Notes under the pieces: model-generated | Database searches by the model: none | Seen by the model: only the letters and a program-made list of their open reading frames with translations | What the model was told of the DNA's origin: nothing | In this document: positions 1-64,000 of the stretch, piece after piece | Layout of the letters: each line of letters opens with the position of its first letter | Position numbering within the stretch: position 1 is the stretch's first letter | Position numbers and translations under genes: made by a program | DNA from: Desulfobulbaceae bacterium | GTDB taxonomy: Bacteria > Desulfobacterota > Desulfobulbia > Desulfobulbales > SURF-16 | Direction: 5' to 3' | NCBI GenBank assembly: GCA_027859235.1 | Contig: JAQIBE010000263.1 | Coordinates: 3,568-67,567 of the forward strand | Length of the DNA stretch: 64,000 nt

Positions 1-5
1 GACGA

Positions 6-1253
6 ATGTGGAGAATGAATATGAATGGTGAAATCCTTGCCATTGGCAATGAACTGACCTCCGGGCGAATTATTAATTCCACCAGCTATTTTGCCGCAAG
101 TCATCTCTTTGCTGCAGGCCATAAGGTTGCAGCCATGGCCACGGTGGGTGATGATCCAAAACATATTGGCGAGGCACTTTTAAAGGCCATTCGTCGCGCT
201 GATTTCGTTGTGGTTACCGGGGGGTTGGGTTCCACCACGGATGATATTACCTCAGAAGCGGTTTCTGATGCCCTGGATCTGCCCCAGACCCTGTATCCTG
301 ACGTTCTTAATCTTATTAAAGAATGTGCGACGTTTCAAGAGATGCCTGCCATGGAAAAGATGGCCTGGCTCCCCTCCGGGGCTGAGGTGTTAAAGCCCGG
401 GGGGAAAATATCAGGGTTTATGCTCGTTTATGCCCAAAAGCCTATCTTTTTTCTGCCTGGTGTTCCTAAGCAGATGCGGGAGCTTATGCTGGATCGGGTT
501 ATCCCGCGGCTTGCCACGTGGCAGGAAAATTCTTTTTCCCTGGTACATCAGAAGCTCTTCAAGGTCTTCGGCCTGGAGGAAGCGGTGATTAATGACCGCC
601 TGGCTCATATAGAGGAAGGGGGTGATCATGTTCTTATCGGTTATTATCCCATGGGAGCTGAGGTGCATGTGAGTTTGACCGTGCGGGGGGAGAGCGCCGG
701 TCAGGCAGACAGCTTGTTTAAAGAAATGGCTGCGAAGATATCCTCTGCCCTTAGTGATGTGATTTATGGATATAATAATGAGACCATGTCTTCGGTGACA
801 GGGGCATTGCTTGCCCAAAAAGGGTTGAGTCTTGGCTGCGCTGAATCGTGCACAGGTGGTTTGATGTCCCATATGGTTACAGGTGTTGCTGGAAGTTCAC
901 AATATTTTCGCGGCGGCGTGGTGGCCTATGCCAATGGGGTGAAGGAGCAGATCCTGGGGGTGTCCAACCAAACATTGACGGGTTCCGGAACCGTGAGTGA
1001 AAAAACAGCCCTGGAAATGGCGCAGGGTGTGCGTGGTGTTACAAATGCCGATATTGGTCTTTCTATAACGGGTGTCGCAGGTCCTGGTGGCGGCACAGAG
1101 GAAAAACCTGTGGGGACAGTCTGCTTTGGCCTGGTATCCGAAACGAAAAGAGCAGGCTACACCTTCCATTTTTCTGGTACACGGGCCATGATCCAGGGGG
1201 CGGCTGCCACCATGGGGCTTGATCTGGTGCGCAGGCATCTCCTCGGCCTGTAG
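6..1253 (+). CDS. cinA: CinA-family protein (MoCF-type N-domain plus PncC-like nicotinamide-nucleotide amidohydrolase C-domain)
   Basis: 415-aa ORF. The N-terminus GEILAIGNELTSGRI and the C-terminal GCAESCTGG ... TGVAGPGGGTEEKPVGTV motifs are typical of CinA. The real start is probably the ATG at 21 (MNGEIL). Confidence 0.85.
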   Translation: MWRMNMNGEILAIGNELTSGRIINSTSYFAASHLFAAGHKVAAMATVGDDPKHIGEALLKAIRRADFVVVTGGLGSTTDDITSEAVSDALDLPQTLYPDVLNLIKECATFQEMPAMEKMAWLPSGAEVLKPGGKISGFMLVYAQKPIFFLPGVPKQMRELMLDRVIPRLATWQENSFSLVHQKLFKVFGLEEAVINDRLAHIEEGGDHVLIGYYPMGAEVHVSLTVRGESAGQADSLFKEMAAKISSALSDVIYGYNNETMSSVTGALLAQKGLSLGCAESCTGGLMSHMVTGVAGSSQYFRGGVVAYANGVKEQILGVSNQTLTGSGTVSEKTALEMAQGVRGVTNADIGLSITGVAGPGGGTEEKPVGTVCFGLVSETKRAGYTFHFSGTRAMIQGAAATMGLDLVRRHLLGL

Positions 1254-1404
1254 CGGCTTTTCCCTGCGTTACTCCATGTTCGTTTTTTATTCTGTTGATC
1301 AGGTCAAAAACATTTTGATTGCAGGGGTGGAAACGGGTATGTTGACGGATTCTTCAGGGGCTTAAGGGTCTCATCATTACCAATTTTACTTAAATGACAT
1401 AGAT

Positions 1405-2262
1405 ATGTATTTTCAAGACATTATATTTGAACTGAATAAATACTGGGCAGAGCAGGGGTGTGTCATTATGCAACCCTACGATATGGAGGTTGGGGCCGGG
1501 ACATTTCACCCTGCAACCTTATTACGTGCCCTTGGGTCTAAACCGTGGAAGGCCGCCTATGTGCAACCTTCCAGGCGGCCAACGGATGGTCGCTATGGCG
1601 AAAATCCCAACCGTTTGCAGCATTATTACCAGTACCAGGTGGTCATGAAGCCGTCGCCGGCCAATCCCCAGGAGTTGTATCTTGGAAGCCTGGAACGTTT
1701 CAACCTTGACCTCCTCAGCCATGATATCCGTTTTGTTGAGGATGACTGGGAATCACCCACCCTGGGTGCCAGTGGACTTGGCTGGGAGGTGTGGCTAGAT
1801 GGCATGGAGATAACCCAGTTTACCTATTTTCAGATGGCAGGTTCCCAGGAATTAAAGCCCGTAACCGTGGAGATCACCTATGGCCTTGAACGTATTGCCA
1901 TGTATCTGCAGGGGGTGAATTCAGTCTATGATCTTGACTGGAATGAAAACACAAAATATGGCGAAATCTTTCTGGAGAATGAAAAACAATTTTCTGCCTT
2001 CAATTTTGAATATGCCAATGTGGAATTTTTGAGTGGTTACTTTGACTCCTGTGAAGCCGAGGCCCATAAACTGGTGGGGGTGGGTCTTCCTTTGCCCGCC
2101 TATGACTATTGCTTGAAATGTTCCCATACCTTTAACCTGCTGGATGCCAGAAAGGCCATATCCGTAGCTGAACGGACCCGTTATATTGGCCGTATCCGTG
2201 CCATTGCCCGTAATGTGGCTGATGCTATGGTGGCTAAGGAAAAGGAAGTGGAAGAGAGGTGA
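1405..2262 (+). CDS. glyQ: glycine--tRNA ligase alpha subunit
   Basis: 285 aa. [38 protein letters not shown] and the rest are near-invariant GlyQ sequence. The stop is TGA. No glyS follows it. Confidence 0.97.
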
Positions 2263-2271
2263 CAGCCGAAA

Positions 2272-2369
2272 TGGCGGAAGTGCATGGGAATCGAACCCAC
2301 CTACCAGGCTATTAACCCAGTACATCAGATTTGAAATCTGAGAGGGCCACCAGTGCCCTTACCACTTCC
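2272..2369 (-). tRNA. selC: tRNA-Sec (anticodon UCA)
   Basis: Reverse complement reads GGAAGTGG..CAGA-TTTCAAA-TCTG..long extra arm..GGGTTCGATTCCC..CACTTCCGCCA. It is 98 nt with a UCA anticodon, a long variable arm, G73 and an encoded CCA. Confidence 0.9.
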
Positions 2370-2550
2370 GTGTGTGCTTGTTGAGGTGAGTAAGATAGTT
2401 TTTATTCCGCTGGGAAGCAACTTTTTTTTAGGATTTGCAGCGAAACTCCGTGAATTTTCATTATGGATGCTGTAAGTAGATGCGCTAGTGTTATTTTTGG
2501 CTATAGATTGTATGTAAAATAAGAACAAATTCGGGTGCGTAGAGTCAGTT

Positions 2551-3054
2551 ATGGAATGTAAACGTTTAAATAGAATGATTCGTGATTGGTATGTGCAGGT
2601 GCAGGATGAAACATTGGCACCGGCTCGAATGGTTGAATTTATGCAGGATCATGCTGCTACCTGTGATACCTGTTTTGTTGATCCCAATATTGATGAGGAA
2701 ATTAAGAAGATCATCGCCATTGTCCTGCCGCCATCGAAGATGACGAAGAAGCCTAAGAAGAAGATCGCATCCTTAGAGCCGACGGCAGCAGCCCTTGCAG
2801 CTATTGAAGCTGGAAAAGATGCTGCCGTTAAATCTGATGCTGACGATGATGCTGACGATGATGATGAAATTGAAGTCGGCGATGATGACGACGACGATGA
2901 TGATAAAAGCAAAGTCGGCGATGATGACGATGACGATGATAAAAGCGAAGTTGGCGATGCTGACGACGATGATGATAAAATCAAAGTTGGCAAGGCCGAT
3001 AGTGATAGTGATACCCCGGATGTCCCTTCCTTAGAGGATGCCGATCTGAAATAG
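2551..3054 (+). CDS. hypothetical protein: N-terminal zf-HC2-like (anti-sigma-type) Cys/His motif plus poly-Asp acidic repeat tail
   Basis: 167 aa. C3...H34-x3-C38-x2-C41 (HAATCDTC) resembles the zf-HC2 pattern. The C-terminal half is runs of D interrupted by KSKVG/KSEVG/KIKVG. Confidence 0.6.
   Translation: MECKRLNRMIRDWYVQVQDETLAPARMVEFMQDHAATCDTCFVDPNIDEEIKKIIAIVLPPSKMTKKPKKKIASLEPTAAALAAIEAGKDAAVKSDADDDADDDDEIEVGDDDDDDDDKSKVGDDDDDDDKSEVGDADDDDDKIKVGKADSDSDTPDVPSLEDADLK
2881..2991 (+). repeat. three tandem 36-39 nt coding repeats (poly-GAT/GAC + AAAAGCNAAGTNGGC)
   Basis: Units at 2881-2919, 2920-2955 and 2956-2991 encode DDDDDDDDKSKVG / DDDDDDDKSEVG / DADDDDDKIKVG. Confidence 0.85.
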
Positions 3055-3121
3055 CATTGCAGTTGTCTTGTATAACAGAAACAGGGTTGCAAAATTTAAT
3101 TTTTGCAATCCTGTTTTGCGT

Positions 3122-6100
3122 TTACATGGGGAGGATATGCACTTCTTCCTTAAATGGATGTCTGCCTTTAATAAATAAGCCTTTTCTGCCGTCGATTGAG
3201 ATCCAGTCGCCAAAACGAATGGTATGTTCGTTGATATGACATTCCTGTTCTGCTTCAAAGACCTTCATGGAGCGGCACCCCACTACACAGGTTTTCTGCA
3301 AACGCAGGGCGATGACTGAGGCATGGGAGGTTTGGCCGCCCCGTGCAGTGAGTAACCCGTCCGCTGTTGAAATCTCCTTGATATCTTCCGGTACGGTGTC
3401 CTGGCGAATAAGGATGAGTGGTGTGTCCGGTTCTTTGGCCCGTAATTCAAGAATATTGTCAGCCGTAAAGACAGCTCGACCTGAAAGAGCTGACCCCCCC
3501 ACACCAATACCCTTCCCTAATATATTCTTGGAAAAATTACCATTGTCGAGGAACACATTGAACTGTTCCCGCTTCTTAATGGTAATCATATCCCGTGTCT
3601 GCAGGATATGCAGATCATCCTTTGCCAACCCCTCAAAGGTGAATTCAATCTCCTGGGGGTTCCATTGTTTTTCATACACGAGGTTTCTGGCAATTACCAG
3701 AAGCTCTTCGTACACGGCCGGGGCCTTGATTTCGAGACTGGACTCAATGGGCCTCCCATCAAGCCCGGCCTGTTCTGCTGAAATGGGATTGGTGCTCACA
3801 AGGCCGCTGACAATATCTTCGCCCTGATCACCATTGGCGTAATCACCCCATAATGCCACCCGTCGTACCTGGCGATAGGGGTGGGCGGTGAAGACAACGC
3901 CGCTGCCTGAATCCTGACTCGTGTTGCCGTACACCATGGACTGAACAATGACAGCGGTTCCCCAATAATCAGAGACCCCCATGAGATTACGGTAATCCTT
4001 TGTCTTTGTCTGGTCCCATGATGAGAAAACCATAGCAATGGATGCAAGGAGTTGGATCCATGGGTCATCAGGGATACCGATGCCTAAGCTACGTATCTTC
4101 TGTTGATAGGACAGGGCCAGTTCTTCCATTTGCTTGGGGGTGAATTGTGCCTTCCTGGAGATACCGTATTTGTCTTTGGCCTTATTCATCAGGGCTTGGA
4201 ACTCTTCACGGTCAATGTTGCAGCACATGGCCCACGATTGGAGAAAGCGCCGGTAATTATCCCAGGCCAGAAACTGTTGGTCTTTTGTCCGGGCCATGGC
4301 CCGGACAATCTCTTCGTTTAAGCCGATATTATGGATGGTGGCCATCATGCCCGGCATGGAAATGGACGCCCCGCTGCGCACTGAAACGAAGAGCGGGTTG
4401 GTGGTGCTGCCGTATTTTTTGCCGCTCTCTTCTTCCAGTTGCGTCAGGGCCTCTCTGATGCGGTGGATGTAATCTGCCTTGGCCTGGGGGAAGGCTTGAA
4501 TAACCGACCAGCAGCGAAAGACCTCTGTGGTAATAACAAAGCCCGGGGGAACAGGTTTGTTGTCCCCCTTGAGCAGGGTGAGGTTGAACCCCTTGTTGCC
4601 GAGGAGAACCAGGTTTTTGGCGGTGGCGTTGGTCTGACCCAGGTGATGGAGGATTTTATCCGTATTATAGGTCATGAGCAGGTCGAGCTGCTCTTCGGAA
4701 AGGCGTTCCCGCTGGCGTACCAGGGTCTGGTAGACATTGGTGATGAAGTTGTCGAGATGCTGCAACCCAAAGGTGGTGGCGATGAGGTCACGCATGAACG
4801 CCTCTGAGAGCTGAAGAATATTATTCGGTTCGCTGGTGTCCTCGCTTGGCTTGAGCATATTGCGATATTTTGCCAGGAGGCTGGGGCTGCTTATCTGGGG
4901 GATGATAATAGAGAGATTGTTTTGGTGAATATTGGTGTAATTGGCGTAAATGACATCCTTCACCCCTTCGGAAAGGCCCTTGAAGATATCCAGGTATTGG
5001 GTGTAGGAGAATCGTTCAAGTCCCAGGGAGTTTGACAGGAGTGAGACATAGGTCTCCAGTTTACGGCTGGTGATGCCGTCGATACGCAGGGCGCGGATGT
5101 ATAGCCGCAGACATTTCACCACGCGGATAAATGTGGCCTTGGTAATGAAGTGGGACGGGATCATATCCGGCATTTTTTCCAGATAGATATTGGCGAGATT
5201 TTCCAGCCGGAAGGTCAGACTCAGCGCATCAAATTTTTTCTCCCGATATCTGCCGTAGACAGAGGGGATATCCACCGCAATATGCCGTTTATGAAAGATG
5301 TCTTCCCGGGCTGTAAAGATCTCCTCGCTGAGGATGATGGCTTTAAGCTTTTCAAGATGGACAAGGAGGGAGTTCAAACATTGGAAGTTGTCGCACAGGA
5401 CTAGATCTTCCAGCAACGGCTGCAGCTCAGGGAAACCCGTTGCCACTGCTTCTTGAAGTTGCTGCCGGATTTCCTGAAAGCCGAGGTTATATTTTTGATC
5501 CAGTAGTTTATACATCTCAACCAGGAGGCTAAAGCGGTTGCGCTCACCTTCATTGAGGTCCACCTGCAGGTTGAGGAACTTCTGCAGCCGTTGCTGGTCA
5601 ATGAGGAGCAGATCCTCTTCTCTTTTCACCTTGGAGAGCTGAAAGATCCGTTTGGTGAGGAGATGGAGATGGTCAACAAAGGGCCCCGATGTAGAGATCT
5701 GGGCCATGATTTCTGCGGGGAGGTACTCCTGCAGGTGGGATTTGTCCAGGGTATGCCAGAAACGGACAATTCCACGGATGAAGTCGACAATGAGGTTCGA
5801 GCTTTCCACATGGGACTGCTTGCGCAGGAAATGGATGAGAATGTCCTTACGCTTATGGATCTCGTCAATTTCGGTTGAGACATCACGCAACTTTCCCTCT
5901 GCGCCAATTTCATTAAAGAACACCGGCATGAGTTTGGTGAATTGTTTCACCAGGTTATACACCGGTTCAATGGGATAGTTGAGCAGACCCGTGATGTCAC
6001 GCTGGAAAAGGTCGGTATCCTTGACGCAGGTGCCGGTGAATTTGATATTGATGATGAGGGCGGAAAAGAGGGTGGCGCACCATTTCGGCTCCTGACCGAT

Positions 6101-7354
6101 GAGATGGAGCCACGCCCGGACATTGGTCAGGTGAGCGGGGTTGGTGATGGGCTGCCACTCTTCATCCACCCCGGCAACATTGGCGTATTGAAAACCGAAG
6201 CGCACCGCCTCCCAGAGGAATGTTTCGGCAAGTCTCGATGAGCCACGGGTGAACACCTCGGAGCCCAGCACCTGAATGCATTGCAACGAGGTGTGTGGGT
6301 ACCGTTTCACATTATCCTTCAGCAGCTGCATGGTGGTGAGGAGAAAGGATTCAATCTCCTCGTAGGGCTGTTTATGAATCAGGCTCACAAGGGAGCGGTT
6401 GATCTCGCGCAGTGATTCCTCATGAATGAGGTACAGCCCTGATGTGTCCATGATCCGAAACAGGAATATCAGCTTGCGGGTTTCCACATAGCGGTCATCC
6501 TTAGCCTTATCTGGATCAAGGGTTGTCATGAGCTGGGAGGGGATATCCTTATAAAAGCGGACGATATCCATGTGGGACGGGAGCTCCAGCAAGGTCTGGA
6601 GAGAATCTTTTCCCTTGATTGTAATGGTTCTGGCACAATCCAGATGGGCCGCGATCTGCTCGTGAGAAATCGCTGAAAACCGTGAGCCTGCCTGCCAATC
6701 CGTGCAGCGGGTTCCGCATTCCTTTTGAAACCACGGCAGGGGATCTTCTTCGCCGAGCCAATAGGTGTAATTTAAGACGAGTACTCTTTGGAAGAGACTT
6801 GTACAGGATCTTAGGTCAAAGTCCGGGTTGTTTTCGCTGTAGCGCAGTAAGGTCTGCGCCATTTTTTTCATGGGGTGATGCCCCTGGACCATGAACATCA
6901 TGGCTGCATCGTCAAGGGTTTCCATGGCCTTGAAGAATTGATCCACTGGTCTCTGGAAGTCCAGCAGACGATTTTCCACCATGGACAGGAACTTCTGCAC
7001 GTAGGCCAGTAATGACTCCATTCCCAGCCCCACGAGCTGATCATTCTTCTGCACCTCGGAGATGGCCTGGAGGAATATGCCGGTGAAAAGAGTGAAACTC
7101 TCGGCAACATTATCATGTTTTGCGTAGATTGGACTGTTTTTCAGAACAAAGGTGCGAAGTTTGGGGAGGAGTAAGGTCCAGTTGCGGAACGGGTGACATA
7201 TCTCCAGGAGCAGGTCTTCAATATTACGGTGGATGCCGCGGTAGTCGGCAACCATCTCGCAGAGGGGGATGAGTTCAGGTGTAATAACAACCTCGTCAAC
7301 GGCTGTTTCCTGAAGGTTTGCCTTGAGGGCGTTGGATGTGTGTTCTGTGGGCAT
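3122..7354 (-). CDS. PEP/pyruvate-binding (PPDK_N ATP-grasp) plus phosphohistidine swivel-domain protein with an N-terminal extension of about 870 aa of unknown function
   Basis: 1410 aa. LGNKGFNLTLLKG..PVPPGFVITTEVF matches PPDK_N. The C-terminal TARGGQTSHASVIALRLQKTCVVG matches the PEP-utilizer mobile His domain. The ORF ends directly after it, so there is no TIM-barrel PEP-utilizers_C region. Confidence 0.8.
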   Translation of the reverse strand: MPTEHTSNALKANLQETAVDEVVITPELIPLCEMVADYRGIHRNIEDLLLEICHPFRNWTLLLPKLRTFVLKNSPIYAKHDNVAESFTLFTGIFLQAISEVQKNDQLVGLGMESLLAYVQKFLSMVENRLLDFQRPVDQFFKAMETLDDAAMMFMVQGHHPMKKMAQTLLRYSENNPDFDLRSCTSLFQRVLVLNYTYWLGEEDPLPWFQKECGTRCTDWQAGSRFSAISHEQIAAHLDCARTITIKGKDSLQTLLELPSHMDIVRFYKDIPSQLMTTLDPDKAKDDRYVETRKLIFLFRIMDTSGLYLIHEESLREINRSLVSLIHKQPYEEIESFLLTTMQLLKDNVKRYPHTSLQCIQVLGSEVFTRGSSRLAETFLWEAVRFGFQYANVAGVDEEWQPITNPAHLTNVRAWLHLIGQEPKWCATLFSALIINIKFTGTCVKDTDLFQRDITGLLNYPIEPVYNLVKQFTKLMPVFFNEIGAEGKLRDVSTEIDEIHKRKDILIHFLRKQSHVESSNLIVDFIRGIVRFWHTLDKSHLQEYLPAEIMAQISTSGPFVDHLHLLTKRIFQLSKVKREEDLLLIDQQRLQKFLNLQVDLNEGERNRFSLLVEMYKLLDQKYNLGFQEIRQQLQEAVATGFPELQPLLEDLVLCDNFQCLNSLLVHLEKLKAIILSEEIFTAREDIFHKRHIAVDIPSVYGRYREKKFDALSLTFRLENLANIYLEKMPDMIPSHFITKATFIRVVKCLRLYIRALRIDGITSRKLETYVSLLSNSLGLERFSYTQYLDIFKGLSEGVKDVIYANYTNIHQNNLSIIIPQISSPSLLAKYRNMLKPSEDTSEPNNILQLSEAFMRDLIATTFGLQHLDNFITNVYQTLVRQRERLSEEQLDLLMTYNTDKILHHLGQTNATAKNLVLLGNKGFNLTLLKGDNKPVPPGFVITTEVFRCWSVIQAFPQAKADYIHRIREALTQLEEESGKKYGSTTNPLFVSVRSGASISMPGMMATIHNIGLNEEIVRAMARTKDQQFLAWDNYRRFLQSWAMCCNIDREEFQALMNKAKDKYGISRKAQFTPKQMEELALSYQQKIRSLGIGIPDDPWIQLLASIAMVFSSWDQTKTKDYRNLMGVSDYWGTAVIVQSMVYGNTSQDSGSGVVFTAHPYRQVRRVALWGDYANGDQGEDIVSGLVSTNPISAEQAGLDGRPIESSLEIKAPAVYEELLVIARNLVYEKQWNPQEIEFTFEGLAKDDLHILQTRDMITIKKREQFNVFLDNGNFSKNILGKGIGVGGSALSGRAVFTADNILELRAKEPDTPLILIRQDTVPEDIKEISTADGLLTARGGQTSHASVIALRLQKTCVVGCRSMKVFEAEQECHINEHTIRFGDWISIDGRKGLFIKGRHPFKEEVHILPM

Positions 7355-7451
7355 GGCTTAATGAAAGGTAAAAGGTGAAAGGTGAGGGGTGAGGGGGGTG
7401 GGGAGGAGTGGAGTGCGAAATCTCCTCCCTCCTCACTCTTAACACCTGACG

Positions 7452-8456
7452 TTAAAGGATCTTCTGACGTTCCATGAGCAGGATCAGGTCAAGCACGCGG
7501 TTGGAATAGCCCCACTCGTTGTCATACCAGGAAAGTATTTTGACCATATTGCCGATGACCTTGGTGGATTGGCCGTCAACCACAGAAGAATGCGGATTGC
7601 CCTTATAGTCGATGGATACCAGCGGTTCATCTGAATAGCCGAGATAACGGTTTGCTGCCTCCTTCAGGGCCGCATTTACTTCAGGTACGGTGGTTTCTTT
7701 TTCCACCTCTATGACCGCATCCACCAGGGATACATTGGGGGTTGGGACCCGTATCGCCAGCCCGTCAAACTTTCCTTTTAATTCGGGAAGAACCAGGGAT
7801 ACGGCGGCGGCTGCCCCGGTGTTGGTTGGAATCATAGACATGGCCGCGGCTCTGGCGCGGCGCAGGTCGCCATGGGGGAAATCCAGCAGACGCTGATCGC
7901 CTGTGTAGGCATGCACCGTGGTCATGAGTCCTTTTTTGATGCCGAATTTGTCGAGAATGACCTTGGCAAAAGGCGCCAGACAGTTGGTGGTGCACGAGGC
8001 ATTGGAAACAATATGATCGGTGGCAGGATCATACTCATGGTCATTGACACCCATGACAATGGTGCGCAGATTCCCCTTGGCGGGTGCGGAGATAATGACC
8101 TTCTGGGCGCCTCCATCCAGATGGGCCCCGGCTTTTTCGTCGGTGCAGAAGAGCCCTGTGGATTCAACAACGTAATCCGCGCCACCAGTGGACCATGGTA
8201 TGTCCGATGGGCTGCGGTGGTTGGTGATCATGATCTCCCGGCCGTCAACCATGATGCCTTTCTCGGTGGCGGCCACCTCCCTATTATAGACCCCCATGAT
8301 CGAATCATATTTAAGGAGGTGGGCTGTGGTTTTATTATCTGTGAGATCATTGATTGCCACAATCTCAATGTCTTTAAAGAGCGGGTCAAGATCAATAGCC
8401 CGAAAAATATTACGTCCGATACGGCCAAAACCGTTAATCCCAACTTTGATAGTCAT
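7452..8456 (-). CDS. gap: type I glyceraldehyde-3-phosphate dehydrogenase
   Basis: 334 aa with MTIKVGINGFGRIGRNIFRA, the active-site SNASCTTNCLAP and WYDNEWGYSNRV. Confidence 0.97.
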   Translation of the reverse strand: MTIKVGINGFGRIGRNIFRAIDLDPLFKDIEIVAINDLTDNKTTAHLLKYDSIMGVYNREVAATEKGIMVDGREIMITNHRSPSDIPWSTGGADYVVESTGLFCTDEKAGAHLDGGAQKVIISAPAKGNLRTIVMGVNDHEYDPATDHIVSNASCTTNCLAPFAKVILDKFGIKKGLMTTVHAYTGDQRLLDFPHGDLRRARAAAMSMIPTNTGAAAAVSLVLPELKGKFDGLAIRVPTPNVSLVDAVIEVEKETTVPEVNAALKEAANRYLGYSDEPLVSIDYKGNPHSSVVDGQSTKVIGNMVKILSWYDNEWGYSNRVLDLILLMERQKIL

Positions 8457-8620
8457 GGTGGATCTCCTGCTTTTTTTAAGATGAAGATTGCAAGTTAAAA
8501 CTGCGGTGCTGGAGGTGCGAGGGGGTGAGCCTCCAGCGCCTTACCTGGGTTTGTCTGCTGTGATAAAAAAAGTTTATCACACCTGTTTTAGGATCGCGTC
8601 ATAGTTTGCAAAAAAAAAGA

Positions 8621-9346
8621 CTAGTTTTTCAGGTGATCCCGGTCGCGCAGCATGGCGCGGATGATATAGGTTTGCCGCCTGGGTTCGGAAAGATCAGGGT
8701 TGATGGCAAGGGACTCTTCGTAGGCCTTGAGAGATTCTGGCAGCCACTGGCCCATGAAATAACTCTTTCCGGCCTGGACATAGCCAGCCTCTGGTTGATA
8801 GGGGAACATATGGCTGAATAGTTCCAGGGTTGATTTGCCCCATAAGGACTGTCCCAGTTCTTCTTCAATGAGAAGACGCAGGAGGAGGTCATTGCCCGTT
8901 TGCTCCGCAAGCATGAGGTATAGCAGCTCGTTGGCCTTGGCAAAGAGAAGGGACAGGGTTGCAGCCTGTTGGTGTATCTCCTCAATGGTTGTGTCAATGA
9001 AACCGGTCTGGCTGGTGTCAGCTGGTTCTGCGGTCAGGGTTCCCGTGTGAAACCGCACCATATTGATGTTTGCCTGCAGCTTTATTGCGGCATGGAAGAG
9101 CGCTTGCACACTCCAGTTGAGGCGCTGGCTATGTGGTTCAGCGAAGCTGTTTTCGCTCCAAAGACTATGGCTGAGATCGTTGAGTTGGTGGAGGGACTCT
9201 GGTCCCACGGGGAGATCCATGGTTGGTATTTTGGTCCCCCTGTTGTGGAGGAACTCCTCGTGTTGGTCTGCAAACTCTGTGTAATTCGTGCAGAAAAGGG
9301 CGTAAAATTTGCGGATGAAATAATTGCGCCGTCTGGAAAGCCACAT
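8621..9346 (-). CDS. hypothetical protein (possible TPR-like C-terminus)
   Basis: The track ORF 8621..9439 overlaps the glgA 3' end by 61 nt. An internal ATG at 9346 (MWLSRRRNYF) removes the overlap. I recognise no family motif. Confidence 0.5.
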   Translation of the reverse strand: MWLSRRRNYFIRKFYALFCTNYTEFADQHEEFLHNRGTKIPTMDLPVGPESLHQLNDLSHSLWSENSFAEPHSQRLNWSVQALFHAAIKLQANINMVRFHTGTLTAEPADTSQTGFIDTTIEEIHQQAATLSLLFAKANELLYLMLAEQTGNDLLLRLLIEEELGQSLWGKSTLELFSHMFPYQPEAGYVQAGKSYFMGQWLPESLKAYEESLAINPDLSEPRRQTYIIRAMLRDRDHLKN

Positions 9347-9378
9347 GTTGGCCGGCAGCTTATCTGGGCCGGTGAAGG

Positions 9379-10986
9379 TTACTCTCTGCACCACGCCTCC
9401 CTGTACAGCTTGATGTATTGATCTTTGACCTTGCTCCACGTATATTTTCTGGCGATGGTCTGCACACCCAGCTGCTGCATTTTGAGGAGGGTTTCCGGTT
9501 TTTTTCTGTACACGTCAAGTCCCTGTTTGATGGCCTGGACAAGGGCCTTGGCCGTATGTTCCTTATAGCCAAATCCTGTCTTGGCGTGCTGTACCTTTAC
9601 CAGACCTCCCACCTGGTGGACAATGGGCAGGTTGCCGTACAGCTGGGCCATGAAGTCCGTGAGGCCGCAGGGCTCAAATTGGGAGGGGATGATGAAGAAA
9701 TCGCCAGCGGCATAGATTTGACTGGCAAGGACAGGGTCATAGCCCTGGAGTATACATACCCGTCCTGCATATTTACTCTCCCTGGTGAGGCTGATGAGCC
9801 CCTGGGCAATTTGCGGATCGCCGGAGCCGAGGATGAGAACCTGCACCTCTTTGTCCACTGGCAGGAGCTGATGTAATGCCTGGGCCAGCTTGTCCATGCC
9901 TTTCTGGCTGCTGAAGCGGCCAATGGAGGTGAGCAGAGGGATGTCTTGTACCTGTTTGAGACTGCCGTGCTGGATAACGGTGGACAGGCTTTTTTTCTGT
10001 AATGTTTTAACCAGATCTTGCCTGCACAACTCTTTACCCTTTAATTCCCCCTTTTTGACGGAATAGGGAGCAGCAAGGTTCAGCTCTGCTGCTGATTCAG
10101 TATTAAAATCACCGGGGTTTATACCATTGGTGATCCCCTGGATTTTAATGTTGCGGCTCATGAGAAAATGGCCGAGCCAGCCCGTGAGTTCATCAGCATT
10201 TGTTTCCCGCAGTTCCCGGGCGTAGTTCTCGCTGACGGTATTGAGGATGGAATGGGCTGATGCGGCAATGAACGGGTCGAATTTGCCGTCCAGGAGATTT
10301 TTATTAACGAAACTGCGCGGCAGCCCTGTAATGGCGTGGGCAAAGGGCAGATCCGCAATTTCCTGATGGTAGCCGATTCCGGCATTGTGAATGGTGGTGA
10401 GGAAGCCGGTGCGTTTGAAGAAATGGCGGAAGCCGTCAATCTCACGGGCCATGGCCGGAACGAGTGCTGTATGCCCATCATGGCAGTGGATAATGTCGGG
10501 TCGGTCGTTACGGTAAATAAGGGCGCAGAGTCCCCCCTTCTGCAAGAGGACATTCATGGCAAAATAGTCATAATGCCCCTGGCCTGCCCTGTTGAACGGG
10601 TTGATCTTTTCCTCATCCCTGGTGTAGGTATACACGCCCATTTTTTCTTTGAAGCGTGGGGAGTCCAGCAGGAAAATCGTTACAGGACCACGATCTTTCG
10701 CCTGGGTTGTTTTGCCCCAAAGCGTAATGGCTTCAGTGCGCTCGCTGTCGGTGTAATTCATGGCCACGGGGAAAGAACCGCGGTTGCTGAAGCCGAGGGT
10801 TTTCGGGTCAATGAACCCGTAGCACGGCATGATCACTGAAACCTTCATGGCTGTGGCTGTTTTCTGTGGGACATTACCCAGGGCTTCAGCCAGTTGCCGA
10901 CAGACATCCTTGACGCCCCCGGCACCGGCGAGACCATCATACTCCCGGGTGATAAAACAGACGTTTTTTAACTGTTTCTTTGCCAT
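9379..10986 (-). CDS. glgA: glycogen/starch synthase (GT5 family)
   Basis: 535 aa. The N-terminal VCFITREYDGLAGAGGVKDV matches the K-x-G-G-L-type motif region. The C-terminal FIIPSQFEPCGLTDFMAQLYG is typical of GlgA. Confidence 0.85.
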   Translation of the reverse strand: MAKKQLKNVCFITREYDGLAGAGGVKDVCRQLAEALGNVPQKTATAMKVSVIMPCYGFIDPKTLGFSNRGSFPVAMNYTDSERTEAITLWGKTTQAKDRGPVTIFLLDSPRFKEKMGVYTYTRDEEKINPFNRAGQGHYDYFAMNVLLQKGGLCALIYRNDRPDIIHCHDGHTALVPAMAREIDGFRHFFKRTGFLTTIHNAGIGYHQEIADLPFAHAITGLPRSFVNKNLLDGKFDPFIAASAHSILNTVSENYARELRETNADELTGWLGHFLMSRNIKIQGITNGINPGDFNTESAAELNLAAPYSVKKGELKGKELCRQDLVKTLQKKSLSTVIQHGSLKQVQDIPLLTSIGRFSSQKGMDKLAQALHQLLPVDKEVQVLILGSGDPQIAQGLISLTRESKYAGRVCILQGYDPVLASQIYAAGDFFIIPSQFEPCGLTDFMAQLYGNLPIVHQVGGLVKVQHAKTGFGYKEHTAKALVQAIKQGLDVYRKKPETLLKMQQLGVQTIARKYTWSKVKDQYIKLYREAWCRE

Positions 10987-11020
10987 TTCCCTCTACCTCT
11001 GTTGTCTACGGATACTCTTC

Positions 11021-12100
11021 TCAGTCCTCAAATCCATCATCCTGAAACAGCTCTTCAGCCTGTTGACGCATGAGATGATCGGCCAGGGTTAGGCACACCA
11101 TGGCTTCACAGACAGGATTGATGCGTGGAATGGCAGCAATGTCATGGCGGCCGCCAATGCGGATTTCAGTGATTTCGTTATCCATATTCACGGTTTGCTG
11201 GGGCTTGTTGATCGACGGGATAGGTTTCACTGCAACCCGCGCAACAATGGGATCACCATTGGAGATCCCGGCCAGAATTCCCCCGGCATTATTGGATGCA
11301 AATCCATCAGGAGTCAGGGAGTCATTGTTTTCAGAACCCCGTGCTGTGGCAGCGGCAAAACCTGAGCCGATTTCCACACCCTTGACCGCGCCAATGGATA
11401 TGAGCGCCCCGGCCAGGTCCGCATCAAGCTTGTTGAATACAGGCTCGCCAAGGCCGGCAGGGCAGCCTGTGGCCATGATCTCAACGATACCGCCAAGGGT
11501 GTCGCCTTCTTTACGCACCTCTTTAATGAGTTTTTCCATCTTCTCAGCCGCCTTGTTGTCAGGACAGCATAACCGGTTTTCATCCAGGGCCTCCATGGAG
11601 AATTGCTCTGCCATGATATTGCCGAGGGCCAGGGTGTAGGCAAACACTTTGATGCCGGAGAATTGCAGGAATTTACGGGCAACAGCGCCAGCCGCAACCC
11701 GCGCCGCTGTCTCCCGCGCTGAGGCGCGGCCTCCTCCGCGATGGTCACGAATGCCATACTTGCAGAAATAGGAAAAATCACCGTGCCCAGGGCGAAAGAT
11801 ATTCTCCAGGTCGGTATAGGATTTTGAATGGGCGTCCTTATTATAGATCACCAGGGTAATGGGTGTGCCTGTAGTGAAATCATTGAAAATACCCGAAAGG
11901 ATCTCCACCTTGTCCGGCTCTTTGCGGGGGCTGGTTGCCCCGCCTTTACCAGGCCTCCTCCGGTCCAGGTCAACCTGAATATCCTCAGCTGTGATGGGAA
12001 TGCCTGCCGGACAACCATCAATGGTGGCACCAATAGCGGTTCCATGGGACTCACCCCACGTGGTTACTCTGAAAACTTGTCCGAATGTATTTCCTGCCAT
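11021..12100 (-). CDS. aroC: chorismate synthase
   Basis: 359 aa with MAGNTFGQVFRVTTWGESHG, GRHDIAAIPRINPV and RPGHGDFSY. Confidence 0.97.
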   Translation of the reverse strand: MAGNTFGQVFRVTTWGESHGTAIGATIDGCPAGIPITAEDIQVDLDRRRPGKGGATSPRKEPDKVEILSGIFNDFTTGTPITLVIYNKDAHSKSYTDLENIFRPGHGDFSYFCKYGIRDHRGGGRASARETAARVAAGAVARKFLQFSGIKVFAYTLALGNIMAEQFSMEALDENRLCCPDNKAAEKMEKLIKEVRKEGDTLGGIVEIMATGCPAGLGEPVFNKLDADLAGALISIGAVKGVEIGSGFAAATARGSENNDSLTPDGFASNNAGGILAGISNGDPIVARVAVKPIPSINKPQQTVNMDNEITEIRIGGRHDIAAIPRINPVCEAMVCLTLADHLMRQQAEELFQDDGFED

Positions 12101-12167
12101 GGTGTATTCCTTATAAATAGGGGCTGCTTGGGTTATGGGTGCTCAGATGCGCAATTATTCTCATGGT

Positions 12168-12695
12168 CTACGTCTTTAAATATTTCATCACCTGGGTGAT
12201 AATATCCTCCGCCGCGTCGGTGGCGTCAAGGGTCAGATGACTACTTGTCTCATAAAGCGGGGTGCGTTCCCTCAGGACCGGTGATACTTCCTGCTGGATG
12301 TCCTCTCCTGTAAGGGATGGCCGTTGGCTGTCTGAAACGGCATCATTGGCCAGCCGCCGGCAAATGGTCTGGATATCCGCCTTGAGCCAGATCACCAGGC
12401 CGCTTTGTTTTAGCGATGGCCAGATATCCTGGTGGAGGATGGCCCCTCCGCCCGTGGCAATGACATGATTTTTCTGGTCGGCCAGTTCAACAAGCATCTC
12501 TTTTTCCCGCTGTCTGAAATAATCCCAGCCATGCTGTTGTACCATGTCAGCAATGCATCGGCCTTCCTGCTGTTCAATGGCCTGGTCGACATCAACGAAA
12601 GAAAACCCCAAGCGGTCAGCAAGGAGGCGGCCGACAGTGGTCTTGCCTGTGGCACGGTAGCCGATAAGGATAATATTGACAGGGTTTGTTGCCAT
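12168..12695 (-). CDS. aroK: shikimate kinase
   Basis: 175 aa with NIILIGYRATGKTTVGRLLADRLGFSFVDVD and VIATGGGAIL. Confidence 0.93.
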   Translation of the reverse strand: MATNPVNIILIGYRATGKTTVGRLLADRLGFSFVDVDQAIEQQEGRCIADMVQQHGWDYFRQREKEMLVELADQKNHVIATGGGAILHQDIWPSLKQSGLVIWLKADIQTICRRLANDAVSDSQRPSLTGEDIQQEVSPVLRERTPLYETSSHLTLDATDAAEDIITQVMKYLKT

Positions 12696-12955
12696 GGTCT
12701 TAGTTCGCGGGGTAAAGGTTTCTCAAATGTTTCTATCATAAAAACAGGTTGGCTCAAAGAAAGGAATTGTTTTCACACGGATTCCCGGAGATCTCATTGT
12801 TTTTGGTGTGAAAAAAAGGTGATGCGTTTGCTGCTGCGATTAATATGATCCATATTTGATATGTACACGATCTGATCGTTTGGTGTATGGTTAATCGTGC
12901 TGTTTATGTGGTTAGGCTGTCCTGTTTTAGAATACCTTGTGTTTTTATTCAATAA

Positions 12956-14782
12956 GTGAGTTTCATGATGCAAAATACCGCGGGTTTCCGCCAGGCAATA
13001 TCCTTTGACGATCTCTTAAAAGACAATGAGCATATCGTTATTGTTGATGATGATAATATGATTCGGGAACCGTTGGCCGAGTATTTGGAGGAGAGTGGTT
13101 TTCCTGTGCTCGAGGCAAGAAATGCGCATGAATTACGTCAGGTTATGGTGCGGGAAAGTGTTGGCCTGATTCTCCTGGACATTGGTCTTCCCGATGAGGA
13201 TGGCGCCTCGCTTATCCCTGAACTTCTCGTGGGCCATCCTGGTACGGCTATAATTATGTTGTCCGGGGTGGCAGATCTCCATGTTGCCATTGATTGTATT
13301 CGTAGCGGGGCAGACGATTATCTCGCGAAGCCTGTTAAGTTCAATGAAATTCTGATTATTGTCAAAAAGGTTCTTGAGAAACGCCGCCTTGTCTTTGATA
13401 ACCAAAAATATCAGGCGGATTTGGAACAGGCTAATTTCCGTTTTGAATTACTCCATCAACTTTCCTTAAAGATTAACTCGGTACATCTGACGACCTCAGA
13501 GCTGGATAAGGTTCTGTATGCTATTTTAGTGGGGATAACCGCCAATGAGGGGTTGCGCTTTAACCGCGCCTTTTTAGCGCTTTTTGACGGGAATAATGTC
13601 TTGACCGGGCGTTTGGCTATTGGTCCATCCTGTCGGGAAGAAGCCGCGGATATCTGGGCGGAATTACAAGGAACCGAGTTGAATTTCCTGGATATGGTTG
13701 ACTCCATGCATGGCTGTATGGACCGGGATACAACGGTGCGGTCCATTGTTGAGCAATTATCTATCCCCGCAGAGGATACGGGTCATGTTTTGGTGCGGTC
13801 GGCGCTGGAGCATAAGAGTTATCTTGTTCAGGACGGGCAGTGTGAGGTGGATGTCCCCCCAGAGTTGGTGACGCTCCTGGGTGAGAGAGACTTTGTTATT
13901 GTGCCGTTATTCTCAGCCAAGCGACCTCTCGGGGTTATTATTGCGGATAATTATGTCATGCATAATCCGATTTCAGCCGCTGATGTTCTCATGCTGGAGC
14001 TTTTCGGTAGTCAGGTGAGTCTGGCTCTTGAGCATAGCCAGTTGCATCATGATATGCAGTCCAAGATTTCTGAGTTACAAGAGGTCACCCATGAGTTGGA
14101 GCACAATAAAGATCTCCTTGTTGAGGCTGAGCGTTATTCCGCCTTGGGCCAGATGGCAGCGCAGATGGTGCATGTCCTGCGTAACCCTATCACCTCCATC
14201 GGCGGCGTGTGCCGGATTCTGGCGAAGAAGATTAATGGCGAAAATTGGGGACGTTATCTCGATGTCATGATCAAAGAAACAGCGCGACTTGAGGGAACAC
14301 TGAGTGATCTGGTCGATTTTGTCAGCCAGGTTGAGCCTGAAAAGACAGTGGCTCCCCTCTACCCTGTTTTGCAGAAGACATTAATGTTGGTGCAGCCCAC
14401 CATGCTGAAACAGGATGTGAAATGGGAGATTGACCTGGACGGGGATGATCCCGAGGTGGATATGGATGTCCGCCAGGTGCGCCAGATGTTTTTACATATT
14501 GTTCGTAATGGCTTGGAGGCCATGGAGGAACATGGCGGTGTTCTCAGAGTGGTTGGGCGAGTTCAAGGTGACAAGGTGGTTGTCGCCATTAAAGATACCG
14601 GGATTGGCATGGCTGAAGTCAATATTGCCAGGGCCAAAGATGCTTTTTTCACCACTAAAACCTATGGCAGCGGTATGGGGCTTGCCATGGTGGAACGCAT
14701 TGTTGAGAGTCATGGCGGTGAATTTAACTTGAAGCGTCATGATCAGGGTATGGAGGCGGTGGTGACGTTGCCTATTGCCTAA
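12956..14782 (+). CDS. hybrid signal-transduction protein: receiver (REC) + GAF-like + HisKA + HATPase_c histidine kinase
   Basis: 608 aa. The REC domain shows IVIVDDDNMIREPL...LDIGLPDEDG...AKP. The H-box is QMVHVLRNPITSIGG. The G-boxes are DTGIGM and GSGMGLAMV. The track start is a GTG at 12956, with ATGs at 12965 and 12968 as alternatives. Confidence 0.88.
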   Translation: MSFMMQNTAGFRQAISFDDLLKDNEHIVIVDDDNMIREPLAEYLEESGFPVLEARNAHELRQVMVRESVGLILLDIGLPDEDGASLIPELLVGHPGTAIIMLSGVADLHVAIDCIRSGADDYLAKPVKFNEILIIVKKVLEKRRLVFDNQKYQADLEQANFRFELLHQLSLKINSVHLTTSELDKVLYAILVGITANEGLRFNRAFLALFDGNNVLTGRLAIGPSCREEAADIWAELQGTELNFLDMVDSMHGCMDRDTTVRSIVEQLSIPAEDTGHVLVRSALEHKSYLVQDGQCEVDVPPELVTLLGERDFVIVPLFSAKRPLGVIIADNYVMHNPISAADVLMLELFGSQVSLALEHSQLHHDMQSKISELQEVTHELEHNKDLLVEAERYSALGQMAAQMVHVLRNPITSIGGVCRILAKKINGENWGRYLDVMIKETARLEGTLSDLVDFVSQVEPEKTVAPLYPVLQKTLMLVQPTMLKQDVKWEIDLDGDDPEVDMDVRQVRQMFLHIVRNGLEAMEEHGGVLRVVGRVQGDKVVVAIKDTGIGMAEVNIARAKDAFFTTKTYGSGMGLAMVERIVESHGGEFNLKRHDQGMEAVVTLPIA

Positions 14783-14901
14783 CTCTGAGTTGTAAATGGT
14801 GACCAGTTTTCAGCACAGCTCTTTACGCATTCTCTGTTGTTTGTCCGCATACCCGTATTCCTCTGTTCCTCCCTCCCCCGGGGCTATGCATATTGATTTG
14901 C

Positions 14902-16353
14902 TCACCGCTTCTCAGACCCCGTAAATGCTGAGAGAATAACAGCGGCAGCGCCAATTCCCAGAAAGCAGTAATACGAAAACCGCAGGCTCATTATGAAGGC
15001 GCCGGCCTGCTGATCGGTGTAGTGCTTCATGTCCAGTCCTCCGCTGAAATGCGAGAAAAACAGTGAAAAGGCGAAGCTTGCAAGGGAAATTCCGGCAAGC
15101 ATGCCAAGGGTACGCCCGGTGGACAGAATGGCTGAGACCGTACCTGTGTGTCTGCTTGCAGTTTGCCGCAGAACCATAGTGGAGTTTGGCGAGATAAACA
15201 GGGCCAACCCAACGCCGAAAAATGTTAGACGCAGGGCAACCATAATGGGGGGTGTGTCCACGGATAAGGTGGTGAAGGAAAATAGTCCTGCGGCACAAAG
15301 GCTAAGGCCGCAGGTTGCCACAAGCCTGGCGTCTGTTTTATCGGCAAGCCATCCGGCAATTGGTGCCGTGATGAGGGCTGTGATGGGGATGGCCAGCATC
15401 ACCATGCCGATCTTTGAACTTGAGATATGCAGTACCATGCTCAGATAAAACGGGGTGAGGATGAGGACTGAAAAGAGGCAGAGAAAGGCCATGGCCAAAG
15501 TGATTGAGCCAATGAGGAGGGATCTCTGCTGAAAGAGTTTTGTTGGGATGAGCGGCAATGTGGAGGTGGAATTGCCATTGAAGGACAGGCTGGACTCGCG
15601 GCGGATAAAGAGAATCAGCGCCACGCAGCTCAGCAGGGTTCCGAGAACTAAAAGTTTTGGTTGTATGTCTTGGTGGGTTGCATGGCTCAGGGTATAGGTT
15701 GATGAGGTGAGCAGTATGGTCCACCATACCCCCCCCAGCCAGTCAAAAGGCTGGCTGGGGGGGGGCGGGGCAGAACGGGTGAGTGTCTTCAGGGAAATTA
15801 AAGCCGCCACGGTGCAGATCGGTACCGGCAGTAGAAACAACGTCTGCCATGAGTGATACTCAATGATGAAACCGCCCACTGCTGGCCCAACCATGAGGCC
15901 TAGTGCTGTGGCAATGCCCATTAATCCAAGGGATCGGCCAAGTTCTGCCGATCCAAAGGCCGATTTGATCATGGCTGGGCCGTTGGCCATGAGCATGGCG
16001 GCGCCTAAACCCTGAAAGAATCGACAACCCACCAGAAAGTCAAGGCTGGTTGCTCTGGAGCAGAAAAATGAGCCGGTTCCAAAGATGAAGAGCCCTGCCG
16101 TATAGAGGTTCTCCCGGCCAAAGCGCTGGGCCAGGTGTCCCCAGAAGAGCATGGTCACCGAGGTGGTGAGGAGGTACATCAGCACCACCCAGCCTGTTTG
16201 TCCCAGGCTGGAATTGAAATCATCCATGATATAGGGCAGACTGATATTTACCATGGAGCTGTCCATGGTGGAAAAAAAGACACCTGCCGAAACAAGGAAG
16301 AAAACCAGCCACTTGTTCGGTTGGTGTATGACTTTTCCTGTTTCTTGACCCAT
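14902..16353 (-). CDS. MFS transporter (DHA2/EmrB-like, about 14 TM segments)
   Basis: 483 aa, very hydrophobic. The N-terminal FFSTMDSSMVNISLPYI and GHLAQRFGRENLY are typical of DHA2 drug/H+ antiporters. Confidence 0.8.
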   Translation of the reverse strand: MGQETGKVIHQPNKWLVFFLVSAGVFFSTMDSSMVNISLPYIMDDFNSSLGQTGWVVLMYLLTTSVTMLFWGHLAQRFGRENLYTAGLFIFGTGSFFCSRATSLDFLVGCRFFQGLGAAMLMANGPAMIKSAFGSAELGRSLGLMGIATALGLMVGPAVGGFIIEYHSWQTLFLLPVPICTVAALISLKTLTRSAPPPPSQPFDWLGGVWWTILLTSSTYTLSHATHQDIQPKLLVLGTLLSCVALILFIRRESSLSFNGNSTSTLPLIPTKLFQQRSLLIGSITLAMAFLCLFSVLILTPFYLSMVLHISSSKIGMVMLAIPITALITAPIAGWLADKTDARLVATCGLSLCAAGLFSFTTLSVDTPPIMVALRLTFFGVGLALFISPNSTMVLRQTASRHTGTVSAILSTGRTLGMLAGISLASFAFSLFFSHFSGGLDMKHYTDQQAGAFIMSLRFSYYCFLGIGAAAVILSAFTGSEKR

Positions 16354-16554
16354 GATTTTTTTTATTCGTCTTTTCTTTGTGGAATTTATTCAGTAAAGAT
16401 ACATCTATACATGCATACGGTAACGATTCCGCACGAGCCGCCGTGTTCCCGGCGCTTTACTCTGTCTGGGATATATTAGACGCCAGTACGAATTTGCATA
16501 TTACATAACTACATAAGATACTTTTTAAATTTTTAACATACATAGGTAAAAACA

Positions 16555-17055
16555 ATGAGAAAAAAATTACCCGTTACACTCGTCAGCATATTGGTTGTGG
16601 TTTGTTATTTATTGATAGGGGGGCAATCCCTCTATGCTGCAACGCCTATGCCCCATTTCAGCCTGTCTGATGCTGAAAGCGGAAAACCGGTGGATTCAGA
16701 CTCTTTTTCTGGGAAGGCTAAGCTGGTTGTCTTTTTTGCGACATGGTGCCCGCCCTGTATGGAGGAGGTGCCCATCTTAAAGCAACTTCAGAAGGAGTAT
16801 GGGCAGGATGACTTTACGGTTGTTGGTTTGTCGGTGGACCAGCAAGTGGGAGATGTGCAGCGGTTTATTAAGCGAATCGAGGTGAATTACCCGGTGCTGA
16901 TGGCCGACCGGCAAGTCATAAAAGGTTTTGGCGGGATTCCTGGTGTACCGGTGACCTTTTTGGTGAGCAAAGAGGGCAATGTATTACGGACCTATCCCGG
17001 TCTGGTTCCTCACAAGCTTCTGGAACGGGAAGTGAAGAAAATGCTCGAGAAATAA
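16555..17055 (+). CDS. TlpA/ResA-like thiol:disulfide oxidoreductase (thioredoxin fold, secreted)
   Basis: 166 aa with a signal peptide, then FFATWCPPCMEEVP (a WCxxC motif). Confidence 0.88.
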   Translation: MRKKLPVTLVSILVVVCYLLIGGQSLYAATPMPHFSLSDAESGKPVDSDSFSGKAKLVVFFATWCPPCMEEVPILKQLQKEYGQDDFTVVGLSVDQQVGDVQRFIKRIEVNYPVLMADRQVIKGFGGIPGVPVTFLVSKEGNVLRTYPGLVPHKLLEREVKKMLEK

Positions 17056-17214
17056 GGGCGATAGGCGTTCACACTTAGGTGTGAATGGTCATTCATTTTC
17101 TGATTGACAACCGTTTTTTGATCAGGTAGTGATTGTTCTATTCAATATTAATGCATTGTTTTTGGCCTTGAATAAGTCAGGGCAAAAGAAAATCTGAGAG
17201 AAAGGAGATTTAGA

Positions 17215-17421
17215 ATGAAAAAAGTATTAGCTGTAGCAATGGCAATGGCCCTCACCGCATCTGTAGCTTCTGTAAGCATGGCTTCTCGTTATGTAAAGTG
17301 TACCGTTACATCGGTAGAGGACAGCATTGTAACTATGGATTGTAAAAAAGCGGATAAGCTTTCTGCTGGTCAAGATGTAAAAGTTAAAGCTGCGAAGAGA
17401 AGAGCTATCGAAGGTTGCTAA
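17215..17421 (+). CDS. small secreted hypothetical protein
   Basis: 68 aa. AAGGAG lies 7 nt upstream. The signal peptide is MKKVLAVAMAMALTASVASVSMA. A T-rich hairpin follows. Confidence 0.6.
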   Translation: MKKVLAVAMAMALTASVASVSMASRYVKCTVTSVEDSIVTMDCKKADKLSAGQDVKVKAAKRRAIEGC

Positions 17422-17824
17422 GCTTTTTTTTCGGAAGGCTCGTTTAGCTTTTTAAAGTCATCTGTCCTGATTGGGCAGGTGACTTTTTTTGTTTAGGGCC
17501 GGTTCTTTTTTTAGAGAAAGGCAGCGCACAGGGACTTCGCTTAAAGATTCATGCTGGAGATCACCAACGCTTTCGGTCTGAGCTATGCTGTTCAGCTCTG
17601 GTGCCCATGAGCTCCAGTCTTGTAAATTGTCCCCTCCAGGTAAAAAAAACGTGCATGGGCTGACGGATTGAGCGTCGGGAAAAGAGGTGGGACCGGCACC
17701 GGAACACAGCTCAAGGTCCCCCTGTTGCGGTGAAGTTGACAATAGATACGATGTCTACTACAAACAATAACTTAGGAATAGACAACCTGGCAGGACATGA
17801 GGCCAATGACGTGGAGAGTGATGA

Positions 17825-19117
17825 GTGAAGCATAAACCCTCAGCGATAAATATAATCTGGTTGGGAATGGTTTTGATAGCCACGGTTGTGGCGTCCTATA
17901 CCGGCACCATGGATGCGGTGACCAAGGCGTCGTTTGATTCAGCCAAGGCGGGTGTCGTCCTGGCCATCGGCCTCATCGGTCCCATGGCCCTTTGGCTCGG
18001 CGTGATGAAGGTGGCGGAGGCGGGAGGGATGATGCGTATTGTGGCCCGGGGCGTTCGCCCGGTGATGGTCCGCCTATTTCCTGAAATACCTCCTGAACAC
18101 CCGGCCATGTCAGCCATTGTGATGAATATGGCGGCGAATGCCCTCGGCCTTGGCAATGCGGCGACGCCAATGGGGATCAAGGCCATGCAGGAGTTGGAAA
18201 AGCTTGCGCCTAAAAAGGGTACCGCGACGAATTCCATGTGTTTGTTCCTGGCGATCAATACCTCCTCGGTGACCATCCTGCCGTTGGGGGTGATTACGGT
18301 AAGGGCCGCGGCCGGGGCGACGTCGCCAGCCGCGATTCTGATTCCGGCCTTCGCGGCCACCTGTTGTTCCACTGTTGTGGCCATTACCATGTCAAAAATA
18401 TTATCACGCCGCAACGAACAACTCTCGGTCGGTCAGCTCGACCAAACTGCAGAGGTTGCGGCCCCGACGGAACCGGTCGAGCTCTGTCCGCCCGGAATCT
18501 GGGGCAGGGGGTTTGTCTGGCTCTGTGTGCTGGCCTTTGTCGGGGGGATCGGTTTCCAGGTAAGTCAGCAGAGTCCCGCTTCTCTTTTTGTGCCGGCTAA
18601 CCTGAATATTATTTCCAATTGGTTGGTGCCGGTTTTACTCTCCTTTCTCCTTATCTTTGGCTATCTCCGCGGGGTTAAGGTGTATGAAACGCTGACGGAA
18701 GGCGCCAAAGAAGGTTTTGCCACGGCCATCCGTATTATCCCCTTCATGGTGGCTATATTTGTGGCCATTGGCATGTTCAGGGCCAGTGGCGCCATGGACC
18801 TCCTCATCCATGTCTTCTCACCCCTGACCAGTCTCATCCATATGCCGGCTGAGGCTTTATCCATGGCCTTTATGCGGCCATTATCCGGGAGCGGTGCCTT
18901 CGGGGTCATGAGTGAGATTGTCAGCCAGGACCCGGACTCCTTTCTCTCGTTTCTCGTGTCCACCATGCAGGGGTCAACTGAAACAACATTTTATGTCCTC
19001 GCCGTCTATTTCGGCAGTGTCGGGATTAGGCGAACCCGTCATGCCCTGCCGGCCGCCCTCTGTGCCGATGCAACCGGGATTCTGGCTGCGGTTTTGATTT
19101 GCAACCTCTGGTGGTAG
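17825..19117 (+). CDS. nucleoside-recognition (Gate) domain membrane protein, SpmA/SpmB-like fusion
   Basis: 430 aa, polytopic. AANALGLGNAATPMGIKAMQEL and the C-terminal half STMQGSTETTFYVLAVYFG are typical SpmA and SpmB motifs. Confidence 0.75.
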   Translation: MKHKPSAINIIWLGMVLIATVVASYTGTMDAVTKASFDSAKAGVVLAIGLIGPMALWLGVMKVAEAGGMMRIVARGVRPVMVRLFPEIPPEHPAMSAIVMNMAANALGLGNAATPMGIKAMQELEKLAPKKGTATNSMCLFLAINTSSVTILPLGVITVRAAAGATSPAAILIPAFAATCCSTVVAITMSKILSRRNEQLSVGQLDQTAEVAAPTEPVELCPPGIWGRGFVWLCVLAFVGGIGFQVSQQSPASLFVPANLNIISNWLVPVLLSFLLIFGYLRGVKVYETLTEGAKEGFATAIRIIPFMVAIFVAIGMFRASGAMDLLIHVFSPLTSLIHMPAEALSMAFMRPLSGSGAFGVMSEIVSQDPDSFLSFLVSTMQGSTETTFYVLAVYFGSVGIRRTRHALPAALCADATGILAAVLICNLWW

Positions 19118-19132
19118 CGAGGTGTTTGGTGT

Positions 19133-19666
19133 TTAGCGGGATGACGGTGTTGAGCCCTTTTTTTTGGCAACTCTCCGTTTCCTCTCCAGCCAACGCCGGA
19201 TGATATGCAACCGCCAGAGAATCCGTGTGGCAATAATGCAACCGATTCCCCCGCATAACCCGATGATGAAGCAGCCGAGGAAGAGGGCTGGGTAATGATT
19301 CATAAACCATTCGACATTGAGTCTGGCTGGCGGAATATTTTGTTGTCCCAGGATGAATGCCCCCAGCTTATAGGCAGGGTAATAGAGGGCGACCCAGGTT
19401 AAGGGATTTGAAATCCAGACGATCATGATGGCGGCCGGCAGGTTAAAGCGAAAGCAGATGGCCAGTATGGCGGCAACCGCCATCTGCATGGGGATGGGCA
19501 GATAGCCGATGAAAAAACCGCAGCCGAGGCCGATGGAAATGGTGTTTTTGTTGAGGTACCAGATATGCGGGTCAAAGAGGCGACTACCAAATAGTTTACG
19601 TAAAAAAAGGTTTTCCCTGAGGACTGTTCTTTGGGGTAGAAGTTTTTTGAGTCTTTTTTTAGGCAT
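19133..19666 (-). CDS. DUF2062 family membrane protein
   Basis: 177 aa. LFDPHIWYLNKNTISIGLGCGFFIGYLPIPMQM matches my recollection of DUF2062. Confidence 0.7.
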   Translation of the reverse strand: MPKKRLKKLLPQRTVLRENLFLRKLFGSRLFDPHIWYLNKNTISIGLGCGFFIGYLPIPMQMAVAAILAICFRFNLPAAIMIVWISNPLTWVALYYPAYKLGAFILGQQNIPPARLNVEWFMNHYPALFLGCFIIGLCGGIGCIIATRILWRLHIIRRWLERKRRVAKKKGSTPSSR

Positions 19667-19863
19667 GGATGAAATAGGTGTCGGCAGAAGTTTGTTAAGA
19701 TAAAAAACTATAGCACACCTGGCCTAGTTACTCTGTATAATCTATTGAGATAGAATATCGATCAGGATAGTCTGTCATTTTCCCCGGTTCCATCTTGCTG
19801 TTACTCGCCTGAAGGGGGGGGGGTAACCTTGAACAGGAACAATAAATTAAGGTTGGAGGGTAT

Positions 19864-20466
19864 ATGGAAACCGAAGAGGCCATTACAAGCAGAAGAGCAG
19901 TAAAGCATTATGATCCGGAGTATACCATGGGCGAGGAGGAGAAACAGCTGTTGCTTGAGCTGGCCATGCATTCCCCCACCGCCTTTAATATTCAGAACTG
20001 GCGGTTTCTCGTGGTGGATGAGCCAAAACAGCGGCAACGGCTCTGCGAAGCGGCCGGGGGGCAGCAGCAGGTCCTGGATGCGTCAATGCTCATTGTCCTC
20101 TGTGCGGATCTGCAGGCATGGCAGAAGCAGCCTGAGCGCTATTGGCATAGTGCACCGCAAAAGGTGCAGGACTTTGTCCTGCCGGCCATACATGATTATT
20201 ATGCCGGTAAAGAGCAAACCATGCGGGATGAGGCCATGCGTTCCTGCGGCATTGCCGCCCAGACCCTGATGCTTGCCGCCACCTCCATGGGGTATGAGTC
20301 CTGTCCCATGGACGGTTTTTACTTTGACGAAGTGGCGCGGATTATAAATCTCCCTGCGGATCATATTGTGACGATGTTTGTGGTGATCGGCAAAGGGATA
20401 AAGGAACCGTGGGAACGTCCGGGGCAGCTGCCCCGGGAGGATGTTGTGGTGCAGGATAGGTTTTAG
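19864..20466 (+). CDS. nitroreductase family protein
   Basis: 200 aa with ITSRRAVKHYDPEY, SPTAFNIQNWRFLVV and a GYESCPMDGF motif. Confidence 0.85.
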   Translation: METEEAITSRRAVKHYDPEYTMGEEEKQLLLELAMHSPTAFNIQNWRFLVVDEPKQRQRLCEAAGGQQQVLDASMLIVLCADLQAWQKQPERYWHSAPQKVQDFVLPAIHDYYAGKEQTMRDEAMRSCGIAAQTLMLAATSMGYESCPMDGFYFDEVARIINLPADHIVTMFVVIGKGIKEPWERPGQLPREDVVVQDRF

Positions 20467-20639
20467 GGACGATTTCTTACCCCTTACTGGTCAAATTCTG
20501 AACAAAATGTCCTCGTGCGGTTGAAAAAGCAGGGTCAAGAACTTGGTGGGGAAGAAAACCCTTTTCCTCATGGGTGGATTACGTTACCTTTGCCCCCCCA
20601 TTTAAAAAAAACCGGGCAATTTTTCAAAGGAAGAGGATT

Positions 20640-22277
20640 ATGACTGAAGCCAGATACGGAATTGGCATTGATACAGGGGGGACCTACACGGATGGTGCCC
20701 TCATTAATCTTGCCGATCAAACGGTTGTCGCCACCGCTAAAAGTGCTACGACTCATTTTGATTTGAGCCACGGTATTGCCCTTTGTTTACGGGATTTATT
20801 CATAAATTCGGAGATTAAGCCGGCGGACATTGATCTTGTGGCGGTGTCAACTACCCTGGCAACCAATGCCGTTGTTGAATCAAAGGGCGATCGTGTCGGT
20901 CTTATTGTCGCCGGTTATGCGCGTCCTCTAGATCTGCCCGTGGTGTCGACCCTCTTTGTCGAAGGGGGTCATACCCTGCAGGGTGATGAGGAGAGACCTT
21001 TGGACCTGGATGCGGTGGTTCGTGCGGTGTCAGAACTCAAGGGCAATGTCGAATCCTATGTGGTTTGTTCGGCCATGTCCATTAAGAATCCCGCTCATGA
21101 GCAGGTAATGGCCAAGGCGGTATCCATGATTGATCCCTTGCCGGTCTTCATGTCCCATGAGGTTTCGTCAAGGGTGGGTGTTGCCGATCGGGCGGCAACA
21201 GCCGTGTTGAATGCCAGGCTGCGCCCGGTTATGGAGAGTTTTCTCCTGGGAATGCAGGATGCCCTGGTGACTCTCGGTATTGCCCGGAGGGTTATGATTA
21301 TTCGCGGTGATGCAACTGCGATGGATATTGTTGATACCCATCGCCAGGCGGCCTCCACCGTTGCCTCAGGGCCGGCTGCCACCGCCTGGTTTGGTCTGAG
21401 CTTTGCCCCGGCGCCAGATGCGGTTATTATTGATATCGGCGGCACGACAACGGATATCACCATGATTAAAGACGGTAAGCCGACCCTTACGGAAGATGGG
21501 AGTCTTATCGGCAAGTGGCAGACCCATGTTGATGCGGTGAAGATGTCCACCGTGGGCGCGGGCGGCGACAGTCATGCCCTTGTGGATCGGTATAACAAGC
21601 TGCAGGTCGGCCCGGATCGGGTGCTGCCGCTCTCCATGGCTGCTGCCACCTCGCCTGCTGACTGGCTTGGAGCAGGGTTGAAGTCGCGGCTGGTCACCAT
21701 TGCCCCTGATTTGACCGAGGAACAGGCCAAGCATGATCCCATCTTGGAGTTTCTTTTTAAGTCCGGCCCCCAGACCCCTGAGATGTTGAAGGAGGAGTTT
21801 GGGATGGGGGAATCCCTCCTTGCCAGTCATATCCGTGAGCTTGTCAAGGGGCAGCTGGCCTTTGAAACCGGCTTCACCCCCACCGATGCGTTGCATGTAT
21901 TGGCTGAGATTGAGCTTGGGGACGTGGGATCGGCTCTTGCCGGCGCCACGGTGCTTGGCGCGGAGCTGGGTCTCTCCCCTGAGGCCTTTGCCCGGGAGGT
22001 TCTGGATCAGTTGAGCCGTAAAATTGAGGTGGCGGTGCTGGATCACATCCTGGCCATTGAGACAGGTAAGACCCTGTCAGCCTTCTATCCCGATTATCGG
22101 AATAATGATGTGATTGCTATGGATTTCAGGGTTAAGCTGCCCTTTGTCGGGATCGGTGCGGTATCGAAATATATCCTGCCCCAGGTCGCCGAACGTCTGG
22201 GCACAACGGTTGTTTTTCCTGACCATTATGAGGTCGGCAATGCCCTTGGCGCTATTTTGATGGCGTCAACGTCTTAG
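20640..22277 (+). CDS. hydantoinase/oxoprolinase family protein
   Basis: The track ORF starts at 20574. The ATG at 20640 has GGAAGAGG upstream and gives MTEARYGIGIDTGGTYTDGA, the canonical Hydantoinase_A N-terminus. A second ATPase motif, IIDIGGTTTDI, is present. Confidence 0.8.
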   Translation: MTEARYGIGIDTGGTYTDGALINLADQTVVATAKSATTHFDLSHGIALCLRDLFINSEIKPADIDLVAVSTTLATNAVVESKGDRVGLIVAGYARPLDLPVVSTLFVEGGHTLQGDEERPLDLDAVVRAVSELKGNVESYVVCSAMSIKNPAHEQVMAKAVSMIDPLPVFMSHEVSSRVGVADRAATAVLNARLRPVMESFLLGMQDALVTLGIARRVMIIRGDATAMDIVDTHRQAASTVASGPAATAWFGLSFAPAPDAVIIDIGGTTTDITMIKDGKPTLTEDGSLIGKWQTHVDAVKMSTVGAGGDSHALVDRYNKLQVGPDRVLPLSMAAATSPADWLGAGLKSRLVTIAPDLTEEQAKHDPILEFLFKSGPQTPEMLKEEFGMGESLLASHIRELVKGQLAFETGFTPTDALHVLAEIELGDVGSALAGATVLGAELGLSPEAFAREVLDQLSRKIEVAVLDHILAIETGKTLSAFYPDYRNNDVIAMDFRVKLPFVGIGAVSKYILPQVAERLGTTVVFPDHYEVGNALGAILMASTS

Positions 22278-22278
22278 G

Positions 22279-22458
22279 ATGGGTGCTGGACCCCTTGATC
22301 CGGGTGAAGAGCTTGCTGAGTTGAAACTCAAGATCAGCCCAGAGTTGTTTCGGGCCTTTCAGCGCTGCAGTTGGATCATCATCCATGAAACAGGCCGAAC
22401 CCAGCTTGAGGTGATGCAGGAGATGGTGGAGGATTTTCTGGTGAAGCATGGGTGCTGA
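22279..22458 (+). CDS. small hypothetical protein (59 aa), possibly ribbon-helix-helix-like
   Basis: It falls below the 60-aa cutoff of the ORF track. The ATG at 22279 is 1 nt after the upstream TAG. It reads MGAGPLDPGEELAELKLKISPELFRAFQRCSWIIIHETGRTQLEVMQEMVEDFLVKHGC. An antisense 65-aa track ORF covers the same DNA. Confidence 0.4.
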   Translation: MGAGPLDPGEELAELKLKISPELFRAFQRCSWIIIHETGRTQLEVMQEMVEDFLVKHGC

Positions 22459-22485
22459 AATCTGCGGAAACCCTGGGCGGGATAG

Positions 22486-22680
22486 CCTGAGGGGTACTTT
22501 GAATAATTAGATTTTTCGGAGTCTACGCTTACCTGTTCAAGATCAAGGCATGCGAGAAAATTTACCGCAGGCATATATTTGATATCGGGGTCTTCACTTC
22601 GTTTCGCTTACCTCCGAGGATAAATTTTCGAGCATAACGCAGAGATTGGACGAAAAAGCAATTATTCAAGGTGGCCTGAG
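22486..22680. repeat. 195-bp intergenic element bounded by imperfect inverted repeats of about 30 bp (MITE-like or structured RNA)
   Basis: The left arm is CCTGAGGGGTACTTTGAATAATTAGATTTTTCG. The right arm is CGAAAAAGCAATTATTCAAGGTGGCCTGAG. Inside, CGCTTACCT occurs twice, and GAGAAAATTTAC and GATAAATTTTCGAG form an inverted pair. Confidence 0.5.
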
Positions 22681-22694
22681 ATTTTAAAGCAGGG

Positions 22695-23156
22695 TTACCA
22701 GCCCCAGAGCAGATCCCGTTTTACCCAGCCTTCAATGTTTTCCTCTTCGTGGCGGACCTTGGCCCATCCGGCTTTATGCTGCAATGTTTTAAGCACAACA
22801 CCCCGTTTCGCCTGGCGAATAATCTTATATCTCGTGCCGGCGCCGCTGCGGATATTGATGACCTTATTTTTCACCACAAAATGGGAAGACCGGTCAACGA
22901 GCTTCTTGTATACCCACCCCTTATCATTCTCAAAATCGACAACACGGTACCATTGGCCCTGGGTGCCAATCACCTTCAGTGGATAGCCGCGCCCAAGTTC
23001 CCAGACCACCTTAAAGTTGGAGCCGGGGCCGGAACGCATATTGATCATGTCGGCATTAACGGCCACCATCCTGGCTGATGCTGCGGTGGCAATACCCAGA
23101 AGGGTGAGAGTGAAAAAGAGGGTTGTGATGCGTTTGCGAATCATGCCAAGGTCCAT
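22695..23156 (-). CDS. secreted tandem SH3b (SH3_3) domain protein
   Basis: 153 aa with a signal peptide and two copies of the pattern N(M/I)RSG(P/A)G...(K/Y)(V/I)..........GW(Y/A)(R/K)V. Confidence 0.8.
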   Translation of the reverse strand: MDLGMIRKRITTLFFTLTLLGIATAASARMVAVNADMINMRSGPGSNFKVVWELGRGYPLKVIGTQGQWYRVVDFENDKGWVYKKLVDRSSHFVVKNKVINIRSGAGTRYKIIRQAKRGVVLKTLQHKAGWAKVRHEEENIEGWVKRDLLWGW

Positions 23157-23470
23157 ATCCTAATGATTTGAGAAAAGAAAATACAATTTACAGAGGGTGC
23201 TGGCAGCTGTCCAGTAAAAAGGTGGATGTTCTGACCTCTTATGTTCTAATGGACTGAATTTACTCTTGGTTTTATGAAGGTATGGCTTGTTTTTTCTTTC
23301 AAGGTTCAATGCTTTTATGCTGCCTGAATTGATTTCCGCCCCATTGTGAACATTTCACATGGACATGGTGAACTATCTGCCCCTTGTGCTGCGGTATAAA
23401 TATCTGACAGTTTTTATTCTGCTGATTGGTAGCATGCTGTCGGCAACAGGTGTTCGCCTTTTTTATAGGG

Positions 23471-24379
23471 TTACTTATTGATCTGCTGGCCCGGTTTTTT
23501 GGCTGTCTGGCGTATATCAGGGGAGTGTACTGGGATTCCACCAATTTGCAATTGAATGGCGCCGAATTGACATCCCTCGTGCATGCAGCGTAAGCAGGTG
23601 ATGCACTCACTGTCATTGGGGGATTCATTGAATTTGACGCCCATGGGACATACGGGGTGGCATTCGTTGCACTTGGTGCATTTGTCCTCGTCTAAAACAA
23701 GCTTGATCATCTTGGCATTTTTGAATAACCCATACCATGCCCCCAGGGGACAGGTGGTGCGGCAAAACGGTCTGGAGGCGATTATTGACCAGATGATAAA
23801 GGCGATCAAAATAACAAGCTTTGAATAGAAGAGGGTGCTGACAACACCCTGCAGGGAGGGCTGGAGCATTAGCATGGGAAGCCCTGCCTCCAATGTGCCG
23901 GCCGGGCAGATGAATTTGCAGAACCAGGGGGAGCCGAGTCCCATTTCACTGACGATGGTGAGGGGGAGAATGAAAACCGTGAGGCCAAGGATAGCGTATT
24001 TGAGAAAGCGTAAGACACGGGGGATGTTGAATTTTCTGGAGGGAATCTTATGGAGCATGTCCTGGAGAAAACCAAAGGGGCAGGCCCAGCCGCAGATCAT
24101 GCGTCCAAAGATTGAACCGAGAATGCCAAGGGCTCCCACCAGATACAGGGCCAGATAGGTCTGGCCGTTGGCCCAGCTCACCCGCACCGAGAGAAGCATT
24201 TGCTGGATGGCGCCAATGGGGCAGGACATGGCTGCTGCCGGGCAGGAATAACAGTTGAGCCCTGGTGAGCAGATAACCTTAAGAGGCCCCTGGTAGATAG
24301 ATTTAGTGAAGGGGAAGGCCCAGTAGCTGTTGGTGATGAAGAGAACCAGGACTTGAAACCACTTGCGATAAAATTCCAT
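23471..24379 (-). CDS. membrane-bound 4Fe-4S polyferredoxin (NapH/MauN-like)
   Basis: 302 aa with TM segments. It has CxxC clusters: NCYSCPAAAMSCP, CGWACP, CKFICPAG, and the ferredoxin motifs CTKCNECHPVCP and CITCLRC. Confidence 0.8.
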   Translation of the reverse strand: MEFYRKWFQVLVLFITNSYWAFPFTKSIYQGPLKVICSPGLNCYSCPAAAMSCPIGAIQQMLLSVRVSWANGQTYLALYLVGALGILGSIFGRMICGWACPFGFLQDMLHKIPSRKFNIPRVLRFLKYAILGLTVFILPLTIVSEMGLGSPWFCKFICPAGTLEAGLPMLMLQPSLQGVVSTLFYSKLVILIAFIIWSIIASRPFCRTTCPLGAWYGLFKNAKMIKLVLDEDKCTKCNECHPVCPMGVKFNESPNDSECITCLRCMHEGCQFGAIQLQIGGIPVHSPDIRQTAKKPGQQINK

Positions 24380-24388
24380 GGTAGTCTC

Positions 24389-24547
24389 CTAACCAATACC
24401 TATACAGCTGTAACAAATTCGCCATGCCTGTTCAAGGACTCTGGATGGTTCATCCAGGGAGAGACCAATGGAGAAAAGAACGAGGAATATGGCCAGGATA
24501 ATAAGGGGTAATTTATCTGCTTTAAAATGGGGGGCAATTCGTTTCAT
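24389..24547 (-). CDS. small membrane protein (52 aa), translationally coupled
   Basis: It is not in the track because it is under 60 aa. Its ATG overlaps the upstream TGA as ATGA at 24544-24547. It reads MKRIAPHFKADKLPLIILAIFLVLFSIGLSLDEPSRVLEQAWRICYSCIGIG and stops 9 nt before the polyferredoxin ATG. Confidence 0.45.
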   Translation of the reverse strand: MKRIAPHFKADKLPLIILAIFLVLFSIGLSLDEPSRVLEQAWRICYSCIGIG

Positions 24548-24864
24548 GAAGATGAGTTTGTTGAATTGTTGAGTAGGGATTGAACCCTGCGGGTTTTGTC
24601 ACCAATGGCCACGTCTCTATCCCGTCTGTCATCAATGGCTATCTGGGTCACAACCCGCTCGGCCCCTGCAGCAAAAGGGATATCATAAATAACCCTGACC
24701 AACCGGAGTAATTCGTCAATGTCGCCTTCGATGACTGTACCCATATCGGTAAGCTGGAATGTTGCCTTTTCCTCTGCAAGTTTTTGTTGTATCTGCGCAA
24801 CAAAGGAAGCCACAGAGGTGGATCCGGTGCCAAGGGGGATGGTGGTTATTTGGAGTAGGGCCAT
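24544..24864 (-). CDS. MTH1187/YkoF-family (DUF77) thiamine-binding-like protein
   Basis: 106 aa. MALLQITTIPLGTGSTSVASFVA...DMGTVIEGDIDELL is typical of the family. Confidence 0.8.
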   Translation of the reverse strand: MALLQITTIPLGTGSTSVASFVAQIQQKLAEEKATFQLTDMGTVIEGDIDELLRLVRVIYDIPFAAGAERVVTQIAIDDRRDRDVAIGDKTRRVQSLLNNSTNSSS

Positions 24865-25047
24865 GGTTTTTGCTCTGTTAAGGGTGAGAGTAATATAACT
24901 GTAATAACAGTTGTTGACTATATCAGGGTTTTTTGAGTTGTAACGGATAATATTCTCAAGGCGGATGAAACTGTTGTGATCCGCTGCAGGAAAATTTTAG
25001 GGGGAACAGGATTCAAGGGCAAGGGGCTTCTATTGCAGAGCTCATGT

Positions 25048-25596
25048 TCAGCCGGGCACAGTCATTATCTTTTGTAAGGCCTTAGTTTCAGCAATGAGAG
25101 ACTGGATGGTGAGCAGGGCCTCCGTCTGTTGTGTTGCTGAGAGGGTGTTGAAGTGGACCGCTAAAGATTGTAAACGGGTAATGTCCTCCTTGAGTGAATC
25201 GTTTGCCTGGGCAAATTTATTTACCACTGCCGGTTTAAGCTGCAGGGATAACCCTAACCTGTTTAATTGCCGCAGACAATGGCCACAGGTTGATCTTTCA
25301 AAAACCGTATCTGGTTCATCCTGTTCAACGATGGTGACAATATGGGCCATAATCTCCTTGAGCAGGTCGATGACTCCTGCACCGGATACCTTGTTTGCCG
25401 CAAGGTGACATAGCAGTTGTTGTGCCATGGCAACTAATCCTCTGGCATATCTTCTGCTGTGGCAGAAAACGTTGAGAATATCCATGGCAGCCCTGAGGTT
25501 TTCATTTCTTCTTGGGCTCAATGCCCAGTCCGGGGATAATGTCTCAGCCTTGAGGAGCTGGATGCTGTTTAGGAAGGATGGGTCGTTCTGGTCCAT
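25048..25596 (-). CDS. hypothetical protein
   Basis: 182-aa ORF with host-like composition. It is alpha-helical and I recognise no motif. Confidence 0.5.
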   Translation of the reverse strand: MDQNDPSFLNSIQLLKAETLSPDWALSPRRNENLRAAMDILNVFCHSRRYARGLVAMAQQLLCHLAANKVSGAGVIDLLKEIMAHIVTIVEQDEPDTVFERSTCGHCLRQLNRLGLSLQLKPAVVNKFAQANDSLKEDITRLQSLAVHFNTLSATQQTEALLTIQSLIAETKALQKIMTVPG

Positions 25597-25696
25597 AACT
25601 TTATGTTGTAATGGTGTATTTTCATTTATAAAAAGGGTATATTATGATTTCTTTTTGCCCATTACCCCTCTTTGCTTAGGAGATATGTAAGAAAAA

Positions 25697-26476
25697 ATGG
25701 ATATTTTTGCTATTGAAATTATTGTTTTTCTTTATGGGGCCATTGTCGGCAGTTTCCTCAATGTTGTTATTCTGAGACTTCCTGAAGAGGGGGCTTCGGT
25801 GATTTTCCCTGCGTCCCATTGCCCCCAATGCCAGACGAGTCTGTCTTGGTATGAGAATATCCCCGTGTTGAGTTATATCGTCCTGAGGGGGAGGTGCCGG
25901 ACGTGCAGGACCCATATCTCCATACAATACCCCTTGGTTGAACTGGCAATGGGTGTGCTTGCTGTTCTGCTTATGGAGAAGTTTACACTAAGTGCTGCCT
26001 TTTTCATTTACTTTGCCTATGTGGCGGCCCTGCTTGTTATTATTGTGATTGATCTGTATCACCAGATTATTCCAGATGTAATTAGCCTGCCCGGCATCCT
26101 CTATGGCCTTCTTGCCTCATTTGTTCTGCCTTGGGTCTCGTGGCAGGACTCGCTTATCGGCCTTCTGGCCGGTGGTGGGACTTTTTATCTAATTGCCCTG
26201 TGTTATTATCTTATAACCAAGAGGCAGGGGATGGGGGGAGGAGATATCAAGCTCCTTGCCATGATTGGTGCCCTGCAGGGCTGGCAGGCGCTGCCCTTTG
26301 TTATTTTCTGCAGCTCATTACTCGGTTCCGTGATAGGCATCGGTGCCATGGTTGTTCAGAAAAAGGGTGGACAATCGAGGATTCCTTACGGGCCTTTTCT
26401 GGCTGTAGCCAGTTTGCTCTATCTCTTTTTTGATCAACAGATCTTGCATTATATGCAGTTATACTTCGGCGGATAG
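25697..26476 (+). CDS. pilD: prepilin peptidase / N-methyltransferase (A24 family)
   Basis: 259 aa with GSFLNVVILRLPE, the CPQC...RGRCRTC zinc motif, and GGGDIKLLAMIGA carrying the catalytic Asp. Confidence 0.93.
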   Translation: MDIFAIEIIVFLYGAIVGSFLNVVILRLPEEGASVIFPASHCPQCQTSLSWYENIPVLSYIVLRGRCRTCRTHISIQYPLVELAMGVLAVLLMEKFTLSAAFFIYFAYVAALLVIIVIDLYHQIIPDVISLPGILYGLLASFVLPWVSWQDSLIGLLAGGGTFYLIALCYYLITKRQGMGGGDIKLLAMIGALQGWQALPFVIFCSSLLGSVIGIGAMVVQKKGGQSRIPYGPFLAVASLLYLFFDQQILHYMQLYFGG

Positions 26477-26738
26477 TTCATTGTTTACTGTTCAAGGTTA
26501 CCCTCTTTCTGACGGGTAACCGCAAACCTATGTCTGTCTGTGAATATCGATATTCTCCGGTTCTCTATGTTAAGGAAACCGGCTTGCCGCTGGTAGTTGT
26601 TTAGCCCGAGTTGAGTAAATTGTTTTTTTTACTTGCGTAACTGGGTGAATTTATCCGAGTATTTCTTGACACTCTTTTTTCTGACGTGTAAATAACTAAA
26701 AATAGTAATTATTATTAATTAATACGCGGGTAAGAAAT

Positions 26739-26945
26739 ATGCTGTATTCTGTGTATTCCTTTTATCGGAATGGTTTTCGCAGCATGACAGTGGGAAAACG
26801 GCTTTGGCTCATCATAGCATTAAAGTTATTTGTCATGTTTGGGGTGCTGAAGGTGTTTTACTTCCCCAACTATCTAAATACTCAGTTTGATACAGATCAT
26901 GAAAGGACCAACCATGTGATTGAGCAGATCACCATGGTACGTTAG
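26739..26945 (+). CDS. DUF4492-like small membrane protein preceding cydAB
   Basis: 68 aa. FYRNGFRSMTVGKRLWLIIALKLFVMFGVLK and its position just upstream of cydA match my recollection of DUF4492. Confidence 0.65.
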   Translation: MLYSVYSFYRNGFRSMTVGKRLWLIIALKLFVMFGVLKVFYFPNYLNTQFDTDHERTNHVIEQITMVR

Positions 26946-27020
26946 TGGTTAGTCCAGAAACCGGCGGTGAGTTGCAATGGGTTGGGATATGGCGCCCTCT
27001 TGTAACTTTTCACAAAAAAA

Positions 27021-28571
27021 ATGAAGGAGGGAGTGATGGTTGAACAGATTGATTTTTCGCAGGTGAACTGGGCCCGGGCCCAATTTGCCCTGACTGCGAT
27101 GTATCATTGGATCTTTGTACCATTGACATTGGGGCTGTCGGTTTTGCTCGCATTTTTTGAAACGATCTATGTCAAGACCGGCAATGAAGCGTGGAAGCGG
27201 TTAACAAAATTCTGGATGACACTCTTTGCCATTAATTTTGCCATTGGTGTGGCTACCGGCATTATTCTGGAGTTTCAGTTTGGCACAAACTGGTCAAATT
27301 ATTCCTGGATCGTTGGTGATATCTTTGGCGCCCCCCTGGCCATTGAAGGTATTTTCGCCTTTTTCCTTGAAGCAACCTTTTTTGCCATGATGTTTTTCGG
27401 CTGGGACCGGGTTTCAAAGGGAATGCATCTCTTTTCAACGTGGATGGTGGCTATTGGTGCAAACCTCTCTGCCCTGTGGATTCTTGTCGCCAATGGCTGG
27501 ATGCAGAATCCTGTGGGCATGGAATTCAACCCTGACACGGCCCGTTTTGAAATGGTCAACTTTGCCGAAATTATTTTTAACCCTGTTGCGGTTTCCAAAT
27601 TCACCCACACCACAAGTTCAGGTTTTTTACTGGCCTGTCTCTTTGTGGTGGGCGTTTCTTCATGGTACCTCATGAAGGGGCGTCATCAGCTCATGGCAAA
27701 GCGTTCAATTGTTGTTGCCTCTGTATTCGGGGTCATTGCCGCAGCCTATGTCGGCTTTTCAGGTGATGAGGCGGCCTACGAGGTGAGTCAGCAGCAGCCC
27801 ATGAAGCTTGCGGCCATGGAGGGGTTATATGAAGGTGAGGTCAATGCCGGTCTCGTTGCCCTGGGTGTGATCAATTCTAAGAAGATTGCTGGTGATACCC
27901 AGGAACCATTCATCTTTTCCGTAAAGATCCCTTATGCCTTGTCCCTTCTTGCCAATCGCGAGCTGGGTTCTTTTGTGCCCGGTATTGATGATCTGGTCTT
28001 TGGTAATGAGGAGCAGGGGATCGAGAGTGGAGCCAGTCGTATTGCCAAAGGCAAGCAGGCCATTGCCGCCCTGGCCGCCTATAAAGAGGCGCGGAATAAT
28101 CATGATGACGTGGCAAGTCAGCAGGCCCTGGGTCAGTTTGACGCCTATAAGTCCAACCTTGGTTACGGCTATCTGGAGTCAGGTGCTGATGCTGTTCCCC
28201 CTGTGGCCACAACCTTTTATGCCTTTCATATCATGGTGGCACTTGGCACCTTGTTCCCGCTGATCTTCATAGTTCTCCTCTACTATATCTATAAGGGTGA
28301 GCTTGAAAATGCGGGGTGGCTCCATATTGTCGGGTTGTGCTGTATTCCCCTGGCCTGGATTGCCTCTGAGACTGGCTGGGTTGTTGCCGAAGTTGGGCGT
28401 CAGCCCTGGGCTATTCAGGGACTCTTGCCGGTGCAGGTGGCCAACACGAATTTGACAACCGGCACCATCCAGACCACGTTCTTCATGTTTCTCTTTTTGT
28501 TTACCCTGCTTATTATTGCCGAGTTTAAGATCATGTTGACCCAAATTAAAAAAGGCCCGGAGGAAGACTAA
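27021..28571 (+). CDS. cydA: cytochrome bd ubiquinol/menaquinol oxidase subunit I
   Basis: 516 aa with WARAQFALTAMYHWIFVPLTLG, a Q-loop region and GWVVAEVGRQPWAIQG. Confidence 0.96.
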   Translation: MKEGVMVEQIDFSQVNWARAQFALTAMYHWIFVPLTLGLSVLLAFFETIYVKTGNEAWKRLTKFWMTLFAINFAIGVATGIILEFQFGTNWSNYSWIVGDIFGAPLAIEGIFAFFLEATFFAMMFFGWDRVSKGMHLFSTWMVAIGANLSALWILVANGWMQNPVGMEFNPDTARFEMVNFAEIIFNPVAVSKFTHTTSSGFLLACLFVVGVSSWYLMKGRHQLMAKRSIVVASVFGVIAAAYVGFSGDEAAYEVSQQQPMKLAAMEGLYEGEVNAGLVALGVINSKKIAGDTQEPFIFSVKIPYALSLLANRELGSFVPGIDDLVFGNEEQGIESGASRIAKGKQAIAALAAYKEARNNHDDVASQQALGQFDAYKSNLGYGYLESGADAVPPVATTFYAFHIMVALGTLFPLIFIVLLYYIYKGELENAGWLHIVGLCCIPLAWIASETGWVVAEVGRQPWAIQGLLPVQVANTNLTTGTIQTTFFMFLFLFTLLIIAEFKIMLTQIKKGPEED

Positions 28572-28572
28572 A

Positions 28573-29712
28573 ATGATAGGGAATTTGGATTACTCGACAC
28601 TGCAGCAGTTGTGGTGGCTTATTACTTCAGTTGTTGGTTCATTGTTTGTCTTTCTCCTTTTTGTGCAGGGCGGACAATCCATGCTCTTTACCTTGCCCCA
28701 CTCCGCTGAGGAAAAGAGTTTAATAGTCAACTCCATTGGCCGTAAATGGGAGATGACGTTTACCACGCTGGTGCTTTTCGGGGGGGCGCTCTTTGCGGCC
28801 TTCCCGAAGTTTTACGCCACCAGTTTTGGCGGGGCGTACTGGGTGTGGATGCTGATTCTCTTCACCTTTATTATTCAGGCCGTATCCTACGAGTATCGTT
28901 CAAAGCCCAATAATTTTTTGGGCACCAGAACCTATGATCTCTTCCTCTTTATTAATGGCACAGTGGGCGTGCTTCTCATTGGTGCTGCAGTAGGAACATT
29001 TTTTACCGGGGCAGACTTTGCCCTGAATGAATATAATTCGGTGACATGGCAAACTCCGACCCGGGGTCTTGAGGCGGCGTCAAACCTGTTCAATCTCTCC
29101 TTCGGACTGTTTCTGGTCTTTCTGGGCCGGACCCTTGGCGGGATGTATCTCGTGAATAATATTCGCCATGCCGCTTTAAATGCCAGGAGCCGCAAATCAG
29201 TCTTGATCAATTTCCTGATCATGCTGCCGTTTCTGCTCTTTGTGGTGCTCAGTCTCGTCACCATGGACGGGTATGCGTTAAACCCTGAAACCTCTGAAAT
29301 ATTCATGGAGAAGGGGAAGTATCTGCACAATCTGTTGTCCATGCCGTTGCTCCTGGTCTTCCTCCTGGCAGGGCTCGGCCTTGTAATTTACGGTGTGGTG
29401 GCCACCTGCTTTAAAAACTCCGACCGGGGTATTTGGTTTGCAGGGGTTGGTACCGTGCTCACGGCCCTGGCCATTTTCCTTACAGCTGGCTATGGCAACA
29501 CCGCTTTTTATCCATCCTATGCCGACCTGCAGTCAAGTTTGACGATCTATAATGCCTCTTCGTCCAAGTTTACCCTGACGGTGATGAGCTATGTCGGTCT
29601 GGGTATTCCTTTTGTGCTGGCCTATGTTGCCTATGTCTGGAAGCTCATGGATAATAAGAAGATGGATGTGAATGAGTTAATCAACAGTGAAAGTGCTGAA
29701 GAATTCTATTAA
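28573..29712 (+). CDS. cydB: cytochrome bd oxidase subunit II
   Basis: 379 aa, polytopic. It starts 2 nt after the cydA stop and has typical CydB hydrophobic architecture. Confidence 0.92.
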   Translation: MIGNLDYSTLQQLWWLITSVVGSLFVFLLFVQGGQSMLFTLPHSAEEKSLIVNSIGRKWEMTFTTLVLFGGALFAAFPKFYATSFGGAYWVWMLILFTFIIQAVSYEYRSKPNNFLGTRTYDLFLFINGTVGVLLIGAAVGTFFTGADFALNEYNSVTWQTPTRGLEAASNLFNLSFGLFLVFLGRTLGGMYLVNNIRHAALNARSRKSVLINFLIMLPFLLFVVLSLVTMDGYALNPETSEIFMEKGKYLHNLLSMPLLLVFLLAGLGLVIYGVVATCFKNSDRGIWFAGVGTVLTALAIFLTAGYGNTAFYPSYADLQSSLTIYNASSSKFTLTVMSYVGLGIPFVLAYVAYVWKLMDNKKMDVNELINSESAEEFY

Positions 29713-29725
29713 TGAGGATTGGACT

Positions 29726-29821
29726 ATGATGACTGTTATATTGCTGGGCAGTTGGGTCGGTGTACTGGTTGTTTCCCTGGGTGCCTCCCTGATTGTTTTG
29801 AAGAAATTTGATTTATTGTAA
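29726..29821 (+). CDS. 31-aa single-TM peptide, candidate cytochrome bd small subunit (CydX/CydS-like)
   Basis: It is not in the track. GAGGA lies 7 nt upstream of the ATG at 29726. It reads MMTVILLGSWVGVLVVSLGASLIVLKKFDLL and is followed by the operon terminator. Confidence 0.5.
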   Translation: MMTVILLGSWVGVLVVSLGASLIVLKKFDLL

Positions 29822-29841
29822 GGTTGTCTTTATGCAGTGAA

Positions 29842-29878
29842 AATGCCCTGGTGCCTGAAAAGCACAGGGCATTTTTTT
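29842..29878 (+). terminator. rho-independent terminator of the cyd operon
   Basis: AATGCCCTGGTGC-ctgaaaa-GCACAGGGCATT followed by a run of T. Confidence 0.8.
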
Positions 29879-30131
29879 ATGGAAATGGGTAGATATGGTT
29901 TATTTTTCTAGACAGGCGGCCTTTGATATGGTCTATACTGCTCGTTTGCAGTTTTTAAAAAAAAGAGACCTGTGCTGGACAGTTGCGGGTGACTTGATTC
30001 ACCGTGCTTAGGTTTTGTAAACTGTATTTATTCAGAGGGTGCCGCCCAAATGGGAGCATCCACAGGAAGAAGACGACTGCCTGATACTTCCTGAACTGAA
30101 CGTTATCTATCTACATTATTGAGGATTCACC

Positions 30132-30269
30132 ATGAGTAAACGTACTTTTCAACCATCCAATGTTAAACGTGCCCGTACCCACGGTTTTCGTAAGCGTATG
30201 TCCACTAAGGCTGGACGTTCTATTATTAATTCACGTCGGGCAAAAGGTCGTAAACGTCTTTCCTGCTAG
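30132..30269 (+). CDS. rpmH: 50S ribosomal protein L34
   Basis: 45 aa, [45 protein letters not shown]. It is not in the track because it is under 60 aa. GAGGA lies upstream. Confidence 0.97.
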
Positions 30270-30313
30270 TGGTGATTTACGCATGAAGGGTGACGGGAGC
30301 AGGTGCTGAGCCA

Positions 30314-30664
30314 ATGTTGCGGTATACTCTCCCTAAAACTGCCCTTCTCCGGAAATCAGCCCAGTATAACGCGGTATATCGACGGGGAAAACGAATTCGT
30401 GGACAGCATTTCAGTTTGATTTTTCTTGATAATGATCAAGGCTATAATCGGATGGGGATAAGTGTCCATGGGGTCAAGACTGCTGTTCGCCGGAATCGTT
30501 TTAAGCGTATTGTCCGGGAATTCTTTCGTTTGAATCGGGATTTTCTGCCTCCGGCGAAGGATATTGTCTTTGCCATTCGCAAAGAATGTGCCTTTGATTC
30601 GCCCCAGGCTGTTTATGATGCTGTTGTCTCTTCATTAGAGTGTCGTAATAAGAGGAAAACATGA
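30314..30664 (+). CDS. rnpA: ribonuclease P protein component
   Basis: The track ORF starts at a GTG at 30290. The ATG at 30314 gives [30 protein letters not shown]. The [10 protein letters not shown] (RNR-box) motif is present. Confidence 0.9.
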
Positions 30665-30876
30665 AATACATCCTGCTCGGGTTGATTTTTGTCTACCAGC
30701 GGTTGGTGTCACCGTTTTTTCCTCCATCCTGTCGCTTTGTCCCCACCTGTTCCAGTTATGCCATTGAAGCCATTGAAACCCATGGTGCCTTGTATGGCGG
30801 CTGGATGTCCCTATGTCGTATCCTGCGTTGTCACCCCTTTTCCAAAGGCGGCTATGATCCGGTAAAGAATGGCTGA
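30661..30876 (+). CDS. yidD: membrane protein insertion efficiency factor YidD
   Basis: 71 aa with [27 protein letters not shown]...GGYDPV. It overlaps rnpA by ATGA. The stop is TGA. Confidence 0.95.
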
Positions 30877-30938
30877 GTTCTTGCTGTTCATAGTCTGGAC
30901 GCTGTCTTTGTATACCTCTGCAAATGAGATTTATCCCC

Positions 30939-32588
30939 ATGGATAATAAAAGAGCCTTATTGGCTGTTGTTTTATCGTTGGGCATTTTGTTGGTCTATAA
31001 TCAACTCTTTGTCTCGCACGCCCCTCCTGTTGTTCCCATTGCAACTCAGACCTCTGAGGTTATGGGTCAGTCTCCTGATGCTGCTGTAACATCTATATCC
31101 CCCAGTAGTCTGACGCCCCCTGTGCCGCTTCCTGTTATGGCATCCGGGCGTGAAGGAGTGGATGTTGTGGTTGAAACCAGCCTGTATACGGCGGTTTTTA
31201 CCGAGAACGGCGGCGGTTTAAAGAGCTTTAAGCTTAAGAATTATACGGCGGAGCTTGCTGGTGATAGTGGCGAGCAGGAGCTCGTTGTGCAGACTGAGTT
31301 TAATGAGCTGCCGCTCTATTTTTCCTGGGGTGCAGATCCATCCTCTGCAGCTATTCCTTTGTATGAAGCCGACCGCACCGCTCTTGTGGTGCGTGATGAC
31401 GCGCAAACCCTCACCATGAATACCAGACTCCCCTCCGGAGTGGTGATGAGACGGATGATGACCTTTCATCCTGATTCCTATGTTATTGACCTTGAGGTTC
31501 AGGTGAGCAATGGTTCCACAGAACATCAGGTTCAGGGGGCACCATTTTTACGGCTGGTGAACGAGCCCTTTGCAGAGAATATGAATAGTCGCTTTCTCTT
31601 CACGGGGCCTGCCCAATATGCAGGTGGAGTCTTCGATCAATTCAAGGTTGCTGATCTGGAAGATGGTAAGATCGAGAAGGTCGGCGTTTTTGACTGGATT
31701 GGTTATGAAGGGATCTATTTTATGATGGCTGTGGTTCCCGGTGCTGAGCAGCAGACCGTATCCTATCAACTCCTGGATCCACTCAAAAAGAAGGTGTCCA
31801 CCACCTTGAGTTCCGGCGCGGTTGCTTTAAGTCCCGGAAATATAAAATCCTATTCCTACAGCAGTTATTTGGGCCCGAAGAAATTAGAGATCCTCAAGGG
31901 GGTTGGTTCCAACCTCAGTAAGGCGGTTAATTTTGGTTTCTTTGATTTTCTTGCAAAACCCATGCTGTTCCTGCTGAATTTTATTTTTGATTATGTCAAA
32001 AATTATGGTGTGGCCATTATTCTGTTGACGGTGCTTATCAAGGCGGTGTTCTGGCCTCTCTCTTACAAGGGTATGAAGTCCATGAAGGCCATGCAGAAGC
32101 TTGGCCCGAAGATGACTCAGATCCGTGAGAAGTACAGCGATGATCGGGACCGCATGAACCGTGAAATGATGCAGCTGTACAAGACGTATAATGTAAGTCC
32201 TGTTGGCGGTTGTTTGCCCATGCTGGCGCAGATCCCGGTATTTTTTGCCCTATATCGTCTCCTGATGCAGACCATTGAGCTGCGCCATGCGCCATTCTTT
32301 GGTTGGATTACCGACCTGTCGGCACCGGAGCGTTTATTTATAGGCTTTGATTTACCCTATCTCGGCGGGTTGCCGCTGTTGACCCTGTGTATGGGTCTGT
32401 CCATGTTCCTGCAGCAGAAGTTGACCCCGCAGCCTGCAGATGCTACTCAAGCGAAGATTATGATGTTTATGCCTGTAATCTTTACCGTGATTTCCATTAA
32501 ATTTGCATCAGGTCTTGTCCTGTACTGGCTCGTTAATAATTTACTGTCCATGTTGCAGCAATATGCCATTAATAAGGCTCCAGATTGA
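30939..32588 (+). CDS. yidC: membrane protein insertase YidC
   Basis: The track ORF starts at 30924, but MDNKRALLAVVLS at 30939 is the more typical start. The C-terminal 60-kDa IMP core shows GVAIILLTVLIKAVFWPL and GCLPMLAQIPVFFALY. The stop is TGA. Confidence 0.95.
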   Translation: MDNKRALLAVVLSLGILLVYNQLFVSHAPPVVPIATQTSEVMGQSPDAAVTSISPSSLTPPVPLPVMASGREGVDVVVETSLYTAVFTENGGGLKSFKLKNYTAELAGDSGEQELVVQTEFNELPLYFSWGADPSSAAIPLYEADRTALVVRDDAQTLTMNTRLPSGVVMRRMMTFHPDSYVIDLEVQVSNGSTEHQVQGAPFLRLVNEPFAENMNSRFLFTGPAQYAGGVFDQFKVADLEDGKIEKVGVFDWIGYEGIYFMMAVVPGAEQQTVSYQLLDPLKKKVSTTLSSGAVALSPGNIKSYSYSSYLGPKKLEILKGVGSNLSKAVNFGFFDFLAKPMLFLLNFIFDYVKNYGVAIILLTVLIKAVFWPLSYKGMKSMKAMQKLGPKMTQIREKYSDDRDRMNREMMQLYKTYNVSPVGGCLPMLAQIPVFFALYRLLMQTIELRHAPFFGWITDLSAPERLFIGFDLPYLGGLPLLTLCMGLSMFLQQKLTPQPADATQAKIMMFMPVIFTVISIKFASGLVLYWLVNNLLSMLQQYAINKAPD

Positions 32589-32651
32589 TTCAAGGAGTGT
32601 GGTTAAATTGTCCCTCGGGAAAAGATTCAGGTGTTGCATGAGGAAAAGATA

Positions 32652-33569
32652 ATGGCAAAAAAGTTTCAGTTTAAAGGGAAAGATATTGATGATGCCGTGA
32701 ACAAGGCCTGTGCCAGGTTCGGTGTTGGCCGTGATGAGCTGAATATTGATGTTGTCTCCACTGGTTCAACGGGCATCTTCGGCTTGCTGAAGAAACAGTC
32801 TTCCATTGAGGCGTGGCTGAAGAGTGATATGGCGGCGGATGTCGTTCCGGAGAAAACTCCTGTTGTTGCGGATGACATCCCTGGACCGGAAGAGGTTGTT
32901 GAGGATGTTGGTGTTGAGCCTGGTGAGGAGAGCCCCACCAAACCTGAGAAGGCGAAAGTGCAGGAGCCGGAAGAGGCTGCCCCCCAAAAGAGTCGTCCCC
33001 GTTATCGTCCTCCCCAGCATACCCCTGTCCCTGTTCCTGAAGAGTTCCATGCCGGCCTGAAGGATGAATTGCTGCAACTCCTGAAACTCATGGGTATGGA
33101 GGGCGAAATCACCTTTGGTGAGGAGAACGGCAAGACAGCGCTTGTGATTCAAGGGCAAGAACTCATCGAACCCCTCACTGCCCGTGACGGGCAGGCGTTG
33201 GATGGTTTGCAGTATCTTCTGCGAAAAATTTCCAGCCATACCTTGCCTGAAAACGGCATGTTTGTGGTGGATATTGACGGTTTTCGCGGTAAACGTCGGG
33301 CGGAACTGCAGGAGCTGGCGATCACCCTTGCTGATGAGGTAAAGGAAAAAAATGTGACCCGGACCATTCCTCCCCTCAACCCCTCAGAGCGCCGCATTGT
33401 CCATATGCACCTTCAGGATGATACAAGTATCCGCAGCCGCAGCGTTGGGAGCGGTTTGTTTAAGAAAATTTTGATTTATCAGCCTGGAACCCGCAAAAGA
33501 CCAAGCCGTAATAAGCGTGCAAATCGTCCCCGCGGAGGACGCGGGCAGGACCAGGACGGAAATAAGTAG
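32652..33569 (+). CDS. jag: Jag/KhpB RNA-binding protein (Jag_N + KH + R3H)
   Basis: MAKKFQFKGKDIDDAVNKA (Jag_N) after GAGGAAAAG. The C-terminal PLNPSERRIVHMHLQDD is an R3H motif. The track start at 32631 is an alternative. Confidence 0.88.
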   Translation: MAKKFQFKGKDIDDAVNKACARFGVGRDELNIDVVSTGSTGIFGLLKKQSSIEAWLKSDMAADVVPEKTPVVADDIPGPEEVVEDVGVEPGEESPTKPEKAKVQEPEEAAPQKSRPRYRPPQHTPVPVPEEFHAGLKDELLQLLKLMGMEGEITFGEENGKTALVIQGQELIEPLTARDGQALDGLQYLLRKISSHTLPENGMFVVDIDGFRGKRRAELQELAITLADEVKEKNVTRTIPPLNPSERRIVHMHLQDDTSIRSRSVGSGLFKKILIYQPGTRKRPSRNKRANRPRGGRGQDQDGNK

Positions 33570-33718
33570 TCTTGGTGTGGATGGACATGTCCTGATATGA
33601 TGGGTGCAGACAGTTTTTAACTGTCTGGGCCTTTTTTTATTTTTGGAGTATGATTTTGTTGCCGTTTTAGTCTTTTTAAATTGCCTTCTTGTCATAATAA
33701 TGGAGCCTGCACCCCATC

Positions 33719-35110
33719 ATGTCTCTTTCAGAACTGAGTGAACCAACCATAGCTGCAATTGCCACGCCTCCTGGTCCAGGCGGCATTGGGGTTATCCGCA
33801 TGAGCGGTGACCTGTCCCTTGGTATCCTTAAACGTGTTTTCGTCCCGAAGAATGTGGAGAAAATGTTTGTCAGTCATCATTTATCCTACGGTGATGTTGT
33901 TGATCCTGAAACGGGGCAGATGGTGGATGAGGTCCTTGCCGTGTATATGGCGGCCCCTGCCACCTATACCCGTGAGGATGTGGTGGAGATCCATTGCCAC
34001 GGCAGTTTTCTGATCCTGCAGCAGGTGTTGTCATTACTAATCAGCCGGGGAGCGACCTTGGCGTCCCCCGGGGAATTCACAAAACGTGCCTTCCTGAACG
34101 GTCGCATTGATCTCACCCGGGCCGAGGCCGTGATGGAGCTGCTGGATGCCACCACCTCTGCCAAGCTTGATATGGCGCGGAACCAGCTGGGCGGCGGTCT
34201 TTATGATCAGATCATGGCTATTCGCCAGCAGCTTCTTGTCTGTCGCGGGATTATTGAGGTGGCCATTGATTTTCCTGATGAGGATGCCGAGATTCTTGAT
34301 GGAGAAAAGATGATCGGCGATATTCGGCATAATGTTATTGCCCCTTTGGAGGATCTTATCCGTTCCGCCCGGCGGGGTCAGGTTTTTCGTGAAGGGGTCT
34401 CAGTTGTCATCCTTGGGAGGCCCAATGTGGGGAAGTCCTCCCTGCTGAATGGACTCTTGCGGGAGGAGCGGGCCATTGTTACCTCGGTACCCGGCACCAC
34501 GCGGGATACAATTGAGGAGATTATTGACATTCGTGGCTTACCCGTACGGATCGTCGATACGGCCGGTATTCGTGAACATGCCGGGAAGGTGGAGGAGATC
34601 GGTATTAACCGGGCCAAGGCGAAGCTGGCCCAGGCTGATTTTGTTCTGTTCCTCATTGACGGGCCGGGTGGGATTAGTGCAGAGGAGCTGGAATTAAGGA
34701 AGCTGGTTCAGGGAAAACCCGTGTTGTTTGCGGTGAATAAAATTGATGTTATGGATTATGAGCCGGCAGACTTTGCTGAATTTTGCGGAAAATCTCCTCA
34801 GTTTGGCATTTCCGCAAAGCTCCATTTAGGTATTGAGGCCCTGGAAAATGGTCTGTACTCCCTTGTCACCAGCGGGGATGACTGGGATCCCGGCCATGGT
34901 GTCGTGCCCAATGTCCGGCATCGCTTGTCCCTTGAAAAAGGTCTTGAGGCGGCGCAGCGGGTAACCCTGGGTCTTGGACAGGGGCTTTCAGCGGATCTTT
35001 TAGCGGTTGATTTGCAGGATGTGCTGGATGGTCTTGGTGACATTATTGGTGAAACCACCACGGAAGATGTCCTTGATGTCATATTTGAACAATTTTGTTT
35101 GGGGAAATGA
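33719..35110 (+). CDS. mnmE: tRNA uridine-5-carboxymethylaminomethyl modification GTPase MnmE
   Basis: 463 aa with TIAAIATPPGPGGIGVIRMSG, the G1 motif GRPNVGKSSLLN and the C-terminal FCLGK. The stop is TGA. Confidence 0.97.
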   Translation: MSLSELSEPTIAAIATPPGPGGIGVIRMSGDLSLGILKRVFVPKNVEKMFVSHHLSYGDVVDPETGQMVDEVLAVYMAAPATYTREDVVEIHCHGSFLILQQVLSLLISRGATLASPGEFTKRAFLNGRIDLTRAEAVMELLDATTSAKLDMARNQLGGGLYDQIMAIRQQLLVCRGIIEVAIDFPDEDAEILDGEKMIGDIRHNVIAPLEDLIRSARRGQVFREGVSVVILGRPNVGKSSLLNGLLREERAIVTSVPGTTRDTIEEIIDIRGLPVRIVDTAGIREHAGKVEEIGINRAKAKLAQADFVLFLIDGPGGISAEELELRKLVQGKPVLFAVNKIDVMDYEPADFAEFCGKSPQFGISAKLHLGIEALENGLYSLVTSGDDWDPGHGVVPNVRHRLSLEKGLEAAQRVTLGLGQGLSADLLAVDLQDVLDGLGDIIGETTTEDVLDVIFEQFCLGK

Positions 35111-35231
35111 CCATTGTCAGGCTTTGGGGATCTTTTTGCCAAGCAGAGAGGGGTGGGTTTGGGTGGTTATGTAAAGATGGATGCTGCTCCTGCTGATTTC
35201 TTCGGGGTTAATATGTTGTCAGGGAAAATGT

Positions 35232-35756
35232 ATGTCTACGCGTAAAACAATATTGTCTAAAGCACAACTGCAGAAACGGGTTAGCGAACTTGGCGCTCAG
35301 ATCAGCCGGGATTACTCTGGCAAGTCGTTGGTGCTGATAGGGGTGCTGAACGGCGCTTTTATTTTTATGGCAGATCTGGCCCGTGCCATAGAACTTGAGC
35401 ATGTGCAGGTGGATTTTATTCGGGTGTCCAGTTACGGTAAATCCTCAGAATCTTCCGGTGAAATTACCCTGAGCAAGGATGTTGAACTTGATCTTGAGGA
35501 TAAAGATGTCCTGCTCGTGGAGGATATTATTGATACGGGACGGACACTGGCCTGGTTGCACCACTCGTTTCAGCAGAGGAAGGCTGCATCGGTGCGAATC
35601 TGTACCCTGATTGATAAATCTGAGCGGCGTGAGGTGGATATTCAGCCAGATTACACAGGGTTTGTTGTTGCTGAAGGATTCCTCGTTGGTTATGGCCTTG
35701 ATTATGCTGAGGATTTCAGGCATTTTCCAGAAATATCCCATCTTGAATTGTCGTAA
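35232..35756 (+). CDS. hpt: hypoxanthine phosphoribosyltransferase
   Basis: The PRPP motif LLVEDIIDTGRTL and the C-terminal GYGLDYAEDFRHFPEI are present. The ATG at 35232 (MSTRKTIL) is preferred over the track start at 35181. Confidence 0.92.
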   Translation: MSTRKTILSKAQLQKRVSELGAQISRDYSGKSLVLIGVLNGAFIFMADLARAIELEHVQVDFIRVSSYGKSSESSGEITLSKDVELDLEDKDVLLVEDIIDTGRTLAWLHHSFQQRKAASVRICTLIDKSERREVDIQPDYTGFVVAEGFLVGYGLDYAEDFRHFPEISHLELS

Positions 35757-36070
35757 TCTGCTAATTCAAGACCCATCCCCTTTCTGCACTGTTGTTTTAG
35801 AGGCGTTTTCCTGAGGGTTTATTTATGTTGGCTTGAATTTTACTGCATTGCCACGGATTGATCGATTGGGGTCTGGTTTTCCTTTCGGTCTTTGGCTTGG
35901 TGTTTATTATTCAGGGAATGATTAATTTTCTTAAAGATCCTGAGGACTCTGAGGAGGATGAGTAGGTGCTTCCTTCTGAAGCGGTCTTGAGGGTGATCCG
36001 GGTTATAGGTCGGGATGGGTATCAGCTGACTGACAGGAGATGGGGCAGGATGATTGGCTGGTAAGGAAGG

Positions 36071-36129
36071 TGGCGGAGAAGGAGGGATTCGAACCCTCGG
36101 TTCGCGATTAACGAACACTCGCTTAGCAG
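36071..36129 (-). pseudogene. 3' fragment of a tRNA-Ser(GCU) gene (anticodon loop to CCA), a putative att-site remnant at the left island border
   Basis: Reverse complement reads CTGCTAA-GCGAG-TGTTCGTTAATCGCGAACC-GAGGGTTCGAATCCCTC-CTTCTCCGCCA. This covers the anticodon loop, a long extra arm, the T-arm and the acceptor 3' strand. No complementary 5' acceptor strand, D-arm or 5' anticodon stem follows. GC drops immediately to the right. Confidence 0.75.
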
Positions 36130-36339
36130 TCAATTCAGCGATATTTGTTATAGGCGTCTCTGCTGATTTCCTTTGAACAACTTGGTCTTAATGGAGCTTG
36201 AAAGATATAGAAAGCCCAAGAAGTGGTACATAGAGTGGTACAGTACACTTTTCCTTTTATTCTAATTGTATCTCAAATTGTTGAGTTTTTATTCAATCTT
36301 TAGTGAACCTTTTATTAATCTTATAAGAGGTATTTTGTA

Positions 36340-37803
36340 ATGAGTGAAAATAATAAAAAAGATGAGAAAGACAAAGATTTTCTGAAGGACGTTGTAGTCC
36401 CAGAATTTGTATTTTTTCATACTAGCCAAAAGGAGGGATATGCAAAGAGGGCAATCGAGAAAAATTGTAATGAAATTTACAATATCAAATCTAATAAGTT
36501 TTTAGAATTTCTCAGATCACTCCATTATAAGGAATTTAACAAAGGTATAAGTAGATCAGAGTTGAGCTCTATACAGGAGACTTGTAATAGTATAGCTATT
36601 TTTGCTCCAGATTCTCGCGAGGAAGAGGTGCATTTAAGAACAGCTCAAAAGAAAAAGGTTATATATGTTGATCTCGGTGATAAAACTTGGAAGGTTGTGA
36701 GGATAACGAGTGAAGGGTGTAAAATTGTTAAGAACATTAACGTTAATTTTCACAGGCCCTCTGGATATTTGCCATTATGTCGTCCAGATCTTAATTCTAA
36801 AAAAGGTAAGGGCTTTAGGTTATTAAAACAGTTCTTTAGAAATATATCTAATGAAGACTATAGGTTAATGTTGTGTTGGTTGATTTCAGCAATTAGACCA
36901 TCAGGACCTTTTCCTATCTTAATTTTACAAGGTGAACAAGGAGCTGGAAAGAGTACATGTATGCGATTTCTAAAAATGTTGATCGACCCATTTAAAGCCC
37001 CGATTAGATCTCTTCCAAAGACAGAAAGAGACTTGATGATATCCGCTTTAAATAGCATGCTTTTAGCATTTGATAATATTTCAAATCTTAAAGCAGAGTT
37101 ACCTGATGCTTTTTGTCGACTTGCGACTGGTGCAGGGCTTTCTACCCGGAAACTATATTCAGATGATGGGGAGCAGTTTTTCGAGGCTTGTCGTCCAATT
37201 ATGTTAAACGGTATTAGTGATTTTGTTACCAAGAACGATTTAGCAAGTCGATCCATTCTGTTGAGTCTTGCAAGTATTGACCGCCCAGATAGGGTCACTG
37301 AACAAGAATTAAGGAAGAATTTCCGTGATGCTCAACCTGCAATCTTAGCAGATCTTTACAGGGCTGTTAGTGTCGCATTGAAAAATATTGATACGGTTAA
37401 ACTGAAAAATAGTCCTAGAATGGCAGATTTTGCTGCATGGTCTTGTGCCGCCTCAAAAAAGGTTAAATGGACTCATGATCAATTTCTGGAAGCCTATGAT
37501 GTTAACCAAAAACAATTGTCAGATGCTTGTTTTGACGCAGATATTGTTGCTACGACAGTGCATAACTTTATGATAGAAGCGTTAGCTTGGCAAGGGACAG
37601 CTACCGAATTATTAACTGCTTTGTCTAAATTTAATCCTGAAGTTACCCAAACAAGGTATTGGCCTAAATCTGCGAGTAAAATGTCCAGTCGACTAAGGGA
37701 AGGATTGCCTGCGTTGCAGGAGAAAAGAATAGAGGTGAAGCTTTTTCGTAAGGATGATAAGCGGCTTATTCAATTAGAATTGCTAGATGAAGATGATGAA
37801 TAA
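36340..37803 (+). CDS. P-loop NTPase, putative island replication/helicase-like protein (P4/D5 SF3-like; the family is inferred)
   Basis: 487 aa, AT-rich. Walker A is ILILQGEQGAGKST. Walker B-like is MLLAFDNIS. The pattern RKLYSDDGEQFFEACRPIMLNGISDF...DLASRSILLSL recalls plasmid/phage primase-helicase C-domains. Confidence 0.5.
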   Translation: MSENNKKDEKDKDFLKDVVVPEFVFFHTSQKEGYAKRAIEKNCNEIYNIKSNKFLEFLRSLHYKEFNKGISRSELSSIQETCNSIAIFAPDSREEEVHLRTAQKKKVIYVDLGDKTWKVVRITSEGCKIVKNINVNFHRPSGYLPLCRPDLNSKKGKGFRLLKQFFRNISNEDYRLMLCWLISAIRPSGPFPILILQGEQGAGKSTCMRFLKMLIDPFKAPIRSLPKTERDLMISALNSMLLAFDNISNLKAELPDAFCRLATGAGLSTRKLYSDDGEQFFEACRPIMLNGISDFVTKNDLASRSILLSLASIDRPDRVTEQELRKNFRDAQPAILADLYRAVSVALKNIDTVKLKNSPRMADFAAWSCAASKKVKWTHDQFLEAYDVNQKQLSDACFDADIVATTVHNFMIEALAWQGTATELLTALSKFNPEVTQTRYWPKSASKMSSRLREGLPALQEKRIEVKLFRKDDKRLIQLELLDEDDE

Positions 37804-37842
37804 GTTGTAGTATAGTTTGGCTTGTGCTGGTTGGCGTGTAAT

Positions 37843-38079
37843 CAACAGGCTGGCTTTGCCAGCCTGTTACAACCGTCACTACGTGACGGCACTAACGGCT
37901 TTTTTTACTTTTTAATATTATATAAATATTATTATAAAATGAAAATGTTTGAGTAAGTAAGTAATACGTGAGCGATGAGACAAATGCATGAATGTGCCGT
38001 TAGTGCCGTCATATCGTCATCAAACCAAGCTATTCACTTTTCTTATAACTATCGTCATGTCGTCACTGCCGTCACCATG
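37843..38079. promoter_or_regulatory. origin-like region: hairpin, CGTCA(C/T) iteron-like repeats and a 16-bp inverted repeat flanking an AT-rich spacer of about 95 bp
   Basis: AACAGGCTGGC-ttt-GCCAGCCTGTT lies at about 37843-37867. The palindrome CCGTCAC-tac-GTGACGG is at 37873-37889. TGACGGCACTAACGGC (37884-37899) is mirrored by GCCGTTAGTGCCGTCA (37996-38011). ATCGTCATGTCGTCACTGCCGTCACC is at 38051-38076. Confidence 0.45.
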
Positions 38080-38822
38080 AAGTTTGATTTGATAAAGATA
38101 TACTTAGATAATAGTATAAAATAAATATCAAGCCTATGGATTACATTGTGTATGACTCGGTTTATGATCGAATTCGAAGAGCAACGGGCTCCTTATGTAT
38201 GAAGAAGGTAATTACACAGAATTATTTACAGGCTCACCTTATCCTAAGAAACAGATCTATCCATCAACACTCATATACTGCACATCTTCAATACCTCTAT
38301 AGTCAACAAACAATCATCAATACTCCTATGTTGTTCATCACCAAGATTTAAGTAGTGAGCTAATGATGCTAATTTCATGTCTCCAGCTCGCTTACCAAAG
38401 ACCTGATCAATAGTGGGTAGGTGTCAATGATACCCGTATTTACAGGCATGGGCATACCGATAGCATCAAAGCTCTTGGTATGGCTGGGAATGTCGAAATT
38501 AATGATATTCTGGCCACCCCCCACTCTATCATGAAGAATAAGATAAATATCGACTATGTTGGCTCTAGCTTAGTATTTAGCAGCAATTCCATCTACTAGA
38601 ACGGTTGTCAACCGTGTAGTACAAAATCGAGCCAATTTCACCAATACTAATATATTTCTTAGGATGAGGACTACACCTCCTACTATAGCTTTCACCATGA
38701 ATAAAAACAGCTAAATACCCGAAAATCTGTCTCAAAACACACGCCCTACCTATATTTACGGGTTAATAAGCAGAATCCCACTTGCGCTAAACTGCAAGAT
38801 TTTCCACAAAAAACAGGACAAA

Positions 38823-40904
38823 TTATACTGTCCTACCCCTATTAGCAAGAAACCCGATATGTTGCTTACGATCAGGCTGCTTGAATGCTATTTCTGCCTT
38901 TAACCCCCGGATTATCAGCTCAGGCTTCAACTTCAATCCACTTATTCGGGCTTTCCTTACCACAACAGCAAAATCACCAGGGGTAAGAAATCGACATTTC
39001 TCTAGTTCGCATCGCCATTGTTTTTTATTTTCCAATTCCCCCCCTTCTTCTTCAAAAACAGCCACAAAGAGACTCCATGCCTGATCCGATTTTAGGTAAT
39101 CAAACTTTATTTTCAAATCAAAACGCCGGAGTGAAGCCTGATCAAAACAGTCCATCAAATTAGTGGAACACACAAAAACACCGTTATGCCTCTCTATTTG
39201 CGTTAACAGCTCATTAACCTGGGTTACTTCCCAAGTATGACGGGCTCCACTACGATCACGAAGAAAACTATCGGCTTCATCAAGCATTAACACAGCTTTC
39301 TCGTAGGTGGCCTCATAGAACATATTGGCAATGTTGGCTTCCGTCTGCCCGAGATACGGGCCAAGCAGATCAGAGCCTCTTTTGACCAATAATGGCCTGT
39401 CCAGTTCTTTAGCTAAATAGCGACCAAACTCAGTTTTCCCTGTGCCAGAAGCGCCATAGAGACAAAGCCGCCCTTCCCCCTGTCTTTGGAGCCCCTGGAC
39501 AATCCCATGTAAATCATGATCGGAATTGACCGCATCAAGGCAATATCTAACATGGGGCATCGCCTCAACAACTGGCTGCCGCGGATACCCCATAGCCATC
39601 AAAGTAGATTCCAGTAGAATTTCAAGCTTCTTTTCTACGTCTTGAGGGCTTTCCATTTTCTGGCACTGCACAACACCAACAGCTCTTGCAATGACTGCTG
39701 GTGCGATATTCTTATTATCAGCCAAAAGCTCCAACCAGTCTTGACTGACCGACAGACCCTCTAGGTAGCCAGTAAGAATCTCAAGCCTCGTTGACCGTGG
39801 AGGATGATCCAGATGGAGCGCAATATCAAAGCGTCGAACAAAAGCACTTTCCGCATGACGTATATCATTCGCAATCCAGATGGCCGGCACTTGGTTGTTT
39901 TCAAGACTGTTATTAATGCTCGCTTTTAGATTTAGAGCCCCTCCAAACCCCCTGTGAAACCCGGAGTTTTCCAACAAACTATCAATCTCATCAAAAAGAA
40001 GAATTGTATTTTTCTGTCTGGCCAATACCTGTTGTGCCAACTGAAATGCTCTCAGCCGCTGTGGTTCATCAAATGGTCGTTCTTCACCACCGATACTTAC
40101 TTCATACAGTTTGCAACCAATCGTCTTTGTGACCGTCTTTGCAAACTGGCTCTTTCCAGTACCAGGAGGGCCGTACACCAGGATATTTACCCCTTTTACA
40201 TGATGTTCGCAGGCGTGCTGAATATGCGCTTTAACCAAGGCAAAGTGATCGCCAACATGCCGATAATTGTTTTCATCCAATTCAGGATTACTAGCTGGGG
40301 TGAAGTAATACTCTAACAGGGTTTCGATAGTACCCTCAGGCTCCTGGAGTGCATTAGCTAATCCTTCCAACAACTCAAGGTGATCGTAGACCAGGTGCTG
40401 TGATCCACCCATGATGTTTCCAACCTTTAACAAGCCAGACTGACCCAGCAAACCCTGCCGGGAAAGTGCATCACAGACTTCTTGACGTGGAAGAGCAAGA
40501 ATGACCGAAAGTGCAAAGACAAGACGCTCTACATTCCCTTCCCCCAAGGTATTCATTATTTCCTGAAGCCCTACGTCCTCCTGCAGCACAACAGTGAACA
40601 CCAATATCTCCCTCTCTGCATTTTTCAGCCCAAGATACTCCGCAATCTTCTTGCCATTTCGGGCTAAATTCTCATTGAGTCCGGCCGGTTGTTTCTCAAA
40701 CTTCTCCCTCTGCTTCCTTAGCGTTTCGACAAATTCCTTTTTTGTCATCTCCTGATCAACAAGATGATCTAATCCAATAGGGGCAAGGATGTCTGGGTCA
40801 GAGGTAAAATTGTAATGTTTTCTCTGCAGCATTTTCCAACCTTTGAGCTCCATTAAAACTTTCAAAGCCCACAGAGAAACTTGATTCTTTTGTTTTTTAT
40901 TCAT
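38823..40904 (-). CDS. tandem AAA+ ATPase (two Walker A/B modules) with an N-terminal domain of about 230 aa of unknown function
   Basis: 693 aa. Module 1 is ILVYGPPGTGKSQFAKTV ... ILLFDEIDSL. Module 2 is LCLYGASGTGKTEFGRYLAKEL ... VLMLDEADSFL ... SLRRFD. Confidence 0.8.
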   Translation of the reverse strand: MNKKQKNQVSLWALKVLMELKGWKMLQRKHYNFTSDPDILAPIGLDHLVDQEMTKKEFVETLRKQREKFEKQPAGLNENLARNGKKIAEYLGLKNAEREILVFTVVLQEDVGLQEIMNTLGEGNVERLVFALSVILALPRQEVCDALSRQGLLGQSGLLKVGNIMGGSQHLVYDHLELLEGLANALQEPEGTIETLLEYYFTPASNPELDENNYRHVGDHFALVKAHIQHACEHHVKGVNILVYGPPGTGKSQFAKTVTKTIGCKLYEVSIGGEERPFDEPQRLRAFQLAQQVLARQKNTILLFDEIDSLLENSGFHRGFGGALNLKASINNSLENNQVPAIWIANDIRHAESAFVRRFDIALHLDHPPRSTRLEILTGYLEGLSVSQDWLELLADNKNIAPAVIARAVGVVQCQKMESPQDVEKKLEILLESTLMAMGYPRQPVVEAMPHVRYCLDAVNSDHDLHGIVQGLQRQGEGRLCLYGASGTGKTEFGRYLAKELDRPLLVKRGSDLLGPYLGQTEANIANMFYEATYEKAVLMLDEADSFLRDRSGARHTWEVTQVNELLTQIERHNGVFVCSTNLMDCFDQASLRRFDLKIKFDYLKSDQAWSLFVAVFEEEGGELENKKQWRCELEKCRFLTPGDFAVVVRKARISGLKLKPELIIRGLKAEIAFKQPDRKQHIGFLANRGRTV

Positions 40905-41035
40905 GATGAATACCGTCCTATTTTACATATTATATTTGGCAAGATTTTCGCGACTATCATATTCAGGGCTTGATTGAACGCATGACTGCCGTACTCAGTT
41001 TGCGTTTTTGGCAACCCACAAGTCACAACAGTCTG

Positions 41036-41224
41036 TCAAAATCCACATTGCGAGCAGATGATTTTCAATTCTTTCCCGTTATAGATAATCACATCATTGC
41101 CAAGAAAATGGCCGAAGGTGACATGATGCCCACAATCAAGTTGGAACTTCTGATTTTGTAATGATTGAAGATACGACCGCAACACCTCTACATCCTGGTA
41201 TTCGGCCTTTTGCTTGCTAGTCAT
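41036..41224 (-). CDS. small hypothetical protein with possible Zn-ribbon ligands
   Basis: 62 aa. It has DCGHH ... CSQCGF at the C-terminus and overlaps the upstream gene by 8 nt. The stop is TGA. Confidence 0.45.
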   Translation of the reverse strand: MTSKQKAEYQDVEVLRSYLQSLQNQKFQLDCGHHVTFGHFLGNDVIIYNGKELKIICSQCGF

Positions 41225-41747
41225 TTGGTCTCAAAAAGAAGGTTTGAGATGGATAGATAAGTACCGGCGTCTCAGAGTTGAGCTCCGTTGTTGAACAGTG
41301 CCTACGGTTAACAACTTTGCGACCATCAGAATCATTGAGAATCATCTGCTTAGAGGTGATTTCCTTCACCACAGTCCAGTGCCCCCATTTACTGGTTTCG
41401 ATGACTATGATGACTGATCGTGGCTCATCTGAATTCAAAAAACCAGTAAGCGTATCCCAATACTCGTCAATAGACACCTTTGCCCTTCGGTGGAATGGTT
41501 TTGTTCGGATCAGGTCATATTGAGGGCAAATGATGTCCCTGAGGATAATAGAGAGATCAACTACGGAGATTCCGGTTGTGATGTAAACTGAGGCAGGCTT
41601 TTTCTTCTCAAGGGTCAAAACAGCTTCATAGAGCAGATCACTCCCTTCATTGTGGCTTATCCTTACTATGAGTTTAAGGGCATTAATCACAGCGTATATA
41701 CCACAAAGACCGTCAAGCTGACCTTGCCTAAAGGGCTCCCGCTTCAT
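41217..41747 (-). CDS. putative papain-fold (C39/BtrH-like) cysteine peptidase
   Basis: The ATG at 41747 overlaps the DUF2958 TGA as ATGA. The longer track start at 41810 would overlap that gene by 67 nt. The motifs Q-x6-C (QGQLDGLCGIYAVINAL), a later GHWTVV and NDSDG fit a Gln/Cys/His/Asp(Asn) arrangement. Confidence 0.5.
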   Translation of the reverse strand: MKREPFRQGQLDGLCGIYAVINALKLIVRISHNEGSDLLYEAVLTLEKKKPASVYITTGISVVDLSIILRDIICPQYDLIRTKPFHRRAKVSIDEYWDTLTGFLNSDEPRSVIIVIETSKWGHWTVVKEITSKQMILNDSDGRKVVNRRHCSTTELNSETPVLIYPSQTFFLRPND

Positions 41748-42064
41748 TTGAAAATAATCCCTGGAATATCTTTGGCAGGTCGTACTTTCCAAAATTCTTC
41801 CAACTCGCAATCTACTTCAAGAAAGCCAGCCTTAAGCTCCTTTAGTTCAGAAAAAGATACGTAACCCCACTCCGCATTAAAATAGTCACTATTCAAAATG
41901 GCATAACCAAAAAACAAGTCATTGCCGTCATATTCCGCAATGTACCAATCACAACCACCTATGAAAAAATGTAAATAAATGAGCTTATATCCAAGCTCAA
42001 TATCCTCCGTCGCGTATAACTTTGGGATCTGGGCAAGCCGGTCTTTAGTTGGTTCATTCCACAT
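41744..42064 (-). CDS. DUF2958 domain protein
   Basis: 106 aa. IPKLYATED...LHFFIGGCDWYIAEYDGNDLFFGYA...EWGYVSFSELKEL matches my recollection of DUF2958, which is common on plasmids and ICEs. AAGGAG lies upstream. Confidence 0.7.
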   Translation of the reverse strand: MWNEPTKDRLAQIPKLYATEDIELGYKLIYLHFFIGGCDWYIAEYDGNDLFFGYAILNSDYFNAEWGYVSFSELKELKAGFLEVDCELEEFWKVRPAKDIPGIIFK

Positions 42065-42087
42065 GGTTTTCTCCTTTAAAAATGATT

Positions 42088-42116
42088 AAGTAAAAAATCG
42101 ACACAGTGTCGATTTC
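42088..42116 (-). terminator. rho-independent terminator downstream of the recombinase gene
   Basis: The minus strand reads AAATCGACAC-t-GTGTCGATTT followed by TTTT. A second hairpin, GAGGCCGTCTCA..TGAGATGGCCTC, lies at 42127-42156. Confidence 0.65.
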
Positions 42117-42184
42117 CACAACGTAAAGAGGCCATCTCAAATCAATGAGACGGCCTCGGGTGAAACATTATTTTCGTTTACGCT

Positions 42185-42820
42185 CTACTCTATCAACATG
42201 TTAGCGAGAGATTGATTAAGTTCAGGTAAGACATTAGCATACAAGGCTGTCATATTAAGGCTGGCGTGACCCAGTTGTTTCTGGACAAAGCGTAGATTAC
42301 TTGTCTTCGCCAGAAGCAACGTGGCATAGGTATGCCGGGAGCTATGAATCGAGTAGTGAAGTGGAAGGTTTGCTGCTGCCACTGCCTTCTTGAAACTTAT
42401 TTCAAGGGCTGTGGTTGTGTAGTGGCGACCTGATCTACCAGCAAACAGTGGTGAGTCTTGACTAGCAGACTCCTGCCAGGCTCTTTTATGTGCAATATAT
42501 TGTCTTAGGTGACTAGCAATCTCTTGATCAAGGTAGACATCCCTTTTCTTTCCATGAGCGCCACGCCCCTTCCCGTGCCTGACTATCAGATAGTTATCTT
42601 CACCATTAACGAGGTGCAAATCACTCATCTTGAGAGCCGCTATTTCTGATACCCGTAACCCTGAATTAAGGGCCAAGTGAACAAGCATATACCGGGTCAC
42701 CCAAGTCTTACGGCCACACTTGGCATCCTGAGCCGCATTATATGCGCAGATAGCAAGTAGGCGTGAGACCTCGTGAACCGACAGAAACTTGTCACGGGTA
42801 ATGGAGTACCCGTTTCGCAT
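42185..42820 (-). CDS. tyrosine recombinase/integrase, catalytic domain only
   Basis: 211 aa with GLRVSE (Arg), HSSRHTYATLLL (H-x-x-R), LGHASLNMTALYANV (His, Tyr). No N-terminal SAM-like DNA-binding domain is present. Confidence 0.85.
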   Translation of the reverse strand: MRNGYSITRDKFLSVHEVSRLLAICAYNAAQDAKCGRKTWVTRYMLVHLALNSGLRVSEIAALKMSDLHLVNGEDNYLIVRHGKGRGAHGKKRDVYLDQEIASHLRQYIAHKRAWQESASQDSPLFAGRSGRHYTTTALEISFKKAVAAANLPLHYSIHSSRHTYATLLLAKTSNLRFVQKQLGHASLNMTALYANVLPELNQSLANMLIE

Positions 42821-43520
42821 CGGTTTACCTCTAATTGTGTTTTGTGGGATTACTACAGATAGATTTTCTGGTCATGACAACCAACCAAATCAATTTGGTA
42901 TTATAACATATTTTGCAAAAAATGTCAATAACTAATTGATTTAACGTCCTTATTGCTACTTGAGGTTGTCGCAGAATTGGCAAGCATTACAAAATAGCTG
43001 TATTCTGATAGATGACCTAAATATTTTTTTTTGCAAATCTTCCTGGCTTATATCCTGATGCAACCTGTGGTTAAATTGGCAGCGTAATAATCAGTATATA
43101 TTCAACTTAAAAAAACGTAGGATGCTGTTCAAACGAGAGGAGCCAGCTCTTTAATGAGTAGCATGGCTAAACGGAGTTGCTTAGATCTGACTGGGCAAAT
43201 ATCAGAATCAGGCTTTATTAAATCCGAAATCTGACATTATCAGGAAGCATCTCAACTTGCAGTTTTGCTTAAATTGTTATGATTGCCAATGCATTATTTA
43301 GCTATGGTTCAAATTAGAAGAAATTAAAGTATGGTGTTCCCGATCTGCTTGTGTTTGAAATATAATTAACAAATTGGAACAACATTTTCAATTAATGACC
43401 TGTCCAGTTTCCCAAAACACCTCTTGTCGCTAAGTTCAAGGTTGGCAAAAAAAACTGGGCGAAAGGGTAAAATGTCCTTGGGGAAAGAAGGCGAGACTTC
43501 AGTGCTTTACCAAAAAGAAA

Positions 43521-43612
43521 TGGAGCGGGCGACGGGATTCGAACCCGCACTAATGGGGTGGCGCCCCGAACAGGCTCTGAAGGCCTGCGTGCTACCGTTA
43601 CACTACGCCCGC
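43521..43612 (-). tRNA. non-Sec tRNA with anticodon UCA (UGA-reading), glycine-type acceptor stem/discriminator, long variable arm
   Basis: Reverse complement reads GCGGGCG-TA-GTGT-AACGGTA-GCAC-G-CAGGC-CTTCAGA-GCCTG-TTCGGGGCGCCACCCCATTAGT-GCGGG-TTCGAAT-CCCGT-CGCCCGC-T-CCA. It is 92 nt with 7/5 acceptor/T stems, U33-U34C35A36, G1:C72 C2:G71 G3:C70 and U73. Confidence 0.8.
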
Positions 43613-43672
43613 TCAAAAAGTTACTTATAGTTTGTTTACTCTGAAATATCAATATCTGCTGGAGGTTCTTTA

Positions 43673-44374
43673 TTGGCTAGGAAACTAAAACATATCGTCT
43701 TTCCTTTGAAGGCATTTTTAGATACCAGGCGAACCTTCAAGCTTCCTGGAGCTCAAGAGGGGGCAGGATTATCACCACTTCTTGAAATCAGAAAGCGACG
43801 TGGCGAAGCACTGCTTGTGGAAGCTTTTTTTAATTTTATGGAGGCGGCAAATGTAGCTGACCCATCTCGTCAATTAGAGTTGTGGGACACTCTGATTTCT
43901 AAGGGTGGCTATATCCTTGACTTGGCTCAGCGTATTGGCTTAATGAACTGTTTTACGACTTTGCCAACAAAAAAACCTGAGCAAGCAGCCTATGTTGCCT
44001 GGTGTATTTTTTTAGACAGCTTGCGCCGAGAAAATGATACAAATCTGAAAAATATAGCAACCAAAAGTTTATTCAAACATTATTTCATCGGCCTATACCC
44101 AGAAAAAAATATCAAAAAGAAAGAGAACCTTCTCACCCTGCGCCGTCGACTCGAGGGCAAGTTGCGCAGGCATTGGGGGCTGAATATGGAGTTAAAAGAA
44201 TCTTTCACAACAGAGAATGATAGCTGTGAGTTTTCAATACGTATAAAACCTTATGAAGAACCGCAGCAAACATTAATTACTCATACAGGAACGAGGCTGA
44301 AACCGACAAAGATTGAAGCTTACAACTTTTTACTGAAGGGTATCTCGGAGGGAATGTATAGACCCGAGAAGTAG
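43673..44374 (+). CDS. hypothetical protein
   Basis: 233 aa. A TTG start has GGAGG 8 nt upstream and the stop is TAG. I recognise no motif. It lies between the tRNA(UCA) and the recoded ORF. Confidence 0.5.
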   Translation: MARKLKHIVFPLKAFLDTRRTFKLPGAQEGAGLSPLLEIRKRRGEALLVEAFFNFMEAANVADPSRQLELWDTLISKGGYILDLAQRIGLMNCFTTLPTKKPEQAAYVAWCIFLDSLRRENDTNLKNIATKSLFKHYFIGLYPEKNIKKKENLLTLRRRLEGKLRRHWGLNMELKESFTTENDSCEFSIRIKPYEEPQQTLITHTGTRLKPTKIEAYNFLLKGISEGMYRPEK

Positions 44375-44953
44375 AGCTGCCTGAGGTCGTCAGTTTTCAG
44401 CTCGGCTCGACAAGTAATCATTGAATATGCTTTTCTGTAACCTTCGCACCAGGTTAGTTTGTGAGCCGATGTTATAGCTGAGTGTTAATCTCATGGGTAA
44501 TATTTGGGGGGGGCGGTCCTAACTATTGAAAATTATTTAGAATAACCCCCTTTTTTTGTTGACCTTATTTTGTGCATCTATTAGTTATAACCTCAAGATA
44601 ATTTAGAGGTTTTTAAAAAGAAGTCATGTAGCTAAATTATAATGTAACAGTTTCTCACCTGCTTGTCAGTTGGTAGACCTGGCTCATCACCAGTCATCGC
44701 CAACAGGGACAGCACTCTCCGATTAGAACGGACTGTAATAGGTGTCGCAAACAAAGTTATGAGTAGGTAGTTGTCGAGATTCGATACCTGGGTAACTGGG
44801 ATGCATATCGTCAGGTAAGTGACTACATGCTTAAAACAATAAAGATGGTTGCGATATCCAGTTGACGCGTTTGAAGGGAGTAAGCGATAGTAGCTCTGAT
44901 TAATTTGTATATTATATACCCTGCATTTCTTGAGTTAATAGTTAAGGATATTT

Positions 44954-47056
44954 ATGAGTAAACATACAGATCAGAAGAACTCTTCGTCATTTGACGATTG
45001 ATTGCATAACCCCAAAAATATTTTAGAAAAACATAGCTGAAGAAAAGTATATTTAATTTCAGCCCTCACTGCATTATTCATAGCGTCTCCAGCTTTAACA
45101 TTTTCAGCAGGAGATGATCTTGTCAGATCTGACGACCCCATATCATTAAACTCTGAAGAGACAGGGACTCGGTGACGTTTGGCCCATGAGTTTACCCTGA
45201 AATCAGATGCCACGACCAGACTTTGGTTAACGCCTGAATATAGCGACCTGACCAAGTTTAGTGTACGCGCAGGTCTGGCATACATGTTTACCAATAACCT
45301 TGGTGCAGGACTTCTAGGGTCCCTTGGTGAAGATAAAAATGAAATCCTGGTAAATGCTGGTTGGCAGTTGGCGGATAATCACCGTTTTGTGGCTACCTTT
45401 AGCCATCTTCAGCAAAATTTAGAGTTTAACTTTGTCTCAGGTGAAGACGAAGCAGAGATCACCCAGAATAGTGGGGGGTTGAGTTATCAATACCTCGTTG
45501 CCAAAGGCATCCTCAATACCGTTGAGTTAAACGCCTATCTTGCCGACACCGGCAGCGAAAAGCTTACCGACAAGACATATGGCATTGATACCGCAACCAT
45601 ATTCGAACTATGGAACGATCCTCGTCGTATTGCCGGGGGTAAAGTTACAGGTATACAGAGTAAGATCACCCTTCTTCCATTTTCTGGGACGATCTTGACA
45701 CTAGGCGCCGGTATGGAAGAGTTGGAGTATGACTATCTTGCTGGAGCAGATAAAACCAGTAGGGCGACGGGTGAGGTTGAATTAACCCAAGAACTACCTG
45801 GCAACTTTCTTCTCGATGCCTGATTTTCAACCATGGCCGCGATGGATACTTGTAACATTGGTCTCGCCAAGGATTTCTCTGGTCATCAACTTGGCATAGG
45901 TTATACCAATATTCAAGGTCGAGATGGCGTTTTGAACGATAATCAATATACTCTTTCATACAGCTATACTTTCGGAAGTAGCCAAAACACTTCAACCACA
46001 AGCGGTAGAGACACGCTAGCAACAGCTTGAAGTCCTGATAAAGAACCTGCTAACCCTTGGTCAAGCTCCCTGCTTAATCAAATCGCCAAACGCCCCAGTT
46101 TTCTGCCATCTCAAGTTGTTGCCAAAGTCGACACGACTGTTGAACAGGAACGACTTATCGCCATTGACAAAACAGGCATGTCAACCGGAGCAACCATTGA
46201 TTCCGATACTGGTATTATAACCGTCCCTCTAGGTGTTGCCGTTACCACTATAGCCTGAATTACCCTTGATGGTGGTCCATTCACCAATACGGGTCAATTC
46301 AGCTTGACTAGTGATGATATCATTATCAATCCTGATCTCATCACTGAACCTGCTGTCTGAGATACGGACCTGTATGTTGTCACTGTCAACAATTCTGGCG
46401 GTGGTACAACAGTAGTTTCAATTACCGTTAGCCACGGTTCGGTACAGATTGACAATATCACTGTGACAAGTTGAGATGCGTCACTAAACATCACAAGTGT
46501 TGCATTCTTCTGAGCTATACCGAATCAAACAAACGCTTCATATAATAATCTTATATTAAAGACTAACGTAGATATCAAATCTATTGATTCGATAGTTGCA
46601 TCTTTAGGTTGAGCAGTAACTATTACCTGAATCAGCGGAGACCAGGTTTCATTCAACTGGACAGGAACACCAACAACATGAGCTAACACATTCACCCTAA
46701 TAGCAACAGCCAACAACGACCAAGAAACAACAACTTCAACAACAGTTACAATGGAAACTCCTAACATAGTTCCAACTTTAAATTCAGTTTCTGTTTCATG
46801 AACTACATTAATTAGTGCTTGAGGTGATAATTATACTATTGTTCAACTTACTGATGAAGATATTACCTTTACTGCTAATTGAACCGATGCAGATTGAGAT
46901 AATTTGAAAATAGTGATTAACTGAACAATATATAATTGAACTTCAGAAACTATTACTTTAAATTTAGCTCAAGGTGAAATAGTACAATTTTATATTAAAG
47001 AGTTTGATTGAACTGATTATAGTAATGAAATATTGGTACAAATTGCATGAAGATAA
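44954..47056 (+). CDS. putative secreted outer-membrane-anchored adhesin (signal peptide, beta-barrel-like region, Ig-like repeats), translatable only with TGA as a sense codon
   Basis: The ATG at 44954 follows AAGGA. The frame has 701 codons to the TAA at 47054, with 20 in-frame TGA and no TAA or TAG (hand-translated). Track ORFs 45179..45823 and 45833..46030 are same-frame pieces of it. The signal peptide KVYLISALTALFIASPALTFSA lies between TGA number 2 and number 3. Confidence 0.6.
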
Positions 47057-47063
47057 AAAAAAT

Positions 47064-47089
47064 GAGATTAAATCTCGTTTTTTTTTTTT
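47064..47089 (+). terminator. AT-rich hairpin plus T12 tract after the recoded ORF
   Basis: GAGAT-taa-ATCTC is followed by GTTTTTTTTTTTT and preceded by an A8 tract, so it may act in both directions. Confidence 0.5.
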
Positions 47090-47266
47090 ATATATATTTT
47101 AACATGATCAATTACTGAAAATCCACACCAAGAACAGTAACCCCTCGCAGCATTTTTGTTGCTCTTGTTCATCTCTGGTCTTCGAGCAACTAAGGGTCAA
47201 ATCTTTATTGTTGACACTTGCAACCAACACGCTGAAATCAGAAAAGAAAGTTACGCTTTACATTAC

Positions 47267-47310
47267 GAAAGGCAATTGAGGTTTTTACCTTAATTGCCTT
47301 TCGTTGTTTT
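47267..47310 (+). terminator. strong orphan rho-independent terminator
   Basis: GAAAGGCAATTGAGG-ttttt-ACCTTAATTGCCTTTC followed by GTTGTTTTT. No annotated ORF ends here. Confidence 0.6.
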
Positions 47311-48108
47311 TAGAGAGAGTTCTGGGGGCCAGTATATCTAACTCCTCGCCTCGCCTTTTCTAATCGCAAGTCTGAGAATTCGGAGCGTTTGCCTGTAGAC
47401 TTCAGCCGCTGTTAGTTCGGAGTAAGAAATTACCATATAATCATGTGTCGATTTGATCGAGGACGTTTTTGATGCCACTTCAAAGATCTTATTTTCTCAA
47501 ACTGTCCTCGGATTAACCTTCCTACTGTGAATGTCAGATTCGATAATGCCTTCCCACCAGAACTGTAGAGCTTAAGGATAGAATTTTCTGAGGGGAAAAG
47601 ACGAGCACCCTCCATTAGAACGGTCGCACAGGATGACCTCTTAGAAGGTTAGACTGAGCATGACACCAACTGCTTTTGGCGCATACAGCTGCACGAGTGA
47701 ACGTACTGTCGTCAACTTATTGACTTTTACAGCTGAAACCGACCGATATATTTAAGATAATATACATAATCTTAAATATATTCATTGCTCACTGCAGCAG
47801 TGAGCAATATTAAAGACAAAACATATGACATTGACAGTCTATATACAGTAGTAACCTAAACTTGGGCTTAGTTGAGAAATTCCTGAGGTTGGATATGGCA
47901 ATGTTAACGCTTCAAACACTGGCAGAAAGCCGCAGGTTTACCGTCCATGTGCTTTGACTGGTTATGTTCCATTTATAGGCGACCTCCATCAATTTATGCG
48001 TGTCCTGGATTTTTTGTCTCTCAAGCGCAAGGCCATGTGAAATATGTGACCTGCCCCCTTTACCTGCTAATTTCTCAGCTTATTGGCCGGATGTGGATGT
48101 TGAGCTAC

Positions 48109-51100
48109 CTACCAGTCCGACTTGTTCGGATAGTTCACGCGACCCTTGAAGTACTTCACGTTGAGCGACTTATCAATCAGCACGACACCAATAGAATGCG
48201 AAAACCGCCCTCTGCTTCGATAGGTCTCTTTCTCATAACGCTGAAGGTCGAAGAGCAATAGTAGCTCCCTGTCGTACTTCATCAGCACTTTCTTAAGTAC
48301 GCTTGATTTGCAGAGAAGCCTCAGCCCCGGATGAGGGCCGTCTTCTTGATTGGTTTCATCGCGCCCCCAGGCCTCGGCCCAGAGCGATAGCATCTCGTGA
48401 TTGTTATCCCAGAAACGTCCGAATGCATCCTGCCGTGTCAGCTTACATAACTCCGAATAGTCTTGAGCAAGACGCGGTCGAAGATTAGCGACCGAAACGC
48501 CATGTGGATCATGTTCATCCAGACGGGTTTCGCCGGATGGGCAGACAATCCAAGGTGAGTACTCCTTCTTCTCGCTGCGAAGATATTCGTCATCGTCTTC
48601 GCAGCCCTGGAAAGTAGGTACATAGGCCAGTATGGGCTTTTCGCGGATGAGCTTTCTCGCAAACTGCGCAGCCCTTTTGGGCGAAACAAGCGCAGAGGAT
48701 AATCTGACTTCAACACCATCGGATGAATACCATCTGCCCTGAATAATCAGTTCCCTGTCAATCCCTTTTTCAATGTCGAGGGCGGCGAGTCCAATAATCT
48801 TCTTCTGATCGCCGGTTATCGCGAGCCCCTTCTTCTTAGATTCAAGCAGCCTCACAGAGGCGTCATCAGGCGTCCTGTCCGTTCCATCGGAAAGCCATAA
48901 GCCATCCTTGCGCGTAAGTCCGTAGCGGCCGAGCCACTCTCCCCAAGGGTCGTCCTCGTACCACCAGTCGTCGGTTACAGGATGGGCGGCAAGCAGCTTG
49001 CCAGCAGCGATGAATAGAGCATGCCAGCCGAGCTGTTGCCCATACCCGTGAAAGCGGGTCGTCATTTCATGAGAACTTCGCCCTCGCGACTCGCGGCCGC
49101 CATCCTCATACATATGCGTCATTGACGGATCGCTCTTTTGTACGATGCCCGACATCATGTCATCAACTTCCCAGCAGCCCTTGCCGAACACTTGGCTGAG
49201 GCTATCAACGTCATGCTTCTTAAATTCGTACTCCAAATGAAACCGAAAGGGCGGCTCGGGTACTGTCTTCGGACGGCCCTGGTAGAAGCCGCCGCCGTTG
49301 CGGCTCTTCTTTCGTAAACGCGGATGCGGGGACTTGTCGGCATTACGCACAAGCTTGAGCGTGGCTGCGTCAAGCGCCAGTTTGCTGCGATCTACACAGG
49401 CAAGAAGCGCTTTGGCGGCAAAGTGGCGCATAAGCACATGCGGCTCGTCTTTTTCCATGATGACAGCCAGGAGTAGATCCTTGTAACGCGCCACCTGATC
49501 GGGATGATCGATAGCGGCCCGCGCTAGGGTGATCAGGAGCCATAGCCGTGCATGCAGGTAATAGAACACGAGCTCTGGTGCCTGAAACGGTTCAGCAGTC
49601 TTCGTGTCGAAGGCGGCAACAACCGTGTCGACAATGCCCCAGCGCCCGAACTTTGCAAATCGGCGTATGCAGTGAGCCGCGCGCCATCTGTCAACCGCAT
49701 GTGGCGAACCGATGACACGCCATATTAGCCCAGCAGCGATTTCGTCGAAGTCATTTACTGGGTAGCAGCCAGCTTTCCACGAGCCGTCTGTTACGTTGTC
49801 GGCAATCCGTGCCGAGTCACTCGACAGGAGGCGCTTCAGCGCAAGCTGCCCCTGCCCTTCATCCGCTTCCGGGCATATGAAATTTGCGAACGCAAGCCAT
49901 ACTGATCCGGCGACGGTGCTATCAGGACGTGAGTAGACCTTTATCACCTCAACGACGAGTTCGGCCATGGGCACGCCCGTGAACTCGGATATCTCCTTAA
50001 TATTCGCCCCCGAGAATCGACCGTCATCGACCAAATCATCGGCATGGGCAAGAATCAGAGGCTGTGCCAGGCTCCTATAGACACCCGCAAGCGCCGCGGA
50101 TGATCCGCCCCAGGCTTCCTTCGCATCTTTCAGTTCTGTGAATTTCCAGTAGAAAAACAGATGCTCCAGATTGGCAACATTGCGAATGTATTGACCGCGC
50201 GCAGCAAAGGGCACTTTGGCACGCAGCGCAGAAAAGAAGCCGCCTTTTAGATCATACATATTCCCCAGCGCATTAAATCCGTCGATGGCCTTTACAAGCG
50301 ATGCCTCGTCAGTCGGGGCCGTCGCTTCGGCTATACGAACGAGTGCATCCTTGTTTTCACTGTCACGTTTGGCAGCTTCTCTACGCATCTTCGGATCTAA
50401 GTCACTGCTACTATCATACGCAGTATTGCGCCCTTGCCTTGCGGTCTCGTATCGGTCCCGCGCGGCTTTCAGGTGCTTAGTTAGATCATGCGATGCACTC
50501 AGCGCTTCGTCAGCCAGAGCGTAAAGTGTCTCGACAGTCTCGTCACTCGCTATCGTCGGATTGTCATCCTCGAACTGTGTTATCAGCTCCGTAATCACTT
50601 CGGCATCCGGCCCGGCTTGCTGGCGCAGCGCTTTCGAAAATTCTTTTGTGCCCGCAAAGAAATACTCCGCGGGTTCGGCAAGACGGTTAATACAAAGTGC
50701 ATCCTTCGGATCGATCTTTTCCGCTTCGAGCATGCCCGTAAGATAGGTGAGAAGCGTGTTGTTCAGAGCTACCCTGTTGCGGTCATCCCAGCGACTGAGC
50801 TTGGCCAGGCCACGCATCCCGGCTGCCTTTGCCATGCCGCGACCGTACGCACCCCAGAAAAACTTCTCGGGCTCCTCCCCCATATTGAGTTCGCAGATAT
50901 TGCTCAGCGTGTGAAAGTCACGTTCTTCCAGTTCGTCACCTTTCATCTCCGATGCGAACAAGAGCAGCTCATTCGTGAACAGGTAATCACCCGAACCGAT
51001 TGCATCCATCTGCTCCAGACCATTCCGGAAGTACGCAGCAGCCTCATCGAGGCTGGCTGGAAGTATTGCCCGGCCAAGAGTGCCAAAGAGAGATGCCCGA

Positions 51101-54100
51101 TAGGTAACGTCATCCTCTTTTTCGATCATCGCGCGCGCCGTTACGGCCTGCTCTCCTGCAATCGAGTGCAGCGGGGTTCGTTGCGCGAGAATCGCAATGA
51201 TACGAACCAAGTCACTGGCGTTGCTCATATGGGCGTGTACGGCCGTCAGCATGCGCTCTATGGACTGTGGCTTCAGCTCGCTGTGAGACCACAATGTGAA
51301 GAGAACAGCGTCAAGACCCAAGAATTGAAAGAAGGGATCGATATCCCCAACCCGGTAATGGTCGCGATTCTTTCGAGTCTGCTCCCAGGCTTCCACAAGC
51401 TCGACAAACCGCTTGTCGATGGTCCGCGCCGATGCCGTGAGTGCAGCCGACAGTGCCTCTGTGAGAGTAAGCAGCGGCTCCAGGCGGATGTCAAGAAAGC
51501 GCTCAGCAGCCTGCTGTTCATCATAGCTAATGGCATTAGTCGGCACGTTCTTGGTCTGTCCATCATCGTAACGCGGCTTGCGCGGAAGCTTGGAGAGCTG
51601 CTCCTTGGCCTTCTCTCGGAAGATTTTTCCAGAAATGGTCTTCGGAATGCGCGCGCAGACCGATACGAGCTCCTTTGGTAGTAGATCCTTCTCGTGAATA
51701 GCGCGCTTCTTTGCGGCAGCAAGCAGGGCAATCCGGAATATATAAACGAAGACATCGGTGCGGCTGAACGCGTCACGGTATGCCCAGATTCCGGGCCGGT
51801 CATGCCGCGCTCTTAGTGAAATAGATTGAGCCTCAGCGCCGAGGCCCAACGAGAGCGCGACGACGGCCGACTTCCTCAGGCCGTCTTCGAGTTCGTAGTT
51901 CTTGCGGCTTGAGTATCTTTGCGGCAAGTCAAGCTTCGTCACCTTCTTGCATAGAGCGGCAAGTTTTACGCAAAGCGGCTTGCGTCTAGAGTTCGCCAGC
52001 TCGTGAAACGACAAAGCAGCCGCAAGCGGACCGATACTGGAGAGCGCATCGATGAACTGGCCAGCCCGGCGAGCGGGCTGCGTTCCTAGCAAGGTGGCAA
52101 GATGCGTGTATCCGAGGACGAGCTGAGAGACTTCAAAGGCATACCAATCCCGCCAACCTGTGAGGTAGCTGGCCGCACCTTCTGTGCGACCTTCCGAGAT
52201 TAGAAAGAAACTTGAGGCAGCGATGTCGGCCTGGTCAGGAACCGGTCCACGATCAAAATCTTTCCGCTCTGTGCGCCGGTAATGCTGTATCCACTCTTCA
52301 TTTGCATGGGCATGACGGGTCGCCTCTGCCAGATCACCCGATAAAACATTGACGATAGTAAGACGCGCATGTCGGGTTCCTGGCCAAGCCGTTCTTATTT
52401 CAAATAGTCGCCGCCGGGCGTCAACATCTTCGGCAGCAACGACAAGATCAGGATGTTCCAGCAGGTAATCGGCTCCACGCTGATCAACCTCGGCTATGGT
52501 CGATAGCTCGACGAGCAGCCGCACAAGGCTGTTGTAGTCAACCTTGAGAGCCGCGTGCAAAGTGGCTGCCTTAAGCCGGGAATATTGAATATTGCGCTTA
52601 CCAACAGTGCTGGTAATTGAGGCGGGAATACGATCATCGAAAGCAAGTGCGAACAGACGCTCACCATCATCAAGTTCGTGTAACAGACGCGGAAGCGCAC
52701 GGGCTGCATACACCGACGCATCCTGGCGAGCAAGGAGATTGGATGCTACACGCTCAAGCGCATCACGTGATGTCGCGTATCGCTTGTGAATCAGCGTTTC
52801 CGTTGGCTCATCACGGAACATGAGCCCATGATTGGTGCGCTCCAGTAGAGGGCTCAGGTCTGAAGCAAAGCTCTCAATGGCGGCGAGATCCATGCCATGA
52901 GCGGCGGCATACTCATCCACCGGCACCGGCGGAGGAAGCACCGCCAGCCCTGCAAGAAAGGCACTGAGGTCATTCTCCTCATAACCTTGCTTTGTGGCCA
53001 AAGAGAGTGCATCCGTGATTCTTTGTTGAATCAGGTCATCCAGCTCAATGTCCTTGTTGACCTCGGATGGATCGAGAAGGCCACGACCTGCCTTGATCAG
53101 GTAATCCAGCACACGCGGATTCCCGCCGGACCGGGCGTGCGCGACGTTTACTTCTACGTTCGTGACGCTTTTTAGGCGCGCGCGCAAAAACGCGGCCGTT
53201 TCATCCTTGGTAAACGGGCATAGTTCGAATTCATCGAACTTGGCGTAGGTTTTTGGCTTGCGTTCTGTACGGCAGGATACGATTAGGTTTACGCCGTCAA
53301 TCGGTTCCGTATCGATACTCTCCAGCAGCTTGATGGGAAAGCAGTCTTCGCTTGCCTGACCGGCAGCAAAGGCTGCATTGTCGATGGCATCGATAAAAAT
53401 CGCCAGCTTGCGTCCTGGCATCATGCGCGAGATGGTGTTCAGGCACTGCGTAAGGCGGCGGCGGAATGTGCTGAGCAAAGTGTGCACATCAGGACTGTCC
53501 GGTAGCATCGGATCGCAGAGGCCGCGAAATGCCAGTGTATTCGCAATATGAATAAGCCCCTTTTTGGGTAGGTGTCGCGCGTCTTCCGGAGAGCGGTAAG
53601 CACCGCCACCAAAACAATCGAAGAAAACAACCTCGTGGTCCGTGGCTATCTTCGAGGCGAGCGAATCCATAAAGACTGTCTTGCCCACGCCACCGGTCGC
53701 ATGAATGAGAAGCGGCGTTGACGTGCTGCCGATGCGGGTCATGGCCTCGCGGAGCTGTTCCCGCGCCAGTACTTTGTCGACACCGGCGATGGCCGCTTCA
53801 CAGGGAAGCAGGTCCTTCGGGGAACCGATCTGAAGAGCGGCCAGCACGTCAGTGCGTCTGATCAGATTTCGGTCGGTACCAGCATAACCGGCTTTGTCGC
53901 GGACAAGTTCCCGAAGCTTCCCGAGCCGGGCGGCAGCAATCGGGTCACTCGTGGCAGACCAGTCAACGAGCAGGTTGGCAAGTTCGCCCTTTGTTTGCGG
54001 CAGGCTTCCGGAGCGGCCAATGATTTTGAGCTTTCGTGCAAATGCCGCCAGTGGCTTTCCCGACAAACCGGAAGCGGTCTCGAACTGCTTCGCCTGCTCC

Positions 54101-54588
54101 TTAACATCGCCAGTTGGGTTTGCTCCCGTTGCCGTAGCATCTATGGCTTGAAGCAGTAAATCGCTGATTGGCTGGTTTGTGACGAGCTGAAAGTCGAGTT
54201 TGTCTTCGACCGCTTTGGCACCGTACTTGCGTTTAAATGAGCGGTAAGTCTCGCCAAACTTTTCTACTGTCTTCTTTGCGTGAGAGGCACGGAAATCCTT
54301 GTTCTGATTAGCGATGGAGTATTTGAACTGGGCAAATGTCGTTCGGACGGCATTCTCGAAATTTGGCCGTGGGCCGTAGTAGAACGTCAGGTCAGCGACC
54401 TCGACTGTAGCAGCGGACGCCCCGGTCTGATCGTCAGGTGAAGGCCCTTCAACGGCGATTGCGGTCAGGTCGGTGTCGGGCCATAGCAACTGCGTCGCTT
54501 TACGCGCCGTCCAAGCCTCGTGAAACTCATGGCCGTCCCGCGATGCCCTGACTTTATCAATTTTTTTACTTCGTCTACCAAGCCCCAT
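48109..54588 (-). CDS. giant STAND/NACHT-like P-loop NTPase (Avs-like architecture) with a possible N-terminal nuclease-fold effector and a long helical-repeat C-terminal region
   Basis: 2159 aa in a GC-rich block. Walker A is LLIHATGGVGKTVFMDSLA and Walker B-like is LAIFIDAIDNA. The N-terminus SRDGHEFHEAWTARKATQLL ... VEVADLTFYY ... FAQFKYS is reminiscent of PD-(D/E)xK Cap4/DUF4297-type domains, a low-confidence recollection. Confidence 0.7.
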   Translation of the reverse strand: MGLGRRSKKIDKVRASRDGHEFHEAWTARKATQLLWPDTDLTAIAVEGPSPDDQTGASAATVEVADLTFYYGPRPNFENAVRTTFAQFKYSIANQNKDFRASHAKKTVEKFGETYRSFKRKYGAKAVEDKLDFQLVTNQPISDLLLQAIDATATGANPTGDVKEQAKQFETASGLSGKPLAAFARKLKIIGRSGSLPQTKGELANLLVDWSATSDPIAAARLGKLRELVRDKAGYAGTDRNLIRRTDVLAALQIGSPKDLLPCEAAIAGVDKVLAREQLREAMTRIGSTSTPLLIHATGGVGKTVFMDSLASKIATDHEVVFFDCFGGGAYRSPEDARHLPKKGLIHIANTLAFRGLCDPMLPDSPDVHTLLSTFRRRLTQCLNTISRMMPGRKLAIFIDAIDNAAFAAGQASEDCFPIKLLESIDTEPIDGVNLIVSCRTERKPKTYAKFDEFELCPFTKDETAAFLRARLKSVTNVEVNVAHARSGGNPRVLDYLIKAGRGLLDPSEVNKDIELDDLIQQRITDALSLATKQGYEENDLSAFLAGLAVLPPPVPVDEYAAAHGMDLAAIESFASDLSPLLERTNHGLMFRDEPTETLIHKRYATSRDALERVASNLLARQDASVYAARALPRLLHELDDGERLFALAFDDRIPASITSTVGKRNIQYSRLKAATLHAALKVDYNSLVRLLVELSTIAEVDQRGADYLLEHPDLVVAAEDVDARRRLFEIRTAWPGTRHARLTIVNVLSGDLAEATRHAHANEEWIQHYRRTERKDFDRGPVPDQADIAASSFFLISEGRTEGAASYLTGWRDWYAFEVSQLVLGYTHLATLLGTQPARRAGQFIDALSSIGPLAAALSFHELANSRRKPLCVKLAALCKKVTKLDLPQRYSSRKNYELEDGLRKSAVVALSLGLGAEAQSISLRARHDRPGIWAYRDAFSRTDVFVYIFRIALLAAAKKRAIHEKDLLPKELVSVCARIPKTISGKIFREKAKEQLSKLPRKPRYDDGQTKNVPTNAISYDEQQAAERFLDIRLEPLLTLTEALSAALTASARTIDKRFVELVEAWEQTRKNRDHYRVGDIDPFFQFLGLDAVLFTLWSHSELKPQSIERMLTAVHAHMSNASDLVRIIAILAQRTPLHSIAGEQAVTARAMIEKEDDVTYRASLFGTLGRAILPASLDEAAAYFRNGLEQMDAIGSGDYLFTNELLLFASEMKGDELEERDFHTLSNICELNMGEEPEKFFWGAYGRGMAKAAGMRGLAKLSRWDDRNRVALNNTLLTYLTGMLEAEKIDPKDALCINRLAEPAEYFFAGTKEFSKALRQQAGPDAEVITELITQFEDDNPTIASDETVETLYALADEALSASHDLTKHLKAARDRYETARQGRNTAYDSSSDLDPKMRREAAKRDSENKDALVRIAEATAPTDEASLVKAIDGFNALGNMYDLKGGFFSALRAKVPFAARGQYIRNVANLEHLFFYWKFTELKDAKEAWGGSSAALAGVYRSLAQPLILAHADDLVDDGRFSGANIKEISEFTGVPMAELVVEVIKVYSRPDSTVAGSVWLAFANFICPEADEGQGQLALKRLLSSDSARIADNVTDGSWKAGCYPVNDFDEIAAGLIWRVIGSPHAVDRWRAAHCIRRFAKFGRWGIVDTVVAAFDTKTAEPFQAPELVFYYLHARLWLLITLARAAIDHPDQVARYKDLLLAVIMEKDEPHVLMRHFAAKALLACVDRSKLALDAATLKLVRNADKSPHPRLRKKSRNGGGFYQGRPKTVPEPPFRFHLEYEFKKHDVDSLSQVFGKGCWEVDDMMSGIVQKSDPSMTHMYEDGGRESRGRSSHEMTTRFHGYGQQLGWHALFIAAGKLLAAHPVTDDWWYEDDPWGEWLGRYGLTRKDGLWLSDGTDRTPDDASVRLLESKKKGLAITGDQKKIIGLAALDIEKGIDRELIIQGRWYSSDGVEVRLSSALVSPKRAAQFARKLIREKPILAYVPTFQGCEDDDEYLRSEKKEYSPWIVCPSGETRLDEHDPHGVSVANLRPRLAQDYSELCKLTRQDAFGRFWDNNHEMLSLWAEAWGRDETNQEDGPHPGLRLLCKSSVLKKVLMKYDRELLLLFDLQRYEKETYRSRGRFSHSIGVVLIDKSLNVKYFKGRVNYPNKSDW

Positions 54589-54936
54589 ATTTCATTCCAA
54601 TACACTGAGACCGGCTATGAATGACAACCGGAAGTTAACTGCTTGAGCACTACCATTTGCTCCACGAATGCCACATGCTCCTCAACAATCAGGCAAGAGC
54701 AGTTTGGCCGGAATTTTGACGCCGACAGCTAAGGGCACCCCTCTACAACCGGTCGTAGCTGATCGCAACTGGACACATAACGCCAAAGTTAACCCGCCAG
54801 CCGACCAGTTTGGTAATTAATTTTGCGCATTGTAATTTGTTGAATCTGGCTCAAGAAATCGCGCGTGCTCGCTGGTCGGCGTTGAACGCATTGTTCGGCT
54901 CGTCCTTGCACTTGAGTTTATATCTGCCTAATCTAT

Positions 54937-55863
54937 TTAGTAGATTTCCTCTTTTATTAGGCCTACACACGACAGGTTGATGACAGTTAACATGTTATCG
55001 CACATATGCTCGATTCCCATCAATGTTGATAAGTCAGGTGCGAACTTCTCTCCTTCTTGAAAGATATTGGGGAATGGACACCATGGTTGTGATGTTAATT
55101 TTGCAAATTCTTCGGTAACTAAGGGTTCATTATGGACTAATAAATTTCTTAGATGAGCGACAGTGTCGAGAGATTCTGCTACTCCATTTAATAGTTCGCC
55201 CATACCTCCCATTGAAAGTTTTGAAATTTGAATATATGAACTGAAGACTTTTTTTATACCATCATAAGCTTTTTTTCTGTGCCAAGTATTTAACCTTTCT
55301 GTCCATTGAATATCCCATTCTTTATTTAGTTCAGGATCTTCATTTTTTGTTCTATATAGCTTCCTTAAATCTCTAAACTGTTTGCCACGTAGAAGTGATG
55401 ATGGATTGTGGTTAAGAAAAATTTTATAAGATATAAATATATACTCTTCAATAGCACTATAAATCTCAATAATCCCATTTTCTGCAATCAAAGGTTGTAT
55501 AGTCTGATAGTTATCTGCTACTTCATCGCCATTCCATAAAGCGATTTTTGATCTGCCCATTGTTTTATCTTTCTGAACTCTAAATGAATCAATCCAAAAT
55601 TTTCCATTCTTTTTAAAATCATCATCAGAATATCTCTCGATAGCTTTTTCTATAGAATTGAGGCAAAGTGCCCATTTTATATATGCACTTCTAAATTTTG
55701 CTCGCCAATCACCTATTTGTTCTGTTGTTTCATTTAACCATTTTTGCCCTGCGGTTAGCGCAGGTACTATAATATTATTTGGACTGACAAATTCTGGTAA
55801 ATCAGTAGCATTTATATATTTATGTCCTACAAAATCTACTCTTTCTTTCATTCGCTTTCCCAA
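54937..55863 (-). CDS. HEPN-motif protein (putative RNase/abortive-infection-type effector)
   Basis: 308 aa at about 33% GC. AHLRNLLVHNEP contains an R-x4-H HEPN signature near the C-terminus. The protein is otherwise unrecognised. Confidence 0.5.
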   Translation of the reverse strand: MGKRMKERVDFVGHKYINATDLPEFVSPNNIIVPALTAGQKWLNETTEQIGDWRAKFRSAYIKWALCLNSIEKAIERYSDDDFKKNGKFWIDSFRVQKDKTMGRSKIALWNGDEVADNYQTIQPLIAENGIIEIYSAIEEYIFISYKIFLNHNPSSLLRGKQFRDLRKLYRTKNEDPELNKEWDIQWTERLNTWHRKKAYDGIKKVFSSYIQISKLSMGGMGELLNGVAESLDTVAHLRNLLVHNEPLVTEEFAKLTSQPWCPFPNIFQEGEKFAPDLSTLMGIEHMCDNMLTVINLSCVGLIKEEIY

Positions 55864-56496
55864 ATAAATATATAGTTAAAAACAGCTTTTGGTTAATTGA
55901 TTTATTAAAGCCGAACATTGTCAATACATAGAAAATGTCCATAGTATCATCCTATATCTGGACTGTTTTTCCGCCTATTCTGATATCAAGACTGGTTGTA
56001 TGGAAAAAGCTGTCCACTTATTACCGCAGTATCGATATTTTCCAGTTATTCACAGATAAGGATGTAATGTGGAAATAGTAGTTTAATCTTGTTGCCTCAC
56101 ATTCTTACGGAAACTAACCCCATCTTTGCTATTAATCAATCAGGACAATATATTATGAGCAAATAGCATAGGGAACCAATGCCAATCTTAACCATTTAAG
56201 AAAAACGGCCAGTTAACATTGTTCCTGATTATCTCTTCCCGATAAATTCATGAGCAAATTCTACTTTTAATCCGCTATTTTTCGGGGGGATTACCTTATC
56301 AATTATTTGTTGCGCCCCCCTTTTAAATTTCCAGACGTTGCCGTATTGTCTTTTCATTTTATAGCTAATCATCTAATTGAAGTGTTTAACTATTTGAATT
56401 TTTAGGGATTAATGAGTACTCTCGTTTTGTTAGGAGTAGGTCTTTTATATTTAGGGGCTCGGTGATGAATCTTTAGATATATGTTAACTTTTTAAC

Positions 56497-56682
56497 ATGG
56501 AAGATCGCTGGTTATCTGTTGAAGAAATAGCCAAATACTTATGTGTCAGCAAAGACACCATATCCAACTGGATCAATTGGAAAAATATGTCTGCTCATAA
56601 AGTTGGACGGTTATGGAAGTTCAAGCATGAAGAAGTTGATGAGTGGGTGAAATCAGATGGAGCTGCAGAAAGTGACAGATAG
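56497..56682 (+). CDS. excisionase/MerR-type helix-turn-helix DNA-binding protein
   Basis: 61 aa. WLSVEEIAKYLCVSKDTISNWI...AHKVGRLWKFKHEEVDEWV is the classic HTH_17 pattern. It overlaps the brxA start. Confidence 0.8.
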   Translation: MEDRWLSVEEIAKYLCVSKDTISNWINWKNMSAHKVGRLWKFKHEEVDEWVKSDGAAESDR

Positions 56683-57286
56683 TAAGTACAAAATGTCCTT
56701 CACTTCCGGAGGCCTGTTTTTTAATGAATCACTGCAGGTTGCTGAATTATTTAATGAAATTGGTGATTGGCAGAAAACCCGTGATCACGTTTTATTAGAT
56801 AATTTTCTGCAGGCTCGAACAGAGAGCAGTGCCAAACGCAGAGCCCGAGAAATATGTTTTCGCTTAGAGTTGTTAACAGACGCCCAACTACAATTGCTCA
56901 TTTCAGGTTCACGACATGAACAGCAATACCTTCTCTGGGTGGCGGTCTGTAAACGCTACTCTTTTGTCCATGAATTTATGATGGAGGTTGTACGGGAAAA
57001 ATACCTGCGTATGGATCTCCATCTTCACTACCAGGATTACGAGATCTTTTTTGCCGACAAGGCCGAGTGGCATGAAGAACTGGAACACCTCCGGGACTCA
57101 ACACGGGCAAAACTTAGACAGGTTCTTTTTAAAATCATGCGAGAGTCAGAAATTCTGTCACCTGACAATATGATCATCCCCGGCCTTCTTACTGAACAAT
57201 TAACTAAGGTGCTGACGGCAGACCACCCCGCCTTACTTGCACTGTTCCCTGTGTCTGACATGGATATCAACTCATGGTTAGCGTAA
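56657..57286 (+). CDS. brxA: BREX protein BrxA (DUF1819)
   Basis: 209 aa. Y.MSFTSGGLFFNESLQVAELF...DW..TRDHVLLDNFLQARTESSAKRRAREICFRL matches BrxA, and it sits before brxB and brxC. Confidence 0.85.
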   Translation: MELQKVTDSKYKMSFTSGGLFFNESLQVAELFNEIGDWQKTRDHVLLDNFLQARTESSAKRRAREICFRLELLTDAQLQLLISGSRHEQQYLLWVAVCKRYSFVHEFMMEVVREKYLRMDLHLHYQDYEIFFADKAEWHEELEHLRDSTRAKLRQVLFKIMRESEILSPDNMIIPGLLTEQLTKVLTADHPALLALFPVSDMDINSWLA

Positions 57287-57894
57287 ATTACGACATGAAC
57301 CAATTTTCAATTAATGACAGTTTCGATCATCTGCTTAAACTCATCAGCAGTGAGCGGTTTCTGAAGAAACAGGGGCTGGGCAATGAAGTCCCTTTTTTTA
57401 TATGCCCCTTTCCGCCTCAGAAGGCTGTGGACATGGAAAGGCTCCGTATTCAGTTACGAAATAAACTCGAACAACAGGGTATTCGTATTCTTGATATCAA
57501 TCTTTATGATCTGGCCGTTGATATCCTAAAAAAACGTAATATTTGGGATCGTATTCTTGAAACTGAAGGGTCTATAGACAAAGAGCATCTCAAAGAACTC
57601 CTGCAGGGCATTCTTGATTCACAAGCACACTTGATCCCTGCCATAGCAGAGGAAATGGCTAAAGCCGATTTTGATGTGATGTTTCTCTCCGGAGTTGGGG
57701 AAGTTTTTCCATACATTCGCTCCCACAATGTCCTGAACAACCTGCAAAGTACCGCCAAAGAAAGGCCTACTGTGATGTTCTTCCCTGGTGCTTATACCCA
57801 ATCTTTAGAAGGCGGCGCATCCCTGGATCTCTTTGACTGTTTACATGATGACAAGTATTACCGGGCATTCAACATTTTCCACTGCGAGATTTAA
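57274..57894 (+). CDS. brxB: BREX protein BrxB (DUF1788)
   Basis: 206 aa with FFICPFPPQ and LSGVGEVFPYIRSHNVLNNLQ, and the expected gene order. Confidence 0.85.
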   Translation: MVSVNYDMNQFSINDSFDHLLKLISSERFLKKQGLGNEVPFFICPFPPQKAVDMERLRIQLRNKLEQQGIRILDINLYDLAVDILKKRNIWDRILETEGSIDKEHLKELLQGILDSQAHLIPAIAEEMAKADFDVMFLSGVGEVFPYIRSHNVLNNLQSTAKERPTVMFFPGAYTQSLEGGASLDLFDCLHDDKYYRAFNIFHCEI

Positions 57895-57929
57895 CCGGGA
57901 CAAACTACGCCCACATAAAAGGAAAACCC

Positions 57930-60900
57930 ATGCTGCTAAGTGAAATATTCGAGAAACCGGTAGATCGGTCTATAGAAGGTGTTATCAAGGCTGATGATGA
58001 AGCCAGTCTGCGCCTGGAGGTAGAGGAATACGTTCTCACCAACGAGGTTGCGCAACGGCTGGAAAGTTTTCTTGACGCCTATAAAAACTATGACGGTGCA
58101 AACGGCGTCTGGGTGTCTGGTTTCTTTGGTTCCGGAAAATCGCATCTCCTGAAGATCCTCGCCCTGCTCCTTGAAAATCGCTCCATTGACGGCACACCCG
58201 TCCTCGACCTGTTTCTTCCTAAATGTGCGGATAATGAAATTCTGCGCGGTGACCTTAAACGGGCCGTAGAAATCCCCTCTAAATCCATCCTCTTTAATAT
58301 TGACCAGAAAGCTGACGTTATCAGCAAAACCCAGTCAGATGCCCTGCTCTCCGTCTTTGTGAAGGTCTTTGATGAAATGTGCGGCTACTACGGCAAGCAT
58401 GGCCATATTGCCCAATTTGAGCGGGATCTTGATGGCCGTGGCCTATATGGCAAATTCAAAGATGCCTATAAAAATATCGCCAAACAGGACTGGACAGCAG
58501 GCCGGGAACAGGCATTGCTCGAGGGTCATAATATAGCCAAAGCCTACTCCCAGGTCACAGACACGGATGAAGAGTCCGCAAAGGGTATCCTTGATAAATA
58601 CCGCAGCGACTACAAGCTCTCCATTGAAGACTTTGCCGAGCAGATTAATACCTATATCGAGCAGCAGGAGGCCAATTTCCGCTTAAACTTTTTTGTTGAT
58701 GAGGTCGGTCAATACGTCGCAGATAACACAAAACTCATGACAAACCTGCAGACCGTGGCAGAAAGTCTGGCCACCAAATGCAGAGGTCGGGCCTGGGTCA
58801 TCGTTACTGCCCAGGAGGTCTTGGATGATGTTGTCGGTGAAATGACCAAAAAACAGGCCAATGACTTTTCCAAGATCCAGGCCCGTTTTGCCAACCGTAT
58901 GAAGCTTACCAGCGCCAATGTAGATGAGGTCATCCAGAAGAGGCTTTTACTTAAAAACGAAAGTGGCGTGGCGACACTATCTGATGTCTACCATGAACAG
59001 GTAAACAATTTTAAAACCCTGTTTGATTTTGGAGACGGCTCCCAAAGCTATAAGAATTTCAAGGACCGGGACCATTTCATCCATGCCTATCCCTTCATCC
59101 CCTATCAGTTCACCCTGTTCCAGGCGGCCATCCAAAGCCTGTCACAACATAATGCCTTTGAGGGCAAGCATAGTTCCGTAGGCGAGCGCTCCATGCTTGG
59201 CGTGTTCCAGCATGTGGCAAAGCATATCGCTAACCACAGCATCAGGGAGCTGGCCACCTTTGACCTGATGTTTGAAGGAATCCGCACTGCCCTGAAGGCT
59301 CAGATCCAGAGGGCTGTTCTCAACTCAGAACAACACCTGGGCGATGAGTTTGCCGTCCGTGTCCTCAAGGCACTGTTTCTAGTGAAGTATGTCAAGTCGT
59401 TCAAGGCCACTGTTCGTAACATCAGCATCCTCATGCTGGACAATTTTGACCGCAACATCACTGATCTGCATAAACAGGTGGAAGCGGCCCTGAACCTCCT
59501 TGAACAGCAAACCTATATCCAGCGCAATGGTGAGTTGTATGAGTTCCTTACCAATGAAGAAAAGGATGTGGAGCAGGAGGTCAAAAATACGGACGTTGAA
59601 AACTCGGACGTTTCAGAAGAGCTGGTCAAACTCGTGTTTGATTACCCCTTAAAGTCAAGAAAGATCCGTTACGATGACAATGGCCAGGATTATGCTTTTG
59701 CCCGTAAACTCGATGACCGCTTATGCGGCAAAGACCATGAGCTCACCATCCATATCATCAGCCCGTTTCATGAGCAGGTCGATAATGAAACCACCCTTGC
59801 CATGCAGTCCATGGCCAAAGATGAACTGCTGGTTATCATGCCCGCCGATGATCGTTTCCTCCATGATCTGCTCCTCTATAAAAAGACCGACAAATATGTC
59901 CGTCTGAATATGACCCAGACCCAGCAGGAGGCGATTGGACGGATTCTTACCGAGAAGAGTTTTCAGAACCGTGAGCGCTACAAGGCTCTGCAGGATAGAG
60001 CCAAGGATCTGCTCGGCAAGGCAAAGCTCATTATCAACTTGAAACCCCTTGAGTTAAGCAGTACTGACCCACAGACCAGAATTACTCAGGGTTTTTATGA
60101 TCTGCTTCGCCGCACCTATCCCAACCTGAACATGCTGCGGGGGATCAAATACAGCGAGAATGATATAGCGACGTGCCTTAAACCGTCTGGGGCGACACTC
60201 TTCGGCGGTGATGAGAAAATGATGAGTGAGGCAGAGCACGAAATGTTCTCCTTTATCCAGGGCAATAGCCGCAATGGTGTGCGGACAACTCTGAAAAGCC
60301 TGGTGGAGCGCTTCGAGAAGAAGCCGTACGGCTGGTACTTTGCCGCCATCCTCTGTATCACGGCCAAACTCTGCGCCCGTGAAAAGATTGAGGTCAAATC
60401 CGATTCAAATCCTCTGGAAGATACGGCTTTAGAAAAGGCCCTGCGTAACAGTCAGGGCCATGGAAATATCATCCTTGATCCCCAGATTGATTTTACAACC
60501 TCCCAGGTCCGGCAATTAAAGGAGTTTTATGAAGACTTCTTTGATGCCCCCCCCAAAGCAAACGAGGCCAAACCCCTGGGCAAAGAGACTGGCGCAGCAT
60601 TCAAAGAACTTCTGCAGGCCTTGGAGCCAATGGCAGGCATGGTCTCACACTACCCGTTCTTGACAGTGCTGAAAGAACCCATCAGTCAGCTTCGAGAGCT
60701 TGTTGGCAAAGAGTATAGCTTCTACCTGACCGCCCTTGCCAAGCTTGAAGATAATCTCCTCGACATGAAGGACAATGTGCTGGAACCGGTGCGGCGCTTC
60801 ATGTCAGGCCAGCCCAAAGATATCTATGACGAGAGCAAGCGTTTTCTTGAAGAGCAGAATGCCAATTTCTCAGATCTTCAAGGTGATGAGGGCCAGCAGA

Positions 60901-61472
60901 TAAGTGATATCCTGGCAGACAAGGACTGCTTTAAGGGCAACAAGATGCAACAGCTCAAAGGCCTGGTTGACAAGCTGAAAGAGCAGATTGCCACCCTTAT
61001 CGAAGAGGAACGAGCAAAAGCCTTAGAGATGGTGCAAACCCTTGCGGATCGGCTTGTCGGCCTGGATGAATTTGCAAATCTTCAACAGGAAGAACAGCAA
61101 AGACTACAAGCGCCCTTCCACAAAATCCAACAGGAACTGCAACAACATAAACTGATTGCCGTTATTCGCGACAGGTTGCGGAGTTTTGAAGAAGGAGAGT
61201 ATTCACGACTACTGGCGGAAGTCGGTCGTTTAGCGCATGCTGCCAAGTCAAAGAACGACAATGGTAAAACAAAACCAGCAGCAACAGCTAAAAGCACCGG
61301 CGGCACGGGTGATACCAGTGAAAAAGAACCGGAATATGTCTTTGGCCGGTCGTTAAAGGTAGATTTCTCCAAACCGATGCTGGTGGATGAGAAAGATGTG
61401 GAACAATACCTCACTATGATGCGAGAAGCCTTACTTAAAGAAATCCATGCTGGCAAACGGATACAGGTATAG
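57930..61472 (+). CDS. brxC: BREX ATPase BrxC/PglY
   Basis: 1180 aa. The Walker A GFFGSGKSHLLKILALLL is at the typical position. Size and context are right. Confidence 0.9.
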   Translation: MLLSEIFEKPVDRSIEGVIKADDEASLRLEVEEYVLTNEVAQRLESFLDAYKNYDGANGVWVSGFFGSGKSHLLKILALLLENRSIDGTPVLDLFLPKCADNEILRGDLKRAVEIPSKSILFNIDQKADVISKTQSDALLSVFVKVFDEMCGYYGKHGHIAQFERDLDGRGLYGKFKDAYKNIAKQDWTAGREQALLEGHNIAKAYSQVTDTDEESAKGILDKYRSDYKLSIEDFAEQINTYIEQQEANFRLNFFVDEVGQYVADNTKLMTNLQTVAESLATKCRGRAWVIVTAQEVLDDVVGEMTKKQANDFSKIQARFANRMKLTSANVDEVIQKRLLLKNESGVATLSDVYHEQVNNFKTLFDFGDGSQSYKNFKDRDHFIHAYPFIPYQFTLFQAAIQSLSQHNAFEGKHSSVGERSMLGVFQHVAKHIANHSIRELATFDLMFEGIRTALKAQIQRAVLNSEQHLGDEFAVRVLKALFLVKYVKSFKATVRNISILMLDNFDRNITDLHKQVEAALNLLEQQTYIQRNGELYEFLTNEEKDVEQEVKNTDVENSDVSEELVKLVFDYPLKSRKIRYDDNGQDYAFARKLDDRLCGKDHELTIHIISPFHEQVDNETTLAMQSMAKDELLVIMPADDRFLHDLLLYKKTDKYVRLNMTQTQQEAIGRILTEKSFQNRERYKALQDRAKDLLGKAKLIINLKPLELSSTDPQTRITQGFYDLLRRTYPNLNMLRGIKYSENDIATCLKPSGATLFGGDEKMMSEAEHEMFSFIQGNSRNGVRTTLKSLVERFEKKPYGWYFAAILCITAKLCAREKIEVKSDSNPLEDTALEKALRNSQGHGNIILDPQIDFTTSQVRQLKEFYEDFFDAPPKANEAKPLGKETGAAFKELLQALEPMAGMVSHYPFLTVLKEPISQLRELVGKEYSFYLTALAKLEDNLLDMKDNVLEPVRRFMSGQPKDIYDESKRFLEEQNANFSDLQGDEGQQISDILADKDCFKGNKMQQLKGLVDKLKEQIATLIEEERAKALEMVQTLADRLVGLDEFANLQQEEQQRLQAPFHKIQQELQQHKLIAVIRDRLRSFEEGEYSRLLAEVGRLAHAAKSKNDNGKTKPAATAKSTGGTGDTSEKEPEYVFGRSLKVDFSKPMLVDEKDVEQYLTMMREALLKEIHAGKRIQV

Positions 61473-61633
61473 AGTAACGCATGTATTGAATTTTATACAC
61501 GCGTGCATTGGCTCGTGTACAAGCGACTTATACGCTTTGGCGCATAAATTTTGCGCCTTTTGCACCCGGCATATACATATTCAGCGGTTCAGGTGGATAC
61601 CGACAGCTGAAAAATACAAACTGGAAACGGTAT

Positions 61634-64000
61634 ATGGAAACATCCTCATTAAAAAAATTCGCCCAGACGGCACGGCAGCAGCTTATTGACCAGGTGGGTG
61701 CACGGCTCAAGCTTGTGCTGCAGATGGATAGTGCTGAGCTTCGTGAGAAGAAAGCGGTGGTCAAGCAGCTGCAGGAGCAGATTGCCGAGACTTCTAAGAA
61801 GGCGGTGATTGAGCGGGTGGCCTATATCTGGTTCAACCGGTTCTGTGCCCTGCGTTTCATGGATGTCAATCGTTATACCCGCATCGGTACGGTGAGCCCG
61901 GCTGAGGGCTTTTCCCAGCCTGAGATCCTGATGGATGCCAAGCAGGGCCATATTGATGATGGGCTGCAGGTGGACAGTAAGAAGATCCTGGATCTTCTGG
62001 GCGGTCAGGTCAAGGCCGCTGATCCCCAGCAGGAGGCCTACCGGTTGCTGCTGGTAGCGGTCTGCAACAGCTATCATCAGTTGATGCCCTTCATGTTTGA
62101 GCGCATTGCTGATTATACCGAACTGTTGATGCCGGAGGACCTGCTTTCGCAGAATTCCGTCCTCCAGGATGTGCGCGGGGCCTTGACCGAGGAGAGCTGC
62201 CAGGATGTTGAGGTGATCGGCTGGCTCTACCAGTTCTATATCTCCGAGAAGAAGGACCAGGTCTTTGCAGGGTTGAAGAACAACAAGAAGATCACCCCGG
62301 AAAATATCCCGGCCGCCACCCAGCTCTTTACCCCGCACTGGATCGTCCGTTACCTGGTGGAAAATTCTCTGGGCAGGTTATGGATGCTCAATCGGCCTGA
62401 CTCCAAGCTCGCCGGGCAGATGGACTATTACATCAGGCCGGAGAAACCGGAAACCGACTTCCTCAAGATCAACTCACCCGAAGAAATAAAAATCTGCGAC
62501 CCGGCCTGCGGCAGCGGCCACATGCTCACCTATGGTTTTGACCTGCTCTCAGCCATCTATGAGGAAGAGGGTTATGACGTCAAGGACATTCCCGGTCTGA
62601 TTCTGACTAAGAACCTGTACGGCATTGAAATTGACGAACGGGCCGGTGAACTGGCCGCCTTTGCCCTGACCATGAAGGCTAGGGAGAAGTACCGCCGTTT
62701 TTTCAGGAAACCCGTGCAGCCCAATATCTGTGTGCTGGAGAATGTCCGATTCGATGAGGGTGAGTTGAAGCCCTATATGGACGTGGTTGGCCGGGATCTG
62801 TTCACCGCCAACCTGCAGACCATGCTCCATCAGTTTCAAGAGGCGGATAATTTCGGTTCCCTGATTCGACCGGAGGTGACCGATGTGGCTCATGTCAGAC
62901 AAGTTATCGACGAGAAAGGGCTTGGTTCAAAACTTTTTTTGGCGCAGACGCACCCCAAGGTTTTAAGGGTGTTGGAGCAGGCTGAGTATCTTAGTCCCCA
63001 ATACCATGTGGTGATCGCCAATCCGCCCTATATGGGCGGTAAGGGGATGAATGGGCGGTTGGGGGTGTGGGCTAAAGACAACTACCCAGACAGCAAATCA
63101 GACCTCTTTGCCATGTTTATCGAACGCAATCTTGATTTGGCACTCCCAGCAGGTGCCGTGGCAATGATCACCATGCAGAGTTGGATGTTTTTGTCCTCCT
63201 TCGAAAAACTGCGCTCTCGACTTCTAGGGAAGAACACCATTCTTTCCATGGCCCATCTTGGCGCTCGTGCCTTTGACAGTATTGGAGGTGAGGTGGTTTC
63301 GACGACTGCTTTCGTGTTGGAAAATGCAAATCAGCCTGAATATAAAGGCAGCTTCCTGCGCCTTGTAGTTGGCAGCTCTGAAGCCTCGAAAAATGCATCC
63401 ATCCGAGAAGCAGTTAAGAATCCTGGCTGCGGTTGGTTCTTCCGCGCCTCTGCCACCGACTTCAAGAAAATCCCCGGAAGTCCGATTGCCTATTGGGTAA
63501 GTAAAAAAGAAATTGAAGGTTATTCTTCTAACGAACTGCTTGGTAACATTTCATCACCACGAAAAGGTTTGGATACTGGTGAAAACGATCAATTTCTTCG
63601 TCTATGGTATGAAATATCGTTGGTTACCGCGTGCCTAACTAATGAAGATCACACAATGAAATGGTTCCCTTATAACAAAGGCGGCGTATTTAGACGCTGG
63701 TATGGGAATCGTGAATATTTAATTAACTGGGAAGATAATGGTGCTGCGATTAAATCACGGTTAAGTTGGACTAGCAAGAAGCCAACTATACGAAATGCTA
63801 ACTATTATTTTCGAGAAGGGTTTACCTGGGGAACTATATCTTCCGGTGGGTTTTCTATTAGATACACTCCTGAAGGCACCCTTTTTGATAATGGAGGATG
63901 TACACTCTTTGCAAATAAATGGCTTTTGAAGATAGGAGCGTTTGCTAATAGTAAGATTATGGCAAGATATTTAAAATTTCTTGCACCGACATTAAATTTT
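61634..64000 (+). CDS. pglX: BREX adenine-specific DNA methyltransferase PglX (3' end outside the window)
   Basis: The frame is open from the ATG at 61634 to the window end, 789 codons. It shows RVAYIWFNRFCALRFMDVN, DPACGSGHML (the SAM motif) and VIANPPYMGGKGMN (NPPY). It is absent from the track because no stop is reached. Confidence 0.9.
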   Translation, partial: METSSLKKFAQTARQQLIDQVGARLKLVLQMDSAELREKKAVVKQLQEQIAETSKKAVIERVAYIWFNRFCALRFMDVNRYTRIGTVSPAEGFSQPEILMDAKQGHIDDGLQVDSKKILDLLGGQVKAADPQQEAYRLLLVAVCNSYHQLMPFMFERIADYTELLMPEDLLSQNSVLQDVRGALTEESCQDVEVIGWLYQFYISEKKDQVFAGLKNNKKITPENIPAATQLFTPHWIVRYLVENSLGRLWMLNRPDSKLAGQMDYYIRPEKPETDFLKINSPEEIKICDPACGSGHMLTYGFDLLSAIYEEEGYDVKDIPGLILTKNLYGIEIDERAGELAAFALTMKAREKYRRFFRKPVQPNICVLENVRFDEGELKPYMDVVGRDLFTANLQTMLHQFQEADNFGSLIRPEVTDVAHVRQVIDEKGLGSKLFLAQTHPKVLRVLEQAEYLSPQYHVVIANPPYMGGKGMNGRLGVWAKDNYPDSKSDLFAMFIERNLDLALPAGAVAMITMQSWMFLSSFEKLRSRLLGKNTILSMAHLGARAFDSIGGEVVSTTAFVLENANQPEYKGSFLRLVVGSSEASKNASIREAVKNPGCGWFFRASATDFKKIPGSPIAYWVSKKEIEGYSSNELLGNISSPRKGLDTGENDQFLRLWYEISLVTACLTNEDHTMKWFPYNKGGVFRRWYGNREYLINWEDNGAAIKSRLSWTSKKPTIRNANYYFREGFTWGTISSGGFSIRYTPEGTLFDNGGCTLFANKWLLKIGAFANSKIMARYLKFLAPTLNF

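Follow-up and report, generated by a model that had tools for sequence, protein, structure and literature searches.

Background

Several systems are known in which a stop codon is read as an amino acid. In genetic code 25, UGA is assigned to glycine throughout the tiny genomes of episymbionts (Gracilibacteria/Absconditabacteria), with a tRNA(UCA) that carries the glycine identity set G1:C72, C2:G71, G3:C70 and U73, and in Absconditabacteria CGA and CGG are also reassigned, to tryptophan. Code-switching phages encode a suppressor tRNA beside genes with in-frame stops in a standard-code host; the recoding reaches only some of the genes and plausibly gates their expression, and the cases described change TAG to Gln or TGA to Trp in late or lytic genes of phage genomes. 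The selenocysteine machinery gives UGA a meaning in particular mRNAs while UGA stays a stop in the rest of the genome, using a tRNA with a long variable arm, a hairpin after each UGA and a dedicated EF-Tu paralogue. Finally, selC* tRNA-Cys(UCA) and allo-tRNAs are non-canonical tRNAs with long variable arms and opal or unusual anticodons, found in standard-code bacteria including delta-proteobacteria and Acidobacteria; they have 8/4 or 9/3 acceptor/T arrangements and Ser, Ala or Cys identity, U73 or dedicated partner proteins occur in some of them, and no UGA-rich genes are described beside them (Mukai et al., NAR 2017, PMC5389517).

Here we describe a locus from the metagenome-assembled genome of a sulfate-reducer-type bacterium, a member of Desulfobulbaceae, in which a gene with 20 in-frame UGA codons, hereafter the cargo, lies beside a tRNA(UCA). 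All coordinates refer to the 64-kb stretch of DNA that was analysed (the window), and the elements discussed are the following.

42185..42820, minus strand, 211-aa tyrosine recombinase/integrase consisting only of the catalytic domain, located 3' of the tRNA
43524..43612, minus strand, putative UGA-decoding tRNA(UCA) with a 7/5 cloverleaf, 1.3 kb upstream of the cargo, CCA encoded at 43521-43523
43673..44374, plus strand, ORF233, an RNase III-like helical nuclease-like domain with a C-terminal dsRBD, divergent from the tRNA
44460..44640, no strand assigned, 180-bp segment present in the window and missing from an otherwise 99.8 % identical contig
44640..44925, plus strand, structured leader RNA of about 280 nt, helices nested and rod-like, 3' of ORF233 and 5' of the cargo start codon
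44954..47056, plus strand, cargo gene, 701-codon frame encoding 700 aa, terminal TAA at 47054
47064..47090, plus strand, short AT-rich hairpin followed by a T12 run, 3' of the TAA

We consider it likely that this gene belongs, as its cargo, to a self-contained recoding cassette, in which the neighbouring tRNA(UCA), most likely charged with glycine, would read its 20 UGAs as glycine. The first-pass annotation of this DNA had already proposed that TGA is sense in the cargo, a reading that stands, and had missed the tRNA, the RNase III-like partner and the structured leader.

The proposed assignment and the identity set of the tRNA are those of code 25, and related cassettes in Bacteroidota carry Trp-type tRNAs for CGA and CGG. 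Unlike code 25, the change would be confined to one or two genes of standard-code hosts that still stop at UGA. The tRNAs here have a long variable arm, and in the literature consulted we have not found an RNase III-like protein or an mRNA leader reported for code-25 organisms. The arrangement of a suppressor tRNA beside a recoded subset of genes recalls the phage systems; unlike these, the cassette is chromosomal and without phage genes, its cargo codes for a secreted or surface protein, and glycine would be the residue inserted. In the logic of the proposed mechanism selenocysteine insertion is the nearest analogue, since a long-variable-arm tRNA, a cis mRNA structure and a dedicated protein are all candidate parts of the cassette. 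The differences are that a standard amino acid would be inserted at 20-36 sites per gene by a 7/5 tRNA of glycine identity, that there is just one candidate cis element, a 5' leader, and that the candidate protein is RNase III-like.

Results and discussion

A 2.1-kb frame in which TGA is the only internal stop

Translation reproduced the 701-codon frame that the first-pass annotation had reported, with TGA at exactly the 20 positions it gave, no TAA or TAG before the terminal TAA, and no frameshift. From base composition about 19 TAA and 12 TAG would be expected in this frame (probability of finding neither about 2e-14), and the five alternative frames of the same DNA contain 8-41 TAA plus TAG each. 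Choosing TTG 45002 as start instead of ATG 44954 leaves 19 TGAs. It is the sole long TGA-rich, TAA/TAG-free frame of the window that does not overlie a standard gene. The standard code leaves two same-frame fragments (45179-45823 and 45833-46030), as had been claimed, and the current annotation of the gene consists of short hypothetical fragments only (PF442_10725 and others).

TGA is a true stop elsewhere in the window, where it ends 8 of the 39 other ORFs, glyQ, rnpA, yidC and mnmE among them. The gene is thus a local genetic-code anomaly, as first suggested: it is coherent only if TGA is sense, in a genome that otherwise stops at TGA. The same count, together with the lack of any other stand-alone TGA-rich frame in the 64 kb, led us to reject a code 25 host.

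One explanation for such a frame is a decaying pseudogene or a sequencing artefact, with a tRNA nearby by coincidence, and the fragmentary annotation and the lack of any Pfam match for the conceptual protein would fit it. TGA is the sole stop type, though, and the 20 TGAs recur in an independent assembly from another sample (contig L189, 99.8 % identical, just three substitutions within the gene), which also answers the concern about chimeric assembly. TGAs are partly kept in a more distant ortholog (L191), the TGA columns hold glycine (see below), and the same architecture occurs in at least 18 other loci of several phyla. We find the pseudogene or artefact reading scarcely credible and regard it as effectively refuted, in agreement with the first-pass annotation.

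We looked for a weak-termination context at the +4 position and did not see one; the base after TGA is distributed like the base after GGN, so TGA behaves like an ordinary glycine codon. UGA makes up 30 % of the glycine codons of the window cargo. The GC content of the gene is host-like in the 5' two-thirds and falls to 0.29 in the TGA-dense 3' end. Of the terminator previously placed after the TAA, the AT-rich hairpin and T12 run are present and probably form a weak intrinsic terminator; a terminator scan of the window did not call the element, which lies below its G+C criterion. The L189 contig ends shortly past this element.

A tRNA(UCA) with glycine identity elements

The tRNA at 43524-43612 has the anticodon loop CUUCAGA and the glycine identity set G1:C72, C2:G71, G3:C70 and U73. 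Its variable arm forms an extra hairpin of about 19 nt, with a GGGG/CCCC stem and a CGCCA loop, and the minimum free energy fold is a cloverleaf plus this hairpin. ARAGORN labels it 'tRNA-SeC (tca)', while Rfam assigns it to the general tRNA family with 62.3 bits and not to tRNA-Sec. Residues A36-G37 are unusual in a reader of U-starting codons.

Homologs of this tRNA were found at 47 or more genome loci in Proteobacteria, Desulfobacterota, Campylobacterota, Aquificota and Bacteroidota. Among 27 distinct family members, 96.4 % of the cells of the alignment pair, and compensatory changes are seen in 18 of 27 pairs, all six of the variable arm among them. The 7-bp acceptor and 5-bp T stem are paired in 100 % of these sequences. 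A tRNA-Sec/selenoprotein identity, which would entail an 8/5 branch, G73 and Cys/Sec columns, was rejected because the window tRNA is 7/5 with U73 and the columns are glycine; an allo-tRNA or selC* identity was rejected because the family is 7/5 by covariation and has a Gly-type acceptor and core.

After removal of the variable arm, the 13 best matches of the tRNA among 549 other tRNAs are all tRNA-Gly. All four marks of a glycine acceptor used by Shulgina & Eddy 2021 (PMC8629427) are present in the window tRNA. For the family as a whole, some of the 'invariant' glycine identity is there by construction, because the T-loop and the 3' CGCU were set in the search pattern. The host encodes glyQ (1405-2262). 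A true tRNA-Sec lies in the same window, at 2276-2369.

UGA sits at glycine positions

A total of 101 uninterrupted homologs of the cargo were aligned (best E 4e-138); the closest of them, with up to 55 % identity, are ordinary proteobacterial proteins. Four TGA columns can be aligned, and they hold G69/S23, G64 of 68, G70 of 86 and S50/G25/A14; the first-pass annotation had left open whether translation table 4 or 25 applies, and the dominance of glycine in three of the four columns, with neither W nor C in any, points to a table 25-like UGA = Gly and not to Trp. The 14 TGAs of the C-terminal third have no alignable homologs.

Comparison of recoded orthologs gives the same picture. Between the window cargo and L191, six TGAs are shared and seven are exchanged with GGN. 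In seven Bacteroidales cargo orthologs TGA and GGN alternate at identical columns (FPV*FH/FPVGFN, K*YYK*V/KGYYKGV), and in the ungapped TGA columns 32 % of the non-TGA residues are Gly (52/163) compared to 4.3 % Gly overall. Conserved glycine motifs are restored in unrelated cargo families when UGA is read as Gly. As shown by comparison of these sequences, UGA sits at Gly positions and interchanges with GGN. The window cargo has CGA at invariant Arg columns, indicating that only UGA is recoded there. The Bacteroidota cassettes, which add Trp-type tRNAs(UCG/CCG), have cargo with CGA at non-Arg columns. This provides an internal control: CGA is Arg where there is one tRNA, as in the window, and non-Arg where there is an extra tRNA(UCG).

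Alternatively the tRNA might insert another amino acid at UGA: Ser, through SerRS, which the long variable arm could attract; Trp, in the style of code 4; or Cys or selenocysteine, in the manner of selC* tRNAs. The class-II-like variable arm, the ARAGORN label, the true tRNA-Sec in the genome and U73, which is also the CysRS discriminator and is seen in the known selC* tRNA-Cys(UCA) species, all lean this way, and two of the four alignable columns also admit Ser, as the commonest residue in one and the second in another. Trp decoding was rejected on the lack of W in the alignable TGA columns, and Cys/Sec decoding on the lack of C and the 7/5 tRNA, which is not 8/4, 9/3 or 8/5. The tRNA core is like tRNA-Gly and least like tRNA-Ser, and C2:G71 and U73 deviate from Ser identity elements. 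A per-codon SECIS is impossible with 20-36 UGAs per gene. With glycine dominating three of the four columns and glycine motifs recovered across unrelated cargo families, a non-glycine assignment appears very unlikely, and we retain glycine as the preferred reading.

The partner gene encodes an RNase III-like protein

ORF233 is written in the standard code, and neither Pfam nor PADLOC searches matched it. Its homologs lie 20-150 nt from the tRNA in 13 other loci, and when the Bacteroidota type is counted an RNase III-like gene adjoins the tRNA in 43 of the 47 listed loci; the remaining four are cut by locus or contig ends. The family comprises 152 clusters among 1.84e9 representatives, all unannotated.

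The family profile compared to the PDB gave RNase III for all top matches (E about 0.07). An AF2 model (pLDDT 87.1) gave as top Foldseek matches the Aquifex RNase III-dsRNA complexes, mL44 and Dicer, with E values of 1.7e-4 to 7e-4 and probability 1.0 over 196-242 columns for 2nug, 2nue, 2ez6 and 1yz9, and its C-terminus matched dsRBDs. The predicted structure thus has the RNase III domain fold followed by a dsRBD, the architecture of bacterial RNase III and mL44.

The catalytic acids of RNase III (Aquifex E40, D44, D107 and E110; signature ERLEFLGD) are not conserved in the ORF233 family alignment. E40 is replaced by K/R, D107 and E110 by aromatic residues, and position D44 is E in some members and K/R in those from Campylobacterota. 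In the Bacteroidota analogue NSRYVFLGQ replaces the signature. To judge from these lost acidic residues ORF233 is catalytically dead or degenerate, a property shared with mL44. Unlike canonical RNase III, a ubiquitous housekeeping enzyme, ORF233 belongs to a very small unannotated family that is always beside the special tRNA. Because the alignment of the ORF233 and Bacteroidota families by hhalign was not significant (E 0.21), we treat the two as analogous, possibly homologous.

A conserved leader RNA precedes the cargo

The leader is the most conserved stretch of the window locus. Using nhmmer we found it upstream of cargo in L191, L190, L120, L110, L105, L095 and L108 (eight loci in all), and it also precedes an unrelated cargo. 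RNAalifold predicts 47 pairs, 31 of which show compensatory changes; 92.6 % of cells pair, a value reached by none of 500 shuffles, and slid controls give about 40 %. No Rfam covariance model reached its gathering score against the leader of the window and of 10 related loci (chance-level E >0.5).

The 180-bp segment missing from L189 directly abuts the 5' edge of the leader. It is unique within the window and includes a G8 run as well as a GGGGG...CCCCC-T7 motif; no flanking repeats of it were found in the window. Whether it belongs to the cassette is uncertain.

Related cassettes in several bacterial phyla

At least 18 of the 47 listed loci, plus L190 and L191, have a TGA-rich, TAA/TAG-free gene for a secreted protein as a neighbour of the tRNA. 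This count comes from inspected translations and tblastn, since tests of ORF coverage in other frames and of G1-G2 periodicity were too noisy; automatic detection on these measures was dropped after it rejected clear cases (L157, L188). Cargo is thus evident in about 40 % of the listed loci, many of which have short flanks, and detection is poor in high-GC DNA. Twenty TGA-rich cargo genes (19 and that of the window) contain 406 in-frame TGAs; with 20-36 UGAs per gene, cargo genes spend 17-70 % of their Gly codons on UGA. The L190b cargo has a GC of 0.27, with 33 TGA and 14 GGN. Cargo orthologs are 58-64 % identical with intact frames. The tRNA and its RNase III-like partner gene are also carried by a cultured isolate, Prevotella sp. 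tf2-5.

Taken together, the comparison shows that the tRNA, ORF233 and the leader are each conserved, that both RNAs covary, and that the four parts are linked across phyla. Related cassettes occur in at least five bacterial phyla and look like a gene-specific private genetic code. Full-text searches of the literature found no prior description of such cassettes, and a private code of this kind looks to be undescribed before.

Since UGA = Gly is the assignment of code 25, the DNA might derive from Absconditabacteria or Gracilibacteria, as contamination, a chimera or untranslated horizontal DNA, the tRNA and cargo being relics of the donor or serving a code-25 episymbiont. Absconditicoccaceae are episymbionts of other bacteria, and the authors of Codetta reported assemblies contaminated by Absconditabacteria contigs. 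The Trp-type tRNAs of the Bacteroidota cassettes complete, with UGA, the same three codons that are reassigned in Absconditabacteria, and some cargo genes or parts are very low in GC and dense in TGA (L190b and the 3' end of the window cargo). Against this, the cassette shares a 79-kb contig, without a break, with the host core genes mnmE and yidC, and other samples yielded it in independent assemblies. The tRNA loci sit on 0.4 to 4.1 Mb scaffolds of standard-code bacteria, and no Gracilibacteria or Absconditabacteria are among the 47 loci listed. ORF233 is in the standard code, the closest cargo homologs are ordinary proteobacterial proteins and the GC of the 5' two-thirds is host-like. TGA<->GGN turnover with intact orthologs shows continuing purifying selection. 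We judge a code-25 origin of this sort unlikely.

The genomic setting raises a different question. The cassette lies inside a defence island with Avs3-like (48109-54588), IetA-like (38823-40904) and BREX brxABC (56657-61472) genes, and the tightest linkage is that between the tRNA and the RNase III-like gene, cargo being found in fewer loci. The main role of the cassette might then be stress response, defence or regulation by means of a tRNA: the RNase III-like protein would restrain a toxic suppressor tRNA whose release causes proteome-wide read-through (abortive infection), and the TGA-rich gene would be a sensor or by-product. Sense-codon-reassigning tRNAs (UCG/CCG) would indeed be harmful if acting freely. 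This reading seems quite unlikely to us: cargo genes are long and intact with a frame under selection, the share of their Gly codons given to UGA is understandable only where the tRNA serves their translation, the leader goes with the cargo rather than with the tRNA, and ORF233 has no PADLOC match. No phage-related trigger is evident.

The pattern that had listed at least 47 genomic copies of the tRNA retrieved none from 2.9 M viral contigs (IMG/VR), which also speaks against a defence role; a generic tRNA pattern gave 66 matches in viral contigs, only two of them tRNA(UCA) and both unrelated. No phage structural genes were recognised among the scanned neighbouring ORFs. On these two grounds a phage recoding module was rejected. 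The integrase at 42185..42820 (Pfam Phage_integrase, E 1.9e-29) is not a conserved neighbour in other tRNA loci and is only context as regards the cassette. A search of the window for att-like repeats of the tRNA 3' end as an island boundary found none, and the window had no match by DNA similarity among plasmid records.

The cargo is predicted to be an outer-membrane barrel protein

The conceptual protein has a signal peptide, an outer-membrane beta-barrel (about residues 85-345), a linker, a conserved beta-sandwich (about residues 365-505) and a variable, low-GC, TGA-dense C-terminal region. The signal peptide lies behind a TGA, as the first-pass annotation had noticed, and does so also in L191. 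The predicted structure is that of a homolog, P0004, whose alignment to the query spans barrel and beta-sandwich: residues 70-330 form 16 strands (pLDDT >94), residues 350-485 a beta-sandwich, and the fold matches the outer-membrane barrels OmpG, FadL and PorV and classical autotransporter translocators. This high-confidence model supports the proposed barrel with an Ig-like passenger.

The further suggestion of an inverse-autotransporter layout holds for the domain order, which in the model is that of intimin/invasin (type Ve): signal peptide, N-terminal barrel, linker and C-terminal Ig-like/beta-sandwich domain. It does not extend to family membership. Pfam gave no family whether TGA was read as X or as G, with neither IAT_beta (PF11924) nor LysM, and intimin/invasin are absent among the top 50 Foldseek PDB matches of the model, the best of which are the barrels named above. 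The intimin barrel has 12 strands, compared to about 16 in the homolog model.

Proposed mechanism

We propose that the tRNA(UCA) is charged with glycine, most likely by the host GlyQS-type glycyl-tRNA synthetase, and that it would read the 20 in-frame UGAs of the cargo mRNA in competition with release factor 2, whose gene prfB is not within the 64-kb window. This would yield an outer-membrane barrel protein of 700 aa whose beta-sandwich/Ig-like C-terminus would be exposed at the surface. Both the glycine aminoacylation and the translation of the cargo in the host are what we infer from comparative sequence evidence.

The full-length yield equals the per-codon suppression efficiency to the 20th power (0.9^20 is about 12 %), so very efficient suppression would be needed. 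Suppression of that efficiency should read through the UGA-ended genes of the host as well. ORF233 and the leader probably control or direct UGA decoding. We favour a model in which ORF233, a putative RNA-binding protein, would bind the variable-arm helix of the tRNA and/or the long irregular hairpin of the leader and thereby gate suppression or focus it on the cargo mRNA, so that the remaining proteome keeps UGA as stop. Biologically, the cassette might serve to switch or 'lock' the expression of a surface protein.

A more specific version, which we put forward tentatively and hold to be possible but not probable, is an mRNA-specific private code. In it, the variable arm of the tRNA and the cargo leader would be bridged by the dead RNase III/dsRBD protein. 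Only ribosomes on that mRNA would then read UGA as Gly, and in Bacteroidota CGA/CGG as Trp too, and all other proteins would be unaffected. Such a portable 'code lock' for surface proteins would share the Absconditabacteria codon set, perhaps by descent or through an arms race with such episymbionts.

Conclusions

If the cassette works as inferred, one cell can run two genetic codes at once: its proteome follows the standard code, and a few genes for surface proteins follow a private one, which would rest on a dedicated non-canonical tRNA together with an RNA-binding protein and a leader in the mRNA. Code reassignment is usually seen as a genome-wide event or a phage trick, and the present case would be neither. 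The reading of CGA/CGG as Trp in Bacteroidota, if true, would be a sense-codon reassignment within a standard-code cell. The cassettes would account for a class of 'fragmented hypothetical' genes, and for 'orphan tRNA-Sec' calls, in genomes of Bacteroidales, Desulfobacterota, Campylobacterota and Proteobacteria, and would offer natural, possibly orthogonal tRNA, protein and leader parts for synthetic biology. They would also be a plausible intermediate for the origin or spread of the Gracilibacteria/Absconditabacteria code, including its CGA/CGG reassignment.

Reading frame of the cargo gene

The TGA-rich surface-protein gene, here called the cargo gene, belongs to a cassette of four elements:

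43524-43612 (−): tRNA(UCA), anticodon UCA, 1.3 kb upstream of the cargo gene on the opposite strand
43673-44374 (+): ORF233, the open reading frame between tRNA and cargo gene
~44640-44925: leader RNA of ~280 nt before the cargo start, with predicted structure and covariation
44954-47056 (+): cargo gene

The first-pass annotation had described a 701-codon frame at 44954-47056 (+) with 20 in-frame TGA, and all 20 are borne out at their positions. No TAA or TAG occurs ahead of the terminal TAA, against ~31 expected from base composition (P of none ~2e-14), and the remaining five frames over the gene contain many. Read with the standard code, the frame leaves just two open stretches, 45179-45823 and 45833-46030, as had been noted. 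GenBank holds only hypothetical fragments here; the source genome is a Desulfobulbaceae MAG (MDA39718xx, locus tags PF442_107xx). The gene is coherent only with UGA as sense.

An independently assembled contig from a different sample (L189) is 99.8 % identical and keeps 20/20 TGAs, with only three substitutions within the cargo gene, and a one-off assembly error as the source of the TGAs is therefore excluded.

Elsewhere TGA is a true stop, in agreement with the first-pass annotation: among the 39 other ORFs of at least 100 aa in the window, 17 end in TAA, 14 in TAG and 8 in TGA, the last including glyQ, rnpA, yidC and mnmE. For DNA of ~50 % GC, 14 TAG of 39 seems unusually frequent and 8 TGA of 39 rather rare. 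The sample is small; the skew could have arisen if the presence of a UGA suppressor selects for avoiding UGA as a stop.

UGA as a probable glycine codon

Searched with its TGAs masked as X, the conceptual cargo protein has 101 uninterrupted homologs, mostly from Betaproteobacteria (best E 4e-138), with alignments spanning the N-terminal 60-87 % of the protein. We scored the four TGA columns within this conserved region, a comparison proposed in the first-pass annotation. The homologs carry glycine in 69 and serine in 23 cases at one column, glycine in 64 of 68 and in 70 of 86 at two others, and serine in 50, glycine in 25 and alanine in 14 at another; none has Trp or Cys at these four alignable columns. 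The last ~190 residues of the window protein (GC 0.29, TGA-dense) find no alignable homolog among the 101.

The orthologous cargo gene of another data set (L191, 58 % amino acid identity) has six TGAs in common with the window gene, and seven positions exchange TGA and GGN. TGA and GGN also alternate in the same conserved columns of a Bacteroidales cargo family, represented in seven genomes and unrelated to the window cargo (FPV*FH/FPVGFN, I*TNAQ*N/IGTNADGD, K*YYK*V/KGYYKGV). Across 20 cargo-type genes we counted 406 in-frame TGA, while TAA and TAG were absent. Between 17 and 70 % of the glycine codons of these genes are TGA, and the base 3' of TGA is distributed as the base 3' of GGN. Taken together, the glycine at TGA columns, the exchange with GGN and the GGN-like next base argue that UGA behaves as a glycine codon within cargo genes.

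The tRNA(UCA) and its family

ARAGORN labels the tRNA(UCA) as SeC, while its Rfam score is that of an ordinary 7/5 tRNA. Its acceptor carries G1:C72, C2:G71, G3:C70 and U73, the criteria of Shulgina and Eddy for a glycine-accepting tRNA(UCA) (PMC8629427). The window tRNA has an extra variable-arm hairpin and might be charged with serine instead of glycine. When the variable arm is left out, tRNA-Gly accounts for each of the 13 closest matches in a set of 549 other tRNAs, and tRNA-Ser ranks lowest. A GlyQS-type synthetase is present in the host, with glyQ in the window.

At least 47 loci with a homologous tRNA emerged from a pattern scan over one genome per species. Hosts among the matches listed include Propionivibrio, Thiobacillus, Methylobacter, Sedimenticolaceae, a Lamellibrachia endosymbiont (two copies), Desulfobacterales, Desulfocapsa, Campylobacterota, Hydrogenothermus and many rumen Bacteroidales, the last group with an isolate, Prevotella sp. 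tf2-5. An alignment of 27 distinct sequences has 96.4 % of its cells paired; compensatory changes occur in 18 of 27 pairs, with all six of the variable-arm helix among them. The pattern fixed the T-loop and 3' CGCU, whose invariance is thus partly by construction. The same pattern found no family member in 2.9 million viral contigs, and a comparison with plasmid records gave no match. The cassette is not an instance of the phage code switching described in the literature.

Within the family alignment, the variable-arm loop keeps a YCCA motif despite its varying stem, and every member except one has G at position 37 following A36, a combination unusual for tRNAs reading U-starting codons. In the isolate (L118, NZ_FOWK01000011.1) the tRNA(UCA) and an RNase III-like gene are present, and the ~1.5 kb upstream, at the expected cargo site, is stored as N. 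Two tRNA and ORF233-type copies (L144 and L152) lie ~1.7 Mb apart on a 4.1-Mb scaffold of the Lamellibrachia barhami endosymbiont (NZ_JAAVSH020000001.1), so more than one cassette can occur in a single genome.

RNase III-like partner protein

Homologs of ORF233 lie 20-150 nt from the tRNA in 13 other loci among the matches listed (9 window-type, 4 Campylobacterota/Aquificota-type), and in the 30 Bacteroidota loci listed an ORF of ~340 aa follows the tRNA(s). In all, 43 of 47 listed loci have an RNase III-like neighbour; in the other four, the locus or the contig is truncated. Database matches of the Bacteroidota protein are to RNase III plus dsRBD (Pfam Ribonucleas_3_3, E 2e-8; C. jejuni RNase III 3n3w, E 4.8e-4), with SRYVFLGQ replacing the signature ERLEFLGD. 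Pfam gives no match for ORF233 itself. Its family profile has only RNase III among the top PDB sequence matches, at a weak E of ~0.07, and the fold matches of its AlphaFold model (pLDDT 87) are Aquifex RNase III-dsRNA complexes, mL44 and Dicer. The catalytic acids of RNase III are not conserved in the family, which suggests that ORF233 is a catalytically dead RNase III-like protein. The family forms 152 clusters among 1.84 billion representatives, all unannotated, and its profile-profile comparison with the Bacteroidota family is not significant.

Structured leader RNA

No other part of the locus is as well conserved as the leader, which also lies upstream of the cargo in L191, L190, L120, L110, L105, L095 and L108, related loci of which L105 has an unrelated cargo. 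RNAalifold gives 47 nested pairs, of which 31 have compensatory changes. Pairing holds in 92.6 % of cells compared to ~40 % with slid partners, and shuffles never reach the observed values; these figures come from only eight sequences, and the structure was drawn from the very alignment on which it was scored. The leader has no match among Rfam families. In Bacteroidota, the cassettes carry a conserved leader of their own, ~250 nt long, for which a structure is also predicted.

One segment adjoins the leader:

44460-44640: 180 bp present in the window and absent from L189, ending exactly at the leader 5' edge

Within it lie a G8 homopolymer and a GGGGG...CCCCC-T7 motif; it might act as a switch, bring in a promoter or terminator, or be a small mobile insert. 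Positions 43630-43657 and 44940-44967 form an inverted repeat of 28 nt (79 % complementary), in which the stretch immediately upstream of the tRNA resembles the ribosome-binding site and ATG region of the cargo; this may be chance.

Diversity of TGA-rich cargo

Of the 47 listed loci, at least 18 have long TAA/TAG-free frames with 7-36 TGAs beside the tRNA, as do L190 and L191. Their proteins are diverse and all look secreted or surface-bound:

window-type outer-membrane barrel family
subtilase with T9SS sorting domain (L072)
Bacteroidales lipoprotein family
pilin-like protein (L190b)

The model of a homolog of the window cargo (P0004, pLDDT >94) has a 16-strand sheet at residues 70-330, then a beta-sandwich at 350-485, and the folds it matches in the PDB are those of outer-membrane barrels (OmpG, FadL/TodX, PorV, autotransporter translocators). 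The layout resembles the inverse autotransporter proposed in the first-pass annotation, but Pfam and PDB matches do not support membership of that family.

The second cargo gene of L190 (6327-8141, −) encodes a protein of ~600 aa whose N-terminus is type IV pilin-like; the gene has a GC of 0.27, and TGA provides 33 of its 47 glycine codons. It is convergent to the barrel-type cargo, and an IS200-like Y1 transposase gene lies nearby.

Further tRNAs and CGA/CGG in Bacteroidota cassettes

Among the matches listed, tRNA(UCA) forms a tandem with one or two additional long-variable-arm tRNAs in 24 loci (23 Bacteroidota and Hydrogenothermus); the additional tRNAs have anticodon UCG in 22 cases and CCG in 5. 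The resulting arrays of two or three (UCA, UCG, CCG) occur in L072, L146, L178 and 21 others. ARAGORN labels the UCG and CCG tRNAs as tRNA-Arg, and each of them carries G/A1:U72 and G73, which serve as marks of Trp identity. Arginine is never aligned at 13 CGA/CGG columns of seven Bacteroidales cargo orthologs; these columns align with hydrophobic or aromatic residues, and at one conserved Trp column CGA stands in place of TGG. UGA, CGA and CGG are the same three codons that are reassigned in the Absconditabacteria code. The window gene, with only the UCA tRNA, has CGA at invariant Arg columns, which serves as a useful internal control for the Bacteroidota finding.

Proposed mechanism and genomic setting

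We hypothesize that the host GlyRS glycylates tRNA(UCA), that this tRNA would decode the cargo UGAs in competition with RF2, and that the dead RNase III/dsRBD protein and the leader may gate or focus UGA decoding. From comparative sequence evidence, this combination seems the most economical reading. A gene with 20 UGAs would require very efficient suppression, and read-through of host UGA stops would be expected; A36-G37 also sits uneasily with reading UGA.

The cassette sits in a defence island:

36340-61472: defence island
38823-40904: IetA-like AAA ATPase
42185-42820 (−): integrase, 211 aa, adjoining the tRNA
48109-54588: Avs3-like STAND NTPase, 2159 aa, GC 0.55
54937-55863 (−): ORF of 308 aa, GC 0.33, standard code, between the Avs3-like gene and BREX
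56657-61472: BREX brxA/brxB/brxC

This position, with the integrase alongside, allows for a mobility or defence-related role. The 308-aa ORF has a weak Collagen_bind match (E 8.6e-4) and is another low-GC putative surface protein.

Recoding systems described in the literature include genome-wide code 25 (UGA as glycine), phage recoding, Sec/Pyl systems, selC*/allo-tRNAs and sporadic suppressor tRNAs. Our full-text literature search, of limited coverage, returned such systems and no description of a chromosomal tRNA/RNase III-like/leader/cargo cassette, whose putative function is assigned by comparison.

Two further features bear on UGA in the host:

1405-2262: glyQ, glycine-tRNA ligase alpha subunit, ending in TGA; no glyS follows in the window
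2276-2369: genuine tRNA-Sec, 10 nt beyond glyQ on the opposite strand (Rfam RF01852, 63.8 bits)

With a TGA stop in glyQ, a genuine tRNA-Sec and the tRNA(UCA), UGA would carry three meanings in this organism: stop, selenocysteine and glycine.

Follow-up and report, generated by a model that had tools for sequence, protein, structure and literature searches.

Does the 6.5-kb gene that stands out by its base composition from an AT-rich part of a Desulfobulbaceae genome encode an antiviral STAND sensor, and if so, to which family does it belong and how did it reach its present position? The window analysed comprises 64,000 nucleotides. The predicted ORF of 2,159 aa is real (48109..54588); the ORF list and its translation put it on the minus strand, with an ATG start that aligns with the ATG of close homologues and with 2,159 codons before the stop. 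The motifs quoted in the original prediction all occur where they had been placed, namely SRDGHEFHEAWTARKA at residue 16, VEVADLTFYY at 62, FAQFKYS at 85, HATGGVGKTVFMDSLA at 296, and DAIDNA at 400. The gene is complete and under purifying selection, with dN/dS values of 0.09-0.21 in every domain when compared with seven homologues. An antisense ORF of 397 aa (50488..51681, plus strand) does exist and had been regarded as a shadow of the large gene. It is indeed a shadow and was ruled out as a gene, because 12 homologous genes do not preserve its frame, their longest antisense frames reaching 128-246 aa.

The protein is certainly a STAND NTPase. The respective module, comprising NBD, helical, and winged-helix subdomains, covers approximately aa 270-606 (52771..53781, minus strand) and was delineated by Pfam, colinearity with the ATPase of SeAvs3, and Foldseek. 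Over aa 274-471, Pfam yields sub-threshold matches to NACHT, AAA_16, and NPHP3_N; the score for NACHT (PF05729) amounts to 25.6 bits against a gathering threshold of 26.7, and many homologues carry a precomputed PF05729 match; membership of the NACHT clade is possible. Pfam alone showed only these sub-threshold P-loop matches, and the family emerged via PADLOC, NCBIfam, and the PDB. Both nucleotide-binding motifs expected of an Avs3 protein are present, and the fold of the module resembles that of other STANDs: a Foldseek search with the N-terminal model also finds the STAND-TPR protein 6MFV, Avs4 (8DGF), and the plant NLR RPP1. The Walker A motif or P-loop (HATGGVGKTVFMDSLA, aa 296-311, 53656..53703, minus strand) aligns with HADAGVGKS of SeAvs3, and 28 homologues show no variation at residues G299, G300, G302, K303, and T304 of its GGVGKT core (299-304). 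The Walker B motif AIFIDAIDNA (aa 396-405, 53374..53403, minus strand) aligns with CIIIDAADNA of SeAvs3, and D400 is invariant in the same homologues.

Profile, sequence, and fold searches converge on one family, Avs3 specifically and not a generic Avs or NACHT protein, which narrows the earlier claim of an Avs-like STAND. In PADLOC, Avs3a is the sole significant match (6.3e-205; the next one scores 14 bits at 0.006), and in NCBIfam Avs3a (NF041816) is the sole match at E<=1 (9.5e-235, 782 bits); no other Avs model of either collection matches at E<=1. The 782 bits, with only two stretches of the model matched, fall short of the NCBIfam equivalog cut-off of 2,800 bits. This cut-off is set for close enterobacterial-type relatives, and the protein is a member of the wider family, not an equivalog. 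A sequence search of the PDB returned a single significant match, 8DGC, i.e. Salmonella enterica SeAvs3 bound to the large terminase of phage PhiV-1 (1.3e-124 with the single sequence, 7.8e-182 with a profile). According to phmmer, three colinear stretches of the protein (13-824, 1156-1299, and 1595-2126) correspond to residues 7-823, 1110-1256, and 1530-2054 of SeAvs3.

The structure was modelled with AF2 in two halves, aa 1-1100 and 960-2159 (pLDDT 75 and 77), with the sensor residues 607-959 contained in the N-terminal model only. The Foldseek check proposed for the original prediction places 8DGC on top for each half. For aa 1-1100 it comes first at 5e-36, ahead of further STANDs and of Cap4; for aa 960-2159, 8DGC_A is the sole significant match (1.2e-25, TMq 0.48, 1,273 columns), with no other PDB structure below 1e-3 for this half (next match 2e-3). 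The match of the C-terminal sensor half lies within the limits used to define Avs sensor clusters, E<=1e-10 and TM>=0.40 (PMC13581612). The domains are placed differently relative to one another, which keeps TM-scores modest (0.33-0.48), and the Foldseek alignments give identities to SeAvs3 of 24% for aa 1-1100 and 18% for aa 960-2159, about 20% overall. A closer named family than Avs3 is just conceivable for the N-terminal half, since the PADLOC version dates from 2023 and the PDB copy perhaps lacks newer Cap4-bearing Avs families, e.g. Avs7. Taken together, the gene probably represents, at a rough probability of 0.8, a divergent but intact member of the Avs3 (AVAST type 3) family, an anti-phage system made up of one protein, with a SeAvs3-like mechanism.

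The N-terminal domain had been suggested, on weak grounds, to be a PD-(D/E)xK nuclease, and this assignment is borne out. The SeAvs3 alignment, the AF2 model, and Foldseek point to a Cap4-type (DUF4297-like) PD-(D/E)xK effector at approximately aa 11-250 (53839..54558, minus strand). In the alignment, its counterpart is the Cap4-type nuclease of SeAvs3, from residue 7 of the latter onward; the region is modelled with an alpha/beta core (strands 41-47, 61-71, 82-91, and 131-141), and the N-terminal model also matches the Cap4 structures 6WAM and 6VM6. The predicted active site (54322..54393, minus strand) consists of D66 (54391-54393) and Q87-F-K89 (54322-54330), which align with D and Q-L-K of SeAvs3; none of 28 homologues (59-90% identity) departs from D66, Q87, or K89. 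D/Q/K is the active-site pattern of Cap4 (PMC11914072). By sequence and model, the effector characteristic of Avs3 thus appears to be present with intact active-site residues.

Downstream of the NTPase, a helical TPR-like solenoid of roughly 1,300 aa forms the putative sensor (approximately aa 607-1911, 48856..52770, minus strand), for which the AF2 models are almost wholly alpha-helical and Foldseek provides the structural matches. A helical-repeat C-terminus had been foreseen; this holds for the long solenoid but not for the last ~250 aa, which AF2 predicts to be beta-rich (strands from residue 956 of the C-terminal model onward). This C-terminal sensor domain (approximately aa 1912-2159, 48112..48855, minus strand) falls within the phmmer stretch 1595-2126. 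Several sensor patches are common to both proteins: LSRWDDR corresponds to ISRWRDR of SeAvs3, PHVLMRHFAAKALLA to PHVLIRHFAARTLLA, and a LGWHALFIAAGKLLA block is shared. The patches best conserved inside the clade (aa 1151-1250 and 1851-1900) are those shared with SeAvs3. The middle of the sensor (aa ~825-1595) shows almost no detectable sequence similarity to SeAvs3, one weak patch aside, and ligand specificity could therefore differ. An exchange of effectors on a common sensor was ruled out, as full-length sensor homologues all measure 2,120-2,215 aa and shorter ones look like fragments.

SeAvs3 binds the large terminase, tetramerises, and cleaves dsDNA (PMC13601566; PMC13581612), with the C-terminal sensor of SeAvs3 and EcAvs2 binding the terminase ATPase (PMC13601566). 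By analogy, the resting protein would be a monomer with its nuclease held inactive. Upon infection, the helical and the beta-rich C-terminal sensor would wrap a freshly synthesised phage protein, with the large terminase subunit as the likeliest candidate; ligand binding would set the STAND NTPase into its ATP-bound state and drive formation of a tetramer. Four Cap4-type nuclease domains would thereby be brought together, and the assembled nucleases would degrade dsDNA indiscriminately, aborting the infection. Trigger, tetramerisation, and DNA cleavage are drawn from SeAvs3; given the identity of ~20% and the score below the NCBIfam equivalog cut-off, the sensing of terminase is a prediction, based on the retained sensor patches and the C-terminal sensor.

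Alternatively, an Avs3 scaffold might have been retargeted, the protein being a Cap4-nuclease STAND whose diverged sensor recognises a non-terminase phage protein, or several. The identity to SeAvs3 of only about 18-24%, the absence of a significant sequence match over ~825-1595 (apart from the weak patch), and the wide variety of phage proteins detected by Avs families that resemble one another in architecture (PMC13581612) are compatible with this explanation. It is nevertheless unlikely, though not negligible, as the sensor half has SeAvs3 as its only significant structural match in the PDB, the clade's most conserved sensor patches are shared with SeAvs3, and the C-terminal domain, through which SeAvs3 and EcAvs2 touch the terminase ATPase, has been kept.

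The preferred assignment as a SeAvs3-like defence gene is accompanied by a distinct base composition, which had been noticed by eye and was corroborated by calculation. The GC content of the gene is 0.551 (GC3 0.593) compared with 0.36-0.41 in the flanks (0.393 at 46000-48108 and 0.363 at 54589-56656); the upstream gene for a 304/308-aa protein has a GC content of 0.334, the backbone at 1-36000 one of 0.500. The GC step falls at the ends of the ORF. At the nucleotide level, copies in Aminicenantes, Desulfobacterales, and Proteobacteria match from 48077 to 54564 and no further, a span that includes a short 3' flank (48077..48108, minus strand) carried along with the gene. Identity to copies in other phyla is 88-89% in nucleotides, across the ORF only, and homology among copies ends within about 100 nt of it. 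The GC step and the limits of cross-phylum homology both support the proposed separate acquisition, i.e. that the gene was acquired horizontally and on its own.

Another alternative is that the gene entered by horizontal transfer as a defence gene and has since become an inactive relic, having lost its function or expression in this host. The GC content is foreign to the surrounding island, and a promoter/terminator scan found no convincing sigma-70 promoter directly upstream, with promoter-like sites no commoner than in shuffled sequence and no enrichment over it in the scan as a whole. A relic is very improbable, however, as the 6.5-kb frame is unbroken, all predicted catalytic residues are present, the low dN/dS values hold against close relatives, and two further metagenome contigs carry an identical protein.

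The Avs3-like gene resides in a defence island beside BREX, ~2 kb from BrxA-BrxB-BrxC; apart from BREX, no neighbour in the window matches a PADLOC or NCBIfam defence model. The upstream 304/308-aa protein was rejected as a functional partner: it has no family match and only 5 homologues, none of whose loci adjoin an Avs3-like gene. This protein carries an RNLLVH (Rx4H) motif. Two tRNAs with UCA anticodon were also considered as a duplicated attachment site bounding the island and were ruled out, being only about half identical. The name Avs3a reportedly implies a two-gene locus with Avs3b in the original description. No candidate for such a companion was found, as no neighbour is conserved across the loci of 66 relatives and the window offers no defence-model neighbour but BREX. 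Since SeAvs3 is functional alone, the companion was not taken as defining. Genes upstream of relatives all differ (e.g. TIR, DUF4145, helicases, integrases), and no more than 5 of 123 flanking ORFs fall into any one cluster; the gene is stand-alone, without an obligatory partner.

Relatives are numerous. The protein yields 958 word-index matches; in GTDB species genomes, 124 copies were confirmed, spread over many phyla. A search with only the sensor retrieves 1,371 cluster representatives (50% identity). The clade is very uniform, with members of ~2,155 aa that share 59-90% identity across Desulfobacterota, Acidobacteriota, Gammaproteobacteria, and other phyla, and the distribution across phyla is patchy and includes near-identical copies. 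NCBI labels these relatives merely 'NACHT domain-containing' or 'ATP-binding protein'. None of the outcomes that would have refuted the original prediction was seen, and homologues often have genes of defence or of mobile elements next to them: ResIII (x6), SIR2_2 (x4), integrase (x7), DISARM (x3), and Dsr1 (x2), these being raw counts, as well as a type I restriction enzyme, N6_Mtase, PtuA, AbiEi, and AbiV. A non-defence STAND NTPase, i.e. a signalling or regulatory ATPase that resembles Avs in overall layout only, would suit the generic names and the sub-threshold NACHT match but is scarcely credible beside the specific end-to-end homology to SeAvs3, the intact active-site residues of the N-terminal nuclease, the patchy cross-phylum spread of near-identical copies, and the neighbours just listed.

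As an Avs3-type defence gene, the locus is of a well-understood kind and raises no new mechanistic question beyond whether its divergent sensor recognises the large terminase. That it marks a deep-branching clade with a trigger specificity unlike that of SeAvs3, whose bare genes spread between phyla by an undescribed cassette-like mechanism, is decidedly doubtful. The value lies in annotation, in that this protein and hundreds of relatives, generically named in public records, become assignable to Avs3, a family that senses terminase. Anaerobic sediment bacteria and other non-model phyla possess Avs3-type pattern-recognition receptors and have recently exchanged them.

Among known systems, EcAvs4 (8DGF), Avs5 (9NC9), Avs1, Avs2, and bacterial NACHT proteins share the tripartite arrangement of effector, NTPase, and sensor, and Foldseek relates the NTPase module to Avs4 (7e-07) and Avs5 (1e-3). 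In contrast to SeAvs3, these antiviral STANDs give no PADLOC or NCBIfam match at E<=1, and the C-terminal half finds no counterpart in their sensors. Cap4, the effector nuclease of CBASS (6WAM, 6VM6), and the Cap4-like nuclease domains of HamA and SeAvs7 have in common with the N-terminal ~250 aa the restriction-endonuclease-like fold and the D/Q/K residues. Whereas Cap4 is switched on by a cyclic oligonucleotide at its SAVED domain, the putative nuclease described here forms one chain with a STAND NTPase and a solenoid predicted to sense protein. SeAvs3 differs in its host, an enterobacterium instead of a Desulfobulbaceae-type sediment bacterium, and in sequence, with about 20% identity overall and a sensor middle that is unrecognisable at this level. 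Nevertheless, both are single-gene systems of similar length (2,159 aa here, 2,092 aa in SeAvs3) with the same order of Cap4-type nuclease, STAND NTPase, long helical sensor, and beta-rich C-terminal sensor; their Walker A/B and D...QxK residues align, and their matches are colinear at both ends.

The Avs3-like gene is a single uninterrupted ORF (48109..54588, minus strand) for a 2,159-aa protein, with ATG as its start codon. All peptide motifs quoted in the original prediction were recovered at their residues: SRDGHEFHEAWTARKA at residue 16, VEVADLTFYY at 62, FAQFKYS at 85, the P-loop HATGGVGKTVFMDSLA at 296, and DAIDNA at 400. Pfam yields sub-threshold P-loop and NACHT matches alone (aa 274-471; NACHT 25.6 bits vs. 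a cut-off of 26.7), and the protein is recognized as Avs3a by PADLOC (6.3e-205) and by the NCBIfam model NF041816, 'AVAST type 3 anti-phage nuclease/ATPase Avs3a' (9.5e-235), with no match to other Avs models of either collection at E<=1. SeAvs3, the Avs3 protein of Salmonella enterica (PDB 8DGC, in which it is bound to the large terminase of phage PhiV-1), is the sole real match among all PDB chain sequences (1.3e-124), covering three colinear stretches (query 13-824, 1156-1299, and 1595-2126 on SeAvs3 7-823, 1110-1256, and 1530-2054); a profile built from 28 homologues improves this match to 7.8e-182. At the level of the family the protein shows the Avs3 features (profiles matched specifically, Cap4 nuclease, STAND NTPase, and a sensor of the SeAvs3 type), and it misses the equivalog cut-off of the NCBIfam Avs3a model (782 vs. 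2,800 bits), which makes it a distant Avs3 relative below orthologue grade within the family.

AlphaFold models were computed for two overlapping pieces from alignments of 36 sequences, yielding a pLDDT of 75 for aa 1-1100 and of 77 (pTM 0.63) for aa 960-2159. In Foldseek searches against the PDB, the N-terminal piece matches 8DGC best (5.3e-36), followed by the STAND-TPR protein 6MFV, Avs4 (8DGF, 7e-07), and the plant NLR RPP1, with the Cap4 nucleases 6WAM and 6VM6 at about 1e-3. Profile, sequence, and structure searches thus bear out the suspected STAND/Avs-like NTPase. Residues ~11-250 form a Cap4-type restriction-endonuclease-like domain with model strands at 41-47, 61-71, 82-91, and 131-141, of which the second carries D66 and the third Q87-x-K89. 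These three residues are invariant across 28 homologues of 59-90% identity, align with the corresponding residues of SeAvs3, and represent the D/Q/K active-site pattern of Cap4-like nucleases (PMC11914072). Together with the Cap4 matches they turn the tentative proposal of an N-terminal PD-(D/E)xK-type nuclease into a specific one. The STAND NTPase follows at residues ~270-606, with Walker A G299-G300-x-G302-K303-T304, Walker B D400, and R440, which is also invariant in the 28 homologues.

The tail behind the NTPase, proposed to be helical and repeat-like, is an almost wholly alpha-helical solenoid at residues ~607-1911 and, departing from that proposal, beta-rich at ~1912-2159 in the AF2 model. 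The latter domain is the counterpart of the C-terminal sensor with which SeAvs3 and EcAvs2 bind the ATPase domain of the terminase (PMC13601566). The C-terminal piece matches 8DGC at 1.2e-25 (TMq 0.48, 1,273 columns) and passes both thresholds (E <=1e-10, TM >=0.40) that serve to define Avs sensor clusters (PMC13581612); the second match is a generic solenoid at 2e-3, so that the modelled sensor is specifically of the SeAvs3 type. Its best-conserved segments within the clade are aa 1151-1250 and 1851-1900, and conservation shared with SeAvs3 falls on both (LSRWDDR vs. ISRWRDR, and a LGWHALFIAAGKLLA...WL.R....R.D..WLSD block). With a third patch in common (PHVLMRHFAAKALLA vs. PHVLIRHFAARTLLA), the conserved patches are located at aa ~1222-1228, ~1713-1727, and ~1850-1900. 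These patches are candidate ligand-contact or autoinhibition sites. Structural alignment puts identity to SeAvs3 at just 18-24%, and by sequence no resemblance is recognizable across the middle 770 aa, as would be expected if a very divergent sensor had been retargeted away from the ligand of SeAvs3; this is considered improbable because the sensor fold, the conserved patches common to SeAvs3, and the C-terminal sensor have all been retained.

A word-index search returned 958 relatives of the protein. The best 120 of these are almost all ~2,150-2,170 aa long and 59-90% identical (a few are shorter, apparently truncated), originate from sources such as Aminicenantes, Desulfobacterales, Bipolaricaulota, and Pseudomonas, and are, if named, solely called 'NACHT domain-containing' or 'ATP-binding protein'. 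When one genome per GTDB species was scanned, 124 copies were confirmed, in Gammaproteobacteria, Acidobacteriota, Nitrospirota, Myxococcota, Planctomycetota, Verrucomicrobiota, Thermotogae, Leptospira, and others. Used alone as the query of an exhaustive phmmer search, the sensor yielded representatives of 1,371 clusters (50% identity), of which 449 reach E<=1e-30. All full-length sensor homologues comprise 2,120-2,215 aa, their sensor occupying about 960-2155, and no effector swapping was seen among them; the uniformity of length and sensor position shows the architecture to be fixed. Compared with seven homologues, dN/dS is 0.09-0.21 in every domain, and the gene is therefore under purifying selection. 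The antisense 397-aa ORF (50488..51681), suspected from the outset to be a shadow, is discarded as a real gene, its frame being open in none of the 12 homologous genes (longest antisense frames, 128-246 aa). Between close homologues (loci L008, L007, and L003), dS shifts two- to four-fold along 48109-54588, e.g. from 0.17 in the NTPase to 0.61 in the nuclease for L008, which suggests mosaic recombination among alleles of the clade.

With a GC of 0.551 (GC3 0.593) vs. 0.393 (46000-48108) and 0.363 (54589-56656) in the flanks, the gene is a GC-rich block, as originally described, within an AT-rich island. The latter begins ~36 kb into the window, just past hpt; the first 36 kb, where housekeeping genes are located (mnmE and hpt among them), have a GC of 0.500. 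Two JGI metagenome contigs encode an identical Avs3-like protein. When 44-58 kb was compared by BLASTN with all retrieved loci, nucleotide identity was 88-89% to copies from four further organisms (an Aminicenantes MAG, the isolate Marinimicrobium alkaliphilum SW121, a Proteobacteria MAG, and a Desulfobacterales MAG), in all four confined to 48077 to 54564/54588, i.e. the ORF plus about 32 nt past the stop codon. Upstream, 25-100 nt are common to subsets of copies and nothing farther. Close copies keep a GC of 0.52-0.55 irrespective of their flanks, the GC of distant relatives follows the host (0.36 to 0.66), and synonymous divergence between cross-phylum copies is just 0.33-0.39. Together, the ORF-bounded homology, flank-independent GC, and low dS support the proposed separate acquisition, in which the gene would have arrived essentially as a bare gene, apart from its AT-rich surroundings.

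BLAST clustering of the 123 ORFs directly flanking 66 relatives revealed no conserved partner gene, the largest cluster having five members. The neighbors include ResIII helicases, N6 methylases, SIR2, AbiV, KAP NTPases, GmrSD, type I restriction subunits, DISARM DrmA/DrmD, Dsr1, Septu PtuA, and AbiEi, next to integrases, transposases, and conjugation genes, with ordinary housekeeping genes mixed in; what they have in common is the type of gene. In the window, a BREX type 1 operon (56497-64000, plus strand) lies ~2 kb from the Avs3-like gene. It consists of a small HTH_17 gene (~56497-56682, mapped from the longer contig L001 of another sample), BrxA (56657-57286), BrxB (57274-57894), BrxC (57930-61472), and a PglX-type methyltransferase that extends past the window end (1,157 aa in L001). 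Both the neighbor types and the BREX operon speak against homologues residing mainly outside defence islands. The 304/308-aa orphan upstream (54937-55863, minus strand; GC 0.334) carries an RNLLVH (Rx4H, HEPN-like) motif, and lacks a Pfam, PADLOC, or NCBIfam family match; among 5.8 billion proteins, just 5 are homologous to it. Its 304-aa form recurs unchanged as a hypothetical protein in a Desulfobulbaceae MAG, which points to the likely host. It is rejected as a partner, as its homologues elsewhere do not adjoin Avs3-like genes. In two close relatives, a small same-strand gene of defence type precedes the Avs3-like gene by 115-175 bp: in the Desulfobacterales MAG it encodes a TIR-domain protein (L003, 9376-9828), in the Aminicenantes MAG one with DUF4145 (L034, 9284-9886; L004, 9278-9880, on the same contig). 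They belong to different families and so look like neighbors rather than partners.

The island harbors further features. A second UCA-anticodon tRNA with a long variable arm (43521-43612, minus strand), beside a short, 211-aa tyrosine recombinase (42185-42820, minus strand), is tRNA-SeC according to ARAGORN and a generic tRNA alone in Rfam (62 bits). As it is just about half identical to the bona fide tRNA-Sec (2272-2369), the two do not represent an attachment-site duplication; the second tRNA could be a UGA-reading or allo-tRNA-like gene carried by the island. PADLOC IetA models match (1.9e-37) a 693-aa protein containing two AAA+ modules (38823-40904, minus strand), which adjoins two small ORFs of 197 and 106 aa without family (41217-42064, minus strand); no IetS-like protease was seen, and these genes could form another defence module. 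Downstream of the Avs3-like gene, ~2 kb of AT-rich DNA (46000-48100), in which contig L001 terminates, is devoid of ORFs >80 aa and contains hairpins with a perfect-looking 18-bp stem (47265-47304) and a 12-bp stem (47783-47809).

The best-supported mechanism for the Avs3-like protein is the terminase sensing, tetramerization, and dsDNA degradation of SeAvs3 (PMC13601566, PMC13581612); per-domain homology, intact motifs, and selection are shown directly, and trigger and biochemistry are carried over by analogy. The sensor would bind the phage large terminase directly, upon which the ATP-bound NTPase would tetramerize and the Cap4 nuclease domains assemble, and degradation of double-stranded DNA would lead to abortive infection. 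At 6.5 kb and apparently moving between phyla as a bare gene, the gene belongs to a deep-branching clade and is a previously unlabelled member of a well-characterized system type.
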